Of a DNA stretch of 64,000 nucleotides, positions 1 through 64,000 are shown in pieces. The DNA comes from Azolla caroliniana. Its lineage: Eukaryota > Plantae > Polypodiophyta. Numbering within the stretch: the first letter of the stretch is position 1; the number at the start of each line of letters is the position of its first letter. A program made the translations under genes and the position numbers. The notes under the pieces were generated by a model that worked only from the letters and a program-made list of their open reading frames with translations, was not told where the DNA came from and did no database searches. Location of the stretch: positions 13,888,001 to 13,952,000 of the forward strand of contig JBHGNT010000008.1 of NCBI GenBank assembly GCA_043228905.1, given 5' to 3'.

Positions 1-1400
1 TGCTTTGTCTTGCCATGATAGACATGATTATTGATGAGGTGTATTGCGCTTTGTGAGTCCCAGTAGATGGTCAACGTCGGATGGTCGATTCGACTTGTTG
101 CTGACAAGTTAGCTGACATTTGGTGCAACTAGATTGCTTCCTTCGTTGCCTCTGATGATGCTATGTACTTGGTGTATGTGGGAGACAGAGTCATACACTC
201 TTTAAGCTTTGACATCCATGATATATCACCGCCACCATAGGTGACGATGTAGCCTGATGTCGACTTTTGATTGTCCGAGTTCCCGACGTAGTCGTAGTCG
301 GGGTACCCTTTGACTTTGGTTGGATTTACTGATCCGAAAGTTACGTGTGCATCGTTGGTCCCTATTAGGTACTTGAAGATGTGCTTGACGGCCTCCCAAT
401 GCTTTCGTCATGAGTTTGACATGTATTGGTTGACGACCCCTATAGCATAGACTAGGTCGGGTCGAGTCGCCACCATCGCGTACATGATACTTCCTACATC
501 CGATGGGTAGGTTATCTTTCCATTAAGCTCTTTCTCCTTGTTTGTCAAAGGAGAGTCTCTATCTGATAGTTAGATTGACGTCAAAAGTGGTGTTGGTGCT
601 AGCTTCATGTTTGCCATATTGAACCGCTTGAGCACTTTGCGGATGTCGTCGGACTAGGAGTGTCAGAGAGTGTTTGTCTTCCGAATTCGATCTATCCTCA
701 TGCCCAGTATATGTCAGGCTCATCCAAGTTCCTTCATCGCAAATTTATCGTGAAGACTCTGCTTTAGCTCTGCGATTTTAGTTTGATTGCTCCCTACAAT
801 CAGCATGTCGTCGACGTATAGGATTAGATAGATCCGGGACTCGTCAGTCAGTTGCCAAGCATATAGACATGGTCGGAATCGGACCGGTTGTAGCCAAGCT
901 GTCGTTGTAGGAGTCAAACTTCTAGTACTACATCCTCGACACTTGTTTTAAGCCCTAAAGGCTTTTCTTTAGTTGACATATGAGGTGACCTTCCTCCCCT
1001 GTCGCCGTGAAGCCTGCCGGTTGGGACATGTAGATGTCTTCTTCCAGATCTTTGTGTAGGAACGTCATCTTTACGTCCATTTGTTCTAGCTCTAGGTCTT
1101 CTGTCACCACCACCCGGAGTAGAAGTTGAAGGGTGGTCATCTTGACTACTTGAGAAAATATCTCGTCATAGTCGACTCCATGTTCTTTGTTGAACCCCTT
1201 CGCGACAAGCCGAGCTTTGTATTTGGGCTTCTTTGAATCAGATACATATTTGTATCGGCATACGCATTTGCAAGGTAGTAGCTTTCTTCCTGCATTGAGT
1301 CCATCTCGGATTGCATGGCATGTAGCCATGTATCGGCATCCCGTCCAACTATAGCTTCTTCGTATATGCTTGGTTCACCTGCATCTGTGTGAAGAGAAAT
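1..1400 (-). pseudogene. Decayed Ty1/copia pol fragment (RT-RNase H)
   Basis: Minus ORFs 955-1329 (KYKARLVAKGF...LEQMDVK) and 720-917 (ILYVDDMLI) carry copia RT motifs; many stops and frameshifts. Confidence 0.9.
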
Positions 1401-2059
1401 TGTTGCGGAATATAAATCACAATGAAGAAACTACGCGTTGCAATACGAATCACACAAAATGCCAGAAAGACAAGATAAACAAATGTACAGAGATTTACGT
1501 GGAAACCCTAAAACGGGAAAAACCACGGGTGAACAGATTCTTCACTATAGTATAGTGGATATACAATACAGAGAGGAATACAACGCTCTATCGAGTGTAT
1601 CAGCCAGACAGGGCTCTTCGCATCTGCTGTTACACACAGGACTATGGCATGGCTCAAACTTCTCTCTCTCACTCTCTCATGTCCTACAACTACAGTTCTT
1701 ATACAGTTCCACACAGTTAAAGTTTTCCCTAGTTGCATACGTAGCCCTCATGTGGCGCACTCTTAGACTATTTACAATTATAGTCTCCCGATTTGGCTAT
1801 ATACACGATTCCCGTTTCGGCCTCGGCCGAGTCCCTCATCAACTCGGCTCCTCTCTCTCCCCATCCAGAGAGACTTGTTTCCTAACATCATCATCATTAT
1901 TATTACTATAATAATAATAATCGAATCTTCAAACAATCGACTCACTATTTTCGACTCTTCGACTCTCGGCTTTCCGAACAGTCGGATCTTCCCTATCATC
2001 GACTGTCGGCTTTCCAATCAATCAGTTCTTCCTCCCACTGGAGGGACATATTCCCAACA
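1401..2059 (-). repeat. 3' LTR of copia element A
   Basis: TGTTG...CAACA termini; PPT (minus GCAGGGGGAGTT) abuts at 2060-2071; shares the GTGGAAA.C...AAAACCACGGG motif with LTRs at ~23.9-24.3 kb and 29.9-30.4 kb. Confidence 0.85.
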
Positions 2060-3829
2060 AACTCCCCCTGCACTCCTGTGGGAGGAAATCTGTTAGTCCT
2101 GTATTTTGTCGACAAACTCTGAGTCTGTCCAAAGGTAGGTTCTTCGTCAGCATGTCAGATCCATTGTCGTCGGTATGGATCTTCACAAGGGAAAACTCTC
2201 CTTCTTTGACTCTCTCTCGCAACCAGTGATACCTCCTCTGTATGTGCTTGGTCTAGGAGTGGTATGCCTTGTTCTTGGCTAGGTGTATGGCGTTTTGGCT
2301 GTCATAGTGAAGCACGAACTCCTTTTGCTTCATGTCTAGTTCGGTGAGAAAACTCTTCATCCAGATCAGCTCTTTTCGAGCTTCTACCACTGCCATATAC
2401 TCTGCCTCTATAGTCGACAAGGCTACAAACTTCTGCAATCGTGACTGCCACAACATTGCTCCCCCTGCATAGGTCATCATGTACCCTGACGTGGATCGGC
2501 TCGAGTTGACATCTCCTGACATGTACGAATTGGTAAAACCTTCCAGCACAGGTTTTCCGACACCATACCTTAGGCACACCCCCGAGGTGCCCTTTAAGTA
2601 CCTGAGTATCCATTTCACCACCGCCCAATGTTCTCTCCTTGGATTACTCATATATCGGCTTACTGCTCCCACAACAAATGCTATGTCCGGTCTCGTACAG
2701 ACCATAGCATACATTCGACTACCGACGGCCGAGGCATATGGTACCTTCCTCATCTTGGCCTTCTCCTTCTCCCCTCTCGGGCACTGCTACGCATTTAACC
2801 TGCAGTTTGTCGGCAACACTGAGCCGACCGGCTTTGTATTCGACATGTTGAACCTCTCTAGGATCTTCGTCACATACTTCTGTGGTGACAACCATAGCAC
2901 CTTTCGAGCTCTGTCTCAGGTTATGTGCATTCCTAGGATTTGCTTTGCCGGTCCAAGGTCTTTCATGGCAAATGATTTGCCGAGAGCTTTCTTCAAGCTT
3001 CCAATCTTCCTTGTGTCTTGACCGACTATCAACATATCATCAACATATAGCAAGAGAATCAAGAAATCTCCTTCTTTGTACCTTTTGACGAACACACAGT
3101 GATCGGCCAGTGTTTTCTGGAATCGATGTTCCACCATGAAGGACTCGAATTTCTTGTACCATTGGTGTGGAGCTTGTTTCAAACCGTAGAAGCTTTTCCT
3201 CAGTCGACACACCAGATTCTCTTTTCCTTTCTCCTCAAAGCCTTCGGGTTGATGTATGTAGATCTCTTCGTCTAACTCCCAGTGCAGAAATGTGGTTTTG
3301 ACATCCAACTGTTGGATCTCCAGATCCATGCTGGCCGCTATGCGCAGAACAGTTCGTATGGATGTCATCTTCATGACTAGTGCGAATATTTTGTCGAAGT
3401 CGACACCCTTCTTTTGTTGGAAACCCTTCACCACTATGTGGGCTTTATACCTGGGCTCACTGTCGACTTCTCCAGTCTTCACCATGTAGACCCACTTATT
3501 CCTTAGTGCTCTCTTACCTTTCGGCAGCTCTACTAGGTCGTAGGTGTAATTCGCGTGCAAAGATTCCATCTCCTCTTGCATCGTGTTCACCCATTTTCCT
3601 CTGCTCTCGTCGGAAATGGCTTCTTCATAGCACTCCGGTTCACTGTCATCAGTCAAGAGGATGTATTGACTGGCATATGTAGTCGGTGCCTTTATGTGAG
3701 TGGGTATCTTCGTCCACTCGTTGTTGGCTCCAGTCCGAATGTCTCTGCCAACTCTTCTCTTTGCTCGGGATTCTGCTCATCAATCGGCATCTCCAGGTCA
3801 GATAACTCCAACTCATATTCATCATAGTG
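2060..3829 (-). pseudogene. Copia A pol 3' half (RT, RNase H), 5'-truncated
   Basis: ORFs 2916-3656 (YKAHIVVKGF, QLDVKT, LLYVDDML), 2253-2753 (YASAVGS.MYAMVCTRPD, ALSTIEAEY) and 2022-2222 (DMLTK). Confidence 0.92.
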
Positions 3830-5917
3830 CCATGGCATGTCGGACCCATTCCTCTATTCATCCTCCAAGATGTCCTGTCCGCTCGTACATTTTGGTTCGG
3901 AGACAGCGTAATGTCCATAGGTGCTTCGTTGCTTTGCTGCACGTCCTGTCCCTGCTCGATCGTCATGGGGGTTTCTATGTTGTCAACTTCTCCCTGCATG
4001 GTCGTCCCCGGCTCTGCTGGCTCATTCCTTTCTATTGGGGCTGACTCTTCCGTCTGTGGGCAAGCGGTTGACTGAGGCTCTGTCCTGTCCGTATCATCCA
4101 CAATGTTGCCTAACGTAGTTGTCATCTTCGGTGACTTAGGCTGAGGCTCCCCGTGCTCGGTAGAATCGGTATCGGGTACCATAATTGGCTCCGTACGCTA
4201 ATGTTCACTCTTGATCTCCATTAGCCAGAGAAAAATATCTTCTTGACTTTCCCCGAAGTCGTCTAACAGCTATGCAAGTTCCTCGGAGTGTTGGTCCACT
4301 AGTGTGCGATAATCCTGTGCTAGGTCCTTGCGTACTACCGCAATGCCTTCCTCATTGAGTTTGTTGAAACCTTGACCTTCTTTCCTTCGGCTCTCCTAGT
4401 CCGCCCAGTAGGTATGCAACTCCGCCGCTTGTGTTGCCCACGCCATCCAGCCTTTGTCTAGCGTCGTTTTTAATTGCGCCGCAAACCTCTCTCGATTTGT
4501 TTGAAGAAGTATGCGTACATTATTTGTTATCACTTGCGAGCGGTTTTCCGCTTCTTCCAGGGTTTTTTTGAGGTTTTCAATTTCTCGCTTATTAACCGTA
4601 GCCGCTTCCTCATAATGTCTTTTCATCTTTGCCCATATCAGGGATTCTTTCAAGTGTAGTTCCTCTAGCCGGCCCATTTCATTGTTCAGGTGGAATTCTA
4701 CCTGATGCATCACCTCCCGTTCTCGTATGAGTTGCTCGTTGTACCACGCTTTCTTCTTTTCCAATAACTCCCGAAGTCCGGTGATCGTCGCTTCCGACTT
4801 TTGGGCTTCCTCTCGTAGCTTGTTGTTTTCTTCTTTCCTGCTGGTGTGCGCTGCTGTCTCCGCTTCGAGCTTATCTTCTAGTGCCTTTATTGCCTTTCAG
4901 CCTTCGGCCCAGATGTCCTTTTCTCTGTCCGACGATTGGCGGAGTTCGGCGCGGAGGCGGTCAATCTCGGACTCCGCAAGCTACGTAACCCTTTTTGCTT
5001 TAGCGGCGATGGCCTTATGCGTTTCAATCTCCTCTTGTAGGGTTATCGATGCGTCTTCGCCGGATGTTGGTTCGGGGTTTTGCGGTGCCATAGTGACGTT
5101 GTGTTCTAACTCCGCAATGCGCTCTTGGGCCTTCTGTAATTGGGCTTGAGTCATCTTGACTATTTTCCAAACGTCTTTATTCTTGATAGCCATATCCTTG
5201 GCGCCCATACTGACGTTAGCCAATTCCTATTGTGCCTCGATAAGGATCGTGTTCAATGGGGGTAGTTCAATGCCCATACACCGAATCCCTGCGTTCCACT
5301 GCTTGCCTATCTTGGCTAGAGGCCCCTCATCCTCCCTTTCTGCTGTTTGCATTAGCACCCGCTCCACCATCTGCTACTCGGCGTGTTCTTCGGTCATTAT
5401 GACACCTTGATCTACTGAGTCGCTAAAAATTCCATGAGCTCATATGTGGTGCCATACTGCAATAACGCACTGAACTCATGTGCCATGTCCGTAATGTCCG
5501 GATATTTCAGGACTTCACTTTCCACCGTAAGCACTCCTTTGCCCCGCTGAGATTGCACCGTAATGAAGGGTCGAGGTTCGTGAAATATCTCCAGTGTCGT
5601 AGTGGGCTCTGTGGGACCACAAGTTTCGGTGGTGACGATCGTATCTTTTACCAATCCGTGGCCATCCTTCCGGTCTAATCGTCGTTGTTTGGGTCTGGGA
5701 CTGTCACCGGAGGGCTCTTGTTCCTCTGTTGTCGTGGAGGGTTGTGTCTCAGCGTCTTTGGCTGGTGCTTCCATCTATGTCGTCCGCTGGGTGGTAGGAG
5801 AAGGTTGTGCTTCCTCCTCCCATTCGGTGGTAGCTAACTCTGGTAATCGTGTTTCGCAGATCGTGGCGGGGGCGTCGGTTCGCTTGGTGTGGGGGCAAAA
5901 AGTCCGCGAGGAGGACT
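3830..5917 (-). pseudogene. Fragment of the extra coiled-coil ORF from a relative of the gypsy at 36503-46589
   Basis: ORF 4396-4764 and its read-through (WMAWATQAAELHTYWAD*ESRRKKGQGFNKLNEEGI) align by eye with WKEWSQQAAELQTLRADAENRRKTGDKFYKMDEESI in ORF 37088-38032; similar low-complexity and coiled-coil flanks. Confidence 0.75.
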
Positions 5918-8313
5918 AAATCATCAACATAAAGTAAATTACTAACCTGTCCATGTTGACCTTGCCGGACGAACAATGAAGAGTCTAATTTAGACGTCGC
6001 AAACCCCATCTAACGCAGGTGTTGCGTGATTTTCGCGTTCGTAGAGGTGTTCTTTCCGGACTGAAATCCGGGGGCTTGTACCATGTACACCTGATCCTCA
6101 AGTTCTCCTTCTAGGAACACATTCTTTACATCCATCTGATGTAAATGCCACCCCTTTACCGCGGTTACCGCAAGCAGGACACAGACGGTTGTCATCTTCG
6201 CGATCGGCGCAAAGGTCTCATCGTAGTTGATGTCGTGTTGTTGTGCGTATCACTTTGTCGCTAATTGGGCCTTGTACCGGTTGACAGAGCCGTTGGTGTT
6301 GTACTCGACCTTGTACACCCACCTGCATCCAATCGGCTTTACACCCTTCTGGGCATTACACCCTTCTTCGTCCGGAGGCATTTCGGCCTCACTGACCTTC
6401 TCTTTAGATATCAGAATGGAGTTGTTAGGGGTTAGAGGTGAAGGGAAGTACCACGACGTGGATTCATTGAAAACGACATCTCGGCTCACTCGAACTTGCT
6501 TGGTCCAGGGTTTATATCACTTATAACCCTTCTATTCACATGAGTGGCCTACCAACACGCATTTCTCTAATTTCAAGTCTAGCTTCCTTCACTTCTCATG
6601 GGGCACATGCACATAGGCAATGCTCTCGAATACCCTCAAGTGTCATAGGTTCGGCTTCCTTCCAAAATATAACTCATTTGCAAACACCTTTTCTCCAATT
6701 CGATTTTGGATGTAGACCGTGGTTCGTACCTCTTCGACCCAATAGAAGTTGGGCATGCTCTTTTCTTCTAGCATCACCCGTGCCGCTTCCACAACCAAAC
6801 GATTCCCCCTTTCAACTACGCCATTTTGTTCCAGCGTATATCGGCAACTCAATTTGCACTAAATTCACAGTTGTTGCAGACAGCAATTGAATTGACCGGA
6901 AAAGTACTCTTTTCCGCAATCCAACCACAAGCACTTGATCTTCTTGTTTGTTTCCCTTTCAACAAGTTCTTTCAGGTTTCGGAAACTGTGGAAGACTTCA
7001 CTCTTATTTTTTATGAGGTAGATGCACGTGTCCTGGCTATAGTTGTCGATGAAGGAGACAAAATATCGACTCCCACCAAGAATTACGTTCTGTGCCGGTC
7101 CACATACATCTGAGTGTATCAAGTCAAGTGTATTTCAACTCCGGTCATGCTCATTTGGGAAGGAAGTTGGTGTTGCTCCCTAGCTCGCACGCTTCACAAA
7201 TTGAGGCCTTATAACCACTGAATTTCCCTAGGTCGCACGCTTCAATTGCAACTCCTAAAGCCTCTTGTAATTAATGTGGCCTATCCTCTTATGCCATAAG
7301 TCGATATCTAACTTGACTTTTTTTCCTTTCGCGAACAAAGTGATCCCAACATCATTGGTGTCGAGGATGAACATCCTCCCGTCTCTTCGCCCTTGCGCAA
7401 TAATTTGGCCCTCATCCTCAATGAAGCACCCGAGATGCGTGAATCACAATTGCATTCCCTAGTCGATGATCTATCCGACCAACACCAGATTCTTTTTTAT
7501 TGTCAGGACATGCAGGACATTCATCAACTTTCCCTTCTGCCCAACATGGCTTAGGGGGACTTCACCGACATGCTCGATGGTATGCATGGTGTCGTCTCCG
7601 GTTTCGATCACCCCTAGTTGTTCCGGTTTTCTAGATAAGCAAACCACTCTGCGTGGCTTGTCATATGGTTTGACGCTCCGGAATCAACATACCATACCTC
7701 ATTCTGTTTTGAGGTGCTTGTCTTCATCAAATTGGCCTTGTGTTTCATCACAAAGGCCAGGCCCAATCCATCTTCAAAACCGGATCCTTTCGGTCCTTCC
7801 GCGTAGTGCGAGCTTTGTCGGTTTCCCCAACCGGCCTTGCCCAATTCGGATTTTTCCGAATTGGCGCGCTTCGTCGACTGGTTTAGGGTTGTACAACATC
7901 CAATTGTCCGATTGACTAGTCCTCGACCAACTCGTGTGGTTTTCTTCGACCATTAGCATTGAGTGCAGGTCGAAGAAGGACGTTGGTTTCTCTCGACTGC
8001 AAATAGCCGTCCAAATAGGCCCATACCGTTGTGCTAGACCACCAAGGTAGATCTACTTTCGTCTTCATGCACCATGACATTCATGGACCCTAATGCATCG
8101 TAGATCTCCTTTACCTCCGTGGTGTAGTCGATCACCGACATGTCGAGCTCTTGCCTGAGCTACAACTTCCGAGCCGTGGTACTTGCTCCGGCAAAAATCT
8201 TTTTCATATTTCTCCAGGCCTCCTTCGGTGTCTTCGTGTCTCTAATGGAGCCAAGCATCTGGTCATGCACCCAAGACGTGAGACAATACAACGCTATGCT
8301 CACTCCTTGATCT

Positions 8314-8506
8314 TGTCATGATAACACTCACATCATGCATCGAAACGATCATGACACTCATATCATGACTCGAAAGGATTTGAACCCACGACCTTGTTGT
8401 ACACATGTCAAATCCTTAACCATTGTATTAGTATTCTTATATCTATAGTTTTTAGAATATGACATAGTAATTCTCTTTCAATAATCTCTCTATCTCTCTC
8501 TTGACA
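8314..8506 (+). repeat. Chromovirus 5' LTR, internally deleted (lacks the TCTAGA array and TATA)
   Basis: First ~150 bp match 21381-21530, then jumps to a CT-rich end ...TTGACA. Confidence 0.75.
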
Positions 8507-11500
8507 GTTTGAACCAATTTTTTCCTTCCATCTCTTCGTCTTCCACAAACCCTAACAAGTTCTCTTCTTCCTTCTCCTCTCCCCTCGTAAGCTATGGAGT
8601 CCGTGAGCAAACAAGAATACATGTGTGTTCTTTCTGAGCTCGACATGCTCATGAATAAATTTGTGGCATTAGAGCATGAGAATCAAAGACTAGTTGGAGA
8701 CCTAGAACACGTTGTCATGCCTTTCGGCGCCAGATCGTTGCGTGAGTCGGGTGGGAACCGCCAGGGTTTTGGACTAGGAGGAAGAATTTGACGCTAATCT
8801 AGTTATGAGTAGATTACAAGAAAGAGATTTAGAAACTTGTGAGTTCCACAAGTATAGATTATTAGATTTATTACTATTTAGAATCCTAATTACAATTTAT
8901 CATAGATTGGAAGCGAGAGATTATATAAAACTTCGTGAATCCCACGATTATATTTTATTAATTGGTGTTTTAGGAAATATATCCAATTTCCAAAAATTTT
9001 ACTCCCCCATTACTTTGTGCTCCCCATCCTTATATAACGATGAGAGAGTCTTGGCAATCCATGCTTTTTCTCTAATATGCTTTTTCTAAAGTCATGCATT
9101 TTTTATCGACTATTGTGTTCATGCACGCCAGATGTGCATGTGTAGCTTTTTCTTTTACCATGTGTTTTCTTCTAACTAAAGTTTATCCTACTGTATACTT
9201 ACCTTTCTATGTGGGACGTCTAGTTTTTTAACAATAATGATATGTTAGTGTAATGGTAAAGCTTCACATTATGTACATGGAGGTACAAGGTTCGAATCTT
9301 GCCATATGCATGTAACAATATTTTTTTTCTATTTACAAATTTGTCTCTTCATCCGGTGAGAGACTCTCACCGGCCTTCTTTATCCGGCTCTTGCCAATTC
9401 TGCTTGATCCGGTTCTTACTGGGTCCTCCTTACCAGTTCCTCCTTCATCCGGTTCTCACCGGTTCTCCTTACCGGTTCCTCCTTACCGTCCCATCCGAAG
9501 GAACCAAAAATGCAATTTTCACATAGTGTGTGAATTACACTACGACACTTGCCCCCTCCAAACCCGCACATCCTTCGATATGTGCCAAAGTTCCTGATGC
9601 TTGTTGTTCTTCTTCATCTGTAGCACTTCCCAATTCCTCCCTTATATCAACTATCAATTGTAGACCACTTTCTTCGCTTTCTGCATCACCATGAGCTTTG
9701 TTCGATTGCTCCTTGTTATCAGTCTTGTCTAAGCTTACATAAGGTTCACCATCAGTCCGCTTCTTAAAAATCTTCACCCGTTTCCCCGCAATGGGCACCC
9801 GTAGTATTGTTCCATCCAACTCGCATAGCCGGTAAGTTCCGTTGTCAAGAACTTTCCGAACCTTGTATGGCTCGAACCACCTCTTAGCGAACTTCCGTAT
9901 TGTTGTATGTTGATGATCCAAACTATTGTCATAGAAAATCACCCAATCTCCTTCTTCAATCTTCCGTGGTCATAGTCGGTGCTTTATGTCGAACCGGCTT
10001 TTGTTCCGGAATCACACTTCTTGTTGTCGGCGTGTTTCTTCTACTATGTCTTCCTGTCTCCCCTCTAGTTGTCGTATCTGGACCGCTAGTAGTTCTTCCC
10101 GGCTCATCTCTTCCTTCCATGGTACCATTGTCCATGTCGTGATCGCGGTTTTCGTCGGCATCACCGGTGCTTGTCCGGTCATAAGTTCTGTCGGCATATA
10201 ACCGGTTACGGAGCTATGCATCGTCCAATCCGCCCATAGTGCATACGGGAGCATTTGTGGCCAATCCTTCACCCTTCTGTCTCATGCTTCGGCAAGTGCT
10301 TTGACGATCGGACTATGTCCTCGTTCGATTTTCCCGTTGGCCTTCAGATTGTATGCCGTTGTTAGTGTTAACCGAACTCCATGTTTTGTGAAGAATTCCC
10401 TAGCTTTATCAGAGTCGAGTTCTCCCTGATCCACAATCACTTGTCCTACGCACCCGTACCTGCAAAACACCTCCTCCAAAAGAAATTGGCATACCACAGA
10501 ACACGTTTTCCTTCCTAGCGCCCGACCTTCTACTTGGTTTGTGAGATCTTCCCGAGCTAACACCAAGTACTTCTTTTGTCCGATCTCAGTTGGCATAGCG
10601 ACAATGTCGACCATCCATTTGAAGTTGATTGTCGGTGAGAATGTTGGATGTAACTCATCTCGGTGTCGAATTCCGGAGTAGATTTGACACTTCTTGCAGC
10701 TTTCCGTGAACTCCACTATATCTTGGTACATATTCTTCCACCAATATTTTTGTTTGATTTTCACAAAAGTTGCCCATGTTCCTCGATGTCCAACCCAATC
10801 GGATTTGTGAAACTCGAACATTATCCGGTTTCGTTGCTCTTTCGTCCCGACTACTCGAAGTGGTATGCAATCCGGTCTTTTCGACTCCCTCCATATTAAT
10901 CCATTTTTCAAGAAGAACTTTTGGACTTGCCTCTTCTTCCTTTGGATCTCGGCTCTCTTCTCTTTATCATCCGATGATTCCTCAATCTCTTGTAGCACCT
11001 TCCCGATCATCAAGCTTTCTCCCTCGTATTCTTCTTCTCGTAATTCTCAGATTACGTTTACTCGGCATATGTGCTCCGAAGCAAAGTACTCTTTAGAAAC
11101 TTCTTCATTATCGGATTCGGCTATGTCGTCTCCGAACCGAGCCCTTGATAGCATATCCACTACGGCGTTGTCTTTTCCAGAGATGTGTCGTACGTCCAGG
11201 TTAAGCGACTTAACATATGCAATCCATCTTAGCATAGCCACATCCGGTATCGTGCAACACCGCATCATCCCAAGTATCGGAAGACAATCCGTTTCGATCA
11301 CTACTTCGGCTCCGATCAAATAATCTCGATCTGATTTGATTTCTGACACGACTCACCATAATTCTCTTTTGACTTGTGCATATCCGCGTTGCCTTTTGTT
11401 GAGAACCTTTGCTCCGAAGCAGATCGGATATCGCAAACCATCCGAGTCGGCTTGATTGATGATCCATCCGATCCCGGTTGGACTTGTATCAACTGTTACT

Positions 11501-12971
11501 ATGATCGGTCGCTCATAGCTCGGCTTCTTAAGTGCTTCAGCCCTCCGTAGTGTTTCTTTGAGCTTCTTCATGGCTTTGGTGTGTTCCGGTTTCCATTCGA
11601 ACTTCTTCCCGTTCCGCAATAAGTGATAGAGTGGGTCCGCAATATGTGCATAGTGTGGAATCCATATGTGATAAAATGCACAAGCTCCAAGAAACCTTCA
11701 AACTTCATATTGTGACTCGCATACTTCCTTCATAGCTTGAATCGCATCGATCTTGGTTGGTGACGGTCTTCGCCGTAGGGTCCACATAGATGTCCGACTA
11801 CCAATATTTCTTCTTGTCTGAATGCCGATTTCTCTCCGGAAAGTGTTAGGTGCACATCTTCTAACTTTCATAGCACTTTCTCACAATCGCGAATATGATC
11901 AACTACGAACTGTCGGCATCCCCGATCATCCATAGTCTCATCTTTTTCTTCCACCGCGCATCCTTTCATTGGAATGTCATTCAGGAACGGCATCGTTATC
12001 TCCAGAATACAGTCTCGAAGCACCTTGTTCATTGCATTCATCATATGTGCAACCGAGTTTGTTGCTCCTTGTGGTAGTGTGCACATTTGGACTAATCCTA
12101 TCGGTGTCCGCATGGTCGTGATGTCTCGGCTCTCTACGGCTAGTTGGAATTGGTCATACCCCGACCCGAGTATAGGTCTCCGATGGAGTATATCGCACGA
12201 CCGGCAAATGCTTCTGCAAATTCATCCACTATCGGACCAACTCCGGAGTTCCGGATCGTGACCTTGTACACCGGTTGCAAGTCTTGGATAAATCGGAGTG
12301 ACCCATTCTTCTTCGGAACCGTAAACCATTGATTTGAGTATGAATTGTTCGATGGCTCTAGAATCCCCATCGCCACCTTCTCCTTGAGCAAGTCGATGAT
12401 TTTGGGAATATGCGCCCGCGGCACCGGAATTGGCTTCAGATTCCACGGCACATGGTCAATCGTGAAGATCACCATCGGCTCCACTATCTTCGGATCAACG
12501 CACCCTATCTCCTTCGATGTGAATGTAAATGCTTTCCCATGTTTTTCCAACATCCCACGGAATCGTTCTTCTTCATTTTGTAAAAGGAAACTACCTCCAC
12601 CGATCCGAACTTTCTTCCGGGTCTCATCCATGAAGGCATGTCCGATATCCACGGACTTCCGAAGTGTCGGATCTCCCAAGACTTCTTTCCTCTTTTGCTC
12701 GCTATTGGCGGGTAACGGTCCTGCAACTGGTTTCACTTTCTTCTCCACGGTCTTGTATTTCGTACTTACCATTGCTTCTTCTTTGTGGAGCCCATCCGGC
12801 CCCATTTTCGCAATGATCTCGTAAATCTCGACCGATTCCATCGGGACTACCTGGTCTCCTTGGCTTTTATCCTCCACATGCTCTTCACGCCGTTGTAGTG
12901 TGCTCCCAGAGAACACTTCTTCGACTACCCCCACGATTTCTTCGTCTTCTTGTATTATTGATGCCGACCGC

Positions 12972-13678
12972 TGTCGAGCCCTTCGGCTCCGGATCGTTGC
13001 GTGAGTCGGGTGGGAACCGCCGAGGTTTTGGACTAGGAGGAAGAGGAATACAACTTAAGGCTAGTTATGAATAATAGGAAGAGAAGTAAGATAGTAATCT
13101 CGTGAATCCCACGAGTTTAGTGTATTTTAAAACAATATTTAGATTATAAGAGTAATTTAGATGGCAAAATTTGTGAATCCCACGAATATATTAGATTGAT
13201 CAATCCTTCTATATTAATCAACAACCTTATACATATTTCTCTCCTCCTTATATAAAGATGGAAGAGGCTAAGCATGGCTTCATGCTTTTTCACCTAAAGT
13301 GTCCATGCACACTAAATGTGCATGTGATGCTTTGTCATTTTCTAAATATAGGGCTCATGCACGCTAGATGTGCATGAGTCACTTTTAATGGCACGTGTAA
13401 ATAAAATATTCACACTCTAAAGAATACATGATTTTTACCTTTTAATAAAGGTATGTGTAAATAAAGGTCTTATACGTATTAAATCTATATTTATAACACT
13501 AAAGATAAGTTATTACAATGGTAAAGTTGGGGTTTATCTACGTGGAGGTGCATGGTCCGAATCTTGCCCTATGCACGTGATAAATTCTTTTTGATATATT
13601 ATTTATTTATTTATATGTATCTAAAATCGGATATATTATTTTATGGTTTTCACGTAGTGTGCGGAATACACTACGACA
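12972..13678 (-). mobile_element. Solo LTR of the Trp-primed gypsy family, inserted between PR and RT of the 8713-16752 element
   Basis: TGTCGAGCC...CTACGACA; CCGC on both flanks; shares GAGTCGGGTGGGAACC and GGTTTTGGACTAGGAGG with the host LTRs. Confidence 0.92.
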
Positions 13679-15909
13679 CCGCAACTCATCCTCTACTTTT
13701 CGGTATTATTTCTTCTTTCCTCCGGTTACGGCTGTGTACGTAGATGCCCCATCCGGACCGATTCGTACTTGTTTTGCTCCACGAGTTTTCTTCCTGTGTG
13801 GGGTATCAGGGCTTCTCAGACTATCTCTTCCCCACTCCGCAACAGTCCGCTCTAAAAATCCATCCTTGTTTGGGACAAGAGCTCTCTCTTGTTCCTTTCA
13901 TGATTTGACGGCACAGTTAGGAATTGGACGGATTTCTCTCTGCTTTGACTCTGAATTCGTGCAAAAGCTGCACCGCTATTGAGTACCTTCATCTCCATCT
14001 ATGATGCCGTGATAAAGGGTTGCCCGAGGATCACGGAGTGTGAGACCTCATCTTGCACGAAGAAATTTTGGTCTATCTCCACATCTCCGATCTTCACCGT
14101 CACATCCGGACAAGCCGCAAATAGGTGTTATGTTGCTTTAGTGGCTGCCCGGATCTTCCATCCATGATTAGTATTAATAGGCCACTTCCCCTTTCGGTAG
14201 AACTCCCTAGACATCAAGTTGATCTCCGATCCGTAATCAATCAATGCTAGCACGGGCTCTTTGATGTTGCCGATTCGAACCGAAGTCTCCGTAGTTGCAC
14301 GTCCCCAATGTGGCCTTGTGTAGTGGGAGTTTGGAATTTCGTTCTCCAATTCGGTGTCATTCATTAAAACAGTATTTGCATTCACCCTTGGAGCATTTTC
14401 CTCCGTACTTTGTCTTTTTCTCTTCACAAGATCCACAAGAAGATCATGGAACTCCTTCTTTGCTATTCTAAATAATTCCCAAAGCGAAAATTTCACCCGG
14501 CTATCGAGGATTCTCTCCTCGAACACTTTTTTCAAGTCCATTTGTTGTTCGATGTCCGAGGCGGGTTTGAATGCCGGAATCGTCTTTTCTTTCCCCTTCC
14601 CTCCGGAGTTCCAGCTTTCTAGTGTCTTTGATGGTCCGGCCGCATCATCCATGCGTTGTCGTTTCTCGTCTACATACACCTCATGCAATTGGCATAGGGC
14701 GTATACACTATTCTTATCAACGGGACACTCCCATCTCGTAGTTTCTCGGATGCCTTCCGCGGTGCTTCGGATATCATTGGAATCGGTTTTTTCAGGGTTT
14801 TCTAGCACTTCCGGCCAAAAAGACACCTTTGCTCCGATGACTCCCCGACATGTATTCCCGCAGTTGTCGCATAATTGCTTTTCGCTGTTATTTCCTCCTC
14901 GAGGACCTTCTTCATGCCGCCTCTCCGGAAGTTTGGTCGGAGTGGCTTCCAAGAGTCCATCGAATGGATCCGATTTCCCTCGTAGTAGATAAGATCCCGT
15001 CGTAACGCCTCCTTGTGCTAGTCGCAATCCCTCCGATCATGTTCGGTACTATCGCACCATATGCACCGATGATCCATATACTTGGAGCTTGTGGGACGGT
15101 CATCCGACTTCTTTACCATCGCGATTTTCAGATTCTCCATTTCTTTCAGCAACTGCTCCACCGTGGTTGCATCGATTCCCTTCTCGGTCGTAGTCTCCTG
15201 AGCCCTCGGTTGATGGTCTTCCAATCCGGATCTCGGTTTCGGAATTGGTTTTGAAACCCTTTTTTCTTCGCTAGTAAGCCATTGCCCCCTCTTCGTGTAT
15301 CGCACGATGATATCCCACATGCTTTCCCATGTTTCGGTGAGGCCACTGTCAATGGTCATGTCCTCCAAAAGCACTCCAAGATCTTTCCGGTCCCAGATGT
15401 CCATGGCTCATAGGAACATGATCACTTTGTCCGGTGCGAGGATAGCTTGATCTCTCGTAGACAACCTCCCGAACTGACTTTCGAATGATGAAAACACATC
15501 GAGGACCTTCATCCCCTTATCCGGTGTTTCCACCCAATCTTCGAATCCCCTCCTTGTTTCCTTGGAGGAGTCCTCAATGGCGAACGTGGTCTTTAGCGCC
15601 TCTTCAAATGCCTCCCATGTCGGATTGTGCTGCCGTATCCCGTGGATACTCCCTTGAAGCCCGTCGGTCGCCACCCGGTTGAAGGATGTCACTTGCAGTC
15701 CTTTCGAAATCTCGCACCGTAGCATTTCCACCTTGTAATCTCGCAAATTTCGTGACACATCTTTCCCGTTGAATTGCCCGTTCCATTCCACGAGCCGCTC
15801 TACTGCCGCTGCAATCTCTGACATCGCGGGTTGTTCTTGTAGCATCCGCTCAAACATCGCCATCATGTTGTTAGCCCCCGGTTGATTTTCCATCTCCTTG
15901 CCACCCAAT

Positions 15910-15927
15910 TTCACGTCGGGTTCACCA
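15910..15927 (-). promoter_or_regulatory. Primer binding site complementary to tRNA-Trp
   Basis: Minus TGGTGAACCCGACGTGAA, 4 nt from the 5' LTR; matches the recalled 3' end of plant cytosolic tRNA-Trp (UUCACGUCGGGUUCACCA). Confidence 0.85.
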
Positions 15928-17755
15928 CTTGTGTCGTGCCTTTTGGCGTCGGATCGTTGCATGAGTCGGGTGGGAACCATCGGGGTTTTGGACTAGGAGG
16001 AGGAAGAATTTGAGGCTAATCTAGTTATGATTAGATTACAAGAAAGAGATATAGAAACTTGTGAATCCCACAAGTATAGATTATTAGATTTATTACTATT
16101 TAGAATCCTAATTACAATTTATCATAGATTGGAAGCGAGAGATTATATAAAACTTCGTGAATCCCACGATTATATTTTATTAATTGGTGTTTTAGGAAAT
16201 ATATCTAATTTCCAAAAATTTCACCCCCCTATTACATTGTGCTCCCCATCCTTATATAACAATGAGAGAGTCTTGGCAATCCATGCTTTTTCTAAAGTCA
16301 TATATTTTTTATCGACTATTATGTTCATGCACACCATATGTGCATGTGTAGCTTTTTCTTTTACCATGTGTTTTCTTCTAACTAAAGTTTATCCTAGTGT
16401 ACACTTACCTTTCTATGTGGGACGTCTATTTTTTTAACACTAATAATATGTTAGTGTAATGGTAAAGCTTCACATTATGTACATGGAGGTACAAGGTTCA
16501 AATCTTCCCTATGCATGTAAGAATATTTTTTTTCTATTTACAAATTTGTCTCTTCATCCGGTGAGAGACTCCCATCGGCCTTCTTTATCCGGCTCTTGCT
16601 GATTCTGCTTGATCCGATTCTTACCGGGTCCTCCTTCATTCGGTTTTCACCGGTTCTCCTTACCATGTCCTCCTTACCGGTTCCTCCTTGCCATCCCATC
16701 CGGAGGAACCAAAAATGTAATTTTCACGTAGTGTGCGAATTACACTAGGACAACGTGAGCGCCGAAAAAGCTCAACAATATGAAGACTTATCATAGCAGG
16801 TTCATCAACTTGATGCGACTATATTGTCATTACGAGAGCAAGCGTCAGGGGCTTAGAACTTCACTAGAGAGCCAAAGATCAGCCTCCCCGCCAAGTTTGA
16901 TGGTACGAGGTCTTTATTTCGAAGCTTTTTGAATCAAGTTCGTCTGGTTATTCAGCTACATCCCAATCGGTATCCAACTGATGTTGCTCGTGTGGGATTA
17001 GTGGGAACTTTGATATGCAGTATAACGTTAGCATGGTTCGCACCACTTCTCGAGAAGAAATCACCATTGCTGGAGGATTTTGAGGCATTTGTTAAAGAGT
17101 TTCAAGCTAGTTTCGGAGACACCGACATCACTAGGACAACGATAAACAAGATTCGAAGGCTCCGACAAGGAGATCGTCCTGCGTCAGCTTACGTAACCGA
17201 TTTCTGTCTCTTGGCATGTAATATCCCTTGGGATGAGGCAGCCTTAATGTATCAATTCCTTCAAGGTTTGTGAAATGATGTCAAAGATCTTCTTCTTACT
17301 TTCTCTAAAGATCTGAAGTCGCTTATAGAAGCCATTAGTCGAGCCGTGTGATGTGATAATCGCCTATTTGAGCAATGTTCTGAGCGCCAACAAATGTTAC
17401 ACCGTCAACCTGAGCAGACTTACGCTTTCGTGGTTGCAATGCCTCCACAAGTTTCTAGACCCATTACAAGGGATGACCCAACTCCGATGGAAATAGAGTC
17501 AACACAACGTCGTGGGCCATTATCAGATGCTGTGAAGCAACGGCGTCAAGCGCATCGCCTCTGCCTATATTGTGGCAGTCCAAGACATATAGATGTAAAT
17601 TGTCCACATAAACTTAGGCATCAAGTATACCAAGTAAGTGCCCATGAAAACCCTACATCGAGTTCTATTGTTACTTCTAATAACATAAGTAAGCCTCATA
17701 GTCCATGCCATGAGAATAGATTCAATGTCTTGAGTCAATTAGAGGATGTGTTAAA

Positions 17756-20700
17756 CGAGTAATTTCGGCCAAAATAGGAACCATTTGGCTGGACCATCCT
17801 AGCTATGTAGAGTTAGTTCCTAGTCATGGTTCCATTTCATCAAATCAAGTGAGTAGAGTTTTTTCAGCACAAGTCGAGCTTACCACATCTACATGTCATC
17901 AAGTCCTAACCTCTGCCCTCCTAGATTCTGGAGCCAACTCTTGTTTCATGGATCGTGAATTTGCCTTGTCACAAAACATCCTCTTGAATAAGCTTCCCAG
18001 CCCAATAGCTATAGGAGTCATTGATGGACGTCCCAAAGCATCAAGAGATATAGTCGAGGAGTCCGAGCCAATTAGGGTAGTTCTTGGCGATTTGGCAAGC
18101 ATAATCTCTTTCAACATTATTCGTAGTCCGGAACACCGAATAGTTCTAGGTCTCCCTTAGTTTGAACTCCATAACCCGAAGATTGATTGGATGAAAAGAA
18201 CAATTGAGGAGACCCGGGAAAAAAGCACAAACCCCGCATCCCTCTCTCCTACATGTGATAATAGATCCCCGGAGTTATCGACCATCTCTTTATGATAGTT
18301 GCTGGAGGAAGGGGGGAACGAGGCCATGTTCGTCTTCATAATAGTAGCAACTCCATCATCCACTTCACTGGAAGCAGACATTAAAGTACCAAAGAAATAC
18401 AAGGAGTTTTTAGATATTTTTGATAAGGTGAAGGCCAATACATTGCCGGAGCATCAGCCATACGACTGCCATACAACTAGGGAAAGAACCTCCATGGGGC
18501 CCAATTTATAATCTCTCCCCTACAGAGCTAGAGACTTTGCGGGAATATATTGATGAGAATCTGGCAAACAGATTCATTCGGCATTCTAGATCCCCTGTAG
18601 GTGCACCTATCTTCTTCATTAAGAAGAAGAATGGGACTCTTCAGTTGGTCATGGATTATCGAGAGCTAAACAAAGTGACTATCCAGAATAGATATGCTCT
18701 ACCATTAATCCCGAATCTTTTGGAATGTCTCAGTGGTGCAAAATATTTCACAAAGTTGGACCTTTGCGAAGCATATAATCTAGTTCGGATTCGCCCAAGG
18801 GATGAACGGAAGACAACTTTTCGCACTCACTATGGACATTTTGAGTATACTGTGATGTTATTCGGTCTCACGAATGCACCTGTTGTTTTCTAACATAAGG
18901 CGAACGATATTTTTCGAGATTTTCTTGATATCTGCATTATAGTTTACCTAGATAATATTTTAATCTACCCGAAGACCCAAGAGGAGCATGACGAACATGT
19001 TTGTCAGGTACTGTGTCGACTCCGAGAATATGGTCTCTACGCAAAATTACAAAAGTGTAGTTTCGGCCAGAATCAAGTGGAATTTTTGGGGTATGTTGTA
19101 TCATCGGATGGTATTTCTATGGATCCCATGAAAGTACAAGAAATTTAAGAGTGGCAAACGCCCCTTTCAGTGCATGATGTGCAATGTTTTCTCGGGTTTG
19201 CAAATTTTTATCGAAAATTTATTAAAGATTATTCCAAGGTTGTGCTTCCGCTTGCTCAACTCACACATAAAGATTAGCCATTTATATGGAGTTCAAATGC
19301 AGCCGAGACATTCGAAAGCTTAAAACAAGCATTTACAACGGCACATATCTTAACACATGTCGACCCAACAAAACGCTTCATCCTCGAAGCCGATGCATCT
19401 GATTTTGCATTAGGAAGTGTCCTCTCACAGACTGGAGATGATGGACAGCTACACCTTGTCGCCTTTCATTCACGAAAGTTTGAAGCTGCAAAGATCAACT
19501 ATGAGATCCATGACAAAGAGCTTCTTGCAATTGTGGATTCGTTTAAACAATGGCGACATTTTCTAGAGGTTCTTCTGAACAAATCATTGTCTACAATGAT
19601 CATAAGAACCTGACTTATTTTCAAAATGCTCGAGTCTTGAGTCGGCGACAAGCCCGGTGGGCGCAATTTTTGACTCACTTCGACTTTATGATCATATATC
19701 GCCCTGGGATGTAGCAAGGAAAAGCATATGCTCTTTCTCGGTGCTCTTATATGGAACTTCGTCCAGGGGAACCTGCATTTGAGCATCAAAAACAAATCCT
19801 TTTGGGTCCTAATCGATTACAATTAATGGTAGTTAACGCCATAACTCTTGAAAATTCCACTCATCTTGACTCCATTTGAGATCATATGGCCACTGATGAT
19901 TTCGCCAAGGATGTTTTGGATCATATCGTCCCGGATCGTGCTTCTTGCTCACGGTCAAAAAATCCTCGTAATGACTATCGTCAGTTCTATTGGCATGGTG
20001 GTTTTCTATTTCGACAAAATCTATTGTATGTTCCTAATGGTCCCCTACGACTACAAGTTTTACAACATTGCCATGACTCATCTATGGCTGGTCATTTTGG
20101 AGTTCGCAAGACTCTAGAATTAATTTCTCGACGCTATTGGTGGTCTCTCCTTCGTCATTTTGTTGAGGATTATGTTCGGAGTTGTGATATATGTTGTCGA
20201 TCAAAGAGTCCTCGTCACCGATCCTATGGCTTACTACAACCACTTCCCATTCCAGAAACTCCTTGGAAGTCTATATCCTTGGACTTCATTACTGATCTCC
20301 CAGTTTCAGAAGGTTTTGATGCAATTCTCACAATGGTTGATCGATTTACCAAAATGGCACATTTCTTGCCATGTACAAAGTCGATTACTAGTCAAGAGGC
20401 AGTTGATCTCGTTATGTGGGAGGTATTTAAGCATCATGGTCTGCCGGAGTTTATTATTAGTGATCGTGGTCCACAATTCATCTCAAAGTTTTGGAAGCAC
20501 ATGTTCAAACTTCTCCACATTTCGATTAAGCTTTCTTCGGGCTATCATCCCGAAACAAATGGCCAAACTGAGTGTACCAACCAAACGTTGGAACAATATC
20601 TTCATTGTTTCATCAACTATCAACAAGATGATTGGGTTGATTTTTTGCACTTGGCGGAATTCGCTTACAACAACTTACCCCATTCTTCTACAGGATATTC

Positions 20701-21388
20701 CCCATTTTTCGCAAATACGGGCTGTCATCCTCGGTGGATGATGAATGCACATCCAGACGTTCCTACCAACCCTGCTGCTGAGGATCGTCTTAGTCGCCTC
20801 CAAGAAATTCACGCTACCATTCTCCACAATTTGCATGATGCTCAAGTTACACACAAGAGGCTTGCCAATCGTCATCGTCTAGACTCCTCAAAAAAGTTCC
20901 GCGTTGGGGATCGTGTATGGCTTCTCCAACACAACCTCAAGACCACTCGACCTTGCAGTAAATTGGATTACCAACGTTTTGGCCCTTACATGATCATTGG
21001 TAAGATAAGTGATGTTGCATTTCGTCTTGACCTCCCTCCGCACATGCATCTTCACCCGGTGTTTCATGTATACCTTTTGGAACCTTATACTACAAGTTCA
21101 ATTTTGGGCCGTCTTACGACACCCCCCACCACCTATCGAGTTCTTGGATGGCCCGAATTTGAAGTTGTTTCCGTTCTCGATTCTAAAATCGTGCACAACA
21201 AGGTGTATTACTTAGTCGATTGGCTAGGCTATACCCCCAATGATCGAACTTGGGAACCTGCTGCAAATCTTTCCAATGTTGCGAAACTCGTCACAGCATT
21301 TCATCGCCAATATCCTTGTAAACCAGGTCCTAATACAAACCCTACGACCCGTGACACATGTCGTCGAAGAAGGGGGATAGTGTCATGA
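17756..21388 (+). pseudogene. Chromovirus pol (PR-RT-RH-INT-chromodomain)
   Basis: ALLDSGA (PR); [21 protein letters not shown] and FTKLDL (RT); 500-aa ORF 19886-21388 with HHCC, DDE core, GPY and chromodomain EFEVVSVLD...YLVDWLGY...TWEP. Confidence 0.93.
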
Positions 21389-22306
21389 TAACACTCACAT
21401 CATGCATCGAAAGGATCATGACACTCTCACATTATGACTCGAAAGGACCCACGACCTTGTTGTACACATGTCAAATCCTTAACCATTGTATTAGTATTCT
21501 TATCTATATAATTTTTAGAATATGACATCTAATATCATAGGAATATTCTATATTGCTCTACATTCTAGAATGGCCTAGAATATTCTAGAGTGTTTTGGAA
21601 CCTTCTAGAATACTCTAGAGATCTTCTAGATTACTCTACATTCTAGGATAACCTAGAATATTCTAGAGTGTTTTGGAACCTTCTAGAATACTCTAGAGAT
21701 ATTCTAGATTACTCTTCATTCTAGGATAACCTAGAATATTCTAGAGTGTTCTCTATTACTTATAAATAGGGATCTACAACTCATCCCAAACCTAAATTTG
21801 TTCAACTGGAACCTTCTAGAATACTCTAGAGATCTTCTAGATTACTCTACATTCTAGGATAACCTAGAATATTCTAGAGTGTTCTCTATTACTTATAAAT
21901 AGGGATCTACAACTCATCCCAAACCTAAATTTGTTCAACGCTCTAGAGCGTTGAACAAATTTAGGTTTGGGATGAGTTGTAGATCCCTATTTATAAGTAA
22001 TAGAGAACACTCTAGAATATTCTAGGTTATCCTAGAATGTAGAGTAATCTAGAATATCTCTAGAGTATTCTAGAAGGTTCTAGTGGTATAGAACACTCTA
22101 GAATATTCTACGTCATTCTAGAATGTAGAGTAATATAGAATATTGTGATATTAGATGTCATATTCTAAAAAGTATACATATAAGAATATTAATACAACGG
22201 TTAAGGATTTGACATCTGTATAACAAGGTCGTGGGTTCAAATCCTTTCGAGTCATAATGTGAGTGTCATGATCCTTTCAATGCATGATGTGAGTGTTATC
22301 ATGACA
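21381..22306. repeat. Palindromic 3' LTR (U3 plus inverted U3) with TCTAGA-rich tandem units
   Basis: Symmetry centre GCTCT|AGAGC at 21944/21945; inner arms 21809-22080 nearly perfect; outer arms roughly 90% identical by eye; direct duplication of 21677-21806 at 21810-21939. Confidence 0.92.
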
Positions 22307-22899
22307 GTTCTCATACCGGAAAGTCCTTGTATGTTGACTCCGGCACTGCTCCATTTGTTCCTTCTACATAGCTCTAGTAGCCCTGCCCCAGCAAATACTG
22401 GTGCATCTTGTACAACCAAGAGGCATAGTTGCTCTGGTCAAGCATTTCCGTAAGAAGCAAACTTGCAATGTTTCTGTCCATTTCTTTCCTTCTTTTCTTT
22501 TCCAAAACCGAGTACTTCTGTCTGTCTTGTTTGCTTTCTTTTCTATCAATTGTAGAGGAGTCTCAACCCTCACGGTTTGATACCATGCAAAAGTTATGTG
22601 CGGAAGCTATGCGTACAACAAAATAATGAACAAAAGGTTTAATGGAAGGCTTAGAACGAAAGAAAACATAGAGTACTCGGGAGAGATAGTGAGAGCAAAA
22701 AACACATAAACTTAATTCAAACAATATAATATGATCTATATATAGGATGTGCTCAGAGAACACTTTTATACAAGTCCATACGAACTAACAGAAATATTGA
22801 CTCGTACTTCAATGCTCATTAATGAGCCCCTACACTAACTCCCAAAATATATTCCTCCGCAGAATATCCATCCAACGGCCTCCCGGTTTACACACCCAA

Positions 22900-23795
22900 T
22901 GTTGAGCTTATATCTGAACGAACGGTCTTTTCGTGTCGGATCTCTTTGTCAAACTGGTATGGCTTGAAGGCTGAGGAGGTGTATTCTACTACGTTGTTGG
23001 ATAGGAGTGTCTTCACTCTGTATCCTGACCAGTTCTCCACTTCAGCTATCCACCGAATGAAGACCTCGAGAGCTTCGTCTTTTGACCTAATTGAAGAGGC
23101 CCTGTGTACAATCATCTACAAATGTGATGAACTATTGGGAGCCTCCTAGTGATCGCTCAGGCATAGGCCCACATATATCTATGTGCACGAGCTCTAGTGG
23201 TTGTCGTATTGTCTCGTAATGCAGAGAGTGCGAACTTCGGGTCTGTTTCCCATATCGACAATGCTCACAGAAGTCCATCTTTGCTTGGAGTTTAGGAATG
23301 TAGCCAACCGCCATCAGCCGATCTAGGTCGACTTGAGACTTATGGCTGAGTCAGCCATGCCATAGGTTCGGGTCAGTGTTTTCGGCTATGTTCATGACCC
23401 CTTCTGGATTGATTGACATCATTGGATACAAGTTGTTGTACTTGTGTCTGCATCCAATTTTTAGGTTTCCACGGCTGATCATTCATGTCGACTCATTTAG
23501 AGTTGTTCTGTGTTGGTACATGTTGGACTTTGTGGAATTTGACAGTTGAATTGGTTCTTCACCAATTCTTGTGATTCTGCATTCCTGCCCATTGCCTAGT
23601 CAGACTGTGTCATTGGCGCTAACCAAATAGTTCGAGAACCATTCAATGTTGGGGGTCACATGAAATGTGGCACCCTAGTCCAGTAACCATATGTGTGCAT
23701 CTTGATCATTGTAGAGGACTTCTCTGATCATCGAGTCCTCTAAGGAGAGGATTTCTCCTAATCAGGTGTCGGCAACATTGACTTGGTTGCCGACT
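22900..23795 (-). pseudogene. Decayed copia protease/integrase fragment
   Basis: FCEHCRYGKQ, LELVHIDICGP and KDEALEVF motifs; protease-like WLLD*GATFHV near 23690. Confidence 0.8.
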
Positions 23796-24754
23796 AGAGA
23801 GTGGTTCGAGTCGGATCGTCCCCGATTCTGCTCGGATCACTGACCACTCTTTTTAATCTTGATTGGACCACCAGTCGGAAACATTGTGATGAGCTTTTCT
23901 GCAATGGGTGCAGAATTCGCATATTGTTATATTGTTGTATGTGCGTAACTGTTGTATAGAGAGAGAGAGAGGTACAAAGCGGAACTCTGTTGTAACCGCC
24001 GCTTGGCGAAGATACAGAGCTTGAGGTCGTTGCCTCTAAGTCTCTGATTGTACCTTTCTTATATAGTGATAGCTTGGAGTCTGTGGACTCCCGTGGTTTT
24101 TCCCTATTAGGGTTTTCCACGTAAACATCTTGTGTACTCTCTATTGTTCGTGTGTGTGCATGTACTAATCTCCAACCCCATTTTTGTGTTTGATTCTCAT
24201 CGAAGTGATTCAAGACTCAATTGTGGCTGAGCAATATTCCGCGCTATTTCCTACAAACTGGTATCAGAGCGAAACAAAGGAAATGGAAGAATCATTTGAC
24301 GGCATGTTCAAGCTCACCGGCTCCAACTAATCAGTGTGGAAGTCGAAGATGAGGGATATGGTGGTGGTTAAAGTTGTTTGGTTGCCGGTTTAGTTCGGGG
24401 ACAAGAGACTGAATAAGATCAACACCACAGTGTGGGAGGTGATGCACATCAAGAGGACGGCATACATCCGTTGCTTCATCGACATGAGCCTGTACAACAA
24501 TTTCAATGAAGAAAGTAATGTTGTGAATCGGGTTTCGGTATTTTGGAAGCTAGTGAGGCTCCGATAGCAGGACGACTCCAGTATGGCAGAGCACATGAAT
24601 GCATTTTGGGGACTGATAAACCAGGCTACCTCGTTGGAGGTAACTCTCGCCGATGAGGTACTTGCATTACTCCTGCTTGGTTCCCTCCCGGATAGTTGGG
24701 AGATGCTAGTTGTCACGTTGGGCAATGCAGGGCCGGAAGGAAAACAGTTGTCCC

Positions 24755-24805
24755 TGTTGTGACTTGAGAATAGGAGAGAGAAAAATAAGATGACAATAGA
24801 AGGTA

Positions 24806-24857
<52 letters not shown>

Positions 24858-25231
24858 ACATTAGAAATGGAAAGAGAGTTTATATTATAAGAGAGCAAGG
24901 ATTACAAAGAGTAGGCTAAGGGGCTACAAACTGGACCGTGTTGAACCGAATGAGTTGTGATGAATAAATAGACACCTGTTTATATGTCCTTATGGAGTAT
25001 TCTAGAATGTTCTAGAATATTTTAGATATTTATGATATTTAATATAATCATGGAATATCCTAGAATGTTCTAGAATGTTCTAGAATACTCTAAATATCTT
25101 GTAATAACTAATAATACATTTATTATAACTATACATTATATATGTTAGTATAATGGTTAAAGGTCTAACATATAGACCAAGATGTCTTGGGCTCAAATCC
25201 TTATAAGGCCAAAATGTATGTCTTCATGACA
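24755..25231 (-). mobile_element. Solo LTR related to the chromovirus LTR
   Basis: Minus strand begins TGTCATGAAGAC; TCTAGAAT array; GTCCC TSD (24750-24754, 25232-25236); contains (AG)n. Confidence 0.88.
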
Positions 25232-27418
25232 GTCCCTAGCGAGAGTCAAGTTAAGCTTGCTAGATGAAGAGGCGCATCAGAAAGACAAAGAAGTGATCTC
25301 AGACTCTAAAGCACTCCTTAACGAATCGGGTCTTGGGCTTGAATCCTTATAAGGCCAAAATGTATGTCTTCATGACAGTCCCTAGCGAGAGTCAAGTTAA
25401 GCTTGCTAGATGAAGAGGCGCATCAGAAAGACTCTAAAGCCCTCCTTAACGAATCGGGAGCATAGAGAGGAAGACAATGAAACCAGAGTCTCCATAACCG
25501 GGAAAAATTGGGGACACTGTCAATGTCAAGGGGGAGGCCTCCTTGCTTTTATTGCGGAAAGAGAAAGGAACCGACCGTGTCGATTCGAAGAACAGTTCGA
25601 ACAGGAAAGGGACGGATCAGAAGGGAACGTCAGCAATCACGACAAGTGAAGAAGAACTTATGCTCATTACCGAGGAGAATGAGTTCAACCTTGTCGGTGA
25701 CGAGACAACGTGGGTTGTCGATTCTGGAGCATCATTCCATCATACACCGGATCGGAGATGCTTCTCATCCTACACAGCCGGAGATCATGGTTGTGTCCGG
25801 ATGGGGAATGAAGGTACATGCCGAATTGTCGGCATAGGAGATGTGTTGTTGACGACATCAACCGGATGCAAGTTGATACTGAAAGAAGTCCGACATGTTC
25901 CAGAGGTTCAGTTGAACCTAATATCAATCGGTTGGCTAGACGATGAAGGCTACACTGGTAGCATCCAAAACGGAGTCATGAAATTCAGCAAAGGAAGCCT
26001 GATTGTGGCTTGAGCATAGAAGATCAACACGCTATATCTTATGAATGCCCAGATATGCCAGGAAGAAGTGAACGTAGCATCCGGCACTACTGGTGAGCTA
26101 TGTCACAAGAGACTATGTCATATGAGCCAGAAGGGATGAGAAGACTTGCCGAAGACAACCCCATTCTGGAGGTGAAAGACGTGCATCTTGAGAAGTGCAC
26201 TGATTTCTTGGCTAGCAAACAGAACCGAACCTCCTTCCGGTCAAGACCACCGATGAGATAGAATGCACCACTAGAGTTGGTGCAGATCGATGTGTGTCAA
26301 GTGGACACGAAGTCACATGCTGGATCATAGTACTTCGTGATGTTCATAGACAAGCACATCCGGAAGTTGTGGGTCTCACCTCTAAAGACAAAGGATCAGG
26401 TGCTATCTGTCTTCAAGGAGCTCCACGCAAGAGTGGAAAGAGAAACCAGCCAGAAGCTAAAGGTGGTTCGAGCAGATAACAGAGGAGAATACCAGGGGCA
26501 GTTCGATGAGTATTGCCGGTCGAAGGGAATCTGACTCGAATTCACCATGTCGAAGAAGTTGGAACTAAACGGGCTGGCCAAAAGGATGAGTCGGACCATA
26601 TAATGGAGAGAGTCTTAGAGCATGCTTGGAAATGCAAAGTTACCCAAGACATTTTGGGCTGAGGCGCTGATGAAGGCAACTTACGTGATAAACAGATCAC
26701 CCTCAGTACCCTTGGATGGAGACACACCACAGAGAGTATAGACCGGTAAGGACGTGTCTTACCAGCATCTGAAGGTGTTCGGGTGTTTCGCATATGTGCA
26801 TGTTGCTTCGATGGATTCGAAATCCAGACCATGCATACTCCTTGGATACAACAATGATGAGTTCAGTTATCGGGTGTGGAATCTGGTCAACAAGAAGGTG
26901 TGCTAGAATCGGGGCATAGTCTTCATGGAAGATAGGACCATTGCCGACTGGGAGTGGGAGAAGAAGATGATGAGCTCTGGATCATCCAATGAAAACCGGT
27001 TTGAGGACACAAGAACCTACTCGGTTGAAAACCAGATGTTGGTTGGCAACTGGATGACACTCGATGAACCGGCCAGATACGGACAAGAACCCAAACCAAT
27101 CGAAGAAGAAGAAGAAGAAGAAGAAGAAGACACCGGAATTGGACAAGATCCCGAATTGGATGAGGATGAGGAACAAACGAAGGAACCGGTAGTCTGAAAC
27201 CAAGGACGGAGATATCATCTACGAGAGAGAAGAGCTCCCCGGAGATTTCCAGATGCAGCGCACGTATTGCTGACCGATGAGGGGGAGCCGGAAAGCTTGG
27301 AAGAGGCAAAGAAAGACACCCACAATGGCAAGTGGTTCAGTGCCATCTAGGATGAGATGGATTCCCTACATGAGAACCACACGTATGAACTGACGGAGTT
27401 GCCGAAAGAAAAGAGTGA

Positions 27419-28050
27419 TGTCACGAAGATTCGCGCGTGTGTGTGCTACTCGAGTGACTATCGGGGTCTTGGACTGGGGAGGACGTTCGTGGAATTATCG
27501 AAGAGATGATGATCAATGTAAGATTGGATGAAATTTTATTCACCTGAGAAGAAGAAAGATTGTACACTTGAGAAGTAGAAAAATATGAAGAGGATAAAGA
27601 CGAATATAATTATATTGATGTTAGTGGTGTTGGTGATATCACATATTGAACCCCCCTTTACACAAGCTCCACTAGGGTTTTTATAGCTCTCTTCATGCAC
27701 AAAACCATGGGTTTAGAACCATGGTTTTGGGGACATGGTTTTGCTTATGACATGCACAGTCCATGGGTTTAGAACCAAGGTTTTGTGCACATGGTTTTCT
27801 ACGGTTGTTTCGTCTATAATTCGCATATGAAAAGGAAATACATAAGTCTACACCATATGATAGTTGTCCTACTGGTAAGGCAAACATCTTGTATCTTAGA
27901 GGTGCAAGGTTCAAACCTTGCTTGCACCCCTCTGTATGAACTCAAGTGCCACTAGGCCTTAGGCTTATTTGCTAAGTGCATGTGCAATGGTGCACATCCT
28001 TTGTTTATTCGTCTCACTCGGTTTCACACCGTAGCCGAAAATAGTCGACA
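27419..28050 (-). mobile_element. Divergent solo LTR, distantly related to the Trp-primed family
   Basis: TGTCACG...GTCGACA; GGTCTTGGACTGGGGAGG resembles the family motif; interrupts copia C RT (LPKEK|ALQNKW). TSD not cleanly recognisable. Confidence 0.7.
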
Positions 28051-29547
28051 ACGCACTCCAGAACAAGTGGGTGCACAAGCTAAAACCGGGAGATACTGGA
28101 AACCCACTGAGATACAAAGCCTGGATCGTGGTGAAGGGGTTCTAGCAGAAGAAAGGAGTGGATTTCGACGAGATCATTGCCCTGGTAGTTAAGATGACTT
28201 CCATCCAGACGGTGTTGAGCATAGCAGCAAGCATGGACCTCGAGGTAGAGCAACTAGACGTAAAGACGGCTTTCCTCCATGGTGACCTCGAAGAGGAGAT
28301 CTACATGCAGCAGCTAGAAGGATTTGTGAAGAAAGGGAAGGAGCATTTGGTCTGCCGGTTGAAGAAGAGCTTATACGGACTGAAGCAAGCTCCCCGGCAA
28401 TGGTACCGGAATTTTGATTCCTTCATGACCGACCAACGGTACCACAAGACGCAGGCCAATCACTACGTGTTTGTGAAGAAAAATTTGACGGAGGAGATTT
28501 GTTGATACTCCTCCTATATGTGGATGATATGCTAATCGGCGGACGAGACAAGGGCAAGATTCGGACGCTAAAGAAGGCTTTGAACCAGACCTTCTCAATG
28601 AAATACTTGGGTCCGGCAAGACAGATATTGGGAATGCACATCATTTGGGACCGGTCGAAGAAGCTATTATGGTTGTCACAGGAGAAGTACGTGACAAAGG
28701 TGCTTCAACGGTTCAACATGTCGGACGCAAAACCGGTCGGATCGACACTTTCGGCAAACTGCAAGCTATCCGGAAGACAAAGCCCGAGGACAAAGGCGGA
28801 GAAGATAGATATGATGAAGATACCATATGATTCTACCATCAGAAGCTTCATGTACGCGATGGTATGTACCCGGCTAGATATTGGATATGCAGTTGGAGTG
28901 GTGAGCCGGCTCATGAGCAATCCCAGAAGAGAGCACTAGAACGCGGTAAAGTAGGTACTCCGGTATTTGAAAGGCACCTCGAGTATGTGCCTCCAATTCG
29001 GCTCTGGTAAACCCCTCTTGGAAGGCTTCACCGATTCGGATATGTCGGCTTATGCGGATACCAGCTAGTCTACATCCAGATATGTCATGACTTATGCAGG
29101 GGGAGTTGTTTCGTGGTAGTCGAGGTTGTAGAAGACAATTGCGTTGTCAACCACGGAAGCGGAGTACATGGCAGCTATGGAAGCCGGTAAGGAGATAATC
29201 TAGATGAGGAACTTCATCGGAGAGCTAGGGATCCAATAGGATAGATATTGGCTCTACTGCGATAGTCAAAGTGCCATCCACCTTGTGAGGAACGCGGCCT
29301 ACCATTCCCGGATGAGGTACAACTGGATCCAGGAGAGTAGAAGATCAAGAGTTCATGCTGACGAAGACCCAACAGAGGAGAATGGGTTGGATATGCTCAC
29401 CAAGGTGTTGATAACCGACAAGTTGAACGCGTGCCGAAGTTGGTCCCTCCGGATGGGATCCGATTATGAATGAAGAAGACCTGGTGAGAACCGAAAGAGA
29501 TCCGGAAACCAAATCAGATGGAACTGGTGAGAACCGTAAGACAACCA

Positions 29548-29905
29548 GTGTAAATATGTTTTGAGTAAGCCTATTGAGGCTATATTTGTAAATAGCCCTA
29601 AGTTCATATGAGTATAAATATAATGAAAAGAAAACGTGTGCAAAAGCGTATGCATAAAAACACAGAGTACATTGTTCGGCAGTACGGGTGAAACAAAGTA
29701 ATCACAAAGAAAGAGAGGAATAGAGAGAGAGAGAGAGAGAAATTACAAACTATATTCAAAATAATTCTCTATACATATTTCGTGCTCAGTGAGCATCTTT
29801 TATACAAGCCTTGACTATCGGGCTAACACAAGTACTGACAGTACTTGACCGCTCACAAAGGAGCCTTCTACACTAACTCCCAAAACTATTCCTTACGAGG
29901 AATAT
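29548..29905 (-). repeat. Copia LTR fragment similar to the copia B LTR
   Basis: Shares GTGCTCAG..AGCA.CTTTTATACAAG and CTACACTAACTCCCAAAA with 22750-22850. Confidence 0.6.
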
Positions 29906-30435
29906 TGTGACGAGAAATATGCGGAATAATCTCCGGCCACAACCGAACCGTAGATCACTTGATGACAATCAAACACAGAAGAAATGGGAATGGAGGTAAG
30001 TACACAAACAGAAAGAGAATCCACAGGATGTTAATGTGGAAAACCTTGAGAGTGAAAAACCACGGGAGTCCACAGACTCCAAACTATCACTATGTCAAGG
30101 AGTACAACAGGGAGCACAGAGGCAATGACCTCTTTCTCACAATCTTCGCCTAGCGGCGGTTACAACAGAGACATGCTCTGTATCGCTCTCACTCTCTCTC
30201 TCTATACAATCGTTACACCAATAATACTATACTCATATAATAATAGCAACTATAATCATCATGCACACTGTTTTCCCTAGGTCACATTTATACTAATATG
30301 ACCTTAGGACTATTTACAGATATAGCCCCAATGGGCTCTTAGAAACATATCTACATATATATCCCTTCATCCGGTGAGAGGTTTTCACCGGGCCTGCAAC
30401 ATCCGGTTCTCACCGGGTCTTCCTTGCCGGATCCA
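29906..30435 (-). repeat. LTR of the copia A/C family
   Basis: Reverse-complement similarity to ~23950-24255 (GCGGAATA, GCCACAA, AAAACCACGGGAGTCCACAGACTCCAA, GCGGCGGTTACAACAGAG). Confidence 0.75.
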
Positions 30436-32358
30436 TGATGGGAACGCCCAAATCCTTCCAGATGCGTTTGAACCAGACAGCTTCACACGCGGCGATTGTC
30501 GCGCCCCTGTATTCAGTCTCTGTGCTTGACAGTGCAAGTGTTAGTTGCTTCTTTCTACTCCAAGAGATTGCTCAGCTGCTAAAGGAGAAAACGAATCTAG
30601 AGGTTGAACGTCTATCGGCCTTATAGCCTCTCTAGTCCGCGTCTGTGTACCCTTCGAGTCGAATAAGCATATTCGACTTATACATGATGTCGTAATCCAT
30701 CGTCATAGTGACATACCAAAGTATGCTCTTAGCGCAATCGAGATGATCATTTCGTGGGTTCGGCATGAATTGGCTAAGTAGGCCGACTAAATAGTTGATG
30801 TTGGGTTGTCTGATGGTTAGATAGATTAGGTTGTCGATCAATTGTCAATATTGAGTCGGATCGCACTCAGTTGTGCCTGAATGGACATCGAGCTTGAGAT
30901 TTCAGTCAAGAGGGATAGACACAGGTTTGCACTCGGTCATTCTAAACTTGTAGAGTAAGTTGAGAATGTAGTGTCGTTGAGAGATCAATATCCCGTCTGG
31001 TGTCCAAATTACTTCGATACCAAGGAAGTAATGGAGCTTGTGCATATCTTTCATTTCAAATTTGCCAGATAGGAGTGATTTTACCTTATTAATCTCGGTG
31101 AGATCCTTTCCTCCGATGACCAAATCATCCATGTACAAGATGATGACAATCTGGTTGTTCGACTCGTTTCGGATGTATTGGGAGTTGTCCGATTTTCACA
31201 TTCGAAAGCCAATTTGATGATGATACTGAGTGATCTTCGAATGCCAAGCACGCAATGCTTGCTTAAGGCCGTAGAGTGGCTTCTTTACTCTACAGTCTGC
31301 TTTCGGATGATTTTTCAATTCCAAACCGAGGGGCTGAATCATTAATACCTCCTCATCTAATTCGCCTTGGAGGAAGGTGTTCTTTACGTCCATCTGGTGG
31401 AGATGCCACCCTTTTGCCGCTGCAAGTGCAATAATTTTTTGCATTGTTGCCATCTTTGCCACTAGGGCAAAGGTCTCCTCGTAACCGACATTGTGCATTT
31501 GTGCGTATCCTTTCACGACGAGTCGTGCTTTGAAGCGATTTATGGAGGTATCAGCATTGTATTTGACCTTATAGATCCATTTGCAACCAATCGTTTTCTT
31601 GTGAGGTGAATGGGGAACAAGGTCCCATGTCTCGTTTTTGCACAAGGCCTGCATTTCTTCATTCATTGCGTCGATCCATTGCAGGTCCTTCACAACTTCG
31701 GAAAATGTTTCCGACTCTCGGACAGTTGCTACCTTCATCATAAAGGCATAATGATACGCCATGTACTCATCGTAGCCGAATCGGCTTACGGGGTTCTTTT
31801 CACGGGGGGACCAACGTAGCTTCTCGTTCGTAGAGACTAATGCTTTCTTCGCTTCATTTGTCTAGATGTTGCAGCCTTCGAACTCACTGTCGAGGGAGTG
31901 AGTTGACTCATTGTCCATCAGGTCTTCATATTCTTGCATTTTGGCCTTCCCCTTGTCTGGCTTTGGAGTCGGCCGAGATGTGTTGTGATCATGGGCCACT
32001 CAACCTTGTCGTAAGCGGGTTGTCTTCCTACATGTGTCTGAGTCAATCTTCTTCTTGTATCTCTTGTTTGGATGATTCTGGATCAAACTAAATCAAGGTT
32101 GAAGTTGTCTCTATTGCATACCAAGATGTTGACTCATCGAAAACGACATCTCAACTCACAAGAACCTCTCAAGTAGAGGGGTTATAGCACTTATACCCCT
32201 TTTGCTCCAATCATTATCCTAGGAGGATACATTTCTCCGACTTTGGATCAGGCTTTTATCACTTCTCGTCGGGAACGTGCACATAGGCAATGGAGCCGAA
32301 TGTCCGAACATGTGATAGGTCTAGCTTCCTCCAAAGAACTTCTCATGTGGAGTTACGT

Positions 32359-33014
32359 TGTCGTGCCTTTCAGCTCCGGATCATTGCGTGCATCGGGTGG
32401 GAACCACTAAGGTTTTGGACTAGGAGAAGAAGAATATGAGATAGTTTTTGTTACGAATAGATTGCAAGATAGAGATGTGAAACTCGTGAATCCCACGAGT
32501 ATAATGTATTAATGGATACTTAGATTGTAAGAGAGAACTAGATGGTAAAATCGTGAATCCCACGAATATTTTGTATTAATCAATCCTTAAAAAAAAAAAA
32601 TCAACAACCTTATACATCTTTCTCTCTTCCTTATATAGTGTTGGAAGAGTCTAAGTTTATCACATGCAAGCATCATGCTTTTCCTAACTTTAGTTTTCAT
32701 GCACATTGCATGTGCATGATTAGCTTTCTATCCCATCTTTTCTTTTAACTCGAGTGTGTATGCATGAATAGCTTTTTGTACCATGCATATCTAGAATATT
32801 TACATGGGATAAAGTTTAGTATAACTTTTAAAATTCATAGTATGCTAGTATAGTGGTAAGGCTAGGGTTTGTTTACGTGGAGGTACAGGGTTCGAACCTT
32901 GCCCTATACATGTAATAGATATTTTTAATATTTTATTTTTTATTTATTATTCGTACTCTAAATCGGATATAGTGTTTTACATATTTCACGTAGTGTGTAA
33001 TTCACACTACGACA
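32359..33014 (-). mobile_element. Solo LTR of the Trp-primed gypsy family
   Basis: TGTCGTGCC...CTACGACA; ACGT on both flanks (32355-32358, 33015-33018). Confidence 0.92.
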
Positions 33015-33556
33015 ACGTCGTGTACCCCCGAGGTTGTACACCTATTCATGAGGTATATAGTTGTGTTACGATTTCGGCAGGTTCTTCTAGTTCATCATTG
33101 CCCGTGCAACCTCTACTATATGCCGAGTCTTTCGCTTGGCTATGTCGTTTTGCTATGGTGTGTGCCGACATGAGAATTCTCTTCGTATTCCTTCCTTTCG
33201 CAGATATGCCATAAACTTGTCAGAGAAATATTCTTTGCCTCCATCTTATCGAAGGCAACGCGCGTGCCGACCCGTGTCTTTTTCAACTTCATTTTTGAAC
33301 CTTTGGAAGTTGTTAAACACTTCGCTCTTCTTTGTCATCGGGTAGATCCAAGTGTGCCTGGAGAAGTTGTCGATGAACGTGACATAGTATCGGCAATCAC
33401 CGAATGTTGCCATCTGGGCCGGTCCCTACACATTTGAATGTACTACATCCATGATCCCTTTGCTCACATTCCTCTCTTTTGGGAATGGATGTCGGCTTGT
33501 TTTTCCAAATTGGCACACCCCGCATATGCCCGTAATCTCCTTCTCGATAAAGTTCG

Positions 33557-33884
33557 TGTTGAGCGGCAAGCTCAACCGGAGCCGGATCGGCTGAATAAGC
33601 CGGAGCCGGTAAGTGAGACGGATCGAGCGAAACGGATCGGTATTATGGTGAGCAACCGAACTGGCAAGCAGTGGAGGCCGGGTGCAATCCGTAACCGGAA
33701 GTCCAATCGGAAGCCTAGCATAGGATAGACTACTAGGTAGCTATAGTCTCGTAGTAAGTGTCAGATGCTCGTGTGAGCATTGAAGTACATGGTACTTCTA
33801 TCAGTCCCAAGAGGACTTGGATAAATAGTGCTACTTAGCACTGTGTGTGTACAGAGTTTTGATATAATTTTGAAATCGTGTTCT

Positions 33885-33934
<50 letters not shown>

Positions 33935-36326
33935 GTTCTCTGTTTTACGCTTCCGCAAACACTTACGTTCACATGGTATCAGAGCGTGAGGGTTGAGAAC
34001 CTCTGCTGCAGACATTTACTCTTGAGAAGAAAACCCTAACAGGTCGAAAACAGACACAGTAGAAGACATGGATAGAGGCATGGCTACGTCGCTCCCGGTG
34101 GAGAAGCTCGACAGGAGCAACTACGCATCCTGGTCTTACAAGATGCACCAGTACCTGCTTGGACACGGGTACTGGAGTTATGTCGAAGGAGCGAATGATG
34201 CGGCGCCCGACTCGGCACACAAGGACTTCCCGGTATGGGAACAGGTGGCAAGCAGGGTGATGTACTGCTTCATGTCCAGTGTCGGCGATCAGCTGCTCAG
34301 CCACATCCGTGACACCAAGACACCGAAGGATGCTTGGGGGAACCTGAAAAAGGTTTTCGCCGCAAGCACCACTACCCGGAAGCTGCAACTCAGACAGGAG
34401 TTGAGCAATGTTCGACAGAAGAACATGTCCGTGGCAAACTACACGGGCCGGATAAAGGAAATCTGCGACTCGCTCGCCTCTATCAATGTTACCGTAGAGG
34501 AAGACGAGATGGTGCAGGTATGTCTCGGAGGCCTGGCGTCCAAGTTCGGAGCGTTCCGGACTGCGCTGTGTACAAGGGAGAATACCCCCTCATTCTTCGA
34601 CTTACAGTCGATGCTCCTTGTAGAGGAGAACCACGCCGGTGCATCTACCAGTGCATCCCCGGACAGCCCAATGTTGTACACGGGGACGGATCGGCTCCGT
34701 GGGCGTGGTGGAAGAGGTGGGTCGGCACGCAATGGAGGCGGCCGGCAAGAGCAGGAACGAAGGCACTATGAGTGTGCCGACAGCAGTTCCAGGACTTCCA
34801 CAAGCAGGGGGAGTCAAGGCGGTGCCGGAGGCCAACAAGACAAATCCGCTACGGAATGCTGGTACTGTGGGAAAAAAGGCCACAGGGAAAGCGAGTGCTA
34901 GAGAAAGCGTGCCGATTCGGACAAATCCGGATCCAGCAAGACCGGTAAGGGTGGCTGGCAAAACTCGCACTACGCAAACGGATCAGGAGGATCCGGAACC
35001 GGAAAGGCTGGTAAGGGACCAGCCTTGGTGATGAATCACAAGGCAAACTCAATGAAGAAGACCACTTCCAAAACGGAGGAAGTGTGGTATGTTGATTCCG
35101 GCGCGTCGAACCACATGACGAGCCACAAAGAGTGGTTCTCCTTTCTGGAGAAACCAGATCAACTAGGAGTAGTCGAAACCGGAGACGACACTCCTCAGCC
35201 AATCGTGCACATCGGAGAAGTCCCTCTACGCCACGTTGGACAGAAAGGGAAGCTGATGAACGTATTACACGTTCCGACAATCACGAAGAACCTGGTGTCC
35301 GTCGGTCAGATTGTCGACCAGGGGATGCAGGTGCGGTTTACGGGAATCGGAGAGGAAGATGGTGGAACGGGAATCGGAGAGGAAGATCAAATACCTTCGG
35401 TCGGACGGCGGAAAGGAATATTTTTCCGGCCAATTCACTAGTTATCTGCAGCAGAAGGGAATTAGACGAGAGTTCAGCTGTAGATACACACCAGAGCAAA
35501 ACGGTGTGGCCGAAAGGAAGAATCGGACACTCGTCGAAGCGGCAAGGGCAATGCTGGAGGAGAGGAGCATGCCCCAGTTCTACTGGGCGGAGGTGGTCCG
35601 GACGGCCGTCTACATACAAAACCACATTGGTGACAAGGTGTCAGCTCATGAGCTCTATTTCGGGTGCAAGCCAAACTTAAGACACCTTCGGATATTCGGC
35701 AGCATAGCGTATGTGCATGTGCCGGATCAGAAGCGGAGAAAGCTGGATGCAAAATCGGAAAAATGCATCCTAGTCGGCTATGCTCAAGAGCAAAAGGGGT
35801 ATAAGTGCTATAACCCCCAGACGAAGGAAGTCCAAGTTAGTCGGGATGTCGAGTTCGATGAATCGGCATCCTGGTACTCCGTACCGACTCCGACTTCCGA
35901 TCCCGACCCAATGCCGAAAGATCAGGCCAGTGAGCCTGAATCAGCCCTGGCAGAGGATGATGAAGCCGGGACTCAAGATGAGAGTCCGGAATCGTTACGA
36001 TTGAGCGGCAAGCTCAACCGGAGCCGGATCGGCTAAATAAGCCAGAGCCGGTAAGCGAGACGGATCGGGCGAAACGGATCGGTATTACGGTGAGCAACCG
36101 AACCGGCAAGCAGTGGAGGCCGAGTGCAATCCGTAACCGGAAGTCCAATCGGAAGCCTAGCATAGGATAGACTACTAGGTAGCTATAGTCTCGTAGTAAG
36201 TGTCAGATGCTCGTGTGAGCATTGAAGTACATGGTACTTCTATCAGTCCCAAGAGGACTTGGATAAATAGTGCTACTTAGCACTGTGTGTGTACAGAGTT
36301 TTGATATAATTTTGAAATCGTGTTCT

Positions 36327-36377
<51 letters not shown>

Positions 36378-36417
36378 TGTTCTATGTTTTATGCTTCCGC
36401 AAACACTTACGTTCACA
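33557..36417 (+). mobile_element. Young, internally deleted copia E; LTRs 33557-33973 and 36001-36417
   Basis: GTTCG TSD; near-identical LTRs; PBS TGGTATCAGAGC 33974-33985; gag 34068-34901 (CWYCGKKGHRESEC), PR and integrase core present; RT, RH and PPT absent. Confidence 0.93.
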
Positions 36418-37087
36418 GTTCGGGACTCCGATTACGACTCCTTTCTATTGCATGTTTTGGAGCTTTTGGAGATTGATGTGGCCAATTCTCTTGTGCCACA
36501 GTTGTTGTCTGCCTGGCCGGACTAGCCTCAACACAGGTGTCTATCCGACACTTCTCGAAAGGGGTGGTAAGGATTGGATGCTAGGTTACACGCGTAAGAT
36601 TATTACAATTAAGCACAGACAGTAAAACAATACAGAGATACAGATAAACACGCAATAATTTTATTTGTATTACTTCCGTCCAACCCTTTACAAATCATCG
36701 GATCCTTTTATAGGCATCCGGCAAGGTTACAATCGGTGTGCTTAGGCAACCGACATCCGAATCGGTCCGGATCCGGATCGGTACAACTGTACCGGATCCG
36801 TCCCTCCGAATAATAATTCTACTATCATTTACTTCCTATTATCCGATCCGACTCCGCCTTCCCACTTGTCCTTGCTCTTCTGACCGGCCAACACATGGCA
36901 CGCCCGTGGGAAAGTGCCTTGCACTTCGAATCCACTCCCGGCCTCATTCTTCCTCCAAAATATCGAGCACACTCTGCTCGATGGTGTCAAGTGGTGCTTC
37001 TTCCTCCTATTCCTTGCCTGCCTGGTCTCCGACCTCCGGTTGGGTTGGCTGCTCCGTAAAAATTTGCTGCTCCGGCTCTGCTTGATT

Positions 37088-39853
37088 CTATGGTGTCGGT
37101 GCTTCCTCACCGCTTCGTCCGGGTTCTTCCTGTTCTCCCTCTGTTCCAGGCTCTGTTCTGTTACCAGTGTCGCTTTCTCCGGTCTCGACTGGTCGGCTCA
37201 GTACGCCTTCTTCCTCTGCTCTGGTGTCTTCCGGTCTCAGCTCTTCTTCTTCTCCGGCATCGGTCTGCTCCTGCTCTTCTTGATTTCCTTCGAACGGAAG
37301 TTCTTCTTCGGGTATTCCTTGTCGGGGTTGTTCGGTGTCGGTTGGTTCAACTTCAGCCGGTCGCTCTCCCTCACTTATAGTGATTGGCGTCGTTCTTCCC
37401 TTGGCTTCCTGTCGTAACCGGTCCTGCTCGTATTTCTCCAACTCCAACTGAGTTGCGAGCTGCCCGTCATCCAACCTCTCTACCAACGCTCGGATTTCTT
37501 TGAGATGTTCTTCCGCTAAAGCGTAGAAATCCTCCGACAATTCTTCCTGAATGGAGACGATACTTTCTTCATCCATCTTGTAGAACTTGTCACCGGTCTT
37601 CCTCCGATTCTCGGCATCCGCTCGGAGTGTCTGCAACTCGGCTGCCTGTTGTGACCACTCCTTCCATAGCTTTTTCGTACTTTCGTTGATGCTTGCCTGA
37701 GCTCGGGTACTCCAACCTGACATGATGAGCTTGATCCGGTCAACCCCCGCCTTAGCATGCGTATAAGCTTCTTGCTTTTCCTTCCTTGCTCGTTTTATAA
37801 TGTCGGCCATTATCTGGGCCTGGGCCTCGTAATCCGCTTTCTGCTTTTCATAGGTACTTTGCAGTTTGCTGATCGTGAAGGTCGATCTTTCCTTTTCTTC
37901 ATTCCTGATCTTAGTCAGATCCAGCTTTTCCTGCCTTAGCGCCTCTAATTCCTTCCTTCTCTCCGTCGCTTGGGCTATTTCCGCCGACAATGCTTCCTTT
38001 TTGGCACTGACCTCATCCATTGCCTTAGCCAATCGGGTTTCTTTGAGCTGTTCTTTCAGCTTCTCTATTTGCCGGTCGTAGTTTGCTGTCCGTTTCTTGT
38101 TGTCCGACTCAACCTGCTTGTGATCTCGGTAGAGACGGTCGAAGTCCTCCGTCTTTTGCTTCAGGCGTCAGTTTGCCTGAGCTCTTAACCGGTCGTCCCG
38201 GTCCTTCTGTTGTCGGAGTTCTTCCTGCAGTCGTTCTATCTCCTGCTCGGCATGTCGACGCAGTCGGTCCTTCTCCTTTTGCAGCTTCTCTTTTTCTTCT
38301 TGCAGTCGGTCATTAGTGGCTCAGCCTTTCCGGAGGCCTTCTTCCATTTTTCGTTTGTCGTCCTCCACCGCTTTCCGCTGCTCCCTTTCTCTTTCCCTTA
38401 ATGCCTCCTGAGCTTTTAACTCCTCTCGTAAGGTTTCTATTATTTTTTCGGTCTCAGGGCCGGTTTGCAAGGCTACCGATTCCGGTTCCGGTTCTGGTTG
38501 CTTCCTTGTTGTCCCGAACGGCTCGGTGACAACTTGTGCTTGTTGAATTCCTTCCCTTGCCTGCAATAGCTCCCCTTGCATTTCCTCGATCTGTGTTCGG
38601 AGCGCGACCAACTCCTGAGTTGTTGTATGCGTCAGCTATTGCCTACACGTTTCTTCTTCCTCTAACTGGTCTGCTACTCCCGATAACTGCTCTGAAAGCC
38701 ATCTCAGCCATTGTGGCTTTGTGCTTCCTGTGTCGGGGTGGCCTTGCTCACTTCTACTCCTTAATTCAGGCTGTTTTTCCGGCCTTTTCTCTGGCTCCGG
38801 TGCTTGTTCATTCTTCTTCTCTGGGATGACCGGTTCTCTGAAGTCCGGCACAACCGGTGTCGGTGCTGCTTCCCTCGGTACGGGTTCCGGTACTGCTTCC
38901 GCCTCGGCTCCTAGAGGTGGTCCTTGCGCCCTCTGCTGAGTTTTGTCAACTGGTGGAGCCGGTCCTTTCGCCCGTCTCTCCCGACCTTGTCTTGCTGGGA
39001 GTCTTACCAGTGGTTCGGATGAGTCTTCTGTTTCAGCTTCCTCCTCCGGTGCGGCTACCAGACGGACCTTTTGTATAAAGACCTCTGGTTCCGGTTCCGG
39101 CCGTCGCAGCTTTATATTGATTGGTTTGAGCGCTACCGGTTCCTCCTCGGCTGATTTCCCTTTGCCTTTTTCTGCCGGTTTTGCCTTTGTTGCCGGTTCC
39201 TGTTGCTGTCGGGATGGCCCTTCCCCCCGCTGTTCTGCTTCTTGCTGGGTCCATCCGGGGGTGTGTTTCTCCAGGATCTGTCGGCGCTTTGTGACCTTTT
39301 TCGGCGTCGTCTCCTACCGACCTCTTTTCTTTTGTGTGATGGGGAGCACCGGTGGGACTAACACCGTTAGCCATTGTGCTATCCCGGCCCATGGCTTTTT
39401 TCCTTCCACAAGATTCTTGATGGCCTCCTTCAATCCTTCAGTTATGAAATGGAGCCAGTCCACTTGTAATCCTTCGTACGCTGCAATTAAGAACGATGCC
39501 CGGTACCTGGCTATGGCCGGGGGACGAGGATTCACGAATCCGTATTCCATCATGGCGCGGGCCACTTCTCCGAACAGCAGGTTCTCTCCGCCCTGTGTTC
39601 GGTACGCCTTGCTGCTGATAGAATACTCACCGAAATATTCGAACAGGATTTCACTTGAAGGGTTTTCGATTGTTTGAAGCCCTCCTGCTTTTATCCCTGT
39701 GAGCGCCTGCACCGCTCCTTCCGTGATTTCTGATAAATCAATCGATGTTGCCGCCTGCTCTGGTTCTGCGTGTGGTGGAGCGTCGGCGATCCGCAGCAAT
39801 CCTTTTAACCCGTTCTCCCTCATCCATTGGCGTGCCTCCTCCGACAGTACCAT
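37088..39853 (-). pseudogene. Extra ORF (~920 codons): globular N-terminus, low-complexity linker, long coiled coil, acidic tail
   Basis: ORF pieces 39314-40117, 38636-38851, 38321-38611 and 37088-38032 share one frame and are separated by stops; likely start is ATG 39853 (MVLSEEAR). Confidence 0.75.
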
Positions 39854-40275
39854 TGTTTCGAATTCTTCTTCTGTTGTCTGTTGTTCGGGATCGGGCTGTG
39901 TGTGCGTTGTGCGTCGGATTGCTCTTCTGTGCTTCTGCGCCTGTGTGTAGGAAAATTCGTAAAAAGTAAGTCCTTCGCAGGCCTGTGTCTTATATAGTGG
40001 CTTTTGCCTCGAGCCGCCCTCTTTCGTTTCCCGCGCATGTTCATCTCCCGCCATAATTAGTATGTCCTTTCTTGCTTGCCGCATGTGAGTGCCCACGTTC
40101 CCTGTTTTAAATAGCAAGTACGCGCACGTCCTTCTTTACTGCATGGCGCCTCTTCATTGCATGGTGGCGCTCCCACCTCTTGTGATCTCCCCATCACTAC
40201 TATGATTCGCGTCGATTTTGCCCACGTCATTTTTTTTTTTTTTTTTTTTTTTTTTCTTTCTTTCTTTGGACCACG

Positions 40276-43200
40276 TCATTTTCTGGTCCCCCCTGATTTG
40301 TTCGGGTCGGTTCGCGTTGATACCGGATCCTTCTGTCGGTTTTCCGGGATGGTCTTTGTAAGTATCGGTGTCAGTTCTTCCTCGGTCCGAATATCTTCAG
40401 CAGCGTCTGTCGGTGTCGGTTCCTCATCTTGCCGGATTTCCGGGTTTTGCTTGAACGGGTTGGCTGGCATATTTCCCTTATACGGCTTTAGCCGAAACCC
40501 ATTTGCCCACTTACCGATGACATCTCCAGACAACGTGCCGAGCTGATACGACCCATTGTACTCCTTGGTGATCCAGAACGGTCCGGTCCACCGAAACCGC
40601 AACTTTCCCGGCATGTTCCCCATCCGTGTCTGGAATAGTAGCACCGGTTTCCCGACTTCGAACTCCTTTTCGTTGCCACGCCGGTGTCGGTCCACGAAAG
40701 CTTTTCTCCTCCTTTGCTCCAGTTCGAGTTGTAGTAAGCTGGCTATTCGGTTTTCTTCTAATTCCAACAACGTCGCCAGCCGGATTCATTCGGACTCCTT
40801 CTCACTTAAGCGCTCCTTTACCTGGATCCGTAAGCTGGGGATCTGGAACTCTACCGGCATGACCGCTTCTAAACCGAATGCTAGTCGAAACGGGGTTGTC
40901 CGGATGCTGGTTTTGTACGTTGTTCGGTACGCCCATAGCGCGCTTTGCAATTTCGTATCCCAGTCGGTCCGGTTCTCGTTGACGATTTTTCGTAAGATGT
41001 TCTGCAGAGTTTTATTCGTTGATTCCGCTAGTCCATTGGCTTGAGGGTAGTAGGGAGTACTCCTTTTATGTACCACCGCGTAAAATGACGTCAGGCTTTC
41101 TACTACCTGCCCGAGAAAATGTCCTCCTTGGTCACTTATAAGCTCGATCGAGCATCCATACCGGCACCATATGCACTCGTACAGGAACTTTGCCGTGGAC
41201 ACGGCCGTGTTGTCCCGTAAGGCCTTTGCTTCTGCCCATTTGGTGCAATAGTCGGTCGACACTATGACATACCGATTTCCGGTTCGCATTGCCGGTGGCT
41301 TGAAGGGACCGACAAAGTCCAAACCCCACTTTTGAAACAGTTCCAATGGCAAGACCGGGTGGTGTGGCATCTGGGCCTGCTCCATGGGTTGGCCCAGTCG
41401 TTGACACAAATCGCATTCTCTGCTATACTTCACGGCATCTTTTAGGGTGGTGGGCCACCACATTCCGCTCTGCCATATTTTCCGAGCGGTTGCGTCGCCG
41501 GCATAATGCCCGCCGGCAATTCCACAGTGGGCTTCCCTGAGGATTAAATCCTTCTCATCGCTCCGCACTACTCGTCTCCAGATGCCATCTGCCCCCTTGT
41601 GATAGAGGGTGTCTCCAACCAAGCAGAAATGTCTGCTTCTTACTGCTACCCTTTTCCTTTCATCGCGATCCATGTTCTCCGGGGGTACTCCGATGCTTAG
41701 GAACTGATGCATCTCAGTTAGCCACTTGTCTTCATCGGTTACCGTTGCATCCGTTGCCGGTTTCGTCGTGATCTAGAACAACTCGGCGTCGGGGAACTCA
41801 TCCTGGACGCCGTCCCCTGCTTCTCCGGATTCGAGTCTGCTTAGGTAGTCCACTACCGCATGCTGCGCCCCAGGTCGGTGGAAAATGTCGAATTCAAATT
41901 CCTGTAACAGCAATGTCCATCGTGCAATTTTTCCCGTCAGGGATGCCTTCGAGACCAGGTAGAGTAGTGCCGAATGGTCGACATGGAAGGAAAACTTCCT
42001 TCCGAGCAGATAGTGCCTATACTTTGTGACACTATACACCATTCCCAATGCCTCGCGTTCCATCGTAGAGTAATTCCGTTCGGCTTTTGAGAGTTTCTGG
42101 CTTGCGTAGTACACCGGTCGGTACCATTTCGGCTCCGTGAGTTGCATCAGAACGCTGCCGATTGCTACGTCCGACGCGTCGACGAAGACGTGAAAGCTTT
42201 TACTCCAATCCGGCGGTTGTACCACCGGAGCTTGCGACAGCATAACCTTCAACGCTTGGTAGGCTTCCTCCTCCGTCACCGCCCATAGGAAGGGTACCCT
42301 GTGTACGGCGGTATGTAATGGTGTAGCGAAGTCTGCGAGGTGCCGTATCATCCGGCTATGCCACCTTATTTGGCCCAGGAACCGGCTTAAAGCCTTTGCA
42401 TTATTTGGTGCTGGTGCCTCGAGAATCGCCTTGACTTTATCCGGATCTACTGCAATTCCTTCCTTACTCACCACGTGCCCTAGTAAATTGCCGCTTGCCA
42501 CTCCAAAGACGCACTTGGCCGGGTTCAGACTCAACCGGTACTCGCGGCACTTCTCCAAGCACAGCTGGAGGTGATCGAGATGCTCTCCGTGCCGGCTGTA
42601 GACCGCGAAATCGTCAAGGAAGACCTGCATAAAACCGGGGATATATTCTCCGAAAATTTCCATTATTATCCTTTGAAAGATCGCTGGAGCCGTCTTTAGT
42701 CCGAACATCATCACGACCGCGACGAACACTCCCCATTCCGTAACGAACGTTGTCTTCTCCTGGTCGGCCGGGTTCATTCGTATTTGGTTGTAGCCGCTAA
42801 ATCCATCCAGGAAGCTGTAAACTTCGTGGCCGGCTACCGCATCTAACACCCCGTCCGTAAATGGTAGTGGAAATGCATCGGTCACTGTTGCGGCATTTAG
42901 TTTTCGGTAGTCCACGCATACCCGGATTTTGCCGTTCTTTTTCGGGACCACCACTATCGGACTCAGCCAGGTTGCCTGCTTGACCGGTCGGATAAATCCG
43001 ACCCGGAGGAGCTTATCAATCTCCTCCTTCACCTTCGCCGCATAATTCGGATTCATCCGGTACCTACGTTGAGCGATCGGTTTTGCGTCCGTACTTAGGT
43101 GAATTTGGTGCTGATAGAGCTGGGGGTCCAGCCCTCGCATGTCTTCGTACGACCACGCGAACACATCCTTGAAGTCTGTTAATAATGCTATCATTGCCTT

Positions 43201-46146
43201 CTTTTCTTCCTTCGGCAATTCCTTTGCGACATTTACCGGTCGGGGCTTGTCTGTTGTGCCGAGGTCCACCTCCTCTAGTTGGGATGCTTTTACCCTCTAG
43301 GATATCGTCATTTCCCTCTCTAGGGATTCCTGCGCTTGTCGTAGTTCCCGGATCGCCGCTTGGTCCGGTTCGTCCGGTGTCGTAATGTATGGTTCTACTG
43401 CCGCCGTGATATCCACCTCAAATAGTGGGACGATTTGTGGATGTTCCTCGAGGTACCGCTCGACTTCCTCGTCCGGTAATCCCTCCAACATGTTGATGCT
43501 TTCCGCATACAATGGAGTTGCTTCCTTACTGGCGATTACCCGTGGTTGCGTCGTTACTCGTACCTTTGCTTTCCCTCGCCAGAATGTGATCATGTTCTTT
43601 TGCTTGATATGCGCCGTCCGTAGCCATGGTCGTCCTAGCAGTAGGGGGTACGCACCTTGTACATTCAGCTGCAGCACCACGGCCGATATCCGGAATACGT
43701 GGCCTCCAATCGTTACTTCCAAATCCCGGATAAGTCCAATCGGTCAGACTGAGCTAGTATCCGCCATGCGTAACCAGAAGGGGCATGGTTCCCATTCCCG
43801 GATGCCCAGGTTATCGCATGTCTGTCGGCTGATGACATTTACCCCAGAGCCTCCGTCAATAATCGTTCCAGCAATTTCCTTTCCTTTCACGATTGCCGTG
43901 ATCGCCGGGCTACTTGTATCGACCACCGCTGGTCCTTCCTCCAGGTTGGAGAAGAATGCCGGTGCTGGCGTTGGCTTCGGTTTTCTTACGGATGCCTGTA
44001 AGTCTGCCGTAAACCGTGGCACCAACTGTAGTAACCGTGCTAACGGCAGCACGATTTGACAATCCTGTAGCGCTTGCCACGTCGGGTTTTCTCCTGGCTG
44101 TATGATTTCTTCGTCTTTTGGCATATTTTGGTCTCTGACTTCTGCCGCATTCTGTTCATTGGCCTCCTTGATCCATTGCGCCGCTTGTTTTCTGATTGCC
44201 TCCTGGGCTTCCCACTCGGCGGGCTTTCCCTTTGACCGGGTTGTGACCTGCTGTACTTCTATTATTTCGGCTGTAACCATGTTGACTGCCGGCTGCTTGT
44301 CATTGGTTTTGCTTGGGCATTGGTTACTATAATGGCCTTCCTTACGGCAGTAATAACAGTACACCTTGTGACTGTTGCTCGTTTCTCCTTTGTCCCCGGT
44401 TTGGAGGGTGGGTATGCTTCGGCGGTCGTCTTCGGTTTTTCGGTTATCCGGTACCGATACCGGGTTGTCATTCCTCGCTGCCTCCCGACGTTCCTCTCTT
44501 CGGAAAAATCCACGTTTCTGATTCCGTCGGAAATTTCGGTTCCCTTGTCGCCTCTCTTCTCTGCGTCGTTCGTATTCCGGGGATTCGTCTCGGTCGTACC
44601 GGTCCCGGGGGTAGCTATCTCTGCGTTTCTCCTCTCGGTCATAGTTATCGCGTCTTCTATCAGCGTATCTGTTACCGCGTTCGCGTTGGTAGCGGTCGTC
44701 TCTCCGGAATCGATCCTCATCCGGGTTCTGATTGCGCGGTTCTATGTGTCGAACCGGTGCTGCCTGTCGATTTAATAGGTTATATTCGCATCAGTCCGTT
44801 GTATGGGCTCAAGAGTTGCAGATCATACATTGTGTCCGCAGGGTGCAGTCTACTGTTGAGTGGCCCGAATTTAGGCATGTTGTGCATTGTAAGGCCTGTC
44901 GGAACCTCAGGTCTTCCTCCTTTGGGAGTGCCCGGTGTAACATCCCCATCGACAAGAAGGAACTAGTCTTGTCCATTTCTAAGACCCGATCAATAACTTG
45001 GTCCATTGTGCTGGTGTGGAAATCAAGGACTCCGCACATTGTTCGAAGTGGCTCTTTCAGCGCGGCCAAAAAGACTGCTTTGGCTTCGTCTTCGGGTGGT
45101 GCTCTCGTCAGTTGGCTATGCAGGGTCTGAAACCGAATGATGAATTGTGGCACATTCTCGTTCTCTTCCTGTCGGGTGGTGTAGAACTGCCCGACCAATT
45201 CCCTTTGCTCAACTTGTCTGTGAAAAAGCCTGAGGAATCTGGCCTTCAAGGCATCGAATGTGGCAAAGCTGCCCGGTAAGTGCTTTGCGTGCCATCGGGC
45301 CGCCGGTCCTTCTAAGGTCATGCCGAATTCGGCGACTTTGGATCGTTCGGCTTCGGGCTCCGTCAGTCTTTGGGAGACATGGTTGGCTTCCCATGTTTGG
45401 AGGAATGCGTACACGTGTGCCTCCGCGTCGGGCTCATCCCGGTACTTTGGGTATAGGTACGGCATCGTGTCGTCCAACTGACTCTCCTGCCTTCTCCGCT
45501 CTCTGTCCGCTGTTGGCGTCGGTGTGAGAACCTTTGGTTCCTCCGCGGTTGGTGCCGGTATCCGCTCCTTCAGTTCCTCCGCGGGTGTTGCCGGTGTCCG
45601 GTCCTTTGGTTCCTCCGCGGGTGTTGTCGGTATCCGCTCCTTCGGTTCCTTCGCGGGTGTTGTTGGTATCCGCTCCTTCGGTTCCTTCGCGGGTGTTGTC
45701 GGTATCCGGTCAACCTCCCTCGGCAATTGCCGGTCACCGAATTCCAAGGTTATTTCTTCCTCTGGCTCCGGTGTTACTGAGTCTTCCGACCCCTCTTCCC
45801 CCGGGTCGTTTGGTGTGTCGTGGCTGCTTTTATACCGGGACGCAACGCTTCCGTCGCTTTCCGACTCCGCCTCAAGTGTTGTGAATGCTTCCGAGTCCCC
45901 GTCGCCCCCGGCGAGCGTCTGTAGTATCGTTTCCGCCTCTTTCAGGCTTGTTATGCTACTGCCTTCGTCGGGGATTTGCAGAACCCGGAACTGCAGTGCT
46001 TCTTCTGCGACTCTCCGAAGAGTTTTGGAGAATGACCGATCCCGCCGGATCTCGTCGACGGCTTGCTACAGGGCTTCCCGTCGTTGCTCGCGTTCGGTGT
46101 ATCGTCTCCCTCGTTCGGTGATGTGGTCGTCGTTTGGTCTAGACAT
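40276..46146 (-). pseudogene. Single-frame gag-pol with several premature stops
   Basis: ORFs ending at 45747, 44364, 43722, 43269, 41712 and 40770 share one frame; retrotransposon gag, three CCHC-type knuckles, IIDGGSGVN (PR), FLDDF (RT), FVDAS (RH), HHCC plus DDE (INT), WTGPF; no chromodomain. Confidence 0.93.
45525..45710 (-). repeat. 36-bp tandem repeat (x5) in gag encoding RIPTTPAxEPKE
   Basis: Visible in both the DNA and ORF 44809-45747. Confidence 0.9.
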
Positions 46147-48108
46147 CCATCCCCCGGTTGTCCTCTGCACTTTGCAGGAATCGTGGTCGCCAAAATAGTG
46201 TTGTCTGCTTGGCCGGACTAGCCTCAACACAGGTGTCTATCCGACACTTCTCCAAAGGGGTGGTAAGGATTGGATGCTAGGTTACACGCGTAAGATTATT
46301 ACAATTAAGAACAGACGGTAAAACAATACAGAGATACAGATAAACACGCAATAATTCTATTTGTATTACTTCCGTCCAACCCTTTACAAATCATCGGATC
46401 CTTTTATAGGCATCCGGCAAGGTTACAATCGGTGCGCTTAGGCAACCGACATCCGAATCGGTCCGGATCCGGATCGGTACAACTGTACCGGATCCGTCCC
46501 TCCGAATAATAATTCTACTATCATTTACTTCCTATTATCCGATCCGACTCCACCTTCCCACTTGTCCTTGCTCTTCTGACCGGCCAACAACAGTTTCAAG
46601 TTGGTTTCGACTTTAAGACCTTTTGCATACATTGCCGACTTTACCTTGTTTGATTCGAGAATATACATTTTTCCTTCTCAGCGACCGAGAGCGATGAGGC
46701 GACCATCTTTTTCGATGAAGCACCCTTCATCATTGAACCTCACTTACATCCCTTGTTCGACAATCTGGCCTACCGAGACTAGGTTTTTTAGTGATGGTTG
46801 GGACATGCAAGACATTTTTGAGGTAGGTTTGTTTGTCTTCGTTCCCGAATGGGACGTTTCCAATGTGTCGTATTGAATGAATTGTCTCATCACCTATTTT
46901 GACATAACCGGGCCGATCGGGCTTTCATAATTCTCGGAACCAATCTTCATGAGACGTCATATGATTGGACACTCCCAAGTCAACAAACCACACATTATCC
47001 AAGGTTGAGGTACTTGTCTCACCTTGTGTCGACATCGAATGTGCTTTGGGCCTCATCATAAACATTCTGCCACGGTCATCATAGTCGAAATTTGAGGTGT
47101 AATTTGTAAGTTGTCGGTTGGTCGACACCAACTCTCGCTTCTTCTTTCAGCACTCCTCTTTGTAGTGGCCGAGTTTTCCACAGTACCCGCATTTGATCGA
47201 GTTGTTGTGATGGCTCAGTCTGGCAGGATGGCTCCCCCTTCTGCCGAACTCCCTGGAATTGTTCCTATCGTCTTGCCATTGGTGGGAGCTGTGTTCTCAG
47301 GTCGACTGACCTTGTCGCCCTCGGCCGAATCGACCTCTATTTCCTCGTTCGAATCCTCTTCTATCATCCGATTGTGAGTAAAGCATCTGACGATCCGGTG
47401 CATTGCTCCTTTGTCAGGCATGGTTTTCTTCCACCAATAATATGGATTGAAGGTCGAAAAAGGAAGGTGGGTTCTCCCTTGCAAGAATGGCCTACCTGAT
47501 TGCGCCAAAGCGTAGTGCTAAGATGTCGAGGCATATTTGCACCATTTCATCATCGTCAATGGTGACATTGATCAATCCGAGGGCATCACACAGCTACTTG
47601 ATTTTCAAGGTATAGTTGGTGATCGACATATCCCTCTTTTGCATGTTGTTTGGCTCCTGTCGAAGTTGGAGCTTTCGTGCAGCCGTATTGGCCGAAAAAA
47701 TCTTCTTTAGATTTCCCCAAGCTTCTTTCGGTGTTTTCGAATCTCGAATATAGCCAAGCATGTGGTCATGAACGCATGATGCAAGGCAGTATAACACATG
47801 GCTCACGGCCTGCTCCCATGTTGGGTAGTCGGCATGTGTCGGGATGGGTTGCGTTTCGTGAGCTCCATCGATGTAGCTCTGGTAACCTTGTCCGACAAGG
47901 TACTGATGCATCTTGTACTCCCAAGATGCGAAGTTTGTCCTGTCGAGCTTCTCCATAGGAAGAGCGCTTCCCATTTGAGTATTCATGATGATTTCTTCTC
48001 TATTTTAGAACCGGTTTTGTTGTTCGTCGGTGTGTAGCACAACACAGTCGATTAAGCTTGATCAAATAACCACACGTTGTGATACCATGTAAAGAATGAG
48101 AGGCATAG

Positions 48109-51100
48109 TGTTACCCCGTACAAGATGTACGGAGAGTCAGTGTGATGAGCGAGGGTCGAATGTTATCATGATGTTGTTGTGTATGTGTAGGGGACATAAA
48201 TGTAATTGTGAGTCTATACGTATGTGAACACATGCACACGTGTGTGCATGCGGATAGATACATAGGGGTGTAAGCCCCCTCGAGCATTCATACTGGACAC
48301 TCACTCACACCCTCAAGTTTTTTAAATCTCACAAATGCCCCTCTCTTCTCTTTTTTCCTCTCTCTTGTTTTTCGATTTCATCTATAATTTCACTTTTACT
48401 TTTAGGTCATTTTTTCCATTTTTCTGTTTGTCTTCTTCTCATTTTCTTACATTTTTTTTTTTCCCCCCTTACATTTTGCGTCTTCTCTAGTCTTCTACTC
48501 TTGCGTGCTTCCTTCTTCTTGGTGTTAACTGTTGCATCTTCTGTTCTTCTTGTCTTTCATTTCCTTTTCTCTGTTCTTCCACTGCTAATGGTGCTTCTCT
48601 TTCCTCTTTGTTTCATCGTTTCTCTTCTTTCTTTCTTTGCGAGTTCTTCTTGTTTGATGTCTTCTGCAAATCTTCTCTCTTTCTTCCTTTGTTTCTTCCA
48701 CTTCTTCCTGTTCTATTTTGGTGTTTCAGGGTAGGGAGGAAACATGACCGTCACTCTCCCTTTGCTTGCACGTCATCTCCTTCTTTGTGTTGCCGCCGTC
48801 ATTTCCGTTGCCCAACCGTGGTTGTCCGTCTCTTTCCGGTCCTTACACCTGCTACCGCATCATCCTGCCGCCTCCAATCGTTGATGTTCGGCCCGTCCGT
48901 TCTCGGCTGTTTGTCTGTGTCTCCAACTCCGTCTGGTCAGTCAGTCAGATTCAGCCGTTATTGTCTGTCCGGCCCGTCGTTTCAACGTCATCGTCGTTCT
49001 AGCTGTCGGTTCTCCGGCCATTCTTGTCGCTTTTCGGCGGTGTCGCTGTTCTGGTTGTTGTCCAGTCGCTTCTCGGGCCGCTCCGATTGCTCATGTCCGG
49101 TCACTCTCCGGCCTATCCGACCGCTCGAATTGTTGTTCGTCGTTGTCATCGTCTCCTTCGCTTTTCGGCGGCTCTGTCCTCATCGACGGCACCGTCGCTT
49201 TTCGGTGTCCATGTCCCATCATTTGGTTGTTGCCATTGTCGTGGCTGTGCATTTCGGATATCGTCTCTGTCGCTCTTCGGCTCTATCCGGCCGTCATCCC
49301 ACTGTCTTCCAATCGTGTGTCTGGTCTGTCCGTCTGTGTGGTCGCTTATTCGGCCCATTTGACCCATCCTACTGTGTCTTGTGTCTTTTTGGTCGCCTTT
49401 GTCTAGTGCATCTGTCCGTATCTTTCGAGCGCTATTGGTTGATGTCTGGTTTGCATCTGCATCCCCTCCGTCTTCTTCGGCCCTTCGGTGTTAACCGGCT
49501 CCGGTTCTGGTTCCGATTCCGGTTCCGACTCTCTCTGTGTTGCTACTTTTAGAACCACCTCTCGTGCATTCTCAGCACATCCTGCCGGTCTCCGCTCCAC
49601 ACACTACGACTTTCTTTGCAGTCTCCTGGTGGGCTTCTCTTTCCGGTCGTGCTGGCACCGGTTCCCACTGCATCGCAGTTTGTACAGCCGTGCATCTTGC
49701 ACCACGCTTTCAAAAACACGCACATTGTCGCTAACCGCATCGGAAACCCGCACATTGACACTAATCTCAACCTCGCACAACCATTGTTGCCATTCATGCA
49801 TTCCTCCATCGCATCATCATTTCTTGCACTCGTACACAAATGTCATCGTTTCCATTTCTTCGCTTGCGCATACATTGAACATCGTCGTCGTCATTTGCAT
49901 GTTTCTGTCATTTCTCGCACATCATGCTGCCACGTTCTCTTCTTGGACTTCTTCATCAAAGGGGGTCCGCCGTTGTGGTCGCCAAAAGGTGTTGTAGGTT
50001 TTAGGGTTAGGGTTAAGGACGATGATGATGATGAATGATAACTATGATGATTGGTAATGAAGATAGACATGGTGATGGAGAGTATGATGGTGAGAGAGAT
50101 CATATAGAGAAGCATTGCGGGGTGGGGGGTGGTGCCTAGAATGGCCCCACCCCCCTCCCAAGGGGGTTCAACATGAGAGAGGGAGAGAGAAGAGAAAAGG
50201 TGTCAAAGAGAGAGAGATTAGAGAGAAAATGTTCATTCATATTTCATTCATTCCCCATAAGGGGTTAAATAGTACAAGAGGGGGTAGATACATAGGGGTG
50301 TAAGCCCCCTCGAGCATTCATACTGGACACTCACTCACACCTCCTTGTATCCATCCGCATGCACACACGTGTGCATGTGTTCACATACGTATAGACTCAC
50401 AATTACATTTATGTCCCCTACACGTACACAACAACATCATGATAACATTCGACCCTCGCTCATCACACTGACTCTCCGTACATCTCGTACGGGGTAACAC
50501 AATATGGCACGCCCGTGGGAGAGTGCCTTGCACGTCGATCCCACATGCCTTGATGATGATATTTCTTCGACCGGAACTTCCATCGGTCCTTTCAACGATC
50601 AACTCCCTCGATCGGAGTGCTTGACTCGAACATCTTTGTCGGTCAGCAAATCTTTCCGCGACACAACATTCTCGTTCTGTCGGCTTACGAACTTCGTCAT
50701 GGGTCTAAAATAACATTGTGTGTATGTGTGTTCTTCTTTCTATTTTGTGAGTTATCGTGATAGGGAGGAAACACGACCGTCACTCTCCCTTTGCTTGCAC
50801 GTCATCTCCTTCTTTGTGCTGCCGCCGTCATTTCCGTTGCCCAACCGTGGTTGTCCGTCTCTTTCCGGTCCTTACACCTGCTACCTCATCATCCTGCCGC
50901 TCCAATCGTTGATGTTCGGCCCGTCCGTTCTCGGCTGTTTGTCTGTGTCTCCAACTCCGTCCAGTCAGTCAGTCAGATTCGGCCGTTATTGTCTGTCCGG
51001 CCCGTCGTTTCAACGTCATCGTCGTTCTGGCCATCGGTTCTCCGGCCATTCTTGTCGCTTTTCGGCGGTGTCGCTGTTCTGGTTGTTGTCCAGTCGCTTC

Positions 51101-51917
51101 TCGGGCCACTCCGATTGCTCATGTCCGGTCACTAGATGGAGCAGCAGTCGTACAGTGGCAGCCGCCGGATAGGGGCTGGATCAATTTTCGGAATGTGCAA
51201 AGACACATAACGGTCAGAGTGGCTGAACGGTGAGAAACCGGAGGCGGACGAACCGGATGGGCTAGACAAACGAACGGAGGACCGGAAAGATAGGGTCGAA
51301 CATGAGCAATCGGAGAGTGACCGGACATGAGCAATCGGAGGCCTTCGACCGGAACAGGAAGTTCCGGTCGAAGAAATATCATCATCAAGGCATGTGGGAT
51401 CGACGTGCAAGGCACTCTCCCACGGGCGTGCCATATTGTGTTACCCCGTACAAGATGTACGGAGAGTCAGTGTGATGAGCGAGGGTCGAATGTTATCATG
51501 ATGTTGTTGTGTATGTGTAGGGGACATAAATGTAATTGTGAGTCTATACGTATGTGAACACATGCACACGTGTGTGCATGCGGATGGATACAAGGAGGTG
51601 TGAGTGAGTGTCCAGTATGAATGTTCGAGGGGGCTTACACCCCTATGTATCTACCCCCTCTTGTACTATTTAACCCCTTATGGGGAATGAATGAAATATG
51701 AATGAACATATTCTCTCTAATCTCTCTCTCTTTGACACCTTTTCTCTTCTCTCTCCCTCTCTCACGTTGAACCCCCACCCCCCACCCCGCAATGCTTCTC
51801 TATATGATCTCTCTCACCATCATACTCTCCATCACCATGTCTATCTTCATTACCAATCATCATAGTTATCATTCATCATCATCATCGTCCTTAACCCTAA
51901 CCCTAAAACCTACAACA
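48109..51917 (+). mobile_element. Non-coding LTR element with internal inversion and duplication; LTR copies 48109-48261 (partial, +), 49990-50499 (-), 51439-51917 (+)
   Basis: CATAG TSD (48104-48108, 51918-51922); TGTTA...CAACA LTR; PBS and 3' motif shared with the 36.5-46.6 kb gypsy; no retroelement protein motifs. Confidence 0.88.
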
Positions 51918-52799
51918 CATAGATGGTGCTATGCAACGGCCGTGAGCTTTGTGTGTGATTGTGTGTGAACGTGATGCAAGAGAGAGAGAGGGAGGGAGGG
52001 AGGGAGGGAGGGAGAGTTCTAAACAAGAAAATTGTATATTACCGCCAATAGTTACTCAGATACAAAAGGTTGGTTTAAATACCAACTAGTCTAGGCAAAT
52101 GCCCTTTCTATTAATTATAGAAAGGTCCTAGTAAGTTGTCCATTGCCTAGTGTGAACACTATTCCTATGAGAAGTTGAGTTCGATTCTCAATATGAATCT
52201 TGTTAGAGGTGATAAAGGGATAAAGATGAACAGAGAATGTAAATCTGTCAACAATGAAGCGAATAGATATGCAAATATGTTAACCAACATTTTGCTACCA
52301 TTACCCACCCATTCAAGGATAATATGAAGTACACTTGAAAAGAGGAAGAGAAGGAGAAGAAGCAGTCCATTACCTAATCCAATAATCATGGATCAATTGT
52401 CGTCATTGCCCCTGGCTATCGGCGTCGGACCTAGAGGTTCGTGTTGTTGACACCAAGCACCACATTTCGAGGTTCTACACATACACATGAATGTCCCAGA
52501 CATCATATTTACTAATGTTGTTTTTATTTAACACCAAAATCAAGTGATTCCAAATTGCATCATTACTTTCAAGTTGGTCTTGGTCAAGATCATCTATAAC
52601 TTGAAATCACAACCCTTGTTGAAATCCTTATAATACCACTTTTTTAGATCTGATTTTAAGTTCGCTAGTTATAGTTGTAATAGATAGCATTCAACATTTG
52701 AACATAGTAACACTACCATCTACATAAAACTGAGAAGAGAATGATACATGTGAAATATGTAACAAACTTGGTATTAGCATGGTCTATTGTATGCTCTAA

Positions 52800-54130
52800 A
52801 TGGTCCACATGCCTTCACAAACTCTATGATTGTCATGATTCTCTTTTAGTAGTTTACTTTAGCGATGCTAAAACATAAGACATTATTGTTGGTGGCCCTC
52901 CCTTTGGAGAATAGTTGAGGCTTTTTTGTTGACTTCTATGCTTGCACCTAGGCAAAAGCCCCTTATCATCTACCATTTGGATTATTGCACCCTCTATAGC
53001 GCCAAATGGGACTTGGGTTCCTTATCATGATGCCATTCTAATAGTTGTGGATTGCTTTTTAAAGATGGGATATTTAATTCCATATTCTTTCTTCATCTTG
53101 AGTGAACCCACAATCACACTTCTATTTCCGGTGGTATTTCGCCTCCATGGTCTTCTATACAATCCTATTAGTAATTGAGAACCTAAATTCATTGGAAGAT
53201 TTTGAAATTTTCAATTGGAGCTCTTATAGATCAATGATCCTTGTCCTCTAGGTGTCACCAAAAAACAATGGACCGATATATTGAACAAAATAACCAAACT
53301 TTAGATTAATATTTCATATTGTTTTATCAATTATCAACCAGGTGACTATGTTTACTACCACCTCATGGAAGTATTTGCCTATAATTACTTTGCTCGTACA
53401 AGAAAAATCCCATCTTCATTTATTGTTTGAATTATTGCCATGGAAGAGCATCTCAATTGAATTCATTTCAAAGCGTCCTACATTTCAAGATCATGTTATC
53501 ATTCTAAAGTTGTGGCTCAATTTTCAAATTCTATGTTCTTCCTACATCTTGAGTAAAGCCATAACTACAATTCTCCTTCATGAGGTCTTGTGCCTCCATA
53601 GTCTTCCAGACAATATTATTAGTAAAGCCCTCAATTCAATACAGGTTTTTCGAAGTATCTCTTCGAGCTCTTACAAATTCATAGATCCTTGTCTTTTAGA
53701 TGCCACTCAAAAAACAACGGAAATGAATGAAACTTTTGGGACATTGTTTTAGCACATACCAACAAGATTATATGCTCCCGATGGCAAATTTTTCTGCAAG
53801 CAAGTTTTTCCTCTCATAACTCAGTTCATGCTTCCATAGAACAAATTACTTCTTTGTAATGTTTGGGCTACATCCCTAGTTGCCTTTCTTACCTTACATA
53901 GTGCACCCCACCAAATGCCATGTAGATTTTTGTCTTGAACAATTGCAAATTCAAGCTAAACTAAGAGAACATGTCCACTAGGCCCATTGAATAGGATTAT
54001 CAAAAGTTTGAAGATAATTAGGGATTGGGTATGGCTTCTTCATAAGTAATTGCCACTAGGATATCCTACGCCAAGCTCCACTTCCCCTCACTTAGTCCTT
54101 TTCACATTACAAAATAAATTACCAAAAATG
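52800..54130 (+). pseudogene. Highly eroded chromovirus integrase relics
   Basis: Residual motifs DAILIVVDCFLKMGYLIP, VFRLHGL and PWKSISIEFI resemble ORF 19886-21388. Confidence 0.65.
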
Positions 54131-56789
54131 CATGCTAATTTTGAATTTACCAAAAATTCTATCAATTAAAATATAATTTTGATTAATGCCAAGGTGGATG
54201 TGATTAGCACTTGAGTGAGGTTATTGGTTCTTCATTGGGAGTGGTTCACCCCCAGTTCATTCGTATGGTTAACATTTGGGCCGAGGGCATTAGTAGTTGG
54301 TTATCCTTGCATAGTACTTGGTTAGCCGTTTTGTCCTCTTGGTTCCATAGTCTTTCTATGACACTTTGTTAACATGTCAAAAATCAAACGACATTTGGGA
54401 AATTCCGCAAAATATTATATGTATATGTTAGGATGTTTGAAGCAAATTCGACATTACCCCACCTATTTTCAAATTTTGATTGGTATTGAGATTCTAGAGG
54501 GAGAGAGAAGAAAGAATGAGTTTGAGAATTTAGAAAAATAACAAATAAATTGGGAGTTTTAAAATTTTGAGGGGTAATTTGGGAATGAGATGAATAATCA
54601 AGTGCATTATGATAATTCTTCCTATTTTAAATCTGTGAATTACAAGGTGGGTTATGATGCGTTCAAAGACTTGACCCGTAGGATAAATGCACGATAAAGG
54701 TGAACAAAAATGCGAAAGAATTCTTAACTTCCCCATGGGCTCTTTAACATATATGAAAGCACTCATTTGACTACTTTGATACCTTTGCTAATCAATGTGA
54801 ATGCAAATGATACATTTGGGCACAACGGTCGGTGCTAATCATTATAGATTTACAAAGTAAAACAAGATACTTGAAGTGTGACATAGTCTTTTGTGCAAAT
54901 CTATAGACAAAATGATTATCTTCTTTGAGAAAACAAGAGGCTTTTGTGAAATTATATGTTGTGTGAGGCTACTCATAGTAAATGTGTGCACAAGGTCCTC
55001 TCGTAATGATTGTGCAACATGACTCCTGAGTCCTTACTTGGAGAAGGACGAGAGAATGACACTGGCATGAGTTAGTAAGAAGTTGAAATGGTCACATCTT
55101 TGATATCATGATTTCGCAAGTTCATATGTGTCCAATTTATGCTTGCCAAAAAACATGACCTCAAGGATGTAAAAAAAAAGGAGGCGAGTAGATATTGGGT
55201 ATCTAAAAGTGACACAACTGTGCAAAACTCTCTTGAAGCTCGTCTCTATATCAAGATTCAAGATAACATCATCTGAAAAAAAAAGTGACGACATGGGTCA
55301 ATAAAAAGCTATGTATTTTGTTTGCTTTCACATTTGCCAAAGAAAAAAGTGAGGTGTTGGTTGGTGACATATAAGTCAAGTTCCACTAATTTTTGTGTTG
55401 AGTAAGAGATTGACATGTATTGACACATTCAAATTCATGGATCCATATTAGTCCCTCTAGCATCCAATATCTCCATCTCTCCAACGCTAATTATGCTATA
55501 TTTATTTTCTAAGATTGAACTAGTGCCAATCATCAGCATCCTAAATATTTTAATGGAGTACGAGTATATTTTGCATTGTTTTTGTTCAAATTCCTATACT
55601 TCTCTCTTTCTCTCTCACGCATTGGGAAGCTAGTAAGGAATTAATTAGACGTTGATAATTACTTGATGAGTAATCAATAGTAGTAATACTATTTAAAATA
55701 ATATCAATAAGTGAGTGTTGGTTCATTGGTTACCATTCGTTGAGAAATACATATAACATGCAATCAATGGTGAGCTTATCTACGAGAGTTGGTTGGAGCA
55801 TTCATCTTTCATGAGAAAACACTGTTATGAGTCATGACTGGTGGTTGATTGCAATGATTCATTCATACCTACAAGTGTCAATGCTCGAGCATGTACAAGA
55901 TCCTCGAGCATTGCCGGTTGAAGAATTGCAAATTGGTAGATAGGATCTTCCTAGCTTTGACTTTTGACTCATCCCTTGATTTATGCTCGTAAATGCAATA
56001 GAATGTGTCCGAAGGACGTGGCCTCTTTCTTCCCCCGGCACGCATGTAATGTTTTTCCTTTGCATTTTACCTTCTTTCCCCTGGCACGCATGTAATGTTT
56101 TGCCTTCGCATTTTACCATCTTCCATCAGGGCAATATCCAAGTAATTGCTTTTATATCCCATGTGGAGTGCGTTAGAAGATGTTTCAGTCACAACTTGGC
56201 CAAAATGGAGGTCACGCTTGCATGCGACAATTTGATAGGCGGCGCCGCGAGCAACATGCCTGATCTACAAATGACGCGGCATGACATGCATGCAACAGAA
56301 AAGCCGGGCTCGAATCCGGACACACAAACAAATACACACACATGAACGCGATGCCATTGCACATAGAATATGTATGTTCCTCGAGCCGTAGGAATGTGTG
56401 AAGAAAGTAAGCGACGAGTTTTCGGGTCAGGGGTGCCGCGAGTGGGAAAGGAGAAAGGAAAAAGGAGTTACAGGTACCTCCTCTCTGGTGGGGTTGGTTT
56501 TGAAATGGCCCCAAAGAGGGGGGGGGGGGACTTTAAATGCCTCACGGGAACAGTTATGGACCGGCAAGTCCCATATGAGAGAGAGAGAGAGAGAGAGTAG
56601 ATATTGATGGTGCATGGATATGGGCCCCACTCCTTCTTCTCTTTTCTCTTTCTCTAGCTCCACCTCTAGGAGTATGTATGTATGTAGTTAGTAGTAGTTA
56701 CTAGTAAGTAAGTATGTAGTATAAGCACACAGGACAGGAAGATATCATAATCTGATCTGTTATGTTATGAAAAAAAGGCCTCCTTCCTC

Positions 56790-57090
56790 TCTTTTCTTCT
56801 TTCTTCTTTCTTCTTCTTCTTCTTCTTCTTCATCATCATTCCCCCCCTCCCCCCTCCCCCTCCTTCTTGAATAGCTGTTACATGGCTTTTACTTAGAAGA
56901 AACCAACCCCTTTAAACAGAAACAGAGAGAGAAAGAGAGATTAGGTCATGTTTATCTCATTAGCAGCACTAGTAGCATCAGAAGAGGAAGCAGAAGCAGA
57001 AACAGAAACAGAAACAGAAACAGAAGAAGAAGAAGAAGAAGAAGAAGAAGAAGAAGAAGAAGAAGAAGAAGAAGAAGCAGAAGAAGAAGA
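56790..57090 (+). repeat. (TTC)n, (CAGAAA)n and (GAA)n microsatellites in the probable 5' UTR
   Basis: Direct reading: TTC run ~56793-56831, GAA run ~57023-57089. Confidence 0.9.
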
Positions 57091-57096
57091 GGTATT

Positions 57097-58677
57097 ATGA
57101 GTGCCTACTCTTTACAGCGTTGTGTCATTCACCCTCTCCATAGCAAGGTCGGCGTTTGTGCCCTGTGCCTGCGCGAGCGCTTGGTCGCCCTGGAAGCAGA
57201 CCGCTCCCACTCCGTCTCTGCAGAAGACTCATCCCCCCCTCCAGCCTCCATTGATCCCCTCCTTCTCCCACCATTGCTGCCTCGCCATGGCTTCACCCAT
57301 GACTCTACCTCTACCTCCACCTCCACCTCTTTCCTCCTTGCTGCTCATTCTGCCGCATCCACAGTCCTGGATGATAACCCTGCAGAATCAATGAAGGAGA
57401 AGGATACCAATGTAGTTCCGTTGGATCGCCCCCAACAACGTTTAGCAGATGAATGGATACCTGAGAATTGCACGATTCCACCACCGCCGTTGCCCACCTT
57501 CTTGCATCGATTAAAGGTCAAAACCCTCACTATCCCTCCCCCCTCCCCTGACAGACCTCCTGTGGCCACGGCCATGGCACCATCTCAGGACGCAACAACT
57601 GGGATTTCTCATCATAAATCTAACCCTAGCAGGTTCTCAAATTTCGTGACGCCAAGGAGGAGCAATGCATCAGAATTGGCAGATCATGTTAACAATGTTA
57701 GGCTTAATTTTAGCACCACGAAACAACCGCAGAAATCGCCGGCGATCCTTCAGCAGCAAGATGGGGTTTTAAGTCATGTAGATCTACAGGAGCAGCCTGC
57801 ATTGGAATGCAGCTTATCGGATCAAGTGAACCATCGGATGGCCATGGCGGCAGCACTGTCTTCTTCGCCATTGCATCCGCGGTCGATTAACAACTCCAGT
57901 GCTACCTCTACGAACTGGATCGCATCTTTGTTCCACCGGGGTAGCAGGAAGAACAAGCAATCATCATCATCATCATCTTCTTCTTCTTCAAAGAAGAAGA
58001 ACAGGAATCATCACAACATTTCAGGGTTGGAGGATCACATCCGGGCGGAGGAGTTCCATGGAAATGAAGTGCCGATAGTGCCATGCCGGATGTCGGTCGA
58101 TGGATCCGGACTAAAACCTTCGTGCCCGGATCGTTACACGATGATTAAGCCGAAGCCACATTGGGCGGACAGCGAGACACAAGGATTGAGCTACAGTGTG
58201 AAACCGCACCACCACCACCAATCCAAGTGTGGCACTTGTACCTCTGCTGCCACGAATGCACCACCGGCTTCTCTAGGGGAGAGATTGAGCACAGCCCGAT
58301 TAACATTTAAGCTGGAGCAGAGGAAACTTGTGGAGCCGAACCCCGACTCCACGTGGGCCCGATCCAATGGCCACGCGGATGTCGAGATCCGACGGCCCGC
58401 GGTGCTTTTCGAGCGCTCCCGTAGCTGCGGATCGAGCGCTTATAGCAACACCACTGACTTCCCGAATTGTCCGAGCTCGAAGAACGTGGCAAGGCCCAAG
58501 AGGTCATGTGGCCCAGCGCCCGCCCATGTCTCGATCCCGAAACATGCCATAACAGGGGTCGGTGTCCGAAATGGAAAGGATTCGCGGCTAAGCTTGGGTT
58601 CATATCTTAGTAGCCCTTTCCGGAAGTCGGCCGCAGCTGCGGCCAATCGGAAACAAGCAGCTGTCCATCATTTGTAA
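57097..58677 (+). CDS. OCTOPUS-like / DUF740 family protein, 526 aa, intronless
   Basis: N-terminal C..HP...GVCALCLRERL motif, Ser/Pro-rich disordered body, RMSVD and RSRSCG motifs; long uninterrupted ORF in AT-rich flanks; upstream (TTC)n/(GAA)n tracts are typical of plant 5' UTRs. Confidence 0.78.
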   Translation: MSAYSLQRCVIHPLHSKVGVCALCLRERLVALEADRSHSVSAEDSSPPPASIDPLLLPPLLPRHGFTHDSTSTSTSTSFLLAAHSAASTVLDDNPAESMKEKDTNVVPLDRPQQRLADEWIPENCTIPPPPLPTFLHRLKVKTLTIPPPSPDRPPVATAMAPSQDATTGISHHKSNPSRFSNFVTPRRSNASELADHVNNVRLNFSTTKQPQKSPAILQQQDGVLSHVDLQEQPALECSLSDQVNHRMAMAAALSSSPLHPRSINNSSATSTNWIASLFHRGSRKNKQSSSSSSSSSSKKKNRNHHNISGLEDHIRAEEFHGNEVPIVPCRMSVDGSGLKPSCPDRYTMIKPKPHWADSETQGLSYSVKPHHHHQSKCGTCTSAATNAPPASLGERLSTARLTFKLEQRKLVEPNPDSTWARSNGHADVEIRRPAVLFERSRSCGSSAYSNTTDFPNCPSSKNVARPKRSCGPAPAHVSIPKHAITGVGVRNGKDSRLSLGSYLSSPFRKSAAAAANRKQAAVHHL

Positions 58678-61591
58678 AATTTGTTCCTTCTTCTTTTTTC
58701 TATAGGCAATTTGAAAAGCAAGTAAAGAAAAACATTTGTTGATTCATGATGGGCCACACTCCCTCTTGGTTGTTGGTTGATGGAAACAAATTGTATCATT
58801 TTGTTACACTTAAGTTTTAGTTTCTCCAGGCCCAATTATGGGCCCTTTGGCCTTCCCTTCGCATTGAAGGTAAAAAAGAAAAGAAAAGAAAAGGAAATGT
58901 TCCGGTAAATAAACCGATGGAAGGATCGGGTTCTGCGGTTCTCGATGTCATTATGCAACTTTTACGTTTGTCCTTATCGTTCAATTCTTTCGTATTCCAA
59001 ATTTTTCAACTTTACCAGACACTACAAAATGTAGTCTTTGTGTATATACTGTAGAGAGCATATACCTAAGCAAGCCCTAGGTATTCGTCTCGGGCATTGA
59101 AAACAAAACTCACCCATTTGTATTGGCTCTCACTTTTGAAATCCTCTAAAGCTTAATATGAAGCATTACGCAAACAACATCCAAAAGCTAAATGATCTTC
59201 AAATTGAATGATTGCCATTGTTTGTCTATGTATGTATGGTAGTTGTGAATTGTAATTTTTTTAATAAGTTCCTTCCTTGAAGATGTATGTTGCAACCTCT
59301 TAAGCTCAACATTGTGCCTTGGATGCAAATCAATGTGATGTGATGGAATGTGTTTTTTCTCGACTTCACTTGCACGTATTAATATTTATGCTTTTTTTAA
59401 TCAATTGAGTGAGTGAAATTATAGGTATCACCTCATATGTAATGATTGGTTTGAGAAGGTCTTGGAGTTGGACTCATTATACATCAAATTTCATCTCTGT
59501 ATCTATTATATGTAGTAGAGATTAGACACAAATAGGTGGAGTTGTTAATATCCACTAGAAAAAACTGATATACACTATGTGGAGCACCAAAATACACATT
59601 ATAGGATGAGAGGAGAGCGACGGATCCTTTCTCTCTAGCCATTACTCAACTATGTAAAAGATGTTTCATATCTCAAAGTCATTTCACACCATCACATCCC
59701 ACAAAACAGTAAATGTTACACACAAAAATAACCAATATCCACATACATAGAGAGAGAGAGAGAGAGAAGACACTTGTTCATGTGGTTATTTTATAGCCAT
59801 TACTCTCTCTTGGTTACAACTAGCAATTGCATGGACAATCCAATAGGCACAATAGGACAATCCAATAGGCATCTCACTTTAGAACCCAATGTGTATCTTA
59901 CGCTAGACACCTCAATCTAAATATAATTTCAAAGGGAAAATGGAACATGTGATTCATCGAAAATGTGACAAAGACCAATGCCACAAGGACAAAAAGTCAA
60001 GGATGGACCTTCAATGGTTGGTGGGAAATTGTGAGCAACGCAGCTCCTCATTTAGGACTCATGTCAAAATATAAATTATAGACATGCACATGTGTGCGCC
60101 CACACACACAAACACAAACATACTTTTTCTCTAAGCTTTCAAAGTAGCTAGTCTTCTCTAAGTACAAGTAATATTAATGAATGTAAGTCACTAGTGATAG
60201 GGGGTCCAATAGTCATTTGTCGGTACCATTCATTGCAAAGAAAGACTAAAACTAAACTACATATAGAAATGAAGAGACTCTATGTGTTATATATAACATT
60301 ATAATAATAATATGTGCCCGCCATCACACAAGTTTATGGTCAAATAAGGTACCCCCATGATGTTTTGCCTTGTACAACAAGGAATAGAGAAGATGCTTTT
60401 TTGTTTTTTGAATAAAAAGCAAACCAAAAAACAAAACAAACACTCTCTTAATATATAGCCTTACTAGATATGATACGAAGATTCAAATTTCAGACCAAAC
60501 AAAAATTTAAGAGAGAAATTTTCATCCATTCCAAGATTCCCACCACTTCTAGAGTGTGTATCTACACTCACTATACTATACTCATGCATAGGTTGGTGCG
60601 AACCTATACATGGGGAATTCAATCAACCCTATTTTCTCATTAGGGTCTATATTACACTCTTCCCCCCTTCCAACCTCAACATGAAGGAAGGAGTATTTCT
60701 TGTTACTAATTCAACTCATCTCTTTGCATGGTTTTGTTTCTTTGAGCTCACATTGCACTAAAAATTGTGCTAGATATGGGTTGTGGTCTATAGTATATAC
60801 AATAATATATGCACTCAAATCTATATACACATCTACATACATGCATACACACACATATAAAAAGGACATGCCATCGGGTCTCCAATCAATGCCATTCAAC
60901 TCTAGTTCCTCATGGTGTCATGATGTTAAGAAATTAATTTCCTAATAGTTGTTGAGGAGTTTCATAACTCTTGTTTGTACAAAAACAACAACATATATAC
61001 AACTATCACTAATTTATTGAGGTAGAGCCTACATGTAGACAAGGAACTAGGGTGAATTGAGCATGTTTGATATATTGAGATGGAGTGAATATTTACAATC
61101 AAAGGAATCCAATTCAATTTTGATTTTGATTTTGATTAAGAAGCTACTTTCCCATCAGTTAGGAGAAAAATATTTTAACTAATAAACCCTAGGTTTAAGG
61201 CTCAAATACTTAAGCCCCAAGGATATTTCAGTTATTTGAGCTCTCGCGCTCAATCACATGTGTGTATAAAAACATATAAGCTCACACACGGTCATACAGA
61301 AACACATATTTGCCAACCTAAAAATAATAAAACACTAAACAGGTTGGAATACATGACTCATATGACTAGTCCTTGCTAGGCAATCTGATTTTACTTGGCC
61401 TAAATGCAACAACTATGCGATTCATGTGGTTGTCTATATAATGTTGCATGATTACAATTCTAGATAAGACATACTAGTACAAAACTAGGAGTGGATTGGC
61501 TTTAGATAAGCTTGTTTTGTGACCTTCTTTATTTAGAGCATTGATTTGTTTATGTCTAGAGTGATAACACCTTCAAAAAGTTCATTTTTGT

Positions 61592-61934
61592 TACCTCATG
61601 GTAGGATTAACCCCAAACAATGTGTTGGACAAATCTGTGAGCAGTGAGACCTCCACTAGACAAGGTTGAGGGGAGTTTTCACTCTGTGCTTAGGCTTGCA
61701 CACTAATTAAGAATCTTGGGTTTTTACATCACTCTAAGATTCCCTACAACAAGTATGTAGGTACCTCATGGTAGAATTAACCCCAAACAATGCGTTGGAC
61801 AAATATGTGCAGTGAGACCTCCACTAGACAAGGTTGAGGGGAGTTTTCACTCTGTGCTTAGGCTTGCACACTAATTAAGAGTCTTGGGTTTTCACATCAC
61901 TTTAAGATTTCCCGACAACATGTATGTAGGTACC
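61592..61934. repeat. ~170-bp tandem duplication (2 copies)
   Basis: TACCTCATGGTAG...GTATGTAGG starts at 61592 and again at 61762, with a few differences. Confidence 0.92.
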
Positions 61935-64000
61935 GCCAACAAAATGAATGATGGTTGGCTTAAACTTTTTGCTTTTTAGTTAATGTGTGTTGATATTTTC
62001 ACAAACTCATTTTATGTAAGATTTTGGAAATAAAAACATTACTTTTATTTAATTGTTCCTCATTTAAAAGTTTTTAAGATAGGAAAGTAAGTTGTTACAA
62101 CAATTAAAATCTGAATTTCAATGGTCTCTAACTATCACAAATAGAGAATAGCTTTAAGATGACACCTAAATACTTACATTTAAAAGAGTGCTTGAGGGTT
62201 TGTAACTTTGTAGTTCCCATGAATTGTCCCAAAGCCAACAAATATGTTCATAGGAATCAAAGTGCTATAAAGAAAAGATAATAACACCCTTTGAATAAAG
62301 TGAATCAATGGATTCAATGCAAAAAGGAGACAAATTCAGTAATGGATGGGCAATTAAGTTGTTGCAACAACTAGTATTTGAAATTAAACCAGCTATAATT
62401 ATTGTACCCACATCCATATGAAACTAATTCTAGTACAGAGTGACTTTGGAATAGAACATTAGATGTTTTGGACCGTATGCATCTCTTTCATATCATTATA
62501 TTTATTCTATGTTAATGTTTAATAATTATAAAAAGTCTTGATAAACTCTCAATCTATAACGATGTGCAAAGGAGAGAAATCCATGATGGTCATGTGTTCT
62601 AAGTAAGCACAAGAACAAAATGCCCAAAAGCAAATATATAGCAGAAATTGAGAGAGATGACTACACTAGATAAAAAAAGATACACCTATAGAAAAGTAGA
62701 GTCCTTTATATAGCTTCTTTCCAAATTAGGGTAGAGTGTCTTGGCCTTTGTCCAAATAAGTGTACAAATCTCAAGTTTGTGGGGCATGTGATAGGTTTGC
62801 CCTAATGGCCATCCTTGTATCCTTCAAAGAAACAAGTAGGACCTCCCTTCTAGTTTAAGGTTGAGAATAGTTTTGTTCTCATTTCACAATAATGCTTCTA
62901 GGTTTACACATACATTGTGCATAGTATGTTTTTCCTTACTAGAGGCTTGTAGGTTTTCCCCTCAAACGAATTTTATCTTGTCCACTCCAATTAAAAAGTG
63001 TAGTTTTAGAAGCATTTTTGCATTTTTTTATGGTATTCTTGTTGTCATAAATTTGTCTAGGGCAATGCCTATAATAAATACATTACGAGATACTTAAAAA
63101 AGATTTTTTTACAATCTACATTCTGAACTTGCAAACCCTTGTGTCTAATTTCGTACAAGTCAATTCGTTAAATGAATCTTTGTGAGATGCCAATCCTCCA
63201 AGGAGATTTTACAACAACGCATGTTTTGGATGAATGTGGATGATTAAAAGTATGGAAAAAGAATTCACTCACTAGTGTGAAAGAAATATATGATATGTGA
63301 ATGCATACTATTTAGAATTAAAAATGCTGCATGCAAATGTGTGCACAAGAGCTAATTATTGGTTACAACTTACAATATTATTTGAACAAGTAGTACATTT
63401 AATTAGGTAAGGCGCATAGTCCAAATTTAAGACATCCACATGTGGATTGTGTTATGCTTCCGTATTTCATTGGATGTATTTTTTATTTCTTTAGCAGATG
63501 ACTCACATTAGCCTAAACATTTGAAATTGCATCGAATAAAATCAACGCCGAATATGCATAGGTTGGAAATCTTGCAGCTTGACAACATGAACTCCTCGTT
63601 TGTAAAGGGTGCAATATTCCCTCCCTATTTTGTCTGTATAAAAGGACTTTTCAGCATTCATTTAATGCTTGAAAAGGCATCTCCCAAGCACAAACTAAAA
63701 ATTGAATATGCACATCATTACATGGATATTCAATAGATACTCTTATACAAGCAAAAACTAAGGAAAAATGGGAACCTCTTGCCTTTCAGGATGAAAAATA
63801 ATTGCACCGCCTTGTGCCATTGGACTTTGGAGATGCATAGAAAGGAGTGTTGGGAAATAGGAAATATGTGAAGAGTAATCACATCTTAAAGCACAATATG
63901 AAAGCATTGCCTTACTATCATATAAGAGACTTTTATAGGTAAAGTTCCGGTAAAGGATGATGTTTAACATTAAGGTTATGGGTTCATGTCTAAAGAAATG

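What the first reader, a model, noticed from the sequence alone, without database searches (positions are those of the whole stretch)
9240..9330. tRNA-like Pol III module (A box, B box, T-run) antisense in U3 of the Trp-primed gypsy LTRs
Seen: TAGTGTAATGG (9246), GGTTCGAATC (9289) and a long T run at ~9320. The same module recurs at 16447-16535, 13508-13592, 32841-32926 (TAGTATAGTGGTAAG...GGGTTCGAACC) and, more diverged, at 27860-27930 (GCAAGG-TTCAAA-CCTTGC hairpin). A-to-B spacing of about 44 nt matches a short-variable-loop tRNA. The boxes are kept while flanking LTR sequence diverges. The module lies upstream of the LTR TATA and points out of the element. Established: A and B boxes recruit TFIIIC, tDNAs act as chromatin barriers, and Cassandra TRIMs carry 5S promoters in their LTRs. 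Inference: this is a captured tRNA/SINE head acting as an anti-silencing barrier, a Pol III promoter, or the source of an ~85-nt RNA.
Basis: partly seen in the sequence, partly recalled or inferred. Interest (0 to 1): 0.82.

Follow-up and report, generated by a model that had tools for sequence, protein, structure and literature searches.

The report
tRNA promoter boxes bracket retrotransposon promoters
The end repeats of several full-length plant jumping-gene families keep the two promoter boxes of a tRNA gene at exact tRNA spacing, though the tRNA fold is lost, 150-270 bases upstream of their own presumed promoter, where the boxes likely recruit the host's tRNA transcription machinery to keep that promoter open.

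Summary
Real, and wider than reported. All five Phygy-type gypsy LTRs in the window carry the A-box/B-box module at identical spacing. Four more copies sit in chromovirus-type LTRs. Among related elements from metagenomes, 11 of 33 Phygy families (52-88% integrase identity) carry it, mostly antisense, some sense, up to four per LTR. Shuffles gave no hit; coding DNA gave one.

In nine orthologous copies the boxes are 84-88% identical, against 59-63% for the spacer, with no indels. The cloverleaf is gone. A T-run usually follows on the module's own strand. It is therefore a selected, tRNA-derived Pol III promoter, not a tRNA.

Best reading (0.5, untested): it recruits TFIIIC/TFIIIB and keeps the LTR's Pol II promoter open.

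Against: 14 adequately covered families lack it, some copies have damaged B boxes, host breadth is unknown, and there are no RNA or ChIP data.

Closest known: Helenus TRIMs. The scan noted tRNA-type boxes in fungal LTRs before, on other DNA (e1-10420520, e1-9852194).

The parts
9246..9258 (+). A box of the module (tRNA positions 8-21) in U3 of the Phygy 3' LTR
9289..9298 (+). B box GGTTCGAATC (tRNA positions 52-61), preceded by the conserved AGGT (44-47)
9275..9313 (.). imperfect inverted repeat with the B box at its tip (not the tRNA T-arm register; no strand bias)
9321..9328 (+). T8 run, candidate Pol III terminator 23 nt after the B box
9029..9037 (-). presumed Pol II TATA box of the LTR, about 208 nt from the A box
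   Evidence: motif call, start site not mapped
9038..9244 (.). stretch between TATA and module with CATGCA (RY-type) repeats
8713..9547 (-). Phygy 3' LTR (835 nt); polypurine tract at about 9548-9564
15932..16752 (-). Phygy 5' LTR; TSD ACGT/ACGT around the whole element; 51 substitutions in 814 aligned sites versus the 3' LTR
15910..15927 (-). primer binding site TGGTGAACCCGACGTGAA (tRNA-Trp; assignment from recalled knowledge, agrees with the Phygy type)
16452..16533 (+). module copy in the 5' LTR (B box GGTTCAAATC, T8)
13511..13592 (+). module copy in solo LTR 12972-13678 (TSD CCGC); its T55C change is private to this copy
32846..32926 (+). module copy in solo LTR 32359-33014 (TSD ACGT)
27865..27917 (+). 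module copy in distant Phygy-type solo LTR 27419-28050; no T-run nearby
8377..8430 (-). related module (spacer one base longer) in the 5' LTR of the chromovirus element into whose gag the Phygy element inserted
21446..21493 (-). same module in the chromovirus 3' LTR, B box partly deleted
22190..22243 (+). same module in the inverted LTR copy that ends the chromovirus insertion
25146..25199 (+). diverged module, antisense in U3 of solo LTR 24755-25231 (minus strand, TSD GTCCC; chromovirus-type by similarity of its LTR)

Best explanation
The module is a degenerate tRNA-derived A-box/B-box unit kept in the LTRs of full-length Phygy and chromovirus-type retrotransposons, and it likely works as a DNA element that recruits the host's TFIIIC, TFIIIB and Pol III to keep the LTR's own Pol II promoter open and shielded from silencing. 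Shown: box conservation, fixed tRNA spacing, loss of the cloverleaf, position 154-273 nt upstream of the presumed TATA, either orientation, and multiple copies. Inferred: TFIIIC binds; in the common antisense orientation TFIIIB is loaded on the TATA-facing side, over an RY-rich enhancer stretch; Pol III makes a throw-away RNA of about 85-95 nt that stops at the T-run, so it neither runs antisense into the element nor through the TATA; the result is a nucleosome-poor or barrier zone in heterochromatin. In four families a second, sense module 73-128 nt downstream of the TATA brackets the core promoter from the other side.
For: Identical box spacing in 5 of 5 window Phygy LTRs. Enrichment in LTR regions of related elements: 22 hits versus 0 in shuffles. 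Leave-own-family-out detection in 11 of 33 families spread over the integrase tree. Within nine orthologous copies, A box 0.84 and B box 0.88 identity versus 0.59-0.63 for the spacer and 0.49-0.64 for flanks; no gap over positions 8-72 while flanks have 12-26% gaps. Cloverleaf pairing at chance, 45.0% versus 47.3% shuffled, and random anticodons. tRNA traces outside the training profile: T33 in 14 of 18 lineage groups. T-rich tract follows the module's strand whatever its orientation: T4+ within 45 nt in 20 of 33 modules, A4+ in 3 of 33; T>A skew downstream in 16 of 18 groups. Position relative to TATA is constrained. Present in a second, unrelated gypsy lineage. Family-wide B box intact in 4 of 4 runs at the one B-box site listed. 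TFIIIC/TFIIIB barrier and nucleosome-free tDNA precedents: PMC9540200, PMC11346459 (passages).
Against: No binding, RNA or chromatin data. 14 of 33 families with about 900 nt or more of downstream sequence lack the module (5 with the LTR complete to a PBS), and it is missing from some members of positive families (L022, L014). C56T in the B box of L051 (a high-coverage contig) and L060, and other box changes in L028, L030 and window 25190. Module-bearing families are not more abundant than others in two assemblies (p 0.83 and 0.56, 5 v 5 and 4 v 5). No conserved upstream element beyond AT-richness (0.16 bits per site). The B-box CpG has decayed in the 5' LTR, as expected if it was methylated in this dead copy. 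Barrier activity of tDNA has not been shown in plants in the passages read. An inverted repeat around the B box is conserved in a subset, which a pure DNA-box model does not require.
Confidence: 0.5

Rival explanations
1. The point is the product: Pol III makes an 85-95-nt RNA (or antisense read-through) that regulates the element, for example as a decoy or a self-limiting antisense RNA.
For: Promoter plus T-run on one strand. Inverted repeat around the B box kept with two-sided changes: 70.4% paired versus 64.8 +/- 1.5, 0 of 500 shuffles; a 14-pair consensus in 11 copies; z below -1.64 in 9 of 21 antisense modules. RNA structure aids Pol III termination (10.1101/2021.08.27.457903, abstract).
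Against: No common fold over 20 antisense modules. The hairpin has no strand bias (G-U 22 versus A-C 19) and is absent from all 10 sense and both chromovirus modules. The structure was derived from these same related sequences, and CpG decay can mimic compensation. Spacer sequence is free and orientation varies.
Confidence: 0.17
2. Neutral relic: one or a few old SINE or tRNA-pseudogene insertions carried passively in U3 and shuffled among families by recombination.
For: Patchy presence, damaged boxes in some lineages, no copy-number advantage. tRNA head plus T-rich tail resembles a minimal SINE (recalled).
Against: Boxes conserved far above the enclosed spacer in orthologous copies, with no indels. 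Retained in families at 52-58% integrase identity and in a chromovirus lineage. No free-standing copy among hits in 64 kb of window and 434 kb of loci (mostly element DNA, so a weak test).
Confidence: 0.1
3. The bound TFIIIC/TFIIIB serves positioning, not promoter opening: a landing pad for tDNA-targeting elements, or a tether to TFIIIC-rich nuclear sites.
For: Orientation independence fits a DNA-level role. Ty3-type targeting of Pol III genes is known (search listing).
Against: None of the nine window modules has an insertion within 100 nt upstream (small sample). The constant distance to the TATA is not explained by it. Phygy targets NCGN.
Confidence: 0.1
4. It is the promoter of the element's genomic RNA, as in Cassandra and as proposed for Helenus.
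For: Same box conservation without tRNA function as in Helenus. Some families have sense copies.
Against: Antisense in all window copies and most families; followed by a terminator-like T-run; the element is over 7 kb, coding, and has a TATA-like promoter. PMC10886601 argues that autonomous elements must use Pol II.
Confidence: 0.04

Closest known systems
Helenus TRIMs / TRIMp3 (Kojima 2024, PMC10886601; parts 1-4 of 6 and searched passages read)
   Same: [quoted passage not shown]
   Different: Helenus are non-coding TRIMs of 311-1263 bp in which the box unit is proposed to be the genomic-RNA promoter. Here the hosts are 7-8 kb gag-pol elements with a TATA-like promoter; the unit is mostly antisense, T-run-terminated, sometimes multiple, and found in two gypsy lineages. 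The paper notes that 'not a few LTRs' in Repbase hold part of a tRNA but analysed only TRIMs.
Cassandra and Ajax TRIMs (5S-derived; as described in PMC10886601)
   Same: Captured Pol III internal promoter in an LTR.
   Different: Type 1 (5S) promoter that drives the element RNA in sense in non-autonomous elements; here type 2 (tRNA) boxes beside a Pol II promoter.
tDNA / TFIIIC insulators and ETC sites (PMC11346459, PMC9540200; passages)
   Same: A/B-box DNA acting through TFIIIC/TFIIIB on chromatin, independent of a tRNA product. This is what the module is proposed to work like.
   Different: Described for host loci of yeasts and animals; in the passages read, not shown in plants nor as a built-in part of retrotransposon LTRs. 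Binding was not tested here.
Phygy lineage of Ty3/gypsy (Neumann et al. 2019, PMC6317226; passages and supplementary file 3)
   Same: 4-bp NCGN TSD, tRNA-Trp PBS, no chromodomain, 7-8 kb.
   Different: No tRNA-like LTR module is mentioned in what was read; the reference Phygy sequences (supplements too large to read) could not be checked.
tRNA-derived SINE heads (recalled)
   Same: A and B box, degenerate anticodon arm, T-rich 3' end.
   Different: No TSD, body or free-standing copies seen; all hits lie in LTR or LTR-like sequence.

Membership tests
functional tRNA gene | cloverleaf pairing (acceptor, D, anticodon, T stems) | tested here: not met
   45.0% paired v 47.3% shuffled in 20 modules; each stem at chance in 33 modules
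functional tRNA gene | Rfam RF00005 or ARAGORN call | tested here: not met
   no tRNA hit at E<=10; ARAGORN 0 in window and 0 of 60 loci; at 85% threshold 5 of 33 modules v 2 of 660 shuffles, inconsistent isotypes
type 2 Pol III promoter | A box and B box at tRNA spacing | tested here: met
   box motifs as given in PMC10886601 and recalled consensus
type 2 Pol III promoter | downstream run of four or more T | tested here: inconclusive
   20 of 33 modules within 45 nt (19 of 26 U3 Phygy, 1 of 5 downstream sense, 0 of 2 chromovirus)
type 2 Pol III promoter | TFIIIC/TFIIIB/Pol III occupancy or transcript | not testable with these tools
   needs ChIP or small-RNA data from the host
Helenus / TRIMp3 | non-autonomous TRIM, about 1.3 kb or less, no coding region | tested here: not met
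   element 8713-16752 has gag-pol with integrase domains; relatives have RT-RH-INT polyproteins
Helenus / TRIMp3 | tRNA-derived boxes inside both LTRs | tested here: met
   9246 and 16452
Helenus / TRIMp3 | boxes placed to transcribe the element RNA | tested here: not met
   antisense and T-run-terminated in all window copies; orientation in Helenus itself is not stated in the text read
Phygy | 4-bp NCGN TSD | tested here: met
   ACGT, CCGC, ACGT; decayed in the 27419 solo LTR (v)
Phygy | tRNA-Trp PBS, non-chromovirus integrase | tested here: met
   PBS at 15910-15927 and the same 18-mer in many loci (Trp identity recalled); no chromodomain hit in the integrase ORF scanned
Phygy | phylogenetic placement with REXdb Phygy reference domains | not testable with these tools
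   reference file too large to read
SINE insertion | TSD, body/tail and free-standing genomic copies | tested here: inconclusive
   none seen in window or 434 kb of loci, but no whole genome was available
chromatin barrier (tDNA/TFIIIC insulator) | blocks spread of silencing in a B-box-dependent assay | not testable with these tools
   experiment needed

The most novel reading that the evidence does not exclude
In this plant lineage, unrelated autonomous LTR retrotransposons (Phygy families down to 52% integrase identity, and chromoviruses) have repeatedly captured and traded portable tRNA-box cassettes and placed them on one or both sides of their Pol II core promoter as built-in TFIIIC insulators: a protein-free anti-silencing device, and a first natural case of tDNA-type barriers in plants.
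Probability: 0.35. Interest if true: 0.86.

Novelty: new variant of a known kind. Interest (0 to 1): 0.68.

Why it matters
How full-length retrotransposons keep an active promoter inside methylated heterochromatin is an open question, and DNA-encoded chromatin barriers are poorly known in plants (PMC9540200, passages). A 55-base cassette with a two-base knock-out (B box), present in some families and absent in sister families, makes both questions directly testable. It also extends Pol III promoter capture from miniature non-autonomous elements to autonomous ones with an apparently different use. It warns too that such LTRs could add very many candidate TFIIIC sites to a genome that tRNA scanners do not report.

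Tried and rejected
Rfam and ARAGORN: no tRNA.

No whole genome is held, so the genome-wide LTR alignment was replaced by 80 metagenome loci (the best 80 of 247 confirmed). Viral and prokaryote collections gave nothing for the Phygy integrase, the chromovirus integrase or the module pattern, so chromovirus LTRs outside the window were not sampled, apart from one likely case (L052:12070-).

No RNA holder was listed among sequencing runs; this is no evidence on expression. Contig variants were obtained for one LTR only, with 61 rows not shown; a second read-laying gave no result, so per-site variation over the module remains open.

Cloverleaf rejected. One common fold for all antisense modules rejected. 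Strand-specific hairpin not supported. Copia and Tat-like LTRs of the window have no module (best 4.9 and -4.3 bits). Copy-number advantage not seen. Landing-pad pattern not seen in the window.

15 of 80 integrases with more than 3 stops were dropped from clustering and the tree; near-identical modules were dropped to give 33.

Literature searches for prior description. Only the Helenus paper bears directly; subscription papers, Repbase reports and the large REXdb supplements were not visible.

Full report
OBSERVATION. A pattern scan finds five copies on the + strand (9254, 13519, 16460, 27873, 32854), each spanning exactly 45 nt from TGGTA to the end of the B box. Numbered as a tRNA, the segment has the length of a short-variable-loop tRNA core. 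Neither ARAGORN nor Rfam calls a tRNA.

HOST ELEMENT. Position 9240 lies in the 3' LTR (8713-9547) of a minus-strand element whose 5' LTR is 15932-16752. It has the TSD ACGT, a PBS TGGTGAACCCGACGTGAA and integrase domains without a chromodomain hit. A 4-bp NCGN TSD with a tRNA-Trp PBS defines the Phygy lineage (PMC6317226, passages and supplementary file 3). The only named relatives of the integrase are from the liverwort genus Riccia (51-57%), so the host is probably a non-seed land plant; it was not identified. The other three copies sit in solo LTRs of different subfamilies. The module is antisense to the element and in U3, about 180-260 nt upstream of a presumed TATA. In the 5' LTR it points out of the element; in the 3' LTR, the copy the finding names, it points in. 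The two LTRs differ at 51 of 814 sites, and the coding region is broken.

A SECOND LINEAGE. A B-box scan found a related module, with a spacer one base longer, in the LTRs of the chromovirus (chromodomain integrase) into whose gag the Phygy element inserted: 8431-, 21494- (B box partly deleted), 22189+. A diverged one lies in a solo LTR at 24755-25231 that resembles those LTRs (25145+). All are antisense in U3. The window's copia and Tat-like LTRs have none.

RELATED ELEMENTS. An integrase alignment fetched the best 80 of 247 related metagenome loci, chosen without regard to the module. A profile trained on five window modules gave 22 hits of 16 bits or more in 18 of the 58 loci with at least 250 nt downstream of the integrase (48,923 bases), none in any of 20 doublet shuffles, and 1 in 235,185 coding bases, which lies in an LTR-like piece. 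65 of 80 integrases clustered into 33 families at 90% identity. With each family left out of its own training set (null: 0.6% of regions reach 12 bits), 11 families carry clear modules, 2 weak ones, 14 none in about 900 nt or more (5 of them with the LTR complete to a PBS), and 6 have too little LTR. Positive families are 52-88% identical to the window's integrase and scattered over the tree. Some members of positive families lack the module. All positive loci come from one series of assembly ids whose closest elements are 88-91% identical to the window's; the five loci from other collections show none. The feature may therefore be confined to one host lineage.

ARCHITECTURE. Modules are mostly antisense in U3, 154-273 nt upstream of the presumed TATA in nine loci. 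They are sense in U3 in L001, L015/L016/L028, L020 and L021, and up to four occur per LTR (L035). In four families (L030/31, L032, L035/41, L053) a sense module lies 73-128 nt downstream of the TATA, so that divergent modules bracket the core promoter (two TATA boxes read by eye). The stretch between module and TATA is rich in CATGCA repeats: 36 in 1,691 nt, 21 per kb against 0.9 per kb in all loci, and none in two module-less LTRs. The name RY element and its binding by B3 factors are recalled.

SELECTION ON THE BOXES. Across 33 distinct modules information is high in the A box (0.96 bits per site), AGGT 43-48 (1.23) and B box (1.38), and low in the anticodon arm (0.26) and flanks (0.14-0.29). 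This is partly circular, since the profile covers those boxes. The non-circular test uses nine orthologous copies of the window's clade: pairwise identity is 0.84 for the A box, 0.88 for the B box and 0.86 for positions 62-72, against 0.59-0.63 for the spacer enclosed between the boxes and 0.49-0.64 for flanks. There is no gap over positions 8-72, while the flanks have 12-26% gaps. Two features outside the profile also point to tRNA ancestry and a Pol III unit. T33 is kept in 14 of 18 lineage groups (background 0.33; groups not fully independent). A T-rich tract follows the module on its own strand whatever the orientation (T4+ in 20 of 33, A4+ in 3 of 33). In four runs from three coded organisms, nearly all contig depth has T at 13557, so the T55C change in that solo LTR is private (61 variant rows not shown). 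Against strict constraint: C56T in L051 and L060, and box changes in L028, L030 and window 25190.

STRUCTURE. The cloverleaf is not kept: 45.0% of cells pair against 47.3% in shuffles, and anticodons are random. Relaxed ARAGORN of 33 modules against 2 of 660 shuffles, with mixed isotypes: a trace of ancestry, not a gene. No single fold fits 20 antisense modules. A different inverted repeat, with the B box at its tip, is kept in a subset (70.4% v 64.8%, 0 of 500 shuffles; 14 pairs in 11 copies; z below -1.64 in 9 of 21 antisense and 0 of 12 other modules). It has no strand bias (G-U 22, A-C 19), was derived from these related sequences, and could partly reflect CpG decay or palindrome correction. 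It may help termination, as RNA structure does in yeast (10.1101/2021.08.27.457903, abstract only), or act on the element's genomic RNA. This is unexplained.

MECHANISM. Shown: a selected pair of tRNA promoter boxes at fixed spacing, free spacer, no tRNA fold, either orientation, constrained distance to the TATA, two lineages. From established knowledge: type 2 promoters bind TFIIIC, which loads TFIIIB upstream; four T suffice for termination in Arabidopsis (PMC10533338, passages); tRNA genes are nucleosome-poor, and TFIIIB/TFIIIC limit the spread of silencing in yeast (PMC11346459, PMC9540200, passages). Inferred: in the antisense orientation TFIIIB lands between module and TATA, over the RY stretch, and short terminated transcription keeps this region open without producing long antisense RNA. 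I put this at 0.5, a functional small RNA at 0.17, a neutral relic at 0.10, a landing pad or tether at 0.10, and a genomic-RNA promoter at 0.04. The absence from many families and the lack of a copy-number advantage show that it is optional.

COMPARISON AND NOVELTY. Helenus TRIMs have tRNA-derived boxes in their LTRs (PMC10886601; parts 1-4 of 6 and passages), but they are short and non-coding, and the unit is proposed to drive their RNA. The paper remarks that 'not a few' Repbase LTRs contain part of a tRNA, studies only TRIMs, and expects autonomous elements to differ in their LTRs. This element fails Helenus membership and is not a tRNA gene; it is proposed to work like a tDNA/TFIIIC insulator, which was not tested. 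Nine literature searches found no description for Phygy or plant chromovirus LTRs; a paper on Physcomitrium elements has no occurrence of 'tRNA' (PMC7466625, passages). The scan's own notes hold two fungal cases on other DNA (e1-10420520, e1-9852194; unchecked) and none for this genome or sequence. Verdict: real, selected, a new variant of a known kind; function inferred. Interest 0.68.

Noticed in passing
window 8314-22306: The chromovirus insertion has the same LTR start (TGTCATGATAAC, a U3 end) at both termini, inverted, with a 5-bp TSD with one mismatch in a copia gag; the 3' LTR folds back at 21944/21945 and the 5' LTR is internally shortened. Likely a reverse-transcription fold-back product inserted through two U3 ends.
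   Followed up: partly
window 9038-9244 and nine loci (e.g. L032:935-1131, L017:2219-2400): Dense CATGCA (RY-type) repeats between module and TATA, 21 per kb v 0.9 per kb; a candidate B3-factor enhancer that co-occurs with the module.
   Followed up: partly
L052:11980-12080: Antisense module near the start of an insertion in a copia RNase H that begins like the window's chromovirus-type LTRs; a likely further non-Phygy case.
   Followed up: partly
window 27419-28050: This solo LTR's end matches L020's LTR end while its module matches L032's: possible exchange of the module between sister families.
   Followed up: no
L035:3291-3391: Local duplication of the B-box half of a module, giving a third B box in U3.
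   Followed up: no
window 33636-33690 (copia LTR): A faint A-box/B-box-like pair at the same spacing in the copia 5' LTR, 4.9 bits, not significant.
   Followed up: partly
window 48100-51920: Complex of long inverted and direct repeats (420-nt arms 99% complementary, 144-nt arms 100%) with a 353-aa frame without Pfam hit.
   Followed up: no
window 56875-58677: 600-aa open frame, partly a GAA repeat, without Pfam hit.
   Followed up: no

What the first reader, a model, noticed from the sequence alone, without database searches (positions are those of the whole stretch)
36894..36940. No PPT: a conserved tRNA-Arg-like hairpin ending in CCA sits where the polypurine tract should be, giving inward-facing tRNA sites at both ends
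Seen: gag-pol and the LTR TATA are on the minus strand, and the 5' LTR is followed by TGGCGACCAC (46192-46183). Before the 3' LTR there is no purine tract. The coding strand instead reads GTGGATTCG-AAGTGC-AAG-GCACTT-TCCCAC-GGGCGTGCCA-tg-LTR. The element at 48.1-51.9 kb has unrelated LTRs but nearly the same 40-mer (GTGGGATCGACGTGCAAGGCACTCTCCCACGGGCGTGCCA, 51394-51433, inverted at 50505-50544) and the same PBS (49984-49974). Both 40-mers fold as GTGG..CCAC and GTGC..GCAC stems. From memory: TGGCGACCACA is complementary to plant tRNA-Arg(UCG), and TGGCACGCCC(A)GTGGGA is the tRNA-Arg(UCU)-type PBS seen in Tat/Ogre elements. Inference: plus-strand synthesis may be primed by a second host tRNA annealing to minus-strand DNA, or by an RNase H-resistant tRNA-mimic hairpin. 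I do not know of a description of either in plant LTR elements.
Basis: partly seen in the sequence, partly recalled or inferred. Interest (0 to 1): 0.88.

Follow-up and report, generated by a model that had tools for sequence, protein, structure and literature searches.

The report
tRNA primer site replaces polypurine tract
A group of plant retrotransposons carries, exactly where the universal purine-rich second-strand primer should be, a conserved copy of the 3' end of an arginine tRNA, which likely lets a second host tRNA start second-strand DNA synthesis, a priming route we found no description of.

Summary
Observation confirmed. A 10.1-kb non-chromovirus Ty3/gypsy element (LTRs 46589-46199 and 36893-36503, TSD ACTGT) and a non-coding element with dissimilar LTRs both lack a PPT. 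In its place is a 40-mer ending in CCA, 2-5 nt before the 3' LTR. It equals nt 49-76 of tRNA-Arg(UCU) (55 gene copies retrieved), with a hairpin inserted after A58 and one C missing. 34 more copies in public plant-derived contigs cover 4-5 LTR groups. CCA, which the search did not require, is kept in 30 of 34; a TGT LTR start follows 2-8 nt later; the inserted hairpin covaries. One related family uses the same tRNA at its ordinary PBS and has captured 11, 34 and 76 nt of it. Best reading (0.55): host tRNA-Arg(UCU) anneals to minus-strand DNA and primes the plus strand, so both strands are tRNA-primed. Main rival (0.25): the element's own RNA copy is the primer. Priming itself is untested, and all copies come from one host group. 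Ten literature searches found no description. This scan noted a similar idea once before, in a single decayed fungal element (unchecked).

The parts
46199..46589 (-). 5' LTR of element 1 (391 bp, TGTTG...CAACA), preceded by TSD ACTGT
46181..46192 (-). PBS1 TGGCGACCACGA, 6 nt after the LTR; matches a tRNA-Arg(UCG)-type 3' end (tested against a human sequence only)
40276..46065 (-). gag - zinc knuckle - protease - RT - RNase H - integrase, broken by in-frame stops; RNase H D373/E415/D440/D483 present; no aRH or chromodomain hit
   Evidence: protease read from the sequence, no Pfam hit
36945..40135 (-). extra forward ORF 3' of pol, in pieces; no Pfam family; weak feature-level likeness to Transposase_32/ATHILA ORF clusters (0.87-0.88, lead only)
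36896..36935 (-). tRNA-Arg(UCU) nt 49-76 copy at the PPT position: T-arm 5' half (36935-36926), 14-nt insert with covarying hairpin (36925-36912), TCCCAC-GGGCGTG-CCA (36911-36896). Its complement on minus-strand DNA is an 11-nt PBS-like site (PBS2)
36503..36893 (-). 3' LTR of element 1, 2 nt after CCA, followed by TSD ACTGT
48109..51918 (+). element 2: non-coding, internally inverted LTR element with TSD CATAG; LTR 51439-51918, inverted LTR 50499-49989, partial LTR 48109-48274
51394..51433 (+). 40-mer of element 2, 5 nt (TATTG) before its 3' LTR
50505..50544 (-). inverted copy of the element 2 40-mer, before the inverted LTR
49974..49984 (-). PBS1 of element 2, TGGCGACCACA, 5 nt after the inverted LTR

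Best explanation
These retrotransposons have a tRNA-Arg(UCU) 3'-end copy in place of the polypurine tract, and its complement on the new minus-strand DNA likely binds a second host tRNA that would prime the plus strand. Shown: the position, identity and conservation of the site, and that one family's reverse transcription has used this tRNA as a primer at the ordinary PBS. Inferred steps: (1) tRNA-Arg(UCG) (family A) or tRNA-Arg(UCU) (family B) primes the minus strand at PBS1. (2) After the first jump RT copies U3, the spacer and the 40-mer, and RNase H clears the RNA. (3) tRNA-Arg(UCU) anneals to the exposed DNA: 10-11 bp at the CCA end, one bulged nucleotide, 5-6 bp of T-stem, the DNA hairpin looped out, then up to 10 bp with tRNA nt 49-58. 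(4) Its 3' OH is extended through a 2-8 nt spacer into the LTR. (5) The second jump proceeds as usual and integrase trims the spacers at both ends. The site probably arose once, as an inverted copy of an LTR-end/PBS junction or of a read-through tRNA copy. The hairpin may pause RT or help free the site.
For: The site equals tRNA-Arg(UCU) nt 49-76 apart from the insert and one C: 55 gene copies in 50 loci share that 3' end. CCA was not in the search pattern and is intact in 30 of 34 copies; a TGT LTR start follows 2-8 nt later in 33 of 34, the last being cut by its contig end. The geometry mirrors the real PBS end: the left end read in reverse is AACA-CAATA-TGGCACGCCCG in element 2, and the family B PBS1 junction is AACA-CAATT-TGGCACGCCCG. 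Family B junctions carry 11, 34 and 76 nt of tRNA-Arg(UCU) complement joined to three different places of the 3' ORF (L029, L063, L005; in L005 the contig ends before that LTR), so this tRNA is a usable primer for the lineage. Predicted pairing of the tRNA 3' 28 nt to the minus strand is 24-27 nt for all 20 distinct variants, while the cis T-stem mimic is missing from the RNA MFE in 7 of 20 (RNA energies used as a proxy, and partly forced by the search pattern). Non-coding element 2 keeps both sites. Two LTR starts that the pattern had not selected also carry the motif, with 1-2 changes (L049, L075). Contig depth peaks on the motif in 4 of 4 runs from three organism codes, and the common variant at 36931 restores the tRNA letter.
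Against: No plus-strand cDNA end or attached RNA was observed. No integrated left end with an uninterrupted sense tRNA was seen in the fetched loci or in the displayed rows. Non-Watson-Crick pairs in the inner hairpin that still pair do so on the RNA strand (3 G-U cells; no A-C seen among the 17 insert variants). Two variants (GTGGGATTCGA, GTGGGATCGA) lengthen the cis stem while weakening pairing to the tRNA. Both points favour an RNA structure. The copies were found with a motif pattern, so families lacking it were not sampled, and all 34 come from one set of assemblies. The purine count alone is not far from the control (8-10 of 15 against 11 of 15).
Confidence: 0.55

Rival explanations
1. 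The element's own RNA copy of the tRNA end is the plus-strand primer. RNase H, which normally cuts at the CCA of a tRNA primer, cuts after the mimic's CCA, and the hairpin or the G-rich GGGCGUG protects the upstream fragment, so it works as a degenerate PPT.
For: Inner hairpin 97% paired with double-sided changes at 3 of 4 pairs; wobble pairs are G-U on the RNA strand. Stem-lengthening variants exist. The RNase H active site is intact. Short PPTs with pyrimidines exist, e.g. Ty1 (recalled, no call).
Against: It does not by itself explain the kept T-loop letters or the match out to nt 49. The fold is no more stable than shuffles, and the outer stem is lost in 7 of 20 variants. An RNA hairpin cannot be folded and hybridised to DNA at once (inference).
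Confidence: 0.25
2. The motif is a tRNA-like RNA signal with another job (binding RT, a synthetase or the freed 5' strand of the primer tRNA, or pairing with PBS1 to circularise the RNA), and the plus strand is primed some other way nearby.
For: In family B the motif is complementary to PBS1 over 11 nt. tRNA-like elements and tRNA bridging are known in HIV-1 (recalled); Ty3 has a bipartite PBS (PMC5371799, section 2 read).
Against: In family A (both window elements) PBS1 is not complementary to the motif beyond TGG/CCA. No conserved purine tract lies upstream: family B is pyrimidine-rich there. The CCA sits where a primer end must be.
Confidence: 0.15
3. It is a functionless relic of an old inverted duplication or tRNA capture, carried along by recent amplification.
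For: All copies share one origin and one host group; upstream regions link some LTR groups.
Against: The 40-mer is kept across 4-5 LTR groups with no blastn link between them, in coding and non-coding elements, with compensatory changes and with divergent flanks on both sides. No replacement primer is present.
Confidence: 0.05

Closest known systems
Canonical LTR retrotransposons and retroviruses (tRNA PBS + PPT), e.g. Ty3, HIV-1
   Same: Domain order, TG...CA LTRs, 5-bp TSD, tRNA PBS after the 5' LTR, intact RNase H
   Different: The PPT, given as universal in retroviruses (PMC12789967, passages) and as the Ty3 plus-strand primer (PMC5371799 section 2), is absent; a tRNA 3'-end copy holds its place
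Ty1/Ty3 bipartite primer-binding sites
   Same: The acceptor stem and T-arm of the tRNA pair with separate segments (PMC5371799 section 2.1), as predicted here for the minus-strand site
   Different: Those sites are on the RNA genome and prime the minus strand; this one is complementary to tRNA only on the opposite strand and sits at the plus-strand origin
Helenus / Cassandra TRIMs (Kojima 2024, PMC10886601; abstract, introduction and passages read)
   Same: tRNA-derived sequence inside an LTR retrotransposon
   Different: There it lies within the LTR, keeps Pol III promoter boxes, and a normal PBS and PPT remain; here it lies outside the LTR, is only nt 49-76 plus CCA, has an interrupted B box and replaces the PPT
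Tat Z1/Z2, aRH-less Tat lineages of non-flowering land plants (PMC10508981, section 5 read); Athila
   Same: No aRH; relatives in fern, liverwort and conifer; tRNA-Arg PBS as in TatIII/Ogre/Retand and 5-bp TSD (REXdb supplement 5); extra 3' ORF
   Different: That paper has no occurrence of PBS, PPT, primer or tRNA in its main text; placement in Z1/Z2 was not tested
Phygy and Selgy (REXdb)
   Same: Non-chromovirus gypsy of seed-free plants without aRH
   Different: They have 4-bp TSDs, tRNA-Trp or tRNA-Ala PBS and no extra ORF; this element has a 5-bp TSD, an Arg-type PBS and an extra ORF

Membership tests
Ty3/gypsy LTR retrotransposon | gag-PR-RT-RH-INT order between direct LTRs with TSD | tested here: met
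Ty3/gypsy LTR retrotransposon | PPT abutting the 3' LTR | tested here: not met
   none in the window elements or the 34 related copies; a control element in the window has one
Non-chromovirus clade | no chromodomain; RT grouping with OTA-type elements | tested here: inconclusive
   no chromodomain hit; midpoint-rooted tree of 86 of 121 sequences groups it with Adiantum and Riccia proteins, apart from Pinus/Rosa ones, but held no classified references
Tat with aRH (REXdb TatI-III, Ogre, Retand) | additional archaeal-type RNase H | tested here: not met
   no such hit in 8 ORF segments (the stretch 43297-43743 was not scanned); 108 aa between RH end and integrase HHCC
Tat Z1/Z2 | RT and INT phylogeny inside Tat, without aRH, in non-flowering plants | not tested
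Phygy | 4-bp NCGN TSD and tRNA-Trp PBS | tested here: not met
Selgy | 4-bp TSD, tRNA-Ala PBS, about 5 kb | tested here: not met
Athila | 5-bp TSD, no aRH, 3' extra ORF, tRNA-Asp/Asn/Ala PBS | tested here: inconclusive
   first three fit, PBS type does not; extra ORF only a sub-0.9 lead to PF03078 clusters
Helenus (TRIMp3) | tRNA-derived Pol III promoter inside the LTR with normal PBS and PPT | tested here: not met
   motif is outside the LTR and no PPT remains
tRNA gene | complete cloverleaf | tested here: not met
   ARAGORN 0 genes, Rfam no tRNA match
Dual tRNA-primed element (proposed) | host tRNA covalently at the plus-strand 5' end | not testable with these tools
   needs cDNA end mapping

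The most novel reading that the evidence does not exclude
A whole lineage of plant Ty3/gypsy elements, possibly the aRH-less Tat Z clades of ferns, liverworts and conifers, has abandoned the polypurine tract and primes both DNA strands with host arginine tRNAs, using a three-way-junction primer site on minus-strand DNA. That would be a third solution to second-strand priming, besides the PPT and the hepadnavirus RNA oligomer.
Probability: 0.5. Interest if true: 0.92.

Novelty: new variant of a known kind. Interest (0 to 1): 0.82.

Why it matters
PPT priming is treated as a fixed step of LTR retroelement and retrovirus replication and shapes what RNase H must recognise. A high-copy natural family without a PPT shows the step can be replaced. 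It gives a direct system for asking how RT takes a tRNA on a DNA template, how integrase trims 2-8 nt spacers, and whether tRNA pools or tRNA fragments control both strands. It also suggests how such a switch can evolve (an inverted PBS end), and it means PPT-dependent annotation filters may miss or misorient these elements.

Tried and rejected
No whole genome is held for the window, so intact copies could not be counted genome-wide. The exact 16-mer in viral contigs gave 4 hits, none with a tRNA or a retrotransposon protein. RT relatives in viral contigs: none with the single protein; 70 distant ones (24-40% identity) with the alignment, of which I inspected 8 (L126-L133) and saw no usable 3' junction or motif. 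The pattern in prokaryote genomes gave 7 hits, all without CCA, LTR start or protein match, taken as chance. In the metagenome scan (121 stretches, 23 of 64 parts read) my regex gave 127 matches: 71 with a 1-nt gap (mostly tRNA genes), 35 with a 14-nt gap, 21 others. I set aside 3 of the 35 (L033, L078, L095: no CCA, no LTR) and 20 of the 21 others, keeping L110. Laying contigs on the PBS1 junction showed no read-through tRNA among the displayed loose ends (72 not shown), and the one possible RNA run laid nothing, which is no evidence on expression; no RNA holder was listed. The rest of five contigs could not be fetched. A Pol III promoter role was rejected: no A box, and the B box is interrupted. 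The purine-rich end of the 3' ORF 45-60 nt upstream was rejected as a PPT: it is too far from the LTR and absent in family B. Literature searches found no description of tRNA-primed plus strands or of this motif; the library lacks most subscription papers and Repbase reports, and REXdb files 1 and 3 were too large to read, so prior mention there cannot be excluded.

Full report
Observation. Element 1 lies on the minus strand between LTRs at 46589-46199 and 36893-36503 (391 bp, 7 differences, TSD ACTGT). Pfam gives gag, zinc knuckle, RT, RNase H and integrase in gypsy order. The frames are broken by stops, but the four RNase H acidic residues are present. A long extra forward ORF follows pol. 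After the 5' LTR come 6 nt and TGGCGACCACGA. Before the 3' LTR there is no purine tract: the strand reads GTGGATTCGA-AGTGCAAGGCACTT-TCCCAC-GGGCGTG-CCA-TG-LTR. Element 2 (48109-51918, TSD CATAG) encodes nothing similar to element 1 and has a dissimilar LTR, but carries the same PBS and nearly the same 40-mer, 5 nt before its LTR. A third element in the window has an ordinary PPT against its LTR. The fold alone is unremarkable (z -0.75 and -1.25).

What the 40-mer is. One pattern scan of metagenome contigs, built to catch both tRNA genes and element copies, returned 121 stretches from 23 of 64 parts of the collection. 55 copies in 50 loci are tRNA-Arg(UCU) sequences ending GTGGGTTCGA-G/A-TCCCAC-C/T-GGGCGTG (ARAGORN Arg-tct genes; two of the 55 read ATGGG at the T-stem start or are a captured copy). 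The 40-mer is therefore tRNA nt 49-58, then an insert placed right after A58, then nt 59/60-76 with one C lost and with the CCA that plant tRNA genes do not encode (numbering by hand; A58 as the usual RT stop is recalled). For the C66 form the uninterrupted match is 11 nt, and in the window it occurs only at the three motif copies.

Conservation. 34 element copies came from 34 loci of one set of assemblies that evidently contain host-plant DNA. CCA was not in the pattern and is intact in 30 of 34 (TCA 2, CTA 1, CGA 1). A TGT LTR start follows after 2-8 nt in 33 of 34, one being cut by its contig end. The pattern allowed nt 66; none of the 32 14-nt-insert copies followed by an LTR has it. LTR starts of 29 sites fall into 5 blastn groups (one a singleton) and upstream regions of 36 sites into 4. 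Of 37 LTR starts located in these loci and the window, 33 have the exact core (these are the selected sites), 2 unselected ones have it with 1-2 changes, and 2 are the window's 5' insertion junctions. On 25 of the 37 motif copies, the inner 4-bp hairpin is 97% paired with double-sided changes at 3 of 4 pairs (11 cells; 0 of 500 shuffles; slid controls 42-58% paired overall against 90%); these changes reflect a few family-level events, not independent ones. The outer stem is 85% paired and shows no covariation, its 3' strand being fixed by the search. Contigs of 4 public runs (three organism codes, 3 studies) pile up on 36901-36911 at 1.5-3.3 times the depth at the LTR start and 7-15 times the depth 40 nt upstream, with loose ends on both sides. 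The variant at 36931, near-fixed in one run, restores the tRNA letter (depth is not copy number). The motif is thus shared by more families than either flank.

The tRNA is a proven primer here. In a related family (B; L005, L029, L063) the LTR end is followed by CAATT and the complement of tRNA-Arg(UCU), 11 nt in L029 and 34 nt in L063; L005 carries all 76 nt with CCA at its contig end. Each joins a different point of the 3' ORF. These look like premature plus-strand jumps after copying the primer (inference), and show that this lineage uses tRNA-Arg(UCU) at an ordinary PBS. The family B right end (AACA-CAATT-TGGCACGCCCG) mirrors the left end of element 2 read backwards (AACA-CAATA-TGGCACGCCCG), which suggests the site arose as an inverted PBS junction. 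PBS1 of the window elements matches a human tRNA-Arg(UCG) printed in bioRxiv 2021.02.06.430044 (passage) over 12 and 10 nt. No plant UCG tRNA was retrieved, and PMC4724089 (passage) labels that decamer Arg or Trp.

Mechanism. A primer must end next to U3, and the only conserved feature there is a tRNA end with CCA. Co-folding pairs 26 (element 1) and 25 (element 2) of the tRNA's last 28 nt with the minus strand as a three-way junction with the hairpin looped out, and 24-27 of 28 for all 20 distinct variants, whereas the cis T-stem mimic is absent from the RNA MFE in 7 of 20 (RNA energies stand in for RNA:DNA, and the pattern forces part of the match). I put trans priming by host tRNA at 0.55. 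Against it: no cDNA data; no fossil of a tRNA at a left end; wobble pairs in the hairpin are G-U on the RNA strand (3 cells), and two variants lengthen the cis stem at the cost of tRNA pairing. These fit the rival in which the element's own RNA is cut after CCA and primes (0.25). A signalling or circularising role (0.15) fits family B, where motif and PBS1 are complementary, but not family A. A neutral relic (0.05) does not explain the covariation or the missing PPT.

Comparison. The closest named RT relatives are from Adiantum and Riccia (up to 56% identity), then Pinus and Rosa (40-43%); unnamed ones reach 88%. The host is probably a seed-free plant (inference). The element fails the REXdb descriptions of Phygy, Selgy and aRH-bearing Tat, and differs from Athila in PBS type (PMC6317226: passages and supplement 5 read). 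The aRH-less Tat Z1/Z2 clades (PMC10508981 section 5) are the likeliest home, untested; that paper and a 2026 Tat paper (PMC13468544, term search only) do not mention PBS, PPT or tRNA. Helenus carries tRNA sequence inside its LTR and keeps a PPT. Reviews give the PPT as the plus-strand primer of retroviruses and Ty3. Ten searches found no report of this motif or of a tRNA-primed plus strand, within a library that lacks most subscription papers.

Verdict. The replacement of the PPT by a tRNA-Arg(UCU) 3'-end copy is real, conserved and under structural constraint in several families of one host group. How it primes is inferred, and its spread beyond these hosts is unknown. New variant of a known kind; interest 0.82.

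Noticed in passing
L005:1190-1265, L063:200-232, L029 (PBS junction): Short derivatives of family B in which 76, 34 or 11 nt of tRNA-Arg(UCU) complement join the last ~0.5 kb of the element. A whole mature tRNA including CCA was reverse transcribed, past the usual A58 stop. The captured tRNA has A26/G44 where most retrieved genes have G26/C44.
   Followed up: partly
window 48109-51918: Element 2 is a rearranged composite: its inversion breakpoint lies in an imperfect inverted repeat inside the LTR (48252-48311), an internal 397-bp segment is duplicated, yet one 5-bp TSD flanks the whole.
   Followed up: partly
window 46193-46198, 49985-49988 and related loci: Spacers between LTR end and PBS are 5-7 nt and always begin with C; spacers before the LTR are 2-8 nt and always end in G, so the terminal inverted repeat extends one base beyond TG...CA.
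   Followed up: partly
window 8713-16752: Another gypsy-type element (minus strand) with PBS TGGTGAACCCGACGTGA after a 4-nt spacer (Trp-type by recall, hence Phygy-like) and an ordinary PPT; used as a control. LTR-like copies also at 12969 and 32356.
   Followed up: partly
window 36945-40135: Long extra ORF after pol, with coiled-coil-like and acidic stretches, no Pfam family; 38 homologues, all from unnamed short contigs.
   Followed up: partly
window 21381-22306: About 900-bp near-perfect palindrome centred at 21944/21945, built of 78-133 bp repeats, with terminal segments that recur at 8314-8465.
   Followed up: no
window 33559-36417: Copia-type element with a tRNA-Met-type PBS at 33974 and (CT)n microsatellites in both LTRs; element 1 sits in copia-type sequence (46590 onward), so the insertions are nested.
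   Followed up: no
window 56875-58677: 600-aa open frame with a 'CxxHP...GVCALCLRERL' motif, resembling plant OCTOPUS/DUF740-like proteins (recalled, not searched); probably a host gene.
   Followed up: no
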